64,000 bases of DNA, from assembly GCA_002269645.1 (NCBI GenBank), contig NIVC01002559.1, positions 62,001 through 126,000 on the forward strand. The letters run 5' to 3'. The translations under genes were made by a program, and so were the position numbers. This stretch comes from Macrostomum lignano. Lineage: Eukaryota. The notes under the pieces are model-generated. The model had not been told where the DNA came from. It was given only the letters and a program-made list of their open reading frames with translations, and made no database searches. Shown in pieces: positions 1 to 64,000 of this stretch; the stretch's first letter is position 1, and every line of letters starts with the position of its first letter.

Positions 1-245
1 TTTATGAAGAAATAAAGAATTAAAGACATTAATTACAATAAAAATGTTTTTCTTTAATTCCCATATGTATTTTAGGCTTAAGTAATACTAGCTTTTAGGT
101 ATTGACTTAAAGGTTTGGATATTTTTCCAATATTATATTAGGTTTTTTTATTGATTAATAAAGAATAAACAAGCTAAAAATGATACAATAAGTATGGAAA
201 TCGGGTTAAAAATGAAAGATATGTAAAAACTAGGTTAAAATAATG

Positions 246-1018
246 CTTAGTCTGAGTGACAAGAGTGAATGGATGCCTAGTCTGAGTGACAACAGTGAAT
301 GGATGCCTAGTCTAAGTGACAAGAGTGAAAGTATACTTAGTCTGAGTGACAAGAGTGAAAGTATACTTAATCTAAGTGACAAGAGTGAATGGATGCCTAG
401 TCTGAGTGACAAGAGTGAAAGTATACTTAGTCTGAGTGACAAGAGTGAAAGTATACTTAATCTAAGTGACAAGAGTGAATGGATGCCTAGTCTGAGTGAC
501 AAGAGTGAATGGATGCCTAGTCTGAGTGACAAGAATGAAAGTATACTTAGTCTGAGTGACAAGAGTGAAAGTATACTTAATCTAAGTGACAAGAGTGAAT
601 GGATGCCTAGTCTGAGTGACAAGAGTGAATGGGTGCCCAGTCTGTCTGAGTGACAAGAGTGAATTGGTGCCCAGTCTGTCTGAGTGACAAGAGTGAATGG
701 GTGCCCAGTCTGAGTGACAAGAGTGAATGGGTGCCCAGTCTGTCTGAGTGACAAGAATGAATGGGTGCCCAGTCTGTCTGAGTGGCAAGAGTGAATGGGT
801 GCCCAGTCTGAGTGACAAGAGTGAATGGGTGCCCAGTCTGTCTGAGTGACAAGAATGAATGGGTGCCCAGTCTGTCTGAGTGACAAGAGTGAATGGGTGC
901 CCAGTCTGAGTGACAAGAGTGAATGGGTGCCCAGTCTGTCTGAGTGACAAGAATGAATGGGTGCCCAGTCTGTCTGAGTGACAAGAGTGAATGGATGCCT
1001 AGTCTGAGTGACAAGAGT
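246..1018. repeat. Minisatellite, 30-bp unit (GTCTGAGTGACAAGAGTGAATGGATGCCTA) with 34-bp variants in the 3' half
   Basis: Direct tandem repeat visible in sequence; explains the repetitive ORFs at 230-1129. Confidence 0.95.
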
Positions 1019-1435
1019 GAATAGGTGCCCTGTCTGTAGGTTAATTTTCTGACTGGTACCAGTGGTACCTATTGTCATGCTCATAAAACAATAAAACAGT
1101 TTTATAGTTTTGCTTGTGGCTGCTAGCAAGATTAAAGCTCTAGATTCTTGTTCATCTTCTTACTTTTACGTTTCTGTTCTAACAGGAAATTGCAATCTTT
1201 TTCCGCTTCGAAGGCAGCCCACCTGATATAAACTGTTGCTAAAATTAGTAACTGAATCGAAGCCTCTCTCCTATGCAACGATGTTCTATTTTTAGAACAT
1301 GAAACTAAAATCTTAAGCACAGTTTTGATATAATACAGTGGGTGAACTCAATTCATGCTTCAGTTGTGAGCCTAAATAAGCCGCAGTCTAATTTTCTAGC
1401 TTGAGCTCAATTTCAAATCTGAAGAAAGTTATTAA

Positions 1436-5595
<4,160 letters not shown>

Positions 5596-6084
5596 GCAGC
5601 TTCGCCCTGCTTATTGAGACCATGCTCAAGACTGACTAATTTGCGATTGAAATCATTCGAGACTTAAATAATAAGCATTATGAAAACGGGCGTTCGAGTG
5701 TTCTGTATAATATTTCATATCGATTTTTCGTGACGTCATCGCTTTAGTGAAAATTTTAATGGTCAACATAGTAATGGCATGAGAAGGACAAGGGCTGTTT
5801 AATTATTTTTTATGTCTCTGGAGTTCAAGCCGATTTTAAGTTTGTTGCTTGTTTTATTAATGCTATTTCTCTATCCATGCATCTGTCATTTGCATTCTCA
5901 GCATTATGTAAACGTTTTAGTGATTGCTAAACTCTTTTTGCTTACCTGTGTCGCTCTGCACTTTAAAATCTTAATCAAGAAACACGAAATTTGGTATTTA
6001 AATTAATCTATTTTTATCAATACATTTATTTACATTATTGACAATAAAATTGTGATAAAAGCCAAACACAGGCTTGATTTGTTT

Positions 6085-7640
6085 AACTACCAGATAGCTA
6101 CGAGTTTGTCTACCAGATAGCTACCAGTTTGTCTACCAGATAGCTACCAGTTTGTCTACCAGATAGCTACCAGTTTGTCTACCAGATAGCTACAAGTTTG
6201 TCTTCCAGATAACTACCAGTTTGTCTACCAGCTAGCTACCAATTGTCTACCAGATAGCTACCAGTTTGTCTACCAGACCAGATAGCTACCAGTTTGTCTA
6301 CCAGATAGCTACTAATTGTCTTCCAGATAACTACCAGTTTGTCTACCAGCTAGCTACCAATTGTCTACCAGATAGCTACCAGTTTGTCTACCAGCTAGCT
6401 ACCAATTGTCTACCAGATAGCTACCAGTTTGTCTTCCAGATAGCTACCCATTGTCTACCAGATGGCTACGAGTTTTTCTACCAGATAGCTACCAGTTTGT
6501 CTACCAGATAGCTACCAGTTTGTCTACCAGATAGCTACCAGTTTGTCTACCAGATAGCTACCAGTTTGTCTACCAGATAGCTACCAGTTTGTCTTCCAGA
6601 TAACTACCAGTTTGTCTACCAGCTAGCTACCAATTGTCTACCAGATAGCTACCAGTTTGTCTACCAGACCAGATAGCTACCAGTTTGTCTACCAGATAGC
6701 TACTAATTGTCTTCCAGATAACTACCAGTTTGTCTACCAGCTAGCTACCAATTGTCTACCAGATAGCTACCAGTTTGTCTACCAGCTAGCTACCAATTGT
6801 CTACCAGATAGCTACCAGTTTGTCTTCCAGATAGCTACCCATTGTCTACCAGATGGCTACGAGTTTTTCTACCAGATAGCTACCAGTTTGTCTACCAGAT
6901 AGCTACCAGTTTGTCTACCAGATAGCTACCAGTTTGTCTACCAGATAGCTACCAGTTTGTCTACCAGATAGCTACCAGTTTGTCTACCAGATAGCTACCA
7001 GTTTGTCTTCCAGATAACTACCAGTTTGTCTACCAGCTAGCTACCAATTGTCTACCAGATAGCTACCAGTTTGTCTACCAGACCAGATAGCTACCAGTTT
7101 GTCTACCAGCTAGCTACTAATTGTCTTCCAGATAACTACCAGTTTGTCTACCAGCTAGCTACCAATTGTCTACCAGATAACTACCAGTTTGTCTACCAGC
7201 TAGCTACCAATTGTCTACCAGATAGCTACCAGTTTGTCTACCAGACCAGATAGCTACCAGTTTGTCTACCAGCTAGCTACTAATTGTCTTCCAGATAACT
7301 ACCAGTTTGTCTACCAGCTAGCTACCAATTGTCTACCAGATAACTACCAGTTTGTCTACCAGCTAGCTACCAATTGTCTACCAGATAACTACCAGTTTGT
7401 CTACCAGCTAGCTACCAATTGTCTACCAGATAGCTACCAGTTTGTCTACCAGATAGCTACCCATTGTCTACCAGATGGCTACTAGTTTGTCTACCAGATA
7501 GCTACCTATTGTCTACCAGATGGCTACTAGTTTGTCTACCAGACAGCTACCCATTGTCTACCAGATGGCTACTAGTTTGTCTACCAGATAGCTACCAGCT
7601 ACCTGTTATCTACCAGATTGTTACCAGTTGTCTACCAGAT
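6085..7640. repeat. Minisatellite, 22-23-bp unit CTACCAGATAGCTACCAGTTTGT with a 391-bp higher-order duplication
   Basis: Tandem array; ORF-track peptides at 6266-6511 and 6657-6902 are identical. Confidence 0.95.
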
Positions 7641-8158
7641 AGCCACTGGTTATCTACCAGATATTTACTAATTGTCTACGAGAAAACTACTAAGTGTCTA
7701 TTTTGTCTATCTGTTTCTTAAAACAGCTTCACCAGCTAACCCGTCTTATGGATTGAATTTTAGCGAGAACTTTTACGAATTTCACCTGCACTAGACAAAG
7801 GAGACAAATTTTCAAGTGTAAACTAATCACTAAAACAGTGATTTACTACCCCACTTTCTGTCAATTGGCCGCAGTTTTTATAACTTCCGGTAACGGTGCA
7901 CCAAATCTCATTATAATAATCAGCTCTGATCTGCACGCATCCAGTGCCTTCCGTTTGTTATATCTGTGTCTCTGTTGAGCTACATTTTTAACCAACACTC
8001 GCTTCCTGGAGAGCCGCTTTCGATAATTTTTTAACTGTTTTGATTAAATAGTTTTTTATCGTTCAATAAAGCTTAGTGAATGCTCACAAATGTCTATATA
8101 CTTACGAGTATTTTATTTACTCAGCTGTTTCAATAGCATCAGAGTTCGATCAGTTGAA

Positions 8159-8275
8159 TTCCCCAGCGGGATAATCCAGAAATTGAAGGCTGGCTTTTCA
8201 TTGTCTATGGCCTGAAAGGAGGTCTGTGCTGCAGTCCTTTGGGCCATAGACAATAGAAAGCCAGGCTCGGGGAAA
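8159..8275. repeat. Palindromic element, small MITE-like hairpin
   Basis: Arm 8190-8220 is the reverse complement of 8235-8264 with few mismatches; outer ttccccagc / gctcggggaa also pair. Confidence 0.7.
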
Positions 8276-8907
8276 CGCTATATTGATTTTGAGTTGCAAA
8301 ATAAAAAAGCTGGCTTATAATTGCAGTAAACTTTTATAAATATGATGACGTCAGTTATGAGACGTTATGCAAAACTTATTTTTGAAGAGTTCTCGTCTTA
8401 GTTGTTTTTCTGGGAGATTGGGTTGGGCGATTTGTTACCATACATAGAAAAGATGAATAAATAAGCTTAGTGTTCACAAAATGTCTATCTACGAGTCATG
8501 GTCACTGGCGTTCACCTAGGCGGAGCTTATGAACATTCAACAGGTGGCACCAGGGGACTATGGACACCCTTATTGCAGATTACACTAGGCCAGCATCAAC
8601 TGCTAGGTATCCTTAGCTAGTCTCTCAAGCATTCCATCGTCATCCATGGACGCTGTCGGCTCCTTCAATGGGTGACGCCAGGTGATTGTGACGTTGTCAA
8701 TTTAAGTAGCCCCGTCAAGCGCCGTTTTAGCATACGGTAACCAATCTATAATATTGTTAATTTAATGGTCTCGTACTCTCACGTCTGCTTAAAGTAGTGC
8801 CCAAAGAATTTTAAACAACTTGCGTTATGTTGTAAAGCCTAAGTACAGTAGGCGATCGATAATTTCTGTTTTTCTCGCCGGCCAATAGAAAAGCCGCGCA
8901 TAAATTA

Positions 8908-9404
8908 TGTTAGCCGGAAATTAAGTTCTCCGCGGGCACCCACCCCCAGCCTGCTCCTTATCAGTCCTGTCTGGCTGGGGCGCTCGGGGTTAGCCCGCCC
9001 TTAGACCCCTTAGACCCTTGCCACCCCGGCACTCCTTGTTTGCTTGCCTTCTCTCTCCGCCTCGGTTCTAAACCATGCCTCTGCCAAGTCTCAGTCACGC
9101 CACCTCTACTGTCTGTACGAGCTCTCGCTACGAGCACCGCCACCACACGTTCACCGCCATCACATCGTCACCTTTGCCTCAGGCTCATCGACTCACTTCC
9201 ATCGTCTACCATCTATCTTATTGTTGCGTAGCCGCCCAGTGCATTTCTTACGGATTCAGCAAGTACTATGACCTATCTCTGTTGACCACCCAGACGGAAT
9301 TGATAATAGCAAGCCTAACTATCCTCTCATACGGTCACAATAAATAAAGACTGCGGCCATCGCCCGCATCTCAGTCGTTACTATCATCAAGTGCTACCGC
9401 TACA
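8908..9404 (+). mobile_element. Probable solo LTR (about 500 bp)
   Basis: TGTTAGC...GCTACA termini (imperfect inverted ends) and AATAAATAAA about 60 nt before the end. Flanking aaatt duplication is offset by one base. Confidence 0.5.
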
Positions 9405-9552
9405 AAATTGCCTCTGCCGTGTTTGTCTTCTTTAGTCATTTTCGAGTCTGCCGGATAAATCGTCACAGTGATTTCGTGTGCTTGTGTTGCTCCGTTCCAG
9501 TCCGGCTTCACAATAGCTAGTATAGCAGAGTCCCACTTTACTCAGTCTAGAG

Positions 9553-11553
9553 TCAGCCGAAGATACAGCCGGTCTCCTGCATCTCCCTGCTACTCGAGGA
9601 CGGGTTCACCGAGTAGGCCACAATGCAGGCGCAGTCGCGGGTTCGCTCCCTTTTTCTTTGATAGTGAGTGTGGAAGCAGTCGCCTTGGTAACCGTTGGAC
9701 CAACCGGTCCAGAACGTCCAACCACACCAGCCCATGAAGCGGGCCTGCTTCTGCCAGGATGCTGTCGATGGTGCGGGCACCGAGGCTACGAGGCAGCCGC
9801 AGGCTCTCGATCTGCTTCGCTCCTGGTTCACGTTGCAGCCTTGTTGAAGCAGTTCAGATGATAATATAATCTTTGCGGTTTTTGGGCTATCGCTTGAATT
9901 TTTGTTGCAAGAATCTACTAAAAAGGCAGAGAAGTATCATACTGGTCCATTTTTGAAGTGCCCAGGGATAGGGAGGATATTAAGTTAGGACTTAGTATCA
10001 ACTTGCATGTGGATGCAGTTGAAATGAAAACCGCCTTGGGGACTACATATAGTTTTAAAGATCAGAAGTCGATTTTGCTGGAGTTTATTGTGTGATGCTA
10101 GTGGCGGGATGTTTGGGCCTCGTCGTTTTTTAAGCGAACCTGATGCGCGGTACAAGTACGAGTAGATGGAGAGGGACAGGAACCATGCGACGCGATGTTG
10201 TGGACCAGAAAGAGCATGGTGAAGTCGTCTGAGGGGCGATTACGAGGCAGTTTGAACCTAGCGTATTAGACATCGTTAAACACGTGAAAACGAAACTCCG
10301 AGGTTTAGACCCCTGTAGAAATTAAATTCCGGGGATCTGTCACTGTGTGGAAATGAAACTTCGAGTATCCGTGACTCTGTGGAAATGAAACTTCGAGGAT
10401 CCGTGACTCTGTGGAAATGAAACTTCGAGGATCCGTGACTCTGTGGAAATGAAACTTCGAGGATTCGTCACTCTGGGGAAATGAAACTCCGAGGATCCGT
10501 CACTCTTCGGAAATGAAACTTCGAGGATTCGTCGCTCTGTGGAAATGAAACTCCGAGGATCCGTGACTCTGTGGAAATGAAACTTCGAGGATTCGTCACT
10601 CTGTGGAAATGAAACTCCGAGGATTCGTCGCTCTGTGGAAATGAAACTTCGAGGATCCGTGACTCTGTGGAAATGAAACTTCGAGGATCCGTCGCTCTGT
10701 GGAAATGAAACTCCGAGGATCCGTCACTCTGTGGAAATGAAACTTCGAGGATCCGTCACTCTGTGGAAATGAAACTTCGAGGATCCGTCGCTCTGTGGAA
10801 ATGAAACTTCGAGGATCCGTCACTCTGTGGAAATGAAACTCCGAGGATTCGTCACTCTGTGGAAATGAAACTCCGAGGATTCGTCACTCTGTGGAAATGA
10901 AACTCCGAGGATCCGTCACTCTGTGAAATGAAACTCCGAGGATCCGTCACTCTGAGGAAATGAAACTCCGAGGATCCGTCACTCTGTGGAAATGCAACTC
11001 CAAGGATCCGTCACCCCGTGGACATGAAACCGGAGGATGTGTCACTCTGGGGAAATGCAACTCCGAGGATCCGTCACTCTGGGGAAATGAAACTCCAAGG
11101 ATCCGTCACCCCGTGGACATGAAACCGGAGGATTAGTGTTCAGGCGCAGTGAAATTCTAGGAGCGCAGGTGCTCATTACTGACTCGTTTAGCGTGCAAGA
11201 CCAAACTGCTCACTTCGGCGGCGACTTGTGAGCGCCAGCATCTTGCAGCCGGCCGCAGTCAAGGCCGAGTTGGTGTGGTGATCGTCAGCATCGTCGCCAT
11301 GGTGACCACGCAGCAGCCGGCACCGGTTTGGGGGACACCAGGCGACGCCGAAGCAGTCGGCGGCCGTCAACTCGCACTCGGTTGCGCACTCAATTTCGGA
11401 ACGGGCGGAAATTACAGTGAAGATCGGCTCCGCTACTGTCGGCTTGCCGTCACTGCTGCCCCAGGCCGCCTGGACCGAGGTGTACAAGTACTGCTGCTCA
11501 GCCACCGCCACGGATGCCAGCAGGACCCACAAAGCAATGGTTGCCGGGTGCAT
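9553..11553 (-). CDS. Secreted PAN/Apple-domain + thrombospondin type-1-like protein; exons 11214-11553 and 9553-9917 (about 234 aa)
   Basis: Signal peptide MHPATIALWVLLASVAVA. PAN-like SEIECATECELTAADCFGVAWCPPNRCRL. Phase-1 donor CGA A|gtgagc (11213) matches phase-1 acceptor ctttttag|TA GAT (9918). Exon 2 has CNVNQERSRSRACGC and WCGWTFWTGWS..DC..RKRERTRDCAC. An extra exon near 10.1-10.26 kb cannot be excluded. Confidence 0.68.
10330..11125. repeat. Intronic minisatellite, 32-bp unit GGAAATGAAACTTCGAGGATCCGTCACTCTGT
   Basis: Tandem array inside the predicted PAN-TSR intron. Confidence 0.95.
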
Positions 11554-11984
11554 TTCGGTTGCTTAGCTGGGTACTCGATCACTCACTGGCGAATTTGCTT
11601 TGTTGACAAAATCTCAGCTTGAAGGTTTTTTATGCATGGCTTTAAATCCCAAAAAGTCTCTTCGAAGTTTATAATGACTGGCAGTTTCAACTTCCTGTAG
11701 AGAGCATCAGGATTGCTTAGTTGGTCGTCAATTTAACACATTTAAGAGAAAGCTTTTACGCTTTCAGGAAAAGCAACATGCCAATAACAGGAAAGGGTGG
11801 CCAACCACATTAGCTGAACTTCATTTTGTCAATCCTGTCAATATCTTCTTACTGTATTAGCTGAGGCGCCCTATATTGTGTGCGATAAACTATGAATGAA
11901 CTCACAATTGACAGGCAGCCCGGAATTCGAATGATTGCATCTTTTTGAGAAGCGATTGGGTGGTAGTCAAGCTTCATATTAGAG

Positions 11985-12130
11985 TGCCACCTGTCAGACA
12001 GGATAGTGTCACCTGTTAAACAGGATAGTGTCACCTGTCAGACAGGATAGTGTCACCTGTTAAACAGGATAGTGTCACCTGTTAGACAGGAGTGTCACCT
12101 GTTAGATAGGAGTGTCACCTGTTAGACAGG
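11985..12130. repeat. Short minisatellite with GTCACCTGTTAGACAGGA core
   Basis: Tandem copies; related core at 14880-14940 and, reversed, at 16165-16530. Confidence 0.8.
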
Positions 12131-12240
12131 TGCGTCAGCTTCTGGAGTCCAGCTTCAATGGCCAGTGGCCAGTCCTTTTATAACTTTCCAGCTAGTCATT
12201 GTTATTATGAGTTACATGAGCTGCTATGCCCAATGGATAG

Positions 12241-12598
12241 GGGGCCGTAGCCCAGCGGTAGCGCAGGCTCTGGTGTGCCAGCGACCCAGGCTCGATTCCA
12301 AGTGCAGTCACATTAATTTGGGGCTGAATTGGAATCTCGGCTTGGCTCTGCTCGTGCAATTAGCGGCCTTGAGAGCCAACCCCCCAAGGCGCAGTGAAGT
12401 GTACATGCCTAACGATAATATAAAGTTAGGGCCGCTGTACACTCCTGTGTGAGTGTGTGCCTGCGTACGTATCCGCGCGCTTGTCTGCCTGCTCAGGGGA
12501 GTCGGCGGAATGGGCAGTAATGCCTCTCGCCGGTTGTGTGCCTATGTCACTTAAAGTGCGCCAGGGTGCACACAACCCCCTGCCTCTAATAAAAAAAA
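12241..12598 (+). mobile_element. tRNA-derived SINE, full length, with poly(A) and 13-bp target-site duplication
   Basis: Head GGGGCCGTAGCCCAGCGG (A box) and GGCTCGATTCC (B box); A8 tail; ATGCCCAATGGAT at 12226-12238 and 12598-12610; three more copies in the window. Confidence 0.88.
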
Positions 12599-13477
12599 TG
12601 CCCAATGGATCTTCTATGGAGCATCTGCGATCTCACCCGGTAGGTGCCCAAGGTGGCGTTTCTGCGCTTCGTTCGGACGCCGCTGCTTCCTCCTCTAAGC
12701 CACAAATGCGCAAATCGGGGAGCAATCACTTTGTAGTGACATTTGTCTCTGGTAAAAGCCATGTCTCTGGCCGTGCAGACGGCACATACCTCACCCATGC
12801 GGCCCCCTCGGTCCTTTGAAACTTCACAATAGCATTCCGGCCCGCTCAACAAGCCCGACCAGTTGACAAGAAACCTCAAACTACCCCGTCCTGGAATTCG
12901 CAGCAAAACACGTCATAAAGTGGCTGCGACACCAATTAGTAACAATAGCATCCTCAGCCTGTTGTTACTCAGCCTGGTAACAAAGTCTGAGCGATCCTTG
13001 CTGAATTCAAAACCCCATTTTATCCTATTACGTATAATCTCCTAAGAGCCAACAAAGTACCTGGAATGGCAAGTCCCAGAGTGATCAGAGTCATACAGTT
13101 TGGTCCGGAGCTTTACTTCCGGCTGTTTTATTTGGTATCCCCCAACTGGGGGAAGGAATCCAGTCTAAGGGACTGCAGCCACGGTCTGACATACGTGGAG
13201 TGATATTTGCATGAGTGACGGTGAAGAGATGCGACACTGCAAGAGCTGACACGACACTGCTAGCTGATGGTGTCTGTCATTTCATCATAACAAGCTGTCC
13301 TGGAGAAACAGATTTCCTCTACAGATAAAAGCAAATTTTAACGCAGCTTAGTGTCCGGCGCTTGAAAATGGATGAAACATTTGCAGAATGGGGTAAGAGT
13401 ATAGCATATGCCATTTGGCCTTGTTGAGAACTGCCTATCAGCAACACTTTTCAGTCCCGGAGTTAAAAAATATTTAA

Positions 13478-13598
13478 AGGGCCAGTCAACTTAAGCTCAT
13501 AAAGTGGTAATCCTGGTGTCACTGTGAGCAGAATGACGCATCATTTGTGTGCATAGGTTACTCGGGCTCCACTTTATGAGCTTAACTTGACAGGCCCT
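13478..13598. mobile_element. MITE with about 30-bp terminal inverted repeats, Kolobok-like ends
   Basis: AGGGCCAGTCAACTTAAGCTCATAAAGTGG / CCACTTTATGAGCTTAACTTGACAGGCCCT; flanks TTAA and TTCA. Confidence 0.65.
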
Positions 13599-13999
13599 TT
13601 CAATAAAGCAGCAACCACACTCTCAACTCTTTCAAAGCAGACATTGAAAATGAGCGAGCTGGTAACCGCTTTGACTGTAGTGCTCATATTTGTCGTGAGT
13701 CACAAACTCGAACTCTGTCAACTGTTTGTCACGAGTGTTTGTCAAGCAGCGGCCGGGACTCGATCCGGGCGCGCTGTGTCCGTCTGGCTACGGCATGCAC
13801 CTGTGCGGAGTGAAGTACAAGCTGTACTCTGCACCGAGAGCGTTATCGCAAGGCATAGCAATGCCGGACTCTCCGAACTTTCTGAGTCATATGCCACGGA
13901 TCGAGTCCTGTGCCAGTGCTTGTTTTCCTTTGACTGAACTCAAGTCCTGAGTCAGTCTTAAGAAAATTTAAGCCTGGATGTTGTAAACCTATAAACAAT

Positions 14000-14192
14000 G
14001 GGCCGTATGCAGAAAGCCTAGTCCAGACTAGCTAGTCCGGACTTGGGTAGTTCAGTCTATAGTCTATGGTCTAGCTAGCCTAGTTCTGCTATAGTAGACT
14101 GGTCTAACTTTGTGTTTCTGCATACCAAATCCAAGTCCAGACTAGCTTTTCAAGACCGGACTACCCTAGACAGAGCTTTCCGCATACGGCCC
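14000..14192. mobile_element. PIF/Harbinger-like MITE
   Basis: TIRs GGGCCGTATGCAGAAAGC / GCTTTCCGCATACGGCCC with a 3-bp duplication AAT on both sides. Confidence 0.75.
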
Positions 14193-14654
14193 AATAAGCT
14201 AGGTTGACTCGAGAAAAAGCATAGAGTGCACTTTACCGAAAGACTTTTCTTACAGGTAGTTTTTAAAACGTTGTGTCGCCAGTTTTGAAGCAGCTTTGAC
14301 AAAATATAGTTAATTAATACAAATATTAGACATATTTTTGATGCATTAGATTAGCTCATTGGTTGAGTTTCAGTTTTCAGCTGTACTGAGCACAGTACGT
14401 GTATCTAAAAATAGCACAAATTACTCACTCGAGTCTCAGAAGTAACCGTAGGCTCTTACTCGTGCAACGTATAGCAGAAATGGAGAATCTCAGTACGCTT
14501 GTGATAATTTTAGCGTCAACTAATTATACAGCCAGCTTAAATTATATTTAGAAATTGAAACTTCTGTTGTCTCTCTATAAATATTCTTAGTCCCCAACCT
14601 GAAGTGTATTTCTTGTCTCCTAATCTCACTTGTATGCCACGCAATACAAAAAGC

Positions 14655-15754
14655 ATGTCGCAGAAGGAGGTCATCAAGTGCGTGGCTGTTGGCGACGGCG
14701 CGGTAGGAAAAACCTGCCTGTTAATCTCCTACGCGCAGGGTCGGTTCCCTCCTGGCTACGTGCCAACCGTGTTTGACACCTATGCGGTCAGCGTGCGGAT
14801 CGGGGACACGCAGCACACGCTTGGCCTGTTCGACACTGCTGGACAGGTGAGCGCTTTTGAGAATGCAACTCTATAACGTATTGTTAGACAGGAATGTCAA
14901 ATATTGGACAGGAGTGTCATCTGTTAGACAGGACGTGTCAATTATGATGCACCTAACTCATTACCCCCTTGCCACTCCAACCACAGGAGGAATACGAGAT
15001 GCTCCGGGATCTGTCCTATCCTGGCACAGACGTGTTCCTAGTCTGCTTCTCCATAGTGAATCCGACATCGCTGGAGAACGCTCGCCAGCTGTGGATCCCG
15101 GAGGTGACTCGGGCCTGTCCCAACGCGCCATTCCTACTGGTCGGCACGCAGAGCGACCTCCGAGCGGACAGGCGAACTTTGGACTGGCTGGCTCGGTCGC
15201 GACAGAAGCCGGTACCGACGGAGGTCGGGCAGCGGCTGGCCCGCAGCATGGGAGCCGCAGCCTACGTGGAGTGCAGCGCTCTGACCATGGTGAGGTCCGG
15301 GTGAGGGCTCCACAATGGACTGCCAATGAATACCCCATCATAGAGCTTGATGTTTACACAGACATCACACCGCTTGTTTTTACACAGACACAACACCGCT
15401 TTGTGTTTACACAGACACAACACCGCTTTGTGTTTACACAGACACAACACCGCTTTGTGTTTACACAGACACAACACCGCTTTGTGTTTACACAGACATC
15501 ACACAGCTTTGTGTTTACACAGACATCACACAGCTTTGTGTTTACACAGACATCACACAGCTTTGTGTTTACACAGACATCACACAGCTTTGTGTTTACA
15601 CAGACATCACACAGCTTTGTGTTTACACAGACACTAAAACCGTTTTCAGGACAACCTCAAGCAGGTGTTTGACGAGGCCTTACTGGCAGTGTTGGAGCCG
15701 CCAAAGAAGCCAGTCGCAAGCAAGAAACGCGGTAGACGATGTGCGCTGATGTAA
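14655..15754 (+). CDS. Divergent Cdc42-like Rho GTPase, paralog 2; exons 14655-14846, 14987-15289, 15650-15754
   Basis: [28 protein letters not shown]|[27 protein letters not shown]|[34 protein letters not shown]. Both introns are GT-AG, phase 0. Confidence 0.9.
15350..15633. repeat. Intronic minisatellite, 24-bp unit (CTTTGTGTTTACACAGACACAACAC-like)
   Basis: Tandem array in intron 2 of Cdc42-like paralog 2. Confidence 0.93.
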
Positions 15755-16164
15755 AAAATGGGACACTTGGAAGTCACTTGAAGGTCAAAGTTCAGTAAAA
15801 ATGCAGTAAACTTACCGCTCTCGCTATCTCTGTAACGTATTTTTTCTAGTCGCAAAACCTTCAAATTAACTGTCCATAGAACCCGAGTGATACGTCCTGA
15901 TACAACAGCAACTTTCAGTGGTCCTTGAGGATATAAGTATAAGCACCCTTTTCAACATTTCGCACCATATTTGACGTTTTAACTGATTTTTTTTCCATAA
16001 GTAATTACATTGGTCACATTTGTTTATGAGTTAAAAAATTCAAAAATACACTAGCACCAGTTCATACTACTGATCTGTCCAATTAATGCCTTGCGTCAGT
16101 TTAATTAAACCTGTCAAATAAGTAAATATTTGGGTCTAAAATAGGTGACTGTTTAAAGCGCCTT

Positions 16165-16530
16165 TAACAGGTTGACTCTGTAGTGTCTCTAACAGGTGAC
16201 TCTCTAGTGTCTCTAACAGGTCTCTATAGTGTCTAACAGGTGACTCTGTGAGTCTCTAACAGGTGACTCTCTAGTGTCTCTAACAGGTGACTCTCTAGTG
16301 TCTCTTACAGGTGACTCTCTAGTGTCTCTAACAGGCGACTCTCTAGTGTCTCTAACAGGCGACTCTCTAGTGTCTCTAACAGGTGACTCTCTAGTGTCTC
16401 TAACAGGTGACTCTCTAGTGTCTCTAACAGGCGACTCTCTAGTGTCTCTAACAGGTGACTCTCTAGTGTCTCTAACAGGTGACTCTCTAGTGTCTCTTAC
16501 AGGTGACTCTCTAGTGTCTCTAACAGGTGT
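16165..16530. repeat. Minisatellite, 24-bp unit CTAACAGGTGACTCTCTAGTGTCT
   Basis: Tandem array; explains the SLTGDSLV ORF. Confidence 0.95.
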
Positions 16531-17114
16531 GACTATTTTTGGGTTTTGTGAGATATTTTCGTGAAACTTGTGAAGGTCTCATAAGTGCAGACAGTTTCTG
16601 AAGATGAGAGACGGAAGTGGGCCGTGGAATAACAGCGATTAAGTAGTTTCTCACGATGTCTGATTAAGAATTAAACTGGATTTGTGGGATTTTCGCAAAA
16701 ACCTAAGAAAAAAACAGTTTCAGGTTCAAAGCTACTGAAAGTAGTCAATATTGAAAAAGATTTCTGAGGTTATGAAATGAAAAGTATCTAGTACTGAAGT
16801 ATTTTTACGAGCGTATTAAGATGTTTGGAAGACTGTTTACCTTGAGCGATCTCAATTTTGTAAAGTAACAAACTTTGAAATCAAATTGCGGCTTCAAAGT
16901 CAAGCGCAGATTTTTGTTAATTGTAGGTGTCAAAAATTTCCTGTATAATTAGTATTCAACAATTAACTCTCTTTCGTACAGAAAAAAGCTTTATCGACGA
17001 TAAAAAAAGTCTAATATTTGGGCAACGAAAAGCATGACGGTTTCAAGCAAGCAAGTACTGGACTTCCAAAATTTACAAACAGAGAGAAATGTGTTCAATC
17101 CTAAAATGCTACGG

Positions 17115-17670
17115 GAGTTTCCATGGCTCATGGGGGAGTTGCTGAATGCCATGGCTCATGGGGAAGCTGATGAGATGCCATGGCTCATGGGGGAGTTGCT
17201 GAGATGCCATGGCTCATGGGGGAGTTGCTGAGATGCCATGGCTCATGGGGGAGTTGCTGAGATGCCATGGCTCACGGGGGAGTTGCTGAGATGCCATGGC
17301 TAATGAGGGAGTTGCTGAGATGCCATGGCTCATGAGGGAGTTGCTGAGATACCATGGCTCATGGGGAGTTGCTGAGATGCCATGGCTCATGGGGGAGTTG
17401 CTGAGATGCCATGGCTCACGGGGGAGTTGCTGAGATGCCATGGCTCATGGGAGAGTTGCTAAGATGCCATGGCTCATGGGGGAGTTGCTGAGATGCCATG
17501 GCTAATGGGGGAGTTGCTGAGATGCCATGGCCCACAGGGGGAGCTGCTGAGATGCCATGGCTCAGGGGCGGTTGCTGAGATGCCATGGTTCATAGGGGAG
17601 TTGCTGAGCTGCCATGGCTCACAGGGGGAGCTGCTGAGATGCCATGGCTCAGGGGCGGTTGCTGAGATAC
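17115..17670. repeat. Minisatellite, 29-30-bp unit GGGGAGTTGCTGAGATGCCATGGCTCATG
   Basis: Tandem array. Confidence 0.93.
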
Positions 17671-19357
17671 CAAGTCTTACAGAGGCATCAGACAGTCTTG
17701 CAAAATATCGGGAAGAAATACAACAAAAGTTGACACAGACGATCGTACAAGGTACACACGATTGCAAAACTGATGGTATCAAGAGAAAGTTTCTGTTAAA
17801 CTTTCTAGTATGCAAAACGAATGCAAAACGAATGCAATAGAGCATCAATTCAATCAATTTAATAATTTGCACACGATGTGAGGAGTCTCAGGATAAGAGC
17901 GGAGAGTGTACGGGGCTTTTACGTCACTCCAGATTAGCACGATCAGATGGAGCAAACGCTTGCAAAAATCGACCGCGATGTTGACCCGGCAGCTGCACGG
18001 CGTGGATTTGGGGAGAAAACACTGGGCAAACATCCCCTCAAGGCAGCGCACTCCCAACAGTCCTGTCAGTGTCTTTTGGCGGAAGAAGGACAAGAAAGCC
18101 TCCATCATGTGTGCTCTGATCTCTGCCGAGGTCTTTAGCCTCCCCCCTGGGTTGAAGCAGAATATCACCTGTAAAGCTGAGTTGCAGGTAAACCAAAGCT
18201 TCATAGTGGGCCGTATCTTGATTACTAATGCATGGTAAAGTGACCCATTATCCTGAATCATTTGATTGTAATTCTACCAGCGGTCCCGCGAGTTGATTAA
18301 AGAGTTTTCATTGATAAGCAGCGGGGGGGACGGATTGGCCGCGGATTGAACCAATATTGGCGGGTGCTTGTGTGCCTTGTGCCACGAAGTCTGGCCTTCC
18401 CACTGACCATTTGCAAAACTTTATATTGGAAGATTAAAGGGCTTACAAAAAGCTTTTATCGTCCCGAAGTTTGGCTAACGTTGTGTAAAGTCAGTTAGTA
18501 CTAGCGTTTGATGCGCTTTGCTTGCATAAATTTTAATAGTCCAGGAAATCTCGTGGAAAAATCTGCAAAATGCTTCTTATTGTAAAGTTAATGATTTCTA
18601 CCAAGAGTGCCCGCTATCAGAAGTCACCCTGGCAACACGTGAACAACGTGAGAGAACTTGTATTGTGAAAACAATCGGAATGACAATGTGTGGAGATTAG
18701 GCAGGGATCGAGTACGCTATAGATTCCCGATGACTAAGTCTGAATGGCACCAGCTTAACCCTTTCATAACTGGTCATATGGCAATCATTCGCCACGAAAT
18801 GACTATCCACAACAATGTGAACGCAATTACTAGAAAATAATGTTTGGAAGCGGAAGCTACTCACGGTTGAGCATTCAGACAATTCAGACTGCAAGGACTG
18901 TCAAATGAAAACTACAAAATCATGAATTGTAGGTCGAGACTGAAGTTGCACCCCTATGACTTTTTGTCGTCATAAGAGACGCAACTCAGTCGACCCGCAG
19001 CGAGGAGTCAAGTCATGCTGTCCATTTCGCTGTCTTCTCAGCACCCCACAAGCACACTGCTACACACAGCATCCCTGACTTTCCCATTGTCTGGCATGTC
19101 AAAAGCCAGTAAACAACGTGCAGGCGCGAACTTCTCAAAGAGCTCCCCTGTAGTTACTCGTAAATCATTTTAATGTTTAATGCCAGCAAACAACACGTAC
19201 ACAGCCGTGACGGTCTAACCCAAACATTGAGACAATTATTACACCAAGGGATTAAGCGATTGCTAAAGCTGACTAAAAATACTCGCGTCATGTTTCTTAC
19301 ACAACACAATTAATTAGTGTCAGTGCGTTTCTCCTTCATTCAAACCTGCCATCCTGC

Positions 19358-22026
19358 CTATCCGGGACGAGGCAGCGACTTCATTTCGATCGGCTGGGTG
19401 CCTTCGGCTGGCGGCTCGGCGCCGAGAATCTCGTCGGCATGGCTGACCACAGCGATGGAGGTGGCGACGCCGCGGCTGCTCTGGTAGTTGACGCCGCCGC
19501 CCTTCATGCAGCTGCGGCGGGGGCCGCGGTTGCCCCGGCCAGCCAGGCGGCTGCTGCGCCCGAACTGGCCAGCCTCGGCGGCCAGAACTGCCGCCGCGAT
19601 GTCGCCGCTGCCGTTGCCGCCTTCGATGCCTCTGCATCGTTGTCTACGTCGACGCCGTCGGCTGCGCTGCATTCCACAGGCCTGCCCGGCTGTGCGACGG
19701 AAATTCCGGCTCAGACAGAAGAAGATGAGGAAGTGCACAGCGCTGTCCAGCGACACCAAAATGTCGTTCACGGCGTAGAACCAGTCCACGGAGCTGGTCA
19801 GGGACAGGTTCAGCATGATCAGAACGGCTCCCGGGGTCTCCAACACGTGGAACGAGATGGACAGGCACAGCACGATGGCTGTGGCCACTCGAGAGTTGCG
19901 ACGAAGGTTGGTGACGCCGCTGCTGTTGCCCCGGCTGCTGCCGATCAGGCTGCCGCCTCCGCCGTCAGCAGCCGCGCTGCTGCCTCCGACGCCGGTCGTG
20001 CTGCTGCCCCGACTCGCAACAACTGACTCGCTGTTGGCCAGCTGCTCCTTGGCCCCGCAGAATTTGTAGGCCATGATGAAGGAGCAGATGAGGATGACTG
20101 GCACGGGAATGTAGGACTGGAACACGCGGCTCGTCATGAGCAGGGCCTGCCTGTCCAGCAGCTCCATCAGGCCGGGCGTGTAGAGACCGCCGATGAGCAG
20201 CGAAATGACGAACACGACGCCAAACACCATCAGCTGCATTCGCTTGGTGAAGCAGTGCCGGAAAGCGATGGGGTTCGTGGTCGCGGCGGTCCTGAACAGG
20301 GTCATGCACATCGTCCACTGGTTGCGGTTGAGCAGGGCGACCAGAACTAGGGCAAACATCACCTGGTTGGGGTTGTGACAGGGTTACAGTTCGGTTCATT
20401 GCCCGGGCACGGATCGAGGCTTGTTAAGGTTAGCCTGCAGGAGTGGAGGAACGCCCATTCAGTTGAGAACGTGTTTTCTAAATTGACTGGTGTGACTAAA
20501 TCTGAGCTGATGAGAGCAGTGTTAGCATCTGTCTGCAGTCTTGTGTTCTTAAAAATTATTAGAGTCGATAACTGGGTTGAAACCGTAGGCCAGCCGTCCA
20601 CAACTTGCCAGCATTATACTTTGAAGTATTGTAAATCTACCCGATATTGAGCAGATGTGCAACCGACAGCTTAGCCGCAGCTATTGCGCAGCGCATCTGA
20701 AGGCTGCGTACGGCTGTTCAGTCCATGGACTAAGGGGGGGAGGTCGTCACACACACCCTCAATTACTCCAGCTAATGCAGACACCCATTTTACAGCTGGG
20801 TGAGCTGAAGCAATGCAGAGTTGAGTGTCTTTCTCCAGGACACAATTGTCTAATGCGATCGAAAGTCGAACCCCCGACCTTTCAGTTGTGAGTCCGATGC
20901 TCACGACTGAATGTCTACTGCGATGTCTACCGGAATGAAATGTCCTAGTTGCGCCTCGCCCATCTCCGTGACTCATGGAAGCTCGTTTCTCAGAAAACAG
21001 AACGCCTCCAGATTTCCAAACATTTGTAACATTTCCGTGCGTCAGGGGCCAAGGGGGCGTCGGGCGCGGGAAGAGCCGGGACCCACAGAATCCAAGGTTC
21101 AGGAAACACGTATTTTGCGAAACCCGACTCTCGAAAAGTGGAGCTCGTACAAGAAATGGGAGGTGCTTGGAGCTTCATGCGAGCTGCAGAGTTGTTGTGC
21201 AAAAAAGCCCGGGCAGCACAAACTGGAGGGAATGCAAAAATATGTTTTTTTGATAAATCAGGTGATTTTGCTTCCGCATTGTAACAAAGTATCTTTAGAA
21301 CTTTCTAGTTTGCTTAAATTTTCAAATTCGTCGCAACGGTTAGAGCAGGGATGCCAAGCAAAGATAAGGAACATTGAAATCGATAGCTAAGTGCCTTTCT
21401 TCATGTTGTCATGACAATCTGCTTCAAGTGAATTTAGCTGTTAACTTATTGGAGATCTGAAGTAGATCTCCGACTTCAAGCGCTTGCCGCAATCAAGGCA
21501 AGGTAAGCAGTCACCACTGACCCCTTTGAGCATTGTACGATCAGATACTCCCGCAGGGTGGCATGGCGGCCATGACTTTCTAATCGTCAGTCATGTACAC
21601 ACTGAGCCTTAGGGTTTGCCCCTTCTCTGTAAATCGCTACTGATTCGCCCTATATTGCTTAGTTACCTCAGCATAAGAGCTACGATTCAATTGTTGAACT
21701 ACCAGCAAGCTGCCCCTCACCTCGTAGATGGTCTTGAACGGCTCCTTGTTGTAGGTGCCCTGCAGCTGGACGGTCAGGTCCAGGCAGAACGTGGCCGAGC
21801 ACAATAGGCAGTAGGCCACCTGGCAGGCCTCCAGAATGATGAGGCCGACATCGAAGACGTCCCGCCTGGCCAGGTACTTCCTGAGCAGCACGGACAGGGA
21901 GAAGCTGCTCATGCCCAGGCCCAGCAAGGACACGAAGATCGAAGCGCTCCGGGCGTAGAAGAAGCCGGCGCTCAGATTATCAACAGCGGCGGCCTGGGTG
22001 GTGGCGGCTAGCGTCTCAGTTTCCAT
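19358..22026 (-). CDS. Class A GPCR, FMRFamide-receptor/Srw-like peptide receptor family; exons 21721-22026 and 19358-20362 (436 aa)
   Basis: Seven hydrophobic segments across both exons. Phase-0 intron GAG|gtgagg..ccaaccag|GTG. TM3 end LFRTAATTNP; TM7 NDILVSLDSAVHFLIFFCLSRNFRR. Confidence 0.82.
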
Positions 22027-22198
22027 GGCGATGCAGGGCTCAGGCGAGAAACGGGAGCGAAGCGAATGGCGGAACTCCCGGCCCTCCTATATATTCGGAA
22101 ATTTTTTAACGGGCTGGGACAGCCCCTTCTCTGTTCTTCGCTCCGGTACCTGTTAAGCTCGAGACAACACCTTGCGTTGAACTGCTGTCTGCCTGCCT

Positions 22199-22199
22199 C

Positions 22200-22238
<39 letters not shown>
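22199..22238. repeat. (CT)n microsatellite upstream of the GPCR
   Basis: Seen directly. Confidence 0.9.
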
Positions 22239-22242
<4 letters not shown>

Positions 22243-22713
22243 CGCTCTTTCTCTGCGTTGTCGCCCCAAACCTCCCGCGGAGAGTCGAGCCTTGGGAAGC
22301 TGGGAGCGCGACAGGAGAAAGGTAGGTAGCCACGGGCGCTGCTGTGCCTCCTAATTGGGCGCTCGGAGCGGCTTGTATGAGCATAGTTGCTAAGGGTAAG
22401 CCAAGAAAACAGGAGAGCAATGACTTGCGATCGGCAGCCGGCTATGGGAGATTCTCGGGCGCTGATTGGCTGGGATGGCGTATTAGGTAACTGGGCAGAG
22501 AGTATTAATGTGCTTGTTATGCTATGCACCCGTTGAACGCAGCTCAAAACCTAAGCAGGATGAGTTAACAATGTATGATATCAGTCGCGAGAGTTGGGTC
22601 TCAAAAGCTACCTGGATCTCAAAAAGCCACCATGAATGAACTCAAACTTATGTAGCCACATTAAGTCTCAAGGCTAATGATACTCAAAAAGACTTGGAGC
22701 TAAAAAAGAGAAT

Positions 22714-23616
22714 TGGAACTCACAGAGCGACATGGAACTCACAGAGCTACATGGGGGAACTCACAGAGCTACATTGGGGACCTCACAGAGCTACATGGAA
22801 CTCACAGGGCTACATGAAACTCACAGAGCTATATGGAACTCACAGAGCTACATGGAACTCATAGAGCTACATGGGGGAACTCACAGAGCTACATGGAACT
22901 CACAGAGCTACATTGGGGAACTCACAGAGCTACATGGAACTCACAGAGCTACATTGGGGAACTCACAGAGCTACATGGAACTCACAGAGCTACATGGAAC
23001 TCACAGGGCTACATGGAACTCACAGGGCTACATGAAACTCACAGAGCTATATGGAACTCACAGAGCTACATGGAACTCATAGAGCTACATGGGGGAACTC
23101 ACAGAGCTACAAGGAACTCACAAAGCTACATTGGGGAACTCACAGAGCTACATGGAACTCACAGAGCTACATGGAACTCACAGAGCTACATGGAACTCAT
23201 AGAGGTACATGAAACTCATAGAGCTACATGGAACTCACAGAGCTACATGGAACTCACAGAGCTACATGGAACTCACAGAGCTACATGGAACTCACAGAGC
23301 TACATGGAACTCACAGGGCTACATGGAACTCATAGAGCTACATGGAACTCACAGAGCTACAAGGAACTCACAAAGCTACATTGGGGAACTCACAGAGCTA
23401 CATGGAACTCACAGAGCTACATGGAACTCACAGAGCTACATGGAACTCATAGAGGTACATGAAACTCATAGAGCTACATGGAACTCACAGAGCTACATGG
23501 AACTCACAGAGCTACATGGAACTCACAGAGCTACATGGAACTCACAGAGCTACATGGAACTCACAGGGCTACATGGAACTCATAGAGCTACATGGAACTC
23601 ACAGAGCTACATGGAA
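22714..23616. repeat. Minisatellite, 19-bp unit GGAACTCACAGAGCTACAT with block duplication
   Basis: Tandem array; explains ORFs at 22732-23667. Confidence 0.95.
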
Positions 23617-24296
23617 CCCAAAAGAAACTGCATGAAGCTTAAAGCTTTCATTAAACTAGGTAATTAAAAATTGAAATTCTGAAGCTCTTAAGGTTTTATC
23701 TGAAAAAAGCAAGAATAGTCTCGGGCTGAAATAATCCGAACCCATTGATAAAAAGTTGGTTGTTTCCAGACTTTTTAAAAACGAAACACAGAGTCCCCTG
23801 ACATCACGAATGCGCGGCGTCCCATTTCCTAGAGAATTACTAGTTAATTTTTTTCTAAGTAGACCAGCTACTCTCTTGGCTGACTACACTGCTCACCAAG
23901 TAAGGAAAAGTCAACATCCTCCTTAATCCGCATATTGGGTCTGACAGGGAATCCCATTTTTATGGTGACCAAGCATTGCTCAGATTTGTAAAAGTGCAAA
24001 CTGCTCTATCAATTATTATAACTTACAATTGGTAAGAAAAATAAAAACAAAAATGCCCTGAATAACTCAAACATTTATGAAGTTAAATAGATCGAAATTC
24101 GATTAGCTGATGATTTTATTTTAGACTGAAAAAAGCCTGTACCGGGCCATTAGACAGACAGCAAGAACGAAAGCTTTGTTTGAGAAATGTATAACTATAA
24201 GAAAAAAATTTCGGATAAACATTTGGATTAAAAATTGTGACACATTGCGCAAAATTAATTTTTATGACAGATTTTGAGACAGCAGTGACTTGAACT

Positions 24297-24830
24297 CATT
24301 ACAGACACTGGTTGTGGAGGACCTGACTGTCATTACAGACACTGGTTGTGGAGGACCTGACTGTCATTACAGACACTGGTTGTGGGGGACCTGACTGTCA
24401 TTACAGACACTGGTTGTGGGGGACCTGACTGTCATTACAGACACTGGTTGTGGGGGACCTGACTGTCATTACAGACACTGGTTGTGGGGGACCTGACTGT
24501 CATTACAGACACTGGTTGTGGAGGACCTGACTGTCATTACAGACACTGGTTGTGGGGGACCTGACTGTCATTACAGACACTGGTTGTGGAGGACCTGACT
24601 GTCATTACAGACACTGGTTGTGGAGGACCTGACTGTCATTACAGACACTGGTTGTGGGGGACCTGACTGTCATTACAGACACTGGTTGTGGGGGACCTGA
24701 CTGTCATTACAGACACTGGTTGTGGAGGACCTGACTGTCATTACAGACACTGGTTGTGGGGGACCTGACTGTCATTACAGACACTGGTTGTGGGGGACCT
24801 GACTGTCATTACAGACACTTGGTTGCAAGA
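24297..24830. repeat. Minisatellite, 34-bp unit TCATTACAGACACTGGTTGTGGAGGACCTGACTG
   Basis: Highly homogeneous tandem array. Confidence 0.96.
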
Positions 24831-25078
24831 TCTGACTCTGCTGTCATTACAGCATAATGCTGTCATTACAGTATAGAATTTGTTACAATTTGTTGATCGT
24901 TAGCAATATAGATTTTCTGTTTAAAATGTTTTTAATTTTTATGGCGAATATAATTTTCATTGTTAATTTTTTTGCAAATAGACGCGCGAATGACAAAGAA
25001 AAAAGTTAATAGCTCTGGCGGGTGGAGGAAACGGTTAACGAGTTTAAGCAAACTTAGCAGTGAAATTTGACAAAGCCG

Positions 25079-28000
25079 TCACTCTGACAACCTGCTGCTG
25101 TCGGCCTTCAACATTCGCTGCAGCTTCTCCGCTGAATCAATCTTTTCTTCATCCTGAAAGTTTAGATGAAGATAAAAGATGGGATGAGTGATGAGATGAG
25201 TGGGTCAAGCGCAGGCTCTGATGTGCCAGCGGCCCGGGCTCGATTCCAAGTGCAGTCACATTGATCTGAGGCTAAATTGGAAACTCGGCTTGGCTCTGCT
25301 CGTGCAATGCAACGTGAAGTGTACATAGCAACTGGGCCAGCGCAAGGTTTGTGTCTCTTCTTAGCTCTCTTCTCTCTCCTTTCATATCTAATCTGATCTA
25401 TCCTCTCATCTTCTCTCTCGCCTCTCACCTCTTCTCTCATCGTCATAAACACAAACAGCCTGGATTAAACACTCGCACTAAGATCAACTCACCAGCTGAA
25501 GGAGGCGCTCGCACAGGGGAAACAGGTACATAACGGTGGCTTCATCGGGCACAGACTCAAGCAGCTGGGCCCGGACAGTCAGGCCAGTCTCTGGCCAGAC
25601 TCCCGAAGGCTGCATCAGTTCGCGCAGCCTCAGACCGGTATCGTGCTGCTCCTCCAGCAGGTGCAACACGCAGGCGCTCTGGCAGGCAGCCAGCGCAGGT
25701 CGCAGAGCCTGCGGAGCTCCGAATTGGTGCACCAGGCCGTCCAGCACGTCAGCATTGATGGCGGTTCTGTAGGGCCTCCTGGCGAGCTCGTGCCTGACCT
25801 GCTGGAACTGCAGACACAGGGCCTGCTGAGTCAGGCTGAGCAGCTTGGCAACGGTGAGACCGCCCGCGTCCGGCTCCGGCAGAGCCTCGGGCAGTTGCCA
25901 TGACAACGACGCAGAGGAGCTCATCAACGGGCTGCCACTCTGACAGTCGTTGGAGAACTCACGAATGGATCGTTGAAGGACACCTTCTGGCCAATGTTGA
26001 TCGCTCAGGTAGCGCAGGATGCTGATTGAGCAGTCTGTCAGCTTCCTGCATTGATGGCGGTTGGTTGGGGAAGCTGGCTTGAAGCTTCATCATTTAAGAG
26101 GATTAAAATTTTTGGTCTGTCTGAGACAGTTATAGGTCACTAACCGTCACTTAGAGTGGTTGTGGGGGTTCGAGGTTAGGTCTCTGGTTATTTAAGTGGG
26201 TCAAAGTAGGTCTTTTAGGAGCTTATATGCCTTCTAGGGCCCGTAATTGGGTTTCTAAAGGGCCATTTTTAGGTTTCTTAGCATTGGTCTAAGACTCTAA
26301 AATCCTGTTTTAAGAGGCAGGGGTTTTGTGCACCCTGGCGCACTTTAAGCGACATTGTCACACAACCGGCGAGAGGCAGTACTGCCCATTCCGCCGGCTC
26401 CCCTGAGCAGGCACACAAGCGCGCGGATACGTTAGGCATGTACACTTCACTGTGCCTTGTGGGTTGCAGAGCCAAGCCGAGATTCCAGTTTAGCCTCAAA
26501 TGAATGCGACTGCACTTGGAATCGAGCCTGGGCCGCTGGCACAGGTGACTACGGCAGGATCAGTACGGCATCAGGGATGTGAATTGTCAGATTCAAAAAC
26601 TCAGGATTCGCACCTGGCATAGGTGTGATCCTGCTCGTGCAGCTCTTTCAGCCTGGCCACTTCAGCTGTGCTCAGCACTTCGATGCCCTCGCCAGCCCGA
26701 TGTCTGAATCGGGTCATGAGCTCCACCGGCTGACGCTGCTGGTGGTCGCTGAACCGCGGCCTCCAGCTGGCTGGCGGGAGGGCCCAGCTGCGACCGACTG
26801 TGAGCAGGTGACCCAGGGCCGCGTCCAGCAGAGCCCAGTCCAGGTGTTCGCTGGCCTCGGACAGCCGCGGATCGCTCGGACCGGAGAACTGAGCAGCCAG
26901 CCGGTCCAGCTCGGCCTGCTCGAGGCTGACCAAGCCGCATCTGGCAGCGGTGACCGACCGGGCAGGCAGGGTGACTGAGCACTGGCCGGTGAGCAGGTGG
27001 CCGAGTCCGCCGCCCTGCAGAGCTACAGCAGAGGCAGCCAGTAGGAAGCTGTTCGCCAGTGGGCAGAGTTGAGTAGCCAAGTCAGCTAGTTTTGAGCCCT
27101 CGGTGAGCACAGTCTCACGCAGGTGGCTGTCAGCTGATGCGCAGTCAGGCATTCCGAGTTGGCGCAGACCAGTTTGAGCAGCTGGCCACAGCGCAGCCGC
27201 TGCTTGATCTTGCTTAATCACCTCGGCAACGGTGAGCCGCTCCCAGCCGGCTCTGCTCACCTGGCCGTCAAGCACTGACACGCACCTCCTGTGCCAATCC
27301 AGCACTTTGCTGAGGTGCGCCATTTTAATCAGCGCGTCTTGATGCGCCAGCACCGCTAGTGTGAGATCCAGCCTGCCAGCTGCTGAGGAACTGGTTGCCG
27401 GGCTCAGCTGGCGGCCCAGCCACAGGGTGCGGACGTGACAGGCGGTCGACCAGTCCACTTCAACAGCAGGCCGCAGCAGTTTCTCCGGCACCGACGGCTG
27501 CTCAGGCGGCAGGGCTGCGTCGAGTTGAGCGGCCAGAACGCGAGGATCGCCGGCCTGAGCAGTCGTCAAGCCTCGCTCAGCCAGCCGGCCGGCTTTGAAC
27601 TTGGCGACGCGCGCTCGCCGACAGAGCAGCAGCAGAGCGGCCGAGTGGAGCAGCGAGCCGGCGAACTGGGGGCACGGCTGCGAGGCGAACTGGTGCGCCA
27701 AGTCGCCAACCAGCTGCTGGCAGATCCAAGCCGGATCGTCCCAGTCCATGGCCAGCGCTGCGCGCATCTCCGAGAAGGCCTTGCCGATGAACTCGGAGAC
27801 TCGGCCGGGGTGTCCGAGCTCGGCGCACAGGTCGACGGCGGCCGAGACGCTTCCGGAGCTCAGGCAGAGCAGCACGGATGAGGCGCTCGCGGCCCAGCGG
27901 AGTAGCGAAGTCGGCAGTCGCGGGCAGTCGGTCGCCAAATCCGACGGCATCGTGACGGCTTCAAGCGGACCGGAAGAGCCGCAGAGCGGGCAGCGGCTGC

Positions 28001-31000
28001 TGGAGGAAGAGAACGAGGAGGCATTCTTGACGGCGACAACCGTGACGGCCAGACAGCGGGCGCAGCGGAGCGGATGAACTCCCGAAGTCAGCGGCAGCCT
28101 GGCGTCCAGCAGCAGCTTCAACTGTTTAGCAAATTCTCCGACTTTGCCGCCAGCGGCTAAGGTGGCGGCGCTGCCGAAGCGTCTTTGGCAGCCCAGCAGT
28201 TGAGCTGCTCCAGCCGACACCGCGGCAACCATGGAGCGGCCGAGCCAGTCGGCTCCGTTGTCCGGTGTCGCCTCTAGCCTGGGCTCATCTTCAACCAGGC
28301 GACTTCCCAGCAGCAGCCAGTCCAGCATGATGCGATCGGACTCCACGGAGGCTGCTGGGTTCGATTCTTCATCAATCAACAAGTCAACAAGCCGACTGTG
28401 CAGCAGACTGCCAACTCGCTGCTCTTCTGACGCAACCGGCTGTCGGTCCAGTTTTCTCAAAAACACCAGCTCAATCCAGGCGGCAATTATGGCATTGACG
28501 GACGAGCTCGAACAGTTGAGCAGTCGTTTCAAAGCTTCGGGACTGTCAGGAGCTTGAAGGAGGTCGTTCAAAGCCGAGCACACGGCGGCGTGGACTGTCT
28601 CTGAGGAGTCGGCTGAGTCAGGCAGCGGCAGGAAAGGCAGCGGCTGCCAGGAGCTGTCGGTGGCCTTCAGCGGCAGGCCGGCAGAGGTCAGGCACCTCAG
28701 GACGTCCATCAGCGGTGCCAGCCGTAGGCCGGCCTGAGCGAAGGCGACAACCAAAGGATGGCCCGGTCGGAAACCGCTGCCTAGGTCGCTTCGTAGCTGA
28801 TCAGCCAGCCTCTGTCCTTCATCGTTGAGTTGGAGTCGATTCTCGCTGAGAACGTATGACCGAGAGGCGGTCAGTTTGAAGCGGTGCAGACGGAGCAGGT
28901 CTGTCAGGCTCGGAGTCTGCGCGGAGGCGATGCTGTTCAGCGCTGCTAGCGGTGGCAGGCCAGCCAGCAGGGTCTGGGGAATGTGCGCGGCCACCAGCTG
29001 GGCCAGGTCCCGACCAGCCGGCATTCGCAGATGCTCGTCAACCCAGGCGGTGACGGCCGAGCAGGACGCGTCTTCGTCGGCTGCATTGTCGCCGCGACCA
29101 TTGTTGCTATGGACGGCTCGCCATAGCAACGAGAAGCAGCCGATTGGCAGCTGCTTTTCGGTCAGTTTCAACAGGAAAGCTTTCGCCAGCCCGGTTGTCA
29201 GTGCGCCACGTTCGATAGCCTGCTGCAGGTAGAGGCTCCACAGCGACTGCAGCTGCTGTTCCAGCTGGTCTTCGGGCACCGGGAGACCTTGCAGATCAGG
29301 CAGAGACTCCAGTAGAAGCTGCTCAATTCTGGCTACTCCGGACTCGCTGAACAAAGAGTCGGTGTTGCCCGTGTGCTCTGATAGAAAGCTCTGGACCCGG
29401 TGCAGACAGACAGCCGGCAAGCTGCAGGGGAGAGCCACCGTGGCAGCGAACAGGCGGCACATGCTGAGCTGCTCTGTGATTGGCTGAGGGCGGCAGGGGG
29501 TGGGAGAAGACAAGCTATATAAGCCCTAGTTTTGCTTTTCGAACAACCAATCCCAGGCCACAACTGGTCAGATAGGTAAGATCGGGTCAGAATACTGGGT
29601 CTCAGACCTTTAGAATTGAATTTTTATATTCAGATTCACACAGATCTCCGGTGTCTAGGGTTAAGACAATATCCAGGGTCGAGATCGATATGCAGGGTCG
29701 GGATCGATATGCAGGGTCGAGATCGATATCCAGGGTCGGGATCGATATCCAGGGTCGAGATCGATATCCAGGGTCGGGATCGATATCCAGGGTCGGGATC
29801 GATATCTAGGGTCGGGATCGATATCCACGGTCGGAATCGATATCTAAGGTCGGGATCTATATCTAGGGTCGGGATCGATATCCACGGTCGGAATCGTTAT
29901 CTAGGGTCGGGATCGATATCTAGGGTCGGGATCGATATCCACGGTCGGAATCGATATCTAAGGTCGGGATCTATATCTAGGGTCGGGATCGATATCCACG
30001 GTCGGAATCGTTATCTAGGGTCGGGATCTATATCTAGGGTCGGGATCGATATCCACGGTCGGAATCGTTATCTAGGGTCGGGATCGATATCTAGGGTCGG
30101 GATCGATATCTAGTGTCGGGATCGATATCTAGGGTCGAGACTGACAGCACCAAAGCTTAAAACACTTTTACCCCATGGCACATACATGTAGTGTGGGCTC
30201 CCCACCTGAGAGCTAACACCCGGAGCACAAGATCCAGTCCACTCACCAGCTGGGCGCACTCCGAGTCCGCAAGCACAAGCAGAGCCCTGGCGGCCAGACG
30301 GTCCCAGTCGGCCAGCGAGTCGGCCAGGCCGAGTTTCTGCAGGTTCTCGCTGCTCGGCAGCAGGCAGCCGGTCAGCCGTTCCGCCAGCTCGCCACGCTCG
30401 GTCGGCCCGTCCTCATCGTCACCGTCGAGCAGGTCTGCTGGGCAAAGTTCCGGCGATACCGACGTCAGAATCGCCCAGAGACGCAGGGCGGTTGCCATGG
30501 GAACAGCCAGGGCGATTGCCGACACCACGGGAGCCCAGCGGGTGCCGGCATCGGCGACTGCGGCAAGCGGCGTCATTGCCGTCAAGATGCTGTTGAACTG
30601 CTCCGACAGGTCGGTGCCGCAGGCGGACTCCGTTGCCATGGCGATGAGATCTCTAGCCAGCAAGTCGGCAGCTTCGGACCCCGGCGGCTGGTCTTCGTCG
30701 GCCAGTCCGAGCACCGACAGCCACGGCTTCAGCGCCGCGCAGGCCGCCTCGGCCGCGGCCTCCTGCGGCTCTTCGGCATCTTCGTCATCGTCGCCAGCGA
30801 CAGCCGCAGCTCCGGCAGGGCTGGCAGCTGCTGAAGCCGCGGCCTTCAGATCAGCGAACACGAAGCCGGACAGCGGGAACCGAAGTGGACCGCCGCTGCC
30901 GCCGCTGCCGATGTCGCCGAGGTCGACGCGGAGCCGCCGCGACTGCACCAGGTGGCCGAGGCCGCGCACCAGGCAGTCCAGCCTGCGCGGTTCCAAAGCG

Positions 31001-32523
31001 TCGCAGTCGAAGGCGCGGGCATCGCGAAGGAGCCGCAGCAGGTCCAGCAGGCTGGACTTGACGCGCCTGGCCAGGTGGTCGATGGCGAAATCGGCGAGGG
31101 TGGCGAATCTGGCCAGCTGGGCGGCCTCCCTGGCCAGGCCGACCATCCAGTGTCCCGGCGAGAACTCCGCAGCTTCGCCGTCGAGATCGTCGCCGCCGCA
31201 AAAGTCCTCTCTGGCAGCCCGCTTGATGGCAGCATCAATCAGAGCTTCGACAAGTCCACGCCGAGATCTGAGCAGTCGGGTGGCGGCTTCGAACCTGGGC
31301 CCCGGCTCCAGGGCCTCGAGCAGAGCGTCCTGCAGTTTTGGGAACGGGAGACTCGCGGCGTGATGTTGTGCTTATGAATCCCTAGCGTTAGTCTGTTAAC
31401 TTCCCGGGTGTGGGAAAGTGACACACATTGCTAGGAAAGTGACACACATTGCTAGGAAAGTGACACACATTGCTAGGAAAGGGACACACATTGCTAGGAA
31501 AGGGACACACATTGCTAGGAAAGTGACAAACATTGCTAGGAAAGGGACACACATTGCTAGGAAAGGGACACACATTGCTAGGAAAGTGACACACACTGCT
31601 AGGAAAGTGACACAAATTGGAAAGAAAGTGACACAAATTGGAAAGAAATTGACACAAATTGGAAAGAAAGTGACAAAAATTGGAAAGAAAGTGACACAAA
31701 TTGGAAAGAAAGTGACACACATTGCTAGGAAAGTGACACACATTGCTAGGAAAGTGACACAAATTGGAAAGAAAGTGACACAAATTGCTAGGAAAGTGAC
31801 ACAAATTGGAAAGAAAGTGACACAAATTGCTAGGAAAGTGACACAAACTGGAAAGAAAGTGACACAAATTGGAAAGAAAGTGACACAAATTGCTAGGAAA
31901 GTGACACACATTGCAACGAGCGCGCTTAAAACTCTGCTCAACTAACCTGCAGCCCGGCAGTGGCCCGGGTTCGAACCGCGGCCGGGCAGCGGTCGGTGAG
32001 CAGCTGCCTCGCGGAGCTGCTGCCCACCAGATCCCGCAGAGTGTCGGCCGAGCAGCCGTCCTCAGCCGCGCCCAGCGACTCCAGACAGAGCAGGCGCCAG
32101 TCCCGCAGCAACGGCGACCACTGCCAGGTCTGGCGGCCCCTCGAAGCGCCGCCGCCGCCGCCCAGGTGGAAAATCCACAGCAGAGCCGTCGGGCCCGCGC
32201 TGGCGGTCTCCATCAGCGACTCCAGCAGCCAGCGGAGCTGAGGCGCCGAGTCCGCGTCCACCGACGGCCGACAGCTCAGGGCGACGACGCCGCCAACTGA
32301 GTTGCGAATTGCCGCTGACAGCTCGTCTCTGCGCGATTGGTTGGGTGAGGAAAATGGTGCAGTCAGAGGGCGATTTTCCAGATGGTCAGAGGGTGATTTT
32401 CTAGATGGTCAGAGGGTGATTTTCTAGATGGTCAGAGGGTGATTTTCTAGATGGTCAGAGGGTGATTTTCTAGATGGTCAGAGGGTGATTTTCTAGATGG
32501 TCAGAGGGTGATTTTCTAGATGG

Positions 32524-32615
<92 letters not shown>

Positions 32616-35600
32616 TCAGCTCGTCCTCTCCCATAAAGTCAATCAGCCGGATGATGGAGCACTCGACGCCCAGCTGAAGCTTCCAGGCCGTGTCCTCCAT
32701 CCGGGTCCTGGTGTACACCACCGTCCCCCTGACGCCGCCTCTGCCAAGCTGTTCAGCCACGTGCCGAGCCAGGGAGGTGTCCGACAGCTCCTGGAAGTAT
32801 TGCCTCTGCAGGGCCTCGCGGCTCTCCGAAGGCAGTTCGCTGTGCGACAGGCGCAGCACAGCGTCCGGGAAGGCCTGAGTCAGCAGGTGCTGGGGCAGCC
32901 GGTTTGCCGTCTCCTCCACAGAGTCGTCGGCGCCAACCAGCAGGTGCGAGGCGGCCAGCTCAGGATGATAGCCGCAGAAAGTCTCTTGGGCGGCAAATTC
33001 AAGCTTTTCGTGCTCCTCCTGCCATGCTAGGCCGCTTATGCTGCGGATTGGCAGTTTTAGGTGGTTTTGGAAATGAAAAGGCTTAGCTTTCTACTGAAAG
33101 TAGAATGTAAGAGTGTTTTAACTCGATGCATGATGGGAAAAATCAGTTGCTATGGTATTTTCGTTGCTATCCGATCTCTGGGCCAAAACCAACTAACAAA
33201 AACTGTGGAATCCTTGTTGCTATGCTGTCTCTAGGCCAAAACCAGTTAACAAAAAACTGTAGTATCCTTGTTGCTATGCTGTCTCTATGCCAAAACCAGT
33301 AAACATAAACTGTGGAATCATTGTTGCTATGCTGTCTCTAGGCCAAAACCAGTAAACATAAACTGTGGAATCTTTGTTGCTACACTGTCTCTGGGCCAAA
33401 ACCAGTTAACATAAACTGTGGAATCATTGTTGCTATGCTGTCTCTGGGCCAAAGCCAGTTACCATAAACTGTGGTATCCTTGTTGCTATGCTGTCTCTAG
33501 GCCAAAACCAGTTAACATAAACTGTGGAATCATTTTTGCTATGCTGTCTCTGGACCAAAACCAGTTAACATAAACTGTGGTATCCTTGTTGCTATGCTGT
33601 CTCTAGGCCAAAACCAGTTACCATAAACTGTGGAATCCTTGTTGCTATTGATGTGGCCGCAGCCTTCTGCTGCAAGCATAGGGCCGCAGTCACATCTTAG
33701 GCACTGCTGTCCGCTGCCAGTATCTGGAATAGGAATTTTCTGCTGCCTCCATGTACTCTAAGCAGCCTTCCTTGGCGCTCAGAAGTTGCACAATATGGCG
33801 CAATCTTTAACATAGGAAATTAGGAAGTTTGCCTAGCCTAGGGTTAGTTAGTGGAAGCCGCCAAATTTGGCGCTTGCCTGTGCTATTGTTGCCTGGCCTG
33901 CCGCGTACAACCGCTCAGTGTACGCAAGTCTAGTTAGCCGCACTCCTCCCCCGTGCGCTCTCTGGACCCTTCCCCCTTCTGCTCTCTCGTTCCTCCTGCG
34001 TCCGAGCCTCTCCCCATGCGTCATTCTATTTTTAGACTGAGGGTTTCGCGGACCCCGTGTCCCGAGCTGAACCCTCCCTCACGTGCAGCCTTGTGCGCAC
34101 AAGCCCAAATTTGGCATGTTATTGTCACTAGTGGCTGGAGGCGACTGTCGGCGCTTCGTACAAGCTACTCTTTCCCCCATGTTTAATCAATATCTGTTGT
34201 GCATCATTATCCGCACTTTTCGGGCTGCAGTTCCATGGTCAAGCCACGGAATGCCCAAACGCTCCACCCTCCGCGTTCTATATTAACGAATGCAGGCCCG
34301 CTTGTCTGAATTTTTCCTCAGAACCGTTTTGACCGCTGGTCAGACTCGTTGAGAGCTATACTCAGCAACAGCTAAACCCCCCCCCCCAACTCACGCTGTC
34401 ACAGGGGCACAAAAGTTAAGCAATGTCTTTAAGTGGGTTGAGTTGCGCCACCCCCTCCCCAAATCCCCCATGCCGCACTTTGCGCTCGCGTCTGGCGGCG
34501 GCAGCCTTCACACATTTCTGAGTCACCGATGGCATACAAAACTTTTGGGCCGTGTGACAGCGTGAGTTGGGGGGGGGGTTTAGCTGTTGCTGAGTATATC
34601 TCCGAGAAAGCGCTCTAGCGCCGGTTAACAGCGAAGCAAAGCTCCTGAGCAGGTCTTGGTAGAGCATTGCTAGTGCTACAGCTCTGGTTTTCCAGCCTAC
34701 CCTATTGGCAGGAAATCAGTTGGCTGAAGCCATTCTGCTAGTGTCTATTCGCAACACAGGCGCGAATAAGAGTGAGAGTGAGTGTGCAGTCGCAGCACTC
34801 GTGCGCGATTCTAAGAAATAGCTGTTAGTTTATAGGCCTAGAGTCTATTGCTGCCGCAGGCGCATAGACCTATTTCCTCGCCGCCCATCTGTGCGAGACG
34901 TAGCTATTAGGTTAACAGGAGTTAGGGGTCCTCTGAGAGCTAAACTCAGACACGCTCAAGCGCGGACATTTGTCAGTGCCAGGACTGCGCCGCTCAGGCC
35001 ATTGCTACCATTGAGTCCTGTCACTTGGACATTGAAATATCTGAGACTAGTTGTTCTAGCGTTATTTATTTGCGTGGAGCCCAAACAGACCCCTTCATTG
35101 CGGATCCTACGGTTCCCACGCTGGTGGCAGCACTACCCTTAATTTTAGATTTCTCCCCAGTCTCAGCCCCCATAAGTATACTCAGCAAGGTTGCTTCGGG
35201 TAATAGCAGTCCACCCCGCCACAGAAACCAGAAAGCCAAGCACTACACTGGTGATAGCGGTGGGATATCAAACCTGCCGAACCACCCCAACAACTGAAGT
35301 ATATCATTGGTGGCAGCGGTGGGATTCGAGTAACAACACCTAGCCCGAGCAGCCAAAAGCTCAGTTACTACACTATGCTGTCTCTAGGCCAACCCAGTTA
35401 ACCTAAATTGTAGAATTCTCGTTGCTATTCTGTCTCTAGGCCAAAACCAGTTAACTTAAACTGTGGTATCTTTGTTGCTATGCTGTCTCTAGGTCAAAAA
35501 AGACTCTCTAACCCTATTACGAGTTGCTAAGACTAAGAGCAGTTTTAAGATAAAAAGTCTAAAATGGTAACAACTTTATTTGACTTAATTATTTGCTAAT

Positions 35601-38600
35601 CACCTGGTCGCCTTAGCAACAAAACTGTCCCGAAGCTGTTCAACCGCGCCACGCTGCTCTGCGGACAGAACGTCGCCAAATCCGAACGTTTGCTTCTCGA
35701 AACGGTTGAGAAAGGCTCTGTCCACGCGCTCCAGAGTGTCCGCCCTCACGAGCACTACGCAGCGGAACTTGTCATCAACGGAGCAATTCTTGTTAGCTTG
35801 CGTTCCCATAGCAACGCGGCAGTAGCGACGCTGGTTATACTCGGAGTAGTTTTGGTTGAGCATGTCGTACAAACTGCCGTAGACGAGTTCAAAGTCCTTG
35901 AACAGCACAACAATGCCGTTCTCCATGCACATCATCACTTCATGCAGTTTTCTCAGCGCGAACTGCTCGCTGAGCTGGTCCCTGTCGTATGCGCTGCCGT
36001 GAAGCACTCGGAACGGGCGCTCCTTCCGCTGAAGCACATGGGCCAGCAGGTCAAGATCCCGGTCAGTGTCCGTGATCAGCATCAAGTGCCGCGCGCTCTT
36101 GTCCTCTAGGCTCTCCATGAGCACCGATACCTAGGGGACGGTTAGTTAGCGAGTTACGAGCGTAGATCATGGATCACGTTAAGCTTCCGCACATCAGCCT
36201 TGACCTTCTACTAACCGTCAGGCATGTCAGGCTAACCTCAAGCACGTGGAGGTTCGGTCCCGATTTCTCTACGCCAACCCCTTTTATTTGGAGCAAAATT
36301 GCGCCTGATATGCCGAAAACCCGGGGGGGGGAGGGAATGGTTGTGAGGGAGTCTCACAGTCTCATTATGTCCTCCATCAAGGCAGGGTAACATAATGAGA
36401 GCTGGTGTGGGGGGTAACATAATCATCATTAATAGATAACATAATGGGGGCATAAAGTAACATTACTATCGCTCCTGCTCTTCATACAAACATATAAAAA
36501 GAGCGTTCTTCGTGGTCATCACGTCCCGTTAGCATTTGACGCTTCAAATGAAGGGATTGGCGTAGAGAAACCGGGACCGAATGTTTCGGGCTCCATTTTG
36601 ACTCTTAAGTTCACATCCCCTTTAAGTGCACAAGCCCTAAATGAATGAGCTTGGCGCAAGAATAAGATGTGCAAGACCCATACAAAAATCCGTGATAATT
36701 GATTTGGGAAAACAAGAGAATTCAAATGCAAACCTTGTCTTGTTGACGAAGTGTTTCCTTGTAAGCATTTTCCAGTCCCTCGTAAGCGAAGTCAAAATGT
36801 TCGAGAAAGTACGGCTGCTCCAGACCGGAGAAGTTCCTCACCAAGCCGCGACTGAGTATAGCCAACTTGTTCAACTGCATTCGAACATTTTCTTTAGCGA
36901 GAAACTTCACCAGGTAATAGTAGTCTCTGAGCCCGTGGAAATCCTCTTCTACTTGGCTGTCGAAGTATTCGTGACACGCTTGAGCAATTTTTTGCATATC
37001 TTCTTTGTCGATTCGACCGCCAACCTCGCCCTGACCGTCTTGCTTGTCCTGCTGCAGAACAATGGCACTGCCTGTGATGAGCAGCTCCTCGGTTGTCATA
37101 TCCGGCCTGGAGATGTGCACAGCTCGGTTCATCTTGGCCGGGTCCAGGGCCCAGTTGGACAAGCCCAGTACGGCAACACGAGCTTTGCAGGTGAATTCCG
37201 ACTCTTCAGGCTCTAGGAGGCTGTGCAGAACTTTGAGCGGGTTGTGACGCGACTTCTCCGCTAGACCGATCTCGTCTAGCAGGACTACATAGCTGCGAGG
37301 AGAGGGAGGTGAACCAGTGTAAGAATGCATCTCGGATGTATTGTTAGGTCACAACTCATCATAAACCTCGTATGTAATGCCACTAGACCATCACTGATGA
37401 TTGATTAAGCATCCCGGATTCAATACTAATTCGTCACTGATCATTGATCAAACACTGATGCCATTCATCATGATTCAGTACTGAAGCATCCCGGATGTAA
37501 TACTAGGCCATGGCCATCACTGATCATTGATCAATCACTGATGCCATTCACCAATAATCATAAATTAAGCATCCCGGATGCAATACTAAGCCGTCACTGA
37601 TTAAGAATCCTGGATATAACACTATGCCATCATTAACATCCATTCCGGACGTGATGCTCAATCATCTATCATTCCGGACGTGATACTAGACCATCGTGCC
37701 TACCAGATGTAATGGCATCTTCATCCTTCAAATTGTGTTTTTAATGAAGTTAGTTTTTAAAGGAAAGGAAGTTTTCAAACGGGTTTTTTAGTTAGAGGTA
37801 GGGGCTGTGTGCACCCTGGCGCACTTCAAGCGACATTGTCACACAGCCGGCGAGAGGCATCACTGCCCGTTCCGCCGACTCCCCTGAGCAGCGCACACAA
37901 GCGCAAGGATACGTACGCAGACATACGCACAGGCACACAGTCACAAAGGAGTGTACAGCGGCGGTGTTTATTGCACGAGCAGACCCAAGCCGAGATTCCA
38001 ATTTAGCCCCAAATTAATGTGTCTGCATTTTGAATGCATAATCGAGACTGGACGAATGGCGCATACATCGGTGGCTAGACCGCTAAGCTACGCCCCATCA
38101 AAGAACAGAGAGAGCTAAGCAGTACACGTATGTCAAGGGAATTTACCGATACTCATCCTTTTCCGCATCCTCATCAGCTTTCTTCGTGGCTCTGCGGAAC
38201 ACTTTGAAGATGCCCTCCGAAGTGGACGCCTCGGAGCCCTGGTAGCAGAAAAACCTCAGGGCTGGCAGAGCTTTGAAGAACGGATCGCGTGAGTCCCGAC
38301 CTCGCAAATTGCTTCTGAGCAGAGAGACGGCCAGACTCTTGGAGCAGCCAGGCTTGCCAACTAGGAACACCGGAACTTTGTTGTAAACGCAGCACAGCAG
38401 GATAAACACGTTCTCTAGCAGGGCCGCGTTTTGAGCCACATTTTCCGGCAGCTCCATTCGATTGAGAATGTCTTCCTGCTCCTCGCGTATTGTTTTCTGT
38501 ATTGACACAGCAGATTATGTACATGTACGCGTGTAATTAGCCATAAATCTACATGCACCAGTGCTCACTGACAACTCGGGTACCAAAAAGGGCATTTACA

Positions 38601-41600
38601 TGGTTATGTAAATTTAGGAGAAGCTAACTGTACCAGATGGGGTCAGAAACGTATAAAAGCTGATAATCAAGCTTACCTCAGCATTGTCAGACAGGAGAGA
38701 CAAAATTTCGCAAGCGTATTCGGTTCGCTTGTCTGCAGACCGGATGCGCACATAGTAGCACACGTACAAAGACATGACCAGAGGCAGAGTCGATAAACTT
38801 CGATATACATCGCTTTTCTCATGCCTCAGTTCGTAGAACCAATCGAAGAAGGCGATGAACTCGCAGCATCGGCGAACATCTCGCAAGCTGATTGCGTACT
38901 CAGTTTTCTCCAGCTTTCGAATGAATTTCTGGGACTTCCACACCGCATCGGCTAGCGCGTTCAGCAGAACCGACTCCATCTCCGGCAGCTGGTCTCGCAG
39001 CATCCGCTTGATGTACTGCTCCTCATCGGTGTCCCGCAGCCGGCCAAAGTCCCACACCAGGTCCAGAATGGACTCGGGCAGCGGGTTGACCCGGTACACC
39101 AGGTGGCGCATGCGGTCATGCTCGCGTTCGGCTAAGCGGAAGCCGGCAGTCAGAGCGGCATCCGGGTCTCTCAGCCTGTAGGGATTCGAAGCGGCCAAGA
39201 ATCGCAGGTTGGGCGGCAGCGGAGCACCTAGTAGTCGCCTGTGACATATGAGCTCCTTCAGCATGCCCAGGTGATCGCAGGTGTTAATCTCGTCGAGAAA
39301 CAGCCAAACAGTTTTTGTGTCGCGGATCTTATCGCTTGTTTTGCGTTTAATAATCAGTTCCCTGGCCTCCTCGGCGGCAGACTGGGCAGTATGGATAATT
39401 TGCTCCTGCGTGGTGCCCGCGTGGAAGTTCAGCACGCGGAGGCTGGCCTCGTGTACCTGAGTTAAGTAGAAAGATATTTGCGTAAAGCAGGGGTCGGCGA
39501 ACCCCGGCCCGTGGGCCACATGCGACCCGCGAAGCCTCTCTATCCGGCCCTCGGGTCCTTTGAAACTTATAATAGCGATCAGGCCCGCTCAAAGTGTGTG
39601 TCACGTCAGTTCTCTCGGATCACCTATCCTCTCTCCTTTCTTTCCTCCCTACTCTCATCGCTCCCCTCTCCCTCCTCTCCTCTCTCCTTTCTTCTCCTTT
39701 CTTCTCCCTTCTCTCCTCTCTTCCCTCTCTCTCCTCCTCTCTCCTTTCTTTCTCTCCCTTCTCTCCTCTTTTCCCTTTCTCCCTCTCTCCTTTCTTTCTC
39801 TCCCTTCTCTCCTCTCTTCCATCTCCTCTCTCCTTTCTCTCATCTCTTCTCTCCTCTCTTCTCTCCTCTTCCCTCTCCCCTCTCCTCTCCCTCTCTCCTC
39901 TCTCCCTTCTTCTCTCTCTTCTCTCAAATTTATTCCTTCTCCTTTCCACTCTCATTTTTCCCGCAACAACGAGCTGGATTTTTTTCTGGCCCTTGAGGAA
40001 GAAATGAAAAAACAGACAACTATGACTAAATATAGATTCTGTAACCGCCATAAAATCCCACAGCTGATTAGCAAGCGTTACAGCATTGCATATAAATCAT
40101 ACTGGCTTACTTTGCTCAAGAATCTGATCAGGCTAGTCTTTCCGCATCCGGTCTCTCCGATGATGAGCACCGGCACGTCGCAGTCGATTCGCAGGCTGAT
40201 CAGCACCATCTTGAGAAAGTTGTCAGCCGTGATGGCGTATCTTCCGCTGCCGCCGCTTGGCTCGTCGTCCTCATCAAATTGCACTCCAGGCGGCCGGTAG
40301 CCAGGGTTTCCGCGGCCAGCGATGCGTACCAGCTTCTCCAGCAGCTTGGCCTGCTTCATCTCAGTGTAGTCAACCAGCCGGCCGCTGTGCATGTTTCGCT
40401 CGAATAGTCGCCGGATTTCGTCAGGTACATCGCGGAGACTGCGGTAGACCAATTCGACAGCGGCAATGTCCTGCTTCTGAAACACGGGCGCCAGGTGGTT
40501 AAACGATTCCCAGCTGAGGAAGCCCTCGAATCGTTCAACGGAATCATCCGTGACCTTGGCGTGCACGCCGCGCTTCGACTCTGATTGCTTGCCTTTGGAA
40601 AGAGCAACAGATCGGCTCATGAGCTGACAAATGGACTTAAACAGAAACCGAACTAAGTCGGATCGAATTGTTGGCGAAGCATCGCGACCGAACGCTTCTC
40701 TGACGCCGGAGATTTTGAAAAACGCGCTCGAAGACAGCTTCTTCAATTGGTCAGCTAGAACACGAATCGTGGACGTAACAGTCAGGTAGGAATGACCTTC
40801 GAGCGGAGCCAGAGCTTTCTGCAGCCTAGAGCGACACTCGTCAGCTTCCAGTACGCTTTCTAACGAAACTTCAACCGAATCTAAATTTCGCAAATCCAAA
40901 GCTCGCTGATACTTAGCAACTATCTGCACCGGACTTTTTGGCTCGCGTGATACCATCAGGTCGTTAAGACATCGCCACTGAAGTATCGTCACATTCTGTT
41001 CAGAGAGGCGGTTAAACAAAACGAACTGTTCCGCAAGCTCGTCATTGGCACTGTTTGCCAGCTCAATGACAACTCGGCCAGGTTTGAACGCCAGCAGATA
41101 GCTGGAGTGGCACAGCATCCCGGTGAGCAGCGCCTCAAACAGCATGGTTTCTAGAGCGCCTGCGTCATCGATCCAACCAACATCCAGATGTAGGAGGTCA
41201 CGCTGCTCTAGGCCGCTTAATTTCTCCGCTAAATCGAGCTTGCCGATCTTGCCGCTGACGTGAACGCAGCGCAGGCGGCTCTCAGTGTCAGCGGCCAGCC
41301 TGCGCACCAGCTCGGTCTTGCCGCATCCAGCCCGCTCAGACCGGACAAGTGTCACAGAGTCGCCGCAGATCGCGTCCAGGGCTGCGGAAAGTTGCAAGTC
41401 CGAGTCAAAAACGGGCTGCTGTTGCTGGCATTGGTCTCTGAAGATTCCAAGTAGACGATGTGTGCTAGCAGCTCTGCAGAATACTGCTAGACGGCCTAGG
41501 TTGCCTGCATCGCAGAGGCCTAGAATGCTAGCAGCCAGGTGGTTGAGCAGCCGCTGACTGAGCAGTTCGGTGCAAAGAATGTAGTGCACTCGGCTGGGGC

Positions 41601-44600
41601 TGCTAGCGCTTCGCTGAAGCAGCAGTGAAATCTCCTCCTCGGCGGTGTCAGCAGAGCAAAACAGAATCTCCGACGGTAACGGTGAATGAGTCTGTAAAGG
41701 CGAAAAAAGAATAACTGGGTTTTCAAAATTCGGAAAGCCCCGGCGAAAACGGTACCTAAGTCAAGAAGCGTCCCAGAGTCACGTGCGTCACCCCAGAGTC
41801 GTTGCAGGCAACATAGGCAAAGTAGAAAAGAAGTGACTCTAGAAGACCCTAATATGACAAGATATCACAGTACAAGTCGCCAAAAAAGTTGTCAAAAAGT
41901 CACTTAAGAGTCAATTTGAGGCGTTATATTGTTTGCGACTCTGAAACGATTCTGGGACGACGCAAGTAACTCTGGGGCGCTTCTAGGCACTTCTGAGGCA
42001 TTCTAGAGTCGTTGTAGAATCAATGAATTGCGTCTAAAGCGCATCTGCGTCATTAACATTGCATTTCGTTTTTACGAGTATAACTATTGAGGCTACTTGA
42101 GTCAGTAGAAATTTGAGAGCTGTAACACATTTGGAGATACTTTCATGACTCTTACGACTTTACATCCTTTGTGATGGACTCGTAACTCAACAGTCAACTT
42201 TCCTTCGCATTACGGTCGTTTGAGTCTTTAAAAAGCCACAAAACTCGCCCAGAGTCACTAGTGAGCTGTTTGCAATGACTAGCGATTCCTGTCACGATAA
42301 GTTTTTCAACGGGAGCTTGAGCTAACGTCCTAATGCAAATTTGCCAACTCACCTGAGACTGCCGCCACACAGTAAGGAACGCTCTAATAGAGTGCGGCTC
42401 TTTGCTGGGATCAACGCGTAAAACCATCAATCGGCCTCGTTGAACACACAGTGGCGATTCGGGGAGCTGTTGAGCGCAATCGAGTTGGCGGTCGGGAAGG
42501 GCAGGCAATTGAGACAGCCAATCAGCGAGCGCTATCATATGTTCCCGTAGGATATCTTTCTGCCCTGTTGGGCCTAATTTTCTCACTTTGTCGACGTTGA
42601 ATCCGAGGTGCGGCATATTGCCATACTGCTGCAGCCTTTGTGCATCTCGGTTAACAAATAAAAGTATTGGCCGTATATGTTGATCTGGCACATTGGTTTC
42701 GGTTAGAAAGTGGTGCATTCTGAGCAGGTTTGCGCCGAATAAGTGGTTTAATAGAGGCCTTTTCTGTCTTGCCTCGCTTAGGACAGATTCCCATATTTCT
42801 AAATTACGGCGAAACTTTGCCTCTCGATCTGCCAGTTTTTTAGCCGAGCGTTTTTTGTCGGCTTCGAAGTGAAGTGGATGACCGACTGATTGCAGTTTCG
42901 TATGCAATTGGAACACCTGGGAAGAAAAGTGCAGGTTTTTCCTCTTAAATTTTACATAAATAGGTAATCCTGGTAAATTAAAATTATAAAAACTTACCCT
43001 TTCAAGAGAGTCGATCAGGTCGACAAATATTTTTAACTTCCTCCGATCATCGTCAGTGACGAGAGAGTACGAAGAGCCTACGATCATTAACACGCGGCAT
43101 CGATGGTCAATCAGCTTTGACAGTGGCCAATGTTCGTCACATGTAGCATCGAATAACTCGCAAGTAGATTTAGACTCACAAATTCCAATTGAAAACATAA
43201 GATCATCTTCATCCATGCACTCAACCAAAGCTAGAGCTTGTTTTCTTGAAGAGTCACCTCGAGAGGACAAACTATCGTGCAGATTCTGAATAGCTACAAG
43301 ATGACTAAAGCAAGTCTCAATACATTCCACGGCATCCTTAGCTCGGGCGTCGGAGACAGTCTGATCCGAGCCCTCGAGGCCAATGTTAAGAGCCATTGCC
43401 AGTTCTTCCATGCTTGTCTTCATTCCCAACATGCCTTCTCCTGAATTGATCTTGTGAATTAGCATTCGGAGCATTTCCTGCAGCTTGATGAGGGCATTGA
43501 TGTGAGCAAAGCTCACCTCTTCTGAATCTTCGTCATTGGCGGCGTCGAACAACTGCTGAAAGTCTGAGTTAACCTGAGCTATCAAGAATTTGAATACATT
43601 AGTTCGCTCACAAAGATTTGTTAGGATGTTCCAGTGATTTTTTGACAGTGGCTTGCACAGCTTTACTAAAACTTTTGCGGCCTCATTGAAATCTGTTACA
43701 AAGCTTCCGCCTCGACATTTCCTAAAATATTTCTCACAAACAGCTAGCACGGAGGGCTCAAACAAATGTTGCAGTGGTGACTGCAAGAGCAGCTGGCAGT
43801 AGTGCTTCCATGTCTTTCGGTACTTCAAATTTTCAACCAGCTCCTTGTCTGATAAAGCTGGTGACTGATAACCGAGAAACTGCTGAGCCAAATCTTGCTC
43901 CAATTCAATGTCTGTCTTTGGAGAAAACTTTTTCTTGACATCCGCAACGTTTTCATGCTTTAAACTTCGTTGTAGAAACTGTTTGTAGCGATCAATAACA
44001 TCCCTGAGAACATCAAATACTTCGGCAACAGTATAGGCCCCCTGGTCCAGTGAGTAAATCTCAGTGAATATGGTGGATTCAAGAAGGCCGCTCAGATCAC
44101 GAGCAGTTTTGGCGTACCCTTGAAATACTTTCCCTAGAAAGTTCGTTGCCTTCATCAGCGAAATTTTGTCTTCAACTTCCGCTGACGTTTTCTTAAACCT
44201 TGCCTGGTAATCTGAAATGTCATTCAAATAAACTCGAGTCGAAAGCCACTCGAGTATTTTCGTGCCAATTTGAACGTCGCCTTTGTAACTGGCCAGAGTT
44301 TGTTCCATTTTAGAAACAAGGCTTCGTGTTGGCTCACTAGTTGGCAGTCGACAAGCACGAAGAAACTGGTCCACTTGGTTCCAATACTCATCGCTAGTAA
44401 ATTTTTTTCGAAGGACTTCAAATTGAGATACTGTGAGCTCCATGGCTTCCAACTTCTTCACCCAGTCTGTTATTGACTGCATAGCATCGCTTCTAATGAC
44501 GCCACGGATTTCTTCAGTAAGTTGGTCTTCAGATTCAAGCCAGCACCATGCCTTAGGGAACTTTAGAATTGTCAAAATCCTGTCCTCTGGTTGATTTGAC

Positions 44601-47600
44601 TGTTTAGGCGCACGCTTCGTAACTAAGTGGAGAAACAGCTGCTGTTGTAGGTCTTTCGCAGTCCTAAAATATTTAGGTGAGAGTAGAGTTTAAAAAATCA
44701 ATATTTATGGGGTTGCGCTTTAAAGCAAAAACAGAGGACAAATTAGCAACGCAAAATTAATTTACCTGTCAGAACGCAGACTTTTGCACAGCATGAGGTC
44801 AACTCTCAGTAGAAAATCGTCTACTTGTCCACTTGGATTCGCATGCTGCTGTTGCAAGTGATGCAAGCAGCTCCGGTACAGAGCAACACACTGTTCATAG
44901 ATATCGGATTCTATCGACAAATTCTGCAGATCATTCCAAATTGGTTCTAGAAACTCCTTTGTTAGTGAGCCCTGATTGAGAGCATACCGACCAAATGCTT
45001 CTAGCCACAGCTGCTTTAGTGCGCTTCTTTCAGACACTTCGTCAATTTGCCGCTGCAAAGTCGCAATAATGCTACTGCCTGATTCCTTGTTGTGTCGTCG
45101 CTTTAGATCCAGTAGCATCAAAGCTTTGCAGAAAACCGGGACAAGAGCTTCATTCTGAGGCAACTGTAGAGCCAGTTCAATCGCTTTTAGCTTATTCAGA
45201 CGCTCTGCTAAAAATGTCTTTAGTTTAGGAGACTGCTTTAATTCAAATACACCGCTGACAACAGCAATAGCCTCGTCTGGACTCGAAATGAATCTGCATT
45301 CGTTGAGAAATCTTTCTACCGAATTTTGAAACTCTTCGCTGGCCTGCATTGGGGAATCAACCGTAAGAGTTTTCATGCAAGCATTTTTGACGGCCTCAAA
45401 TGCCTTAGCTCTCATTTCGTCAGGCATTTCGCACGCATCCATCAAGTCACTAAGCTGCTGCCAATCACGAACACCAAGTCGCAGGTGGTTGTCACGTCCC
45501 GCCTCCTCGAGAATCAACGCTAGTGCTTTCTCTCGAATCTTTGATTCGAGCTCCGATTTGACAGGCGATTCTTGGATTTGAGACACTGCTGCAAGTACAC
45601 CACCCACATCCTTTAATCGCTTAATTTCCGGTAAGAGCTTGCTGGAATCCAATTCTTTGCCAGCCTTCAAATATATGCTGATTTTGTACGGCAGTGCCAT
45701 AGCATCCATAGCTTTCTGGTTAGTAAAAATAGCATCGAAGATTGCAGATTTTTCAGGAAAGCGGTCCAAAAAATTGTGGATCACTTGGTAGCTTGAACGA
45801 AAGGAGAAATCCTTCAAGTTGGTGAGCAATGCAACGAAACCAGACGGATTTTCGCTGACAGCTTGCGTCATAGTGTTAACCAGTTTTGAATCAGCAACAC
45901 TTAAGGCCTTAAGAAGGACGGGTGTAAATGGCAGTGCCTTTCGGCCATAATTCTTTAGCTGCTCTTTTGCGATCTCGTTAGCTTTCAGTAGCATGCAGAT
46001 GTAAAGCACGCAAGCTGACTCACGGAGCATCGGTAGATAGCCGCTTAGGAAGCCATTTATGTGCTCGTTAAGACAATGCGTGAGCATATCGGCTGAAGCG
46101 GCAATGTTGTCTGCCTTTTTTCTACTCGAAAAGCCCTTCGCAGTTTCATCAATCAGTTTTTCTAAGAACATCAAGCATGAATTTATGTCCACGAGTGCAA
46201 AGTCGCTACTCAAGTTTAGCGCGCATGCCGTCAGATGGTTAGCAAAAAAACTCCAGAAGACGTAAGAGTTCGGTAAAAATTGATGACAGTAGCCAAAGCA
46301 AATGAACTGCAAGGACGGTTCAGGTTTCATTGAAACAAACCGTGATTTCTCTTGAATTTCTGTACCTTCTCTGTGTTCCTTAACTATAAGAAAGCCGTTT
46401 TTAAAGCATCTTTGAAATTCTAAAACGAAGAGGCTAGACTGAAATATTGGCTGATTAAACTGGTTGTATGGCAGCCACAGTCGAATTTTCAGCTCAAAAC
46501 CTTTGATAGAATTATCGGTGTAGAAGCAAATTATCACCGAGCGCACAAAAGTTTCTATATCAATTGAAAAGTATCTTTCCGGTAGTAGATTCGCTCCAAC
46601 CCAAAGTTGGCCATTTATGCCCTGCAGCATAGCGTACTCATGCTCTAATGGCTTTTGCTTCTGAGAAAGATTAAAAAACTGGGCAAGCTGAATGCTGAAA
46701 ACTTGTTTCGTCTGAAAAGGAAAACATCGGATAGAAAATATGTAGCAATGGAATTATGCACTCAATGTGAAATCTTTTTTTACTTAATTTGGCTTAAAGA
46801 AGAAATAAATATTCTCTGATATCGTATCTGTCAACGAAAATTACACTATGGTGAACTTTAGTTAGTTTAGTCTTTTTAGTGTGGTGCTGGGAGTGCTGAG
46901 CTCTAGGCACTGCAGTGGCTAACTAACTTACTGATATTATGTACGTGTAGCGGCAACAGGCATTCTTTTTGCCCTGTCTGCCCGTACCCTTCCATGTAAG
47001 TAGTAGTTGTCATCACGTAACCTTTTTTGTAATTATATCAGCCCCCTGCTCATTTTATCATTAAAAAACTATTAGCAAGATAAAATACATCTAAGAATTT
47101 TTATCAACTGCGCTCGTATACGGTACGATATTATTCTAATTTAGCTCATTTTTAGAGCCATTGGCTATGTAATCGTAATGTATAGAAATTCAAAACTAGA
47201 CTATTTACTCGCAATAACCGAAATACAAAACGAAAGAAATTAGCTGAATTGCAAAAATCAATCCAAATAACTTACATAGCCTGCTTGCGCTTCAACGGGC
47301 AATTGCTCATATTCTTCGATCCAGAGGACCTAAAAGTGAGAATTTAGTATTATTCAAGCATCTTTAAAAAGATTCAAAGATTTTGTTAAACTTTTGTTAA
47401 ACCATAAAGTCACTCTGTACACTGTCTAGACCTTAGGAATGATATTCATAATAAAGTCCTAAGTTAGGTCTACATATAACGGGCTCTTATTGCGATATAG
47501 TTTTCGATTGCGCGATTTAGTCCAGCAAATTATCTTTTCTACATCAACTTTTCTGTCTTTTGACCTTTCCGTTGAAAAATATGCAACTAAACAATTCTGG

Positions 47601-48521
47601 GTATTGGTTGCAAAACCAAAAGCGCGAGTCTTTTTTCATAAAACTATATAATTTACCTTTCTGCTACTTGTCTGCGGTGAAAAAGGCTGATTTCGCTGAT
47701 TCGGAGTCCCTGTCTGGACTGGCTGATTCAGAGTCCCTGTCTGGACTGGCTGATTGACTGGCTGATTCAGAGTCCCTGTCTGGACTGGCTGATTTGGAGT
47801 CCCTGTCTGGACTGGCTGATTTGGAGTCCCTGTCTGGACTGGCTGATTTGGAGTCCCTGTCTGGACTGGCTGATTTGGAGTCCCTGTCTGGACTGGCTGA
47901 TTTGGAGTCCCTGTCTGGACTGGCTGATTTGGAGTCCCTGTCTGGACTGGCTGATTTGGAGTCCCTGTCTGGACTGGCTGATTTGGAGTCCCTGTCTGGA
48001 CTGGCTGATTTGGAGTCCCTGTCTGGACTGGCTGATTCGAAACAGCTGTCTGAGAACTAAAGTTTAGATAGAATGAAGATTAGGAGAATGTGAGCATAGG
48101 TTTAAATAAAAACGATAGCAACTAGACTAGCTTAAGTCTAATATTGTACAATTTTGAACAAACAGATAAAAATACTAAAACAGCTTTACTTACTCTATCT
48201 GAAGCTGATTGGCATCGAAATACAAATTAATTGGTAGGCCATCTAGTGATGTGCCCCGAAGCTCAGTTTTTATACGGTCTTGAAACTTCACAGCAGTTTC
48301 AATAAAGTTACTGCTTTTTGCTTTCATGCAAAATTCTGTGGCATGGGCGGCACTTGCAAATGAAATAACAAAGCGAAGAGCAAACTTTATTAGATCATTA
48401 TGAATTTGATGGTCAATAGAGAAGTCTTCAGTAACAGCGACATTATTAATAAAGATGGAAAAGACAGCAGCCAACTTCTCTTGATTTTGAGAAATCCTTT
48501 GTCTAAAGGACTCTGCTTCGG
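25079..48521 (-). CDS. rnf213: RNF213/mysterin-like giant AAA+ ATPase (5'-incomplete, at least 4696 codons)
   Basis: Exons 5' to 3': 48194-48521, 47657-48056, 47276-47329, 44766-46660, 42998-44663, 42353-42916, 40111-41691, 38677-39456, 38147-38496, 36734-37292, 35604-36130, 32615-33040, 31947-32328, 30247-31329, 26614-29483, 25493-26045, 25079-25153. All introns are GT-AG with consistent phases. RNF213-type motifs: PLPSEILFCSADT, SERAGCGKT, IIGETGCGKTSLIRFL, NFHAGTT, WLFLDEINT, PVFLVGKPGCSKSLA, VVLLDEIGLAE..PLKVLHSLLE, LSNWALDPAKMNRA, FHGLRDYYYLVK, AFLNRFEKQ, ETFCGYH, FLSDQHWP-like C-terminus. Confidence 0.9.
25201..25330 (+). mobile_element. Truncated copy of the tRNA-derived SINE in the last intron of the RNF213-like gene
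   Basis: GCGCAGGCTCTG..GGCTCGATTCCAAGTGCAGTCACATT..CTCGGCTTGGCTCTGCTCGTGCAAT matches 12259-12360. Confidence 0.82.
26308..26556 (-). mobile_element. SINE copy with an internally deleted head
   Basis: Reverse complement matches the head, body and 3' tail (AAGTGCGCCAGGGTGCAC) of 12241-12598. Confidence 0.85.
29668..30138. repeat. Intronic minisatellite, 19-bp unit GATCGATATCCAGGGTCGG
   Basis: Tandem array. Confidence 0.95.
31414..31912. repeat. Intronic minisatellite, 21-bp unit AAAGTGACACACATTGCTAGG
   Basis: Tandem array; explains ORFs at 31388-31945. Confidence 0.95.
32362..32612. repeat. Intronic 23-bp minisatellite GATGGTCAGAGGGTGATTTTCTA followed by (CT)n abutting the donor site
   Basis: Seen directly. 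Confidence 0.93.
33145..35495. repeat. Intronic 53-54-bp minisatellite (33145-33648 and 35373-35495) split by an LTR-like insertion
   Basis: Unit GTTGCTATGCTGTCTCTAGGCCAAAACCAGTTAACATAAACTGTGGAATC resumes on both sides of the insertion. Confidence 0.9.
33649..35372 (+). mobile_element. LTR-retrotransposon-derived insertion (TG...CA, 4-bp TSD CTAT) carrying tRNA-Leu primer-binding-site copies
   Basis: Starts TGATGTGG, ends TTACTACA; CTAT at 33645-33648 and 35373-35376. TGGTGGCAGCGGTGGGATTCGA (35308-35329) is complementary to the CCA 3' end of eukaryotic tRNA-Leu(AAG-type) as I recall that sequence. An internal inverted repeat pair lies at 34358-34417 / 34539-34597. Confidence 0.78.
36250..36585. 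mobile_element. MITE-like intronic element with about 45-bp inverted repeats
   Basis: TTCGGTCCCGATTTCTCTACGCCAACCCC (36252) versus GGGATTGGCGTAGAGAAACCGGGACCGAA (about 36553-36581). Confidence 0.6.
37784..38096 (-). mobile_element. Near full-length SINE copy, diverged subfamily head
   Basis: Reverse complement begins GGGGCGTAGCTTAGCGGTCTAG and ends in the shared AAGTGCGCCAGGGTGCACACAGCCCC tail with an A-rich end. Confidence 0.85.
39488..39598 (+). mobile_element. hAT-like DNA transposon end fragment followed by CT-rich low-complexity tract (39620-39925)
   Basis: Begins CAGGGGTCGGCGAACC, a hAT-type terminus. Internal CCCTCGG(G)TCCTTTGAAACTT..GGCCCGCTCAA is also present at about 12805-12850. 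Confidence 0.5.
47690..48040 (-). repeat. 27-bp minisatellite inside a coding exon, encoding (TGTPNQPVQ)n
   Basis: Array lies within exon 47657-48056, whose acceptor and donor phases fit both neighbouring exons; no stops in that frame. Confidence 0.85.
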
Positions 48522-50739
48522 CTGTAGGGCAGGAAGGAAAAACTAAAAAATGGATCAGAACAAGGAATACAAGATTTTGATTGAAATAAAAGTTTTTGAA
48601 ATGAATAAAACATCCTATTTATTATTAAAACAACATATCCAACTGCCAGCTAACTTAGCTGATCTAGCTAGTATAACTTATGGCAGTGGCATTGTTAGTA
48701 GACCTAGGGTAGGCCTAATATGCAAAATTGACAACAATTTTGACATTTTTTGAAAAACCTTTTTTCAACAAGATTTGACAAATTCTTATTTTGATATTTC
48801 AAAGATTATTTACTATTAATAGTAAAATATTATTTTTGGCAAGACTAAAATATATGGCTACTAAAATTTTAAGGATCTATAAATGATCTATCAGATACAT
48901 GGCTTCAACTTTAGTATGAAATTTTTGCACAAAAATTCCAATGTGTTTTGATGTTCAGGAAAAAATATCAAAAAATGCATAGCACAAAACATTGCAACAA
49001 AAATTTGTCAATTATTTTGCAATTATTTGTGTAAAATTTGTGTGCTTGCACACAGAAGATGCAATGCAGAGCACTATTGAACTATTGAAAACACTGATTT
49101 TATTGTATTAATTGGAAATATAATCAAATTATATACATTTTTACTTTTTGCATGATTTATTATAGTAATGCCTTTAATAATGTTTATTCTATTTTTTTTA
49201 CCAATTTTGATTTAATCATATTTAAATGACCTATCTTTCTTTGCAGGCTTTTTAGTACATTTTAGTCATAATACTTTGTTAATTTATTTTTGTAGCATTT
49301 AGAACTCTATTTCTTAATATACTTTTAAGATCTATTTTTATTGATTTATCATCTTTTTAATTAATCATGACCATTTTTTAGATAATGTCTTACCATGTCA
49401 TCAGCATAAATTTTAATCTATTTTGGGCATATAAAAAATCTAAGGAGCAGGCGCCTAACTAACATCATCTACATTAATTTTAAGAGCTAATAGATTAGCA
49501 GGCATATATTTATTTATCGAAACACTGAGAGCTAAAGTAATAAATAAAGTGTCCCATAACGTACCAAGAAACAGTTTTAATTGCGTCTTCATATCCATGA
49601 AAAAAATTTATATTCTGATATAACATTACATCATATAGTTACTCTGATAAGATTGTTCAACATGTTCTATTCAATTTTAAACCAAGTTGTCTGAAAACGA
49701 AAAACGAAAATTTATTTTAAAAGCGTGCTTTTTCCAATTCGCTATTAATCAATAGGCGCTGAATTGTTGATTACAAAGATTTGAATGTACTGTTTAACAA
49801 TGAGAAATTTGAATACTAATTGCTAAGTACCGTCCAAATTTAATTTGAAAACAATAACTTGATATCTTTGTTCAACAGCAAATAACACCGTTACAATTAG
49901 CTACCAGAAAAAATCTCTGATTAAAGAAGAATTAAAAGCATTGCACACCTTAAATCAGTGAAAGTATTAGCCAGGTTCGTTTAATCATACTTTCCAGATT
50001 TTTTGGATAATAACCTCCTGCATTATACTCTCTCTGGATACTATACGAGCTATCCACATGCAGATTGCGCCTCTTCGGTTAAACATGCGAGTACCTTCCT
50101 TTTGATGAGGACGCAAGTGCTTTTTTCCAAATTTCACGCTCGCACATGGGTTTCAAACTTGCTAGCCTACTAACAGCAGGTTATGGGCGTTTTTCTCCCT
50201 TTTTTGTAATTTTTCTAGAATTCATACTAGTAGGACTTCTGTAGCTATAGTAATCTGCCATAATTGTAGTTATAGTAACATAAGCGCTGTTTTTTGCTGC
50301 TTTTGGGTCATAAATCATTGCGTCTGAGCTGGTCTGACAGCCACCTGCGCCTCACTCAATGCGGAGGCTGGCGCCAGATGGTCTGAGAGGATGCGGGCGG
50401 TTGCATTTTTCTCATCATTTTGACAGGCCATCAAGATTTATGAGGTCAGGGCCTATTGTTCGTGGTCACTCAAGCGTGAGACAGCTTTGACAGCTATGCG
50501 TTTTGCCCCTAAAAGTATGTTGGGATTAGCGATTAGCGATTTATCTTCATTATCTCCACTTTCTACTTAATAAGAGCTTTCTAATGTATATTTTTTCATT
50601 AATTTTGTCATTTCTACGCGAAAGGTCATAAATCATTATGTAGCGATTTTGAGTGATTTATGACCGCACCTGTCGTATTTTTATGGCCCCGAGGGAACTG
50701 ATAGGATCTCTTGGTCACGTGAGTTTGGGTGGCAACAAG

Positions 50740-52328
50740 TTGTCTCTCGCTGTCCCTCTCTTAGCTATAGGACGCCTAGACTGCTCGCCACAGATCAAGC
50801 TACCATGGGGCTGACCATCTGACAGGAGTGGGGGGCCAGGACTCTAATGGATTCATTTCTGAGACCTGAGGCCCGAAGGGTTCCCGACAGGGGCCGAAAA
50901 CGCCGAAACCCATCACTTTGATTAATATATCCGGATTCTTGTGTACATGTACCTTTGAACTGAAATACTTTTATAGTGTGGGTTTCGGCTCTCTATCGGA
51001 TCTGCCTCCGAATATTCTAAGATTAGGCAAAAAGCGGCAAGTCCGACTCAATGTTTTCCTGCGGTGTTATTCCTTCTCTTTGGATGTTATATTTCGATCT
51101 ACTTCACCGGTGATGTTCACACAAAATACAAATGATGTAATTGCTTCCTAAATACGAAGTTGTGAAGCAGTCAAGAACAGAATGTATAACGATACTTATC
51201 GGTACTTTCGGCTGATCGGGTATCCGAGGCTAATGCCTGTATTTGTTCGTCGATCGGGTGCGGACTGTAGATTTAGTTGTCTTTATTTTATCGATATCTT
51301 TGGTTTCTATGCTAGTGAGTCGGAAGTAGAAGAAAAGGACAATGGGTCTGCGAGATTGCGAGGGGGCGAGGGTCTAAGGACTGCTTCGTACTTTCGTGCA
51401 TTAAAATACAGCGCGATGTTAGGCTGCTATTGGTAGCCTGCGTTTAGCGAATCAGCAGATGGAAGTGCATAGATGGAGTTTTGTACTAAACGCATACGGT
51501 GGAAATGGCTACATTTCATAACCATTAATTTTACATCCAGTCTAAAGACTTTAAGCTAAAGCTAGGTTAGCCTTTACCCTAATCCAGTACACTATCACGC
51601 AAATTTTTTGCTTTCCTATCTAACTTTCCTAGCATTTTAGCATTTAATAAGTTTAGAGCCATATATAAATTAAGCTGCCTTATTACATGTAACTCTATGT
51701 TAGCTGAAGAAATGTGAATATGTTTGCCCAAATGACAAAAGCAGAACGCGAACGGACAAAAAACTCAATTTAGGAGAGCGCGAACCATGCAGAGTTTGCA
51801 TAATTAGTTTTGGCTTATACCTACCAATACGTACAATATGACTACCATAATGTACGTAGTAGAATGCTAATCTTCCCTGCGCACAAGAATCCGTCCTTTT
51901 AGTGGCGTCGTCTCCGGGGGAAACAGGGGGCCATGTCCCCCAGTAAAAGCCATGAGGGACATGCCAATGTTTTGTCCCCAACGCTTCACCTTGTGACCCG
52001 TTATATTTCCATATGGAAATCAATGATTTTGCTTTTGAGGGCGCCAAAATGGGTACCTATAGCGCCAAAATGAGTGCTAACAATAACAACAACCATTCCC
52101 AAAATAATTTAGGAATTTAGTCCTCTTAGCTGCTTTGTCCCTACCATAAAATCCATGTCGATGCACTGCGTCTGATGGGTTTCGGCCTTTTAGGCTTCTT
52201 GGAAAGCCTCCGGGCCTCAGGTCTCAGAAATGAATCAATTAGAGTCCTGGCCCCCACTCCGATCAGATGGTCAGCCCCACGGTAGCAGTCTAGGTCCTAT
52301 AGCTAAGAGAGGGACAGCGAGAGACAAG
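50740..52328. mobile_element. Nested element with about 175-bp inverted repeats
   Basis: TTGTCTCTCGCTGTCCCTCTCTTAGCTATAGGAC (50740) versus GTCCTATAGCTAAGAGAGGGACAGCGAGAGACAA (about 52295-52328), continuing to GAAACCCATCA / TGATGGGTTTC. Confidence 0.75.
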
Positions 52329-53424
52329 CAGGGAGAATTTTGAAGGTAGAGATTAGCCAATCCGCAGATCAACTAACCCGCTGACACCAGCCCGTGTGTT
52401 CTGGCTCACCAAACCGGAACTTTCGAAATCGGGCTTCCAACTAGAAGGGGCTTAGCACTTTATACCTGCCAACTAGTGTCTTTTTGCTGTCAATCTCGAA
52501 GTCATAGCATATGTTAAGGGACACTGCTGGGACTTGATCGCATTGGCCATGCAGGTACAGGGGGACTTGTGCAGGGGATTCTTGCGGTGGTGAGCCTATG
52601 GGGTAGCTACATGTACTATTACATTGCTAAATACGAAAGGTTGTACTTTTGGCCTTAACGTGCTAACCAGCCCCACGTAGCGCTGATGATAAACTAACTC
52701 GAACTTTGGAGACCGCATGATTCATTACCTGAGCCGCTTGGCGAACCTAGAGTGCACAAAGTACATCTCTAGCGCCGATTTTGCACTATTGGCAATTTCG
52801 CTAACTGATTTGATAGATTGATCGATTGAGAATCGCCTTGCCATTGGTTCACTGTAACCGGCGCCTACTAGCTTAGCTACTCATCTGAGCCATCGGCGAA
52901 TAAAGAAGTAACACCGATAAAAATAACTGACAGATTTAACCTTCTCACTGAATTACTTCACACCTGTGGTTGAATCAGAGTGATTAGATTACTAACAGTA
53001 TTATTGAATGATTTCTGCCTCAATAACAGCACTATTGAACAAAAATGAGCAAAAGTGTACGCCTAGTCCAGCTACTGAAACAGGGGACAGATAAGGAATC
53101 ACCCGATCAAGCAAGTCTAGGCAGCTTCTCACCCAACCAATCAGAAACTCAACAGCCGGAGACCAGGTAATCCACAGTGACCGAATCGGCCTAGTGCTTC
53201 GCAGCTGTAGGCCCGGGATGATGATGTCACAGTCTTCGCAGATAGCTAGCACGTGATGATCTTAAGCTCGTCGATTGATGCCGTTGACCGGGGGATTCGT
53301 CCTTGATGATGAAGGGGGTTGTCGTAATCCGGGGATCAATTGAGACGACGGTCGTGACTCTGGAGTAGGTCGAGTCCCATACGTGGGGTAGGCCGGTTGA
53401 GTCCGAGCGGACCAAAAACATCAG

Positions 53425-53530
53425 TTTATATAGCCGCCAACTGGACTGCAATTTGTTGAAATGGAACACCTCGAAGCTGATTGGCTGAGCCGATTTGTTA
53501 TAACTGACGTCGAATTTTCTGATTGGCTGA
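53425..53530 (-). promoter_or_regulatory. Inward-facing Pol II-like promoter: two CCAAT boxes, a CRE-like site and a TATA box
   Basis: On the minus strand: AGCCAATC at 53521-53528 and 53479-53486, GACGTCA at 53505-53511, CTATATAAA at 53425-53433. Confidence 0.55.
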
Positions 53531-54167
53531 GCTTGTTGCCACCCAAACTCACGTGACCAAAAGATCCTATCAGTTCCCTCGGGGCCATAAAAATATGCCA
53601 GGTGTTGTCATAAATCACTCAAAATCGCTACATTATGATTTATGACCTTTCGCGTAGGAATTACAAAAATTAATGAAAAATCCCATATACTAAAATATGC
53701 ACTAGAAAGGTCTCAATAAGTAGAAAGTGAAGATGGCGATAATCGCTTATCCCAAAGTACTTTTAGGGGTAAAACGCATAGCTGTCAGAGCTGTCAAACG
53801 CTTGAGTCAACAAGAACAATAGGCCCTGACCTCATAAATCTCATGGCCTGTCAAAAAAATGAGAAAAAAGCTAACGCCCGCATCCTCTCAGACCATATGG
53901 CGCAGCCTCAACACTGAGTGAGGCGCAGGTGGCTGTCAGACACGCTCACAAGCAATGATTTATGACCCCAAAGGTAGCGAAAACCGCGCCTATGTTATAA
54001 TAACTACAAGTATGGCAAAGCATATAGCTAATATTACAATTTTAGTTAATATTAAATTACATAAAAGGAAAAAATGCCCATAGGCTGCTCTTAGTAGGCT
54101 GACTTTTGTAACCCGTGTGCGAGCATGAGGTTTGGAAAAAAAGTGTGTCCTCATCACGTCTTATAAT

Positions 54168-54944
54168 ATGAGTATAGCTTTTTGCAGCCCAATTGGGCTT
54201 ACGCGCATTTAATTTAATCCAAGATACGTTTGCCAATGTAATGGAGCTTATTGTCTATGGTAGCAAGGCTGGCACAGCGGCATTTGATTTAGTCCAACAA
54301 GCATCAATTTGGTCCATAGCTTTATTTGCAACTGTTGCGGAGGAGCTAGATCAGCCCCAGAGTTGTGGACCATGCTAGGTTGTGGAACGAATGCCACTGG
54401 CTTGTGATCAAAGCACTCAACAGAGGTGAACACCCAAAGGACATTGCAAGGTTGCTGAATATAGAAGAAAGATGATTTACAGCATCCATCAGCGTGTTGA
54501 AACCACTTCTGGCATAGGTCGCCTGTGAAAGGTGGCAATCGCCAAGGCAAGTTGCTAGAGACTCAGGTCTAACTGCTACTCAATGCAATTGAGACGAACC
54601 CTAACCCTTTTTGACGTTGCAGAAAATGCAGCAGCAGTTGAAGGAACCGTTCTAGTTGGTTATCAGATTTTGACTATCAGCAGAGCTCTGGAAAAGCGAC
54701 TGAAATTGCTGGTACAGACGCTGACATTCCAGCGGTGCGCAACAATCCTTAGGCGGTTGCGAGAAGGCAAGAGTTTGCCATTGGCTCACAAGCATTTGGA
54801 CCAAATTGATGCTTGTTGGACTAAATCAAATGCCGCTGTGCCAGCCTTTCTACCATAGACAAAAGCTCCATTACATTGGCAAACCTATCTTGGATTAAAT
54901 TAAATGCGCGTAAGCCCAAATAAGCTGCAAAAAGCTATATTCAT
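54168..54944. mobile_element. Non-autonomous DNA element with about 150-bp near-identical terminal inverted repeats
   Basis: 54170-54320 is the reverse complement of 54790-54942; possible TA duplication. Confidence 0.8.
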
Positions 54945-56476
54945 ACAATCATACTCATGCGTAGCTAGGGGTCATATGTGTAGATAATCGTTAAAAGCTG
55001 TTGTGTACATGTAGATCATCAAATGCAATATTTTTAGTTGCTTTAATACATTTACGAGCGCACATAATATGCATACTGCTGGCATATACAGTACAGTACC
55101 ACGAATATTAAACTATATCTACCTACCTCGGCATATAGCCTACCTCGAGCTCGGTCCACCAATCAACTGGGTCCCGTCCGGCCTTCGCAAAGGCGCATCC
55201 AGAGCCCATTGCATTGAATCCCATTAAAGTACCAACTTACATTTACATTACGCTAGGGTGAAATCGGCGGCTGCTGATCTGGATCGTTGACTCAATCAAA
55301 TTAATTAAATGAACCGCTACACAAAAAAGTCTTCCGCCATATTCGTCACATGCTGATCAGGATATTCCTAACGCAATGAAACTTCGTACATAAAGAGCAA
55401 CGTATAAAGCAACAAAGTAAAGGCAACTTCAGTGACAGCGTATATGTTATGTTAGTTGCCAACCAATTTTAGCTATTACTGACTGCTGTATAAATGGATA
55501 GACATTCTGCGGTGTCTCTGAAAGCCGCCATGTGGAATGAGGTTATTTAAAGATTGCAAACTTGTTATTCAAAAATATTCATTTCTCTAAAAAGTAAAGA
55601 AGCGTTCCTCTTGCGCTGCCATCTTCATGACATTCTGCAATAATTAGTACAAGATGTAGTATGCAATTACCTCCTTAGTGCAATTAGCTTTTCGTGTTCC
55701 TCTTTGCCCCTTTGGCTCCCGGGCTTGATCAGGAATCTAGCCGTAGCATCCTGCTCCGATGGAAGCACCGCCATTATGTGGAAGTCAGGAAAGGCCACCC
55801 AGAACTGTCAGCTGTGTGCTGATCTTGGAAGTTGTTCAAGCCGCTGGCCTCTTTGTGTGCACTCACTTCTGACAATCTCTGTTGCCGCATGAGAGAGCAT
55901 GTGGAGTAACTGCGATCAGCCTTCAGCCCCGGGCAGCCTTCGACAGGAGACTCTGAGCAGGGTGACGAGTCCTTTTGGGCATTAACATCGCCGAGAGGAA
56001 TTTGCGCCAATTTCGCATCTCGAAGTCGGTGGTGTCAGGAACGCTACTCATAGTAAAGCCGGCAGATAATTTAGAGAGCTCATTCAGTTAGATGCTACAA
56101 CGTTGTTAATAAAATAACTAAAATATTTCATTGGAGTTGAAAACAAAACAGACAGTAAGTCTGGGGTCTGGGGGAAGGCAATTAGGAGGGGTGGAGTGCG
56201 CGACTGAGGAAGCAGGCGAGATTTAAGAGCCAATCAGGAAGGCAGAGAGGAAGAGAGATTGGACAGAGAGGGAAAGAAAACAGAGTAAACAGACACAAGC
56301 GCAGATGAACTGAAGAAATGACTAAGAAGGTCGCGATACGATCGATATACATGTCATCTTTTAGCCTGGATTGCAAGGTCTTTAGCAGGGCTCTAGGCTG
56401 CACGAAACTGCAGTGATCTTGACCTCAGACCGCGGCGCCAGCCGTCTTCTGCTGCCTCTTGCAGACGACACTTCCA

Positions 56477-56569
56477 TGGAGTGTCCAACTTCAACTTCAC
56501 GCTGATCGTAGTAGCTCGGAACCTGTGCGTCATGCACCGAGTTGTGTACCAGGGAGGCATTTTACGGAC
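56477..56569 (+). pseudogene. Isolated duplicated fragment (TM3/ICL2) of the GPCR at 60070-61074
   Basis: TGGAGTGTCCAACTTCA(A/G)CTTCAC..GTAGCTCGGAACCTGTGCGTCATGCACCGAGT matches 60417-60507; frameshifted at the 3' end. Confidence 0.8.
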
Positions 56570-57872
56570 TGCGGAAATCAGATGCGCATGCTGTGTGACG
56601 CCAAATTCGCGCCAACCTCCCAAAAACCTTTGTCGAAACGGTATGAGGAGTAGCTAGAACCGGTTCTACTTTGTCTGATATTCGATCACAAAACGAGCGT
56701 TCCTAACGGGAAGCAAATTTAGCTGCAGTAATGTAGCCATAAATGTAAATGATTATTTACAATTCTACTGGATTTTACGATTAGGTTCAAGAATAGCATT
56801 TCTTCTAATAAGGATTTTCGACCTTGCGTGACGTGTTTTCTCGATCTGCAATGAAGCGAAGCATGTTTTATTGCGATAATTGTATATAAAACATTGCCAT
56901 TTTTCGTCAAAAAATATCCTCATTAGTGCTCACGGATTTTTTTCGCTTCCTGGGCAAGCAACGGTGCTGCAATTATCCACTAATGGGAACACGTCCTCTA
57001 AATATTTTGCAAAAATCTTCGAGAGCAAATAAAATGGAAGTCAATTGAGAACTGCGTCGTACATGTAGTCTCGAAGTAGGGGCGGGGCAGGGTCCCACAG
57101 AGTAGCCTGGCCTCAATATGCGTGCATTTACCCTGCTTACAGTACTCGTATGTGACTATTATTCATCGTTCACAAGTATATAAATTATCGATCAGCCCAC
57201 TGTGAAGCTTTCATCTCAGCATTTCAGGCCTCTCACTTTAGTCATTACACCCAAGATGTCGCCCCGCTTTGGGAAATACGACTGACTGACGGGTGTTTTG
57301 AAAGCTCTAAAACATTGGAAAGAAATAGGAAATAGAATGAGAAAAAGGATATTTACTTATTGACTGTAAAAGTATCTCATATTTCCGGATCAGATTTTAA
57401 TTACTTTCGACACCCTATTCTCTGTCTAAGATGCAGAGAGCAGCATTTAGAAATCATTATTCAAATTGTTATTACTTTTTCTTTGATATCCATTGCTGCT
57501 CTAAAATCTGATCAGCTAATTGCCTCTTTCGAAGATGCAGGGTATAGGGCTGGAGCAAATTTAGTCTATGTTAGGAATCTAGAATGGATGATCAGAGTAG
57601 AGTTTAAGTTCAGATGCACGAGAATGAAACAGGCTGAGGGACTCGTTCTCGCATTGATAGACTGCGTCTCATTTTGATTCTTCATTTATTGATTCTTCAC
57701 CCCTTTAAGGTCCCTGTCTTGTAGTCTATGGTTAATGTATCCCCCTTTTGCCCCGGGCGAGTGTCTATGTGACGCATGTTTTCATTTATTTCCCTAGGTG
57801 AATAAATCATTTATTTCCCGCTGCCCCGCGGGCTGACAAATTCGAGACAACAACCATAGACAACGAACGGGG

Positions 57873-58652
57873 TGTCACGTTATTTGATGTTGTCCGTGAC
57901 CCTTAAAAGGGCCGTTTTAGTCCCAAATGAATCGAGTCAAGTCTTGATAGCGGATTTGTGTAGCGGAGCACTTGGCACACAAGGCCGGGAACTGGCCGTA
58001 GTTGGTTATTATTGTTGAGATCAATATTCGATGCGGTTAATATCAATATAGAACTTATTGCGCTTTGGGGCACTGGCGGCTGCAACAATGGTTTTGAATT
58101 GAAGGTGAGTTAGAGATTGTAGTCGAGTGGTAGGCGAGTGATGCAAGACGATGCAACGTGGTGAGTAACGGCGATGAGTACAACAGACGGCGATGAGTAC
58201 AACAGACGGCGATGAGTAGTGGTGAGATTGGCGTTAGCCGTGGCAGACAGTGGCAGGCAGTGTAAACAGGCTGGCCCAGACAGAGAGAAGGAAAACAAGG
58301 CCGCGAAGGGACGGCAGAACGAAAGGAAGAAAGACAGAAAGGAAGGAAGTGAAAAACCAGTCCGCCGCCAGACGGGGGGTTTAATAAAGGAGCGCAGAGG
58401 GGGGGTAGCGCGAAGCACGAGTGGTTTTCATTGGCTGGCGAGAGAACTTAAAATTATCGATCGTGCCAATTTTATACGGTCGCGAGAGAGGATAGCAAAA
58501 TATACAGTGAATTAGAAATTGCCACAAAATCGTTGGGCCCTACTATAAGTAAACGTTAAAATAAACTATTGGAGAAATTAATATGAGAAATTACAAGGGA
58601 AAATATAGTCCAGCGGCCCTTTTCGGGACCACCTTAAACTGACAACGTCACA
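57873..58652 (-). mobile_element. Solo LTR (780 bp)
   Basis: TGTCACGTT...AACGTCACA termini, GGGG 4-bp duplication (57869-57872 / 58653-58656), TATAAAA on the minus strand near 58470. Confidence 0.65.
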
Positions 58653-60069
58653 GGGGGATACATATCATATTCCCCACTCATTTAGCTGTCTAGGGCCAAA
58701 AGCACTCTTGCTTTTGCCCGCTAGACAACAAAATAAATGGGGAATATATACCATTTATCCAATTATTCAATTTATTGCTATTTTGGCCGGGCCAAATAAA
58801 TTCGTCAACCAATTAAAAACGTTGCAGAATTTATCTGACCAAATAAATGGCCAAAAATGGCGAAGGAACACGGTACAACGTATCTTTATCCTTCCAAAGA
58901 CTCCAGTTTCGCTATAATACAGCTTGCATATGAAATTGTTTCATAAACAAGAAGTCCTTAAGAGTCGACGCGCAACATCTCTCACCGTCTTTATTCCGCA
59001 CCTGGAGTATAAAGAACTTCAATAAAAAATTGAAGTCCGACTTTGAAATCTCGAGGAACACTTTAAATACCATTAGAGATGCTCTTCCACCTTCCGCGGG
59101 CCTTCTTCTTTTTCTTCTTCTTCTTCGTATTCTCCGGGTACTTGGTCTTCCATATTCTGATCGATCTCTTCCTCCTCCGTAGTCATATTGTGCCTGCTGT
59201 TGCTCATTGCTCTTGACGCTTGCATTCGGCTCCAGGAATAGACTTCGAAAATCTATGGTCAATTTCTACATGAAAATCACATGGAAAATCCATAATTGCC
59301 TAGCAGAGAAAGAATATGGTGTAAAAATTATCGTCTCTCCTTTCTTTCTTGCGTCTAATCCTTGCTTTCCTCTCTAGCTCGTACTATATTCCTTCTTTCT
59401 TCCGGTTTTCTACCATAGACTACAGAATTTTACTCTAAGTCAGTCAAATGAAAGAAAAATAAAGTATCACCCCATGGATTCATTGATTTGGCCTCAAGAG
59501 TGGCTGAGGACTGCATTTACTGGCCAAGGACAAAGTTGATCAAGTTGTCCTTGCCGTCGACCAAATCTATCGGGGTGATACCATATATTTTTTCAGTACT
59601 TATAGTCTATGGCCATGTTTTTCTTAACATCGCCCACGCTGGTTTGTATAGGAAACACATAGAGGCTCTTTTTGTTTGACTTAATTCTGATTTAGATCGT
59701 CGAAAGCGATAATAACAGGGAAGAATTAGTACAATGTACTTCTTTCTGGTACAAATTCCCTAAAATCAGACAATACGGTCGAAAAACAACCCAATAGCCA
59801 TTTGCTAATCTATTAGGATGCTCACAAAAAAACCGCATAGTGATTGGCCCAGCTCTGTAAGATAAAACCAGAGGCAAAAACTATCACGGACTGAGGGACT
59901 CACCGGATACAACTACTAGCTGTAGCTCAGAGTTCCAAACGCTTTGTCAAGAGCTGCTTCTTAAACAGCGAGCCTCTATAGATTCAGCAATTGGGTTGAG
60001 AGGTACTATTAGCCCTAACCTTTCCATGATATCTGAGAAAACATTTAATAATAGTTACCAAGAGAAACT

Positions 60070-61074
60070 ATGCCGCATCAATTGGATGAAAACAGCATCT
60101 GCAACTACAGCTTAACAAATGCCACAGACATCGAGCTAGATGATTCCGATTCTCTAGAGATGAAAATTGTCGACATCGTCTGTCTTATCGCCGGAATGTG
60201 CGTCGGAGTTTGCGGAAACCTGCTCACGATCCTCTCCGTGACGCGATTCAAGCAGCTTAAGTCAGCCACGAACATCCTGGTTGTGAACATCGGCATGGCC
60301 GACCTGCTCGTGTGCTCATACTCAATCCCGACTATACTGGCGAACCGCATCGCTGAGAACAATGTCTTTCACGAAGTCATTTGTCGCGTGAACGCGTACG
60401 CGCTATTCTCAGCCGCTGGAGTGTCCAACTTCAGCTTCACCCTGATCGCAGTAGCTCGGAACCTGTGCGTCATGCACCGAGTCGCGTACCAGAGGCACTT
60501 CACGGACGGCAGGATGATTGCATACTGCGTAGCCTGCTGGGTGTTTTGGTTTCTCGTCAGCGGCTTTTTCTGGTGGCAGAGAGGATTCGGATACATTCCC
60601 GAGGCGTTCATCTGCTTCTACTACGACAATGACTCGCCGTTTGCACTGAGCCTACTGCTCACCTTGCTCGGAGTCGCGGTTCCGTCACTACTGGCCGCCA
60701 GTTGCTACATCAGCCTGTTCTACAAGCTGTTCCGGATTCGCAAGGAGGCTACGAGCTCAATTGGCAATACAGACAATTCTTCTATGAGCAAGGAGTCGAA
60801 GGCTCTTGCTCCAGTGCTGACCGCATTCGTTATTTTCAACTTGTGCTGGGGTCCCTACAGCATTCACGTGTACATTGATAAGTTCATCGACCACGTAGGC
60901 AGAATTCCGCACAAGGTGATGACTTGGCTCGCTGTTTTCAACTCGACGCTGAACCCGATCATCTACGGCGTGCTGAACTCAAACTTTCGGCGCAGCTACG
61001 CGCGACTTATCAAAGCAGCGCTTGTCTGTTGCTCCTTAAAGCGGATAGCGTCCGTGGCACACATTGAGATCTGA
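60070..61074 (+). CDS. Single-exon class A GPCR, melatonin-receptor-like (334 aa)
   Basis: N-glycosylation sites, GNLLTILSV (TM1), MADLLV (TM2), CRVN, IAVARNLCVMH (TM3 end), CWGP (TM6), NSTLNPIIYGVLNSNFRRSY (TM7 and helix 8). Confidence 0.9.
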   Translation: MPHQLDENSICNYSLTNATDIELDDSDSLEMKIVDIVCLIAGMCVGVCGNLLTILSVTRFKQLKSATNILVVNIGMADLLVCSYSIPTILANRIAENNVFHEVICRVNAYALFSAAGVSNFSFTLIAVARNLCVMHRVAYQRHFTDGRMIAYCVACWVFWFLVSGFFWWQRGFGYIPEAFICFYYDNDSPFALSLLLTLLGVAVPSLLAASCYISLFYKLFRIRKEATSSIGNTDNSSMSKESKALAPVLTAFVIFNLCWGPYSIHVYIDKFIDHVGRIPHKVMTWLAVFNSTLNPIIYGVLNSNFRRSYARLIKAALVCCSLKRIASVAHIEI

Positions 61075-62026
61075 GACCAACATGTACTAGCAATGAAAAT
61101 CAGCGTGTGGACTGGCTCTTTACAGACAGACTTTATAGCTAAATACACTTTATTTGTGATAGCTTTGAAAGAAAGCTAAATATTTTATGCTGTGTAATCT
61201 TAGCTCGTAACTATGTGATCTCAAAATGCTCTCAGAAAATGGATAAATTTGCGGTTGGAAAATCCGTTGTCAATTGAGATTTTAACTAACGTTGATTTAT
61301 CAGATAACTTGACTGGAATCTGCCAGGTAAAATGTGCACTTACTCATTTTATGTTGGTAACATAATCTTATGATTACCGATTTCAAATTACCTATCGAAT
61401 TTTGAGATTTTTTTTGTCTCATGAAGTACTTGATGCTTAAAATATTATGGCACTAATCGCATTGAACAGCGGGTCATAGTCAAGAATCATGTTCAGATAC
61501 GACATGCATACAGGCTTAAGGTGCGACTGACAAGGTGTGGAATGTCAGCATGCCTGATTAGGAGAAAGTCGTTTAGCTCGTACTTCATCGGTGTTTTTTC
61601 TTGCACTTTAGGGTCAGCAAAATGGATGGCGGTTTCAGGTTATTTGCATAGAGTTGATTTTTAGTAGGAACGTCCTTGATTGCAATTTATTATTATTAAT
61701 AATTACTACTGACAGAATTTTATTTAAACATTTACAGCTCGCACCCTCGTATAGACCGGTTTCTGTGTAATAACTGAAAATATACCAAATCTGTATCATT
61801 GGCTTATTCATTAAATAAAAATTTAATGTTTTAAGTCCTTTCTTAAATAAAGCGCCTACGGCACTCATTCTCCACCAATGGATGTCCTGATTGGCGCCGC
61901 AATCGAGAGATTTCAACCTCAGAAGTCTAGTAGTCTGTTGCTCTTAGTTGCTCTACAGCAATCGCAAAAAATTCTTAAACAAAATTGTAAGCACATGTGG
62001 ATGCAGGTGTTGAATTTCATTTAAAC

Positions 62027-63292
62027 TCATTGGTTTTTGACAGCGCTTTTTAAAGTTGAAGGCCCGTTGAGGACGACTAGCCCTGAATTCACATTGTATA
62101 AAAGACTTCTAGATCGGTTCCTAGTTTCTAAGTAACTAAAGTGTCGCTCGGACATTGCTATCAAAGTCGAATCAGTTGCTGGTCGACGTTGTTGCAGAGC
62201 TCTTCGCGCTGACAGGCAGAAGCAGCGGCAGCAGCAGACTGTCAAGCAATTAATCAGCTCATTGCGAAACTTTTCACCAGCAAACAAGCCGATCCAGTTG
62301 AATGCGTGGTACAGGTAAAGCACGGTGTTCAGCACCCTCCAGCGGATATGCAAATCTGCTGGGGCTTCAGCAACCCTGGCAGCGGCCGCCGCAATGCCGG
62401 GGTCCAGCAGCAGGTTGACTGGCCAGGGCAGGATGCTCAGCACGAACAGGAGGTTCATCAGCAGCGGAGTTATTAGCAGACGCACCGCTTGGCGACTTCG
62501 ACTGCTCAAAGCGGTGACGCAGTTGGCGCCAGCAGTGCAGCTCGCTGTCATCGGCAGTCGCTGCCTGAGCCTCCCCTGGTGCCGAACGAGCAGAGCAACG
62601 GTCGCGACTGATCCAGCAGCGAGCAGGAGCGCCGGTAGAGCCACACTGTAGGCCATCTCCATGACGGCCAGCGCCTTCTGCAGGCCGGGGCCACCGCGCA
62701 CCCCGCAGGTCGGCAGCGGGTCCGTCACCCAGACCCGCTGGGCGGCTAGCAGCGCTGGGGCCCAGGCAGCGGCGACCAGAACGCCGATCAGGAGGCCGCG
62801 ACGGCAGCGGCGTCCGCCCAGCAGGCCGCCCAGTTTGGCGCGGGACCGCAGCGGAGCCGCTACGGCCAACAGGCTGTCCAGCGTCAGCGGCACCTGGAAG
62901 AAAGGCGTGCAGGAGTACAGGTAGTAGGAGAAGAACTCGTACAGGACACAGGAGGCTGGACCCCAGAAGCGTGGCGACGTGAACCACAACCAGGGCCGGT
63001 CGGTACCCGAGCGGAAGAAGCCGAAGCAGTGAGTAGCCGCCTTCAGAGACAGGATGATTCAGTTGTGCGCCGTGATGAGCAGCAGATAGTGCCGAGCCAC
63101 GGGTGGGAAGATCTTTCGGATGGCGATGACGACAAAGGCGATGGCGTTAAGGCAGCTGGCGGGCAGGCAGGGCAGCGGGAACAGCCAGATGAAGACGCTC
63201 CACAAAAAAGTGGCCCAACCCGGATCCAGGAACCAGGGCTGAGTCTGGGTGCTCGCATTGGTCGTTGAGTTCGAAATCCGGTCGTAGTCCAT
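62027..63292 (-). pseudogene. Class A GPCR reading frame (421 codons) interrupted by a single in-frame TGA at 63059-63061
   Basis: ORFs 63059-63292 and 62027-62989 are in the same frame, bridged by IILSLKAATHCFGFFRSGTDRPWL. 7TM-like pattern with C-VLYEF, LTLDSLLAVAAP, LSILPW and GEKFRNEL. Confidence 0.65.
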
Positions 63293-64000
63293 GTCCGAAA
63301 ACTGGGGTTACAACGAGCTTACTGAGATTTCTATCTGATCAATTATTTTCAAGTCAATTGATTTTATTGCCGATTTTTCCCACAAAGCCTGGTGAGATAA
63401 TTGCCTATGCTCTGCGCTCCTGCTTACTCGCTGCATCATGTGTTTCAAGCTTGCCTCACTTTCTCATTGCGGCATTCAAGTATTTTTTTAAAATCCCAGA
63501 CTCAATCAAAATAATTGAGTCTGTTTCGCGTCAGTTTTGCATCGACCCCGACGCCAACTGCATTGGCTTTTGTAAATTTCTAGATAAGAATGAAACTCTC
63601 TGCGCAACCATGAGCCTCGTCAATTGATTTTAGTTTTTAAAAAGGCTTCATTTAATCCGGAAGAAAGGAGCGAGAGTGATCAGAAAGAAGGGAAGAGGAG
63701 GGTAGAGGAGAAAGTGATCAGGAGGGAAGGGAAGAGAGCGATCAGGAGAGAAGGGAAGAGAGTGATCAGGAAGGAATGGGAGAGATAGAATAGCTGCAGG
63801 GGGGCTCCAGGCCTCCAGATGCCACCCCCTGGCGACCGCGGACAGTTTGGTGCTGCGATGTCGATCAGGGAAATCCGGTGGTGCCGGTGCATTGTCGATA
63901 CAATCGGATACAATACAATAAGGTGGATAGTCGCTCGCCCGCGGTAGCCCTTAAGTAGCGGACGAGCTGGCAGAGATTCTCGAGTCAGAATACGGGTTTG

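Follow-up and report, generated by a model that had tools for sequence, protein, structure and literature searches.

A Macrostomum lignano gene of the RNF213 family appears to encode a protein that lacks both the RING and the RZ finger, in which a four-cysteine element forms a putative C4 zinc ribbon that would be either a remnant of the RZ finger or its replacement; we put the probability of this reading, taken as a whole, at about 0.5. RNF213 is a human immune and Moyamoya-disease protein. The worm gene occupies the minus strand from ~46.7 kb to 25.5 kb of the window, i.e., the whole 64-kb stretch of DNA that was analysed, and is the same gene as a public gene model (UniRef100_A0A1I8JA77; UniProt A0A1I8JA77, P0006) for a protein of 3,564 residues.

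By phmmer against the PDB, worm residues 1328-1912 were aligned to human RNF213 2727-3316 over ~590 residues (E 5e-69), with further AAA-core matches to human/mouse RNF213 at E 4e-14 and 1.5e-25. These matches bear out the view, put forward in the earlier note, that the gene is an RNF213 homologue. Detectable RNF213 homology stops at about residue 1912 of the worm protein. Alignment with the corresponding motifs of RNF213 showed both AAA modules to have an intact Walker A and Walker B, at the following positions:

35606 to 46753, minus strand: exons of the N-arm and AAA core, with RNF213 homology
40135 to 40158, minus strand: Walker A of the first active AAA module, GETGCGKT
39289 to 39306, minus strand: Walker B of the first active AAA module, WLFLDE
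38335 to 38358, minus strand: Walker A of the second active AAA module, GKPGCSKS
37271 to 37288, minus strand: Walker B of the second active AAA module, VVLLDE

Judged by its sequence, the dynein-like AAA core is clearly of the RNF213 type and, with Walker A and B kept, both modules are predicted to be catalytically competent. A sequence database search with the AAA query yielded five fragments. The name "CARD domain" borne by the UniProt entry was unsupported by Pfam, both on the gene model and on the N-terminal stretches of the window.

The 3' half of the gene was resolved into the following features:

30247 to 33042, minus strand: three GC-rich exons (33042-32614, 32330-31947 and 31335-30247) lying 3' of the AAA ring and 5' of the large exon
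26613 to 29501, minus strand: large exon of 963 codons (GC 0.64), carrying the ribbon together with the bulk of the putative E3-shell/CTD region
about 26612, minus strand: splice donor of the large exon, CAG/GTGCGA, as read from the sequence
25493 to 26047, minus strand: last RNF213-like exon, joined to the large exon with the frame kept; the stop codon comes next, at 25487-25489 (…LLQLVS, stop)
27861 to 28076, minus strand: peptide HPLRCARC...SVLLCL, quoted in the earlier note, by translation
27981 to 28064, minus strand: four-Cys element CARC-x20-CPLC(G), a putative C4 zinc ribbon, by translation
27939 to 27953, minus strand: TMPSD, taken in the earlier note as the upstream anchor (human TMPED 4482-4486), not distinguishable from chance
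27912 to 27929, minus strand: DCPRLP, the downstream anchor (human CDRGLPP 4570), equivalent by position only

The quoted peptide lies, exactly as given, within a single stop-free stretch of 974 codons (minus strand, 26604-29525), and the independent public model A0A1I8JA77 treats this region as a single uninterrupted exon and has an identical peptide. In the three exons of 30247 to 33042, homology was not detected and a RING was not found. The last ~1,650 codons are GC-rich and of Ala/Leu/Ser/Arg-rich composition, a bias towards which, from the sequence, they have drifted. Downstream of the AAA ring the worm protein is of similar length to human RNF213 (1,652 residues vs 1,891), and from DCPRLP, a possible beginning of the C-terminal domain, to the C-terminus there are 615 residues in the worm vs 637 (from CDRGLPP) in human.

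The earlier note had proposed alignment with human RNF213 and structure prediction as checks. Over the C-terminal ~1,650 residues, alignment gave no significant match: worm 1900-3564 and human 3993-5207 did not align even at E 1000 with phmmer at maximum sensitivity, the Smith-Waterman score fell inside shuffle noise, and a block-wise z-score matrix of the C-terminal parts exhibited no collinear diagonal. The human 3993-5207 sequence used here was corrected against PDB chains before the comparison. A two-sequence HMM of the conserved CTD motif, built from human and mussel, likewise gave no signal in the worm. The large exon had zero matches in a word-indexed 5.8-billion database, and among 1.84 billion representatives its sole match was its own gene model. 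Structure models were obtained with AF2 without alignment, yet with a pLDDT of just 40.8 for the large exon and 49.2 for the ribbon peptide. A homologous E3 shell and CTD in the worm is a matter of agreement in lengths and order alone, with no sequence signal and an AF2 model too poor for folds to be compared.

That the protein is without an RZ finger, as the earlier note had held, was confirmed with the zf-RZ HMM (Pfam PF20173), which had zero matches in the exon, the whole protein and the 87-residue ribbon peptide even at E<=10. As a positive control, the human RZ scored 76.9 bits (E 8.7e-22) against a gathering cut-off of 27 bits. RZ patterns were not found in a scan of all six frames of the window; a lone CPVGH at 26950-26964 lies in a non-coding frame and was discarded as noise. 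An RZ exon hidden in an intron, which would have overturned the claim, was looked for across 25.0-38.6 kb and not found, and no Pfam family was detected in the non-exonic minus-strand stretches of at least 30 residues in that interval. The RING, whose absence the earlier note did not mention, is also missing from the worm gene: Pfam, which detected the human RING as a positive control, gave no match in the gene model or in intronic and alternative-frame stretches, and neither a RING pattern nor a Cys/His cluster was found in the six frames. Pfam and pattern scans of exons, introns and frames therefore exclude a hidden RZ or RING exon in the 3' half of the gene. When the human RZ peptide was used as query in a sequence database search, two tiny fragments were returned. 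From these scans we infer that both known ligase mechanisms of RNF213 are missing from the worm protein.

On the translation, the C-x2-C-x20-C-x2-C spacing of the four-Cys element stands as first described. Its two CxxC sites are the only ones in the 3,564 residues and lie 24 residues apart; a CxxC-x8-30-CxxC arrangement arose in 2.4% of whole-protein shuffles and in 1.2% of shuffles of the C-terminal 1,652 residues. The RZ nucleophile and general base (human C4516 and H4537) have no counterpart in the element, with zero Cys between the knuckles (LAVTVVAVKNASSFSSSSSR) and zero His after them (GSSGPLEAVTMPSDLATD), in keeping with the original description of a ribbon without the catalytic Cys/His. 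The RZ His ligand is missing as well, the first knuckle being C-x2-C. In the 3' ~1,650 codons, CARC-x20-CPLCG is the sole cluster of metal ligands that remains. It shows the ligand pattern of C4 ribbons (two CxxC knuckles ~15-25 residues apart, CPxCG), and both the CPxCG knuckle and the 20-residue spacing fit zinc ribbons. The best Pfam match of the ribbon peptide, zf-Sec23_Sec24, reached 14 bits (E 0.054), below the cut-off of 25. In the AF2 model of the peptide, a beta hairpin around the first knuckle was placed at pLDDT 50-65. Foldseek with this model gave a best E of 2.5, which is non-significant; the non-significant list consisted mostly of chains carrying C4 zinc ribbons.

We therefore favour a small structural C4 zinc ribbon, predicted to sit, like the human RZ, in the linker directly N-terminal to the C-terminal domain; from this RZ-like position it follows most simply that the ribbon is a decayed RZ remnant or an RZ replacement, and we lean slightly towards the remnant. 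The distances are in line with such a placement: from the AAA4 lysine to the finger there are 1,527 residues in the worm (ribbon), as against 1,730 (RZ) and 1,222 (RING) in human, and from the finger to the C-terminus ~635 in the worm, as against ~680-700 (RZ) and ~1,170 (RING). Because the C-terminal 1,650 residues of the worm cannot be aligned to any RNF213, the "RZ slot" is an argument from length and order only. Counting against the favoured reading is the pair TMPSD/TMPED which, if genuine, puts the ribbon N-terminal to the RZ insertion point.

This pair is the starting point of the alternative closest to the earlier note, namely a clean loss of the RZ and its linkers (human ~4490-4569) between TMPSD and DCPRLP, with the ribbon an unrelated new insertion ~10 residues upstream. 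The human landmarks are as the earlier note has them (TMPED 4482-4486, CPNGH 4505, CDRGLPP 4570), TMPEDL and TMPSDL are identical at 5/6 positions near the expected collinear place, and the worm helix-to-TMPSD spacing exceeds that of human or mussel by ~55 residues, as expected from an insertion. In the mussel, moreover, a similar motif, F-I/L-P-x-M, was seen by eye to lie no more than ~20 residues ahead of what may be the first CTD helix, and the interval holds no finger. An exact excision nevertheless finds no statistical support in these two short motifs as anchors: 6-mer matches as good as TMPEDL/TMPSDL occurred in 17% of neighbourhood shuffles, and the gapped alignment was equalled or beaten by 13/300 shuffles. 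It also calls for both a loss and a gain inside ~40 residues, where decay in place is a single event. Three-way MAFFT alignments of human, mussel and worm placed the ribbon differently from mode to mode, one of them setting its second knuckle on RZ C4525/C4528; the alignment was unstable and was set aside as evidence. Because the anchors are weak and the MAFFT modes disagree, an RZ that decayed in place and a deletion with a new ribbon ahead of it are indistinguishable, and we consider the clean deletion a serious, if unlikely, alternative.

It is rather doubtful that the four Cys are an accident of a fast-evolving, low-complexity, GC-rich region, with no metal and no specific role. The surroundings are indeed biased (A+L+S+R+G+P = 58%, with a Ser run between the knuckles), the motif was chosen post hoc, AF2 confidence is low, and a shuffle probability of 1-2% is low yet not vanishing. 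Against this, the sole two CxxC sites of the protein fall just 24 residues apart, the second knuckle is a canonical CPxCG and the position matches the finger slot of the family.

In mammals, the known cellular activities of RNF213, i.e., LPS ubiquitylation, bacterial coat formation and autoubiquitylation, need the RZ, in which C4516 acts as the nucleophile and H4537 as the general base (PMC11549300). The worm ribbon, by its residues, would be unable to perform RZ-type E2-to-E3 transthiolation. Without both ligase mechanisms, the worm protein would probably act as a scaffold or sensor driven by ATP, or be reliant on a partner ligase. That the ribbon or another divergent C-terminal part is instead a new catalytic or substrate-binding effector, making the protein a ligase by a mechanism unlike that of RING or RZ, is highly improbable. 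The ATPase motifs are intact and a stop-free stretch of 974 codons, not attainable by chance at ~60-64% GC, has been maintained despite divergence; set against these are the lack of a candidate nucleophile near the ribbon and of similarity to any ligase family in Pfam. It is most unlikely that the four cysteines are what is left of the RNF213 RING, its C-terminal half (human H4014-x2-C4017-x2-C4020...C4032-P-x-C4035), carried to the CTD when the E3 shell was lost, for although human VHCLRC(LRAW) and CPYCLTALPDE resemble worm VHPLRC(ARCL) and CPLCGSSGPLE, this is 1 among 20 such 6-mer matches where 15 are expected by chance, RING Pfam models are negative even at E<=10, the lengths are at odds with it (it would take a loss of ~540 residues downstream and a gain of ~300 upstream), and in a RING the ligand pairs 5/6 and 7/8 serve separate zinc sites.

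Both fingers are also missing from an RNF213-like locus of Mytilus edulis, and fingerless family members may therefore not be rare; with at least one other invertebrate relative fingerless, loss of domains may be ordinary in RNF213 proteins. In the literature, no paper was found on RNF213 domain loss in flatworms or other invertebrates. It is conceivable, and in our judgement a long shot, that fingerless RNF213 forms a conserved lophotrochozoan lineage, an ATP-driven chassis without RING or RZ chemistry, with the flatworm ribbon an RZ-slot module put to a new use, in which it would bind a partner (a microbial ligand, E2~Ub or another ligase) and would not catalyse transfer. If true, the ancestral function of RNF213 would be independent of ligase activity. 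With its ATPase core apparently working and RZ and RING gone, the worm protein would be a natural separation-of-function variant, from which one could learn the function of the AAA chassis and C-terminal scaffold by themselves, and whether an older machine acquired the ligase fingers later.

Among known systems, generic C4 zinc ribbons (the Sec23/Sec24 zinc finger PF04810, the MCM N-terminal zinc finger and RPB12) share with the worm element the CxxC-x~20-CPxCG geometry and the beta hairpin predicted at the first knuckle, whereas all scores are sub-threshold (14 vs 25 bits; Foldseek E>2), with no sign of common descent. The RZ finger (PF20173; RNF213 and ZNFX1) resembles it in having two knuckles, the second C-x2-C, directly N-terminal to the putative CTD; it differs in its first knuckle (C-P-x-G-H, as against C-x2-C in the worm) and its inter-knuckle spacing (15, as against 20), and in possessing a nucleophile Cys, the GGxxH histidine and an HMM signal. 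Of the RZ zinc ligands (human C4505, H4509, C4525 and C4528), the worm matches only the second knuckle C-x2-C. The closest AAA relative retrievable was the Mytilus edulis locus (CAJPWZ010002387.1:209601-231360; P0001), with 27-49% identity in blocks over worm 537-1781 and, as in the worm, neither RING nor RZ. Similarity to RNF213 is still detectable in its CTD (E 1.4e-6 to human 4883-4984); unlike the worm, the mussel locus has zero CxxC pairs, and its C-terminus is without detectable similarity to that of the worm. The mussel reading frame is broken repeatedly, and the locus may be a pseudogene or an erroneous assembly. Compared with human (Q63HN8) and mouse RNF213 (PDB 8S24, 9G08, 6TAX), the worm protein is without RING and RZ, its E3 module and CTD are unrecognisable by sequence, and a C4 motif devoid of the catalytic Cys and His stands in place of the C-x3-H...C-x2-C finger, whereas the giant size, the N-arm, the RNF213-type AAA ring and the Walker A/B motifs of AAA3 and AAA4 are all common to both.

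We identified a multi-exon RNF213-family gene that covers roughly 25.5-46.7 kb of the window on the minus strand. For the exon carrying Walker A, RNF213 of mouse and human was the stronger match (E 4e-14) and midasin the weaker; the exon after it matched RNF213 at E 1.5e-25. Residues 1328-1912 of the public M. lignano gene model (UniRef100_A0A1I8JA77, with an RNF213-like part of 3,564 residues) aligned with human RNF213 2727-3316 at E 5e-69. By sequence, the AAA core is thus clearly that of RNF213, bearing out the assignment made in the earlier note. Walker A and B were found to be intact in both active AAA modules (GETGCGKT/WLFLDE and GKPGCSKS/VVLLDE).

The peptide quoted in that note was found word for word in the translation of an uninterrupted 974-codon stop-free stretch (26604-29525, minus strand), where it mapped to 27861-28076 (minus strand).

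Features of the large exon, mapped from the translation
27981-28064, minus strand: four-Cys element (ribbon), CARC-x20-CPLC
27939-27953, minus strand: TMPSD
27912-27929, minus strand: DCPRLP

In a search of 1.84 billion cluster representatives, A0A1I8JA77 was the sole protein resembling this exon. Within the exon, three substitutions and four small indel/frameshift patches separate it from the window sequence, so that it represents the same gene in a different assembly or haplotype. The region is a single continuous exon in this independent gene model, and the donor site (CAG|GTGCGA) joins it in frame to the last exon (26047-25493, minus strand), which ends in a stop codon. Public databases already list the RNF213-like protein as predicted and uncharacterised; it is a new variant within the RNF213 family. 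A compensated frameshift between the window and the public protein (FAGSLLHSAALLLLCRRARVAKFKAG vs FRRLAAPLGRSAAALSVERASPTG) was observed at about 27590-27665 (minus strand; exon residues 621-645), some 75 residues downstream of the ribbon; it reflects either an erroneous indel in assembly or genuine haplotype variation where constraint is weak.

The public model also runs on into an Srw-like 7TM receptor lying downstream (PF10324, E 9.5e-8; window 19361-22086, minus strand; model residues 3565-4020), through a splice (CTG|GTGAGT) directly before an in-frame stop at 25487-25489. This fusion is probably a chimeric prediction from two genes. At 42197-46753 (minus strand), two very long stop-free stretches, of 831 and 663 codons, contain far more N-arm sequence than appears in the model, which skips in-frame segments, and the entry name "CARD domain-containing protein" was not supported by any Pfam match there. 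An intronless 339-codon open frame at 60055-61071 (plus strand) encodes a rhodopsin-family GPCR (PF00001, E 1.5e-38).

The earlier note had proposed that the RZ finger is missing, and had named an RZ HMM run and the recovery of an RZ exon from an intron as checks. Using a Pfam library in which a human RZ peptide scored 76.9 bits against the RZ model PF20173 and the human RING matched six RING families, no RZ or RING match was obtained for the flatworm protein, the exon or the 87-residue ribbon peptide, for the peptide even at E<=10. Six-frame pattern searches across the 64 kb of the window were negative both for RZ (CPxGH, CxxC..GGxxH and a permissive version of the full pattern) and for a broadly drawn RING pattern; a lone CPVGH at 26950-26964 was discarded as an RZ trace, the frame there being non-coding. 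No in-frame Cys/His clusters other than the four-Cys element were found, and a Pfam scan of all non-exonic minus-strand stretches from 25.0 to 38.6 kb that were 30 residues or longer returned nothing. An intron-hidden RZ or RING exon is therefore excluded at this locus. The RZ finger is indeed missing, and so is RING, a loss that the earlier note had not named.

The top retrievable relative of the AAA core was a Mytilus edulis "RNF213" fragment, whose genomic locus (CAJPWZ010002387.1:209601-231360) matched worm residues 537-1781. The C-terminal domain encoded there can still be recognised as that of RNF213 (E 1.4e-6 to human 4883-4984), and RING, RZ and a CxxC pair were all absent from every frame. 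At 9.2-19 kb this locus holds an almost intron-free RNF213-like gene, annotated as five separate genes, in which the frame shifts every few hundred codons, suggesting that it may represent a pseudogene, perhaps retro-copied, or a region where the assembly is prone to errors. Finger-less RNF213-like genes, as judged from their sequences, occur beyond this flatworm, which lowers the surprise at the loss seen here; domain loss in divergent invertebrate RNF213-family members is not very surprising.

Similarity to RNF213 was detectable up to about residue 1912, with 1,652 residues beyond (1,891 in human). This C-terminal part had no homology by Pfam, no match by phmmer against PDB sequences, and no homologue in two large protein databases besides its own gene model. 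Against human RNF213 3993-5207, phmmer at maximum sensitivity gave zero matches, even at E 1000. The Smith-Waterman score of the worm vs human C-terminal parts was 49, as compared with 45.6 +/- 4.7 in shuffles, and a block-wise search between these two parts found no collinear diagonal. The point at which homology is lost coincides with a shift in GC and composition, within a steep GC gradient along this one gene (window 25493-46753, minus strand; GC3 up to 0.86) that amino-acid composition follows.

Exon GC and combined share of A, L, S, R, G and P along the RNF213-like gene
N-arm: GC 0.43-0.44; share 39-41%
AAA exons: GC 0.51-0.56; share 38-49%
Last five exons (33042-25493): GC 0.62-0.72; share 47-64% (54-64% in the last four)

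A long open frame is kept in DNA of roughly 60-64% GC, which argues that the region is still selected to be translated. The locus is dense with minisatellites (period 19-53 bp, up to 89 copies), several of which occupy introns of the RNF213-like gene; long spurious open frames result from them, e.g., CHFPSNL repeats at 31391-32212.

Minisatellites
In introns of the RNF213-like gene: 29669-30137, 31413-31914, 32362-32523, 33163-33648
Others: 243-1037, 1685-2388, 2995-5217, 6087-7663, 10284-11133, 22714-23617, 24296-24825, 47756-48037

CxxC occurs just twice in the 3,564 residues, both times within the four-Cys element and at a distance of 24 residues; a comparable pair arose in 1.2-2.4% of shuffles. 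The element's second knuckle is a classical CPxCG, and its 20-residue spacer consists of a beta-branched run (LAVTVVAV) and then a Ser-rich loop. The top Pfam match, to the Sec23/Sec24 zinc ribbon, was sub-threshold (14 bits, E 0.054). AF2 without an alignment gave a weak model of the ribbon peptide (mean pLDDT 49) with strands flanking the first knuckle; Foldseek found no significant match to it, the non-significant list being mostly chains bearing C4 zinc ribbons. GVHPLRCARCL (28047-28076, minus strand) resembles the human RING segment HVHCLRCLRAW (RNF213 4013-4024), and the ribbon's CPLCGSSGPLE resembles CPYCLTALPDE of the same RING. The RING-segment likeness is probably due to chance, since 20 such 6-mer matches were seen vs 15 expected.

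The human RNF213 reference sequence was corrected against PDB chains 9G08, 8S24 and 6TAY. TMPED occupies residues 4482-4486 and CDRGLPP is found at 4570, with the RZ finger spanning C4505-H4537 between them, in agreement with the earlier note, which placed RZ between TMPED and a downstream anchor. The lengths around the worm ribbon favour the RZ slot.

Distances in worm and human proteins (residues)
Second Walker lysine to finger: worm 1,527; human RZ 1,730; human RING 1,222
Finger to C-terminus: worm ~635; human RZ ~680; human RING ~1,170

The proposed deletion of the RZ segment between TMPSD and DCPRLP held as to the loss of RZ, but its anchors have no statistical support: 6-mer matches equal to TMPEDL/TMPSDL numbered 20 between the two C-terminal regions vs 15.4 expected, and 17% of shuffles gave at least one match as good in the local neighbourhood. 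A gapped local alignment of worm vs human was equalled or beaten in 13 of 300 shuffles. MAFFT gave three differing placements, one of which sets worm CPLC on RZ C4525/C4528 and EAVT on human DVVT; the alignment to human RNF213 suggested earlier yielded no consistent register.

We lean slightly towards the ribbon being a decayed RZ finger still in place, because one event is needed rather than two. The alternative, in which RZ was cleanly deleted and the ribbon arose as an insertion a few residues upstream, requires a loss as well as a gain, and we consider it less likely. That the ribbon is a half-RING remnant, to which the VHCLRC/VHPLRC and CPYC.../CPLC... resemblances might point, is highly improbable given the length mismatch and the lack of HMM support.

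Taken together, the sequence shows the predicted protein to be an ATPase of the RNF213 type whose nucleotide motifs are intact; RING and RZ are both lacking, and one C4 motif stands isolated. Of the earlier interpretation, RNF213 kinship, RZ loss and the missing catalytic residues stand; a clean deletion between anchors is not supported. The C4 motif is putatively zinc-binding and structural. RZ-type transthiolation and RING-type E2 activation would be beyond the protein's ability, and it may serve as a scaffold or sensor that depends on ATP, or require a partner ligase. In the RZ finger, C4505, H4509, C4525 and C4528 are the metal ligands, and catalysis proceeds via C4516 and H4537 (PMC11549300). 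As compared with this finger, the flatworm element lacks the His ligand, its inter-knuckle segment is free of Cys and the sequence following the knuckles is free of His, in keeping with the ribbon devoid of catalytic Cys/His first described. All RZ-defining features but one therefore fail, and the one that the flatworm element shares with the RZ finger is the second C-x2-C.
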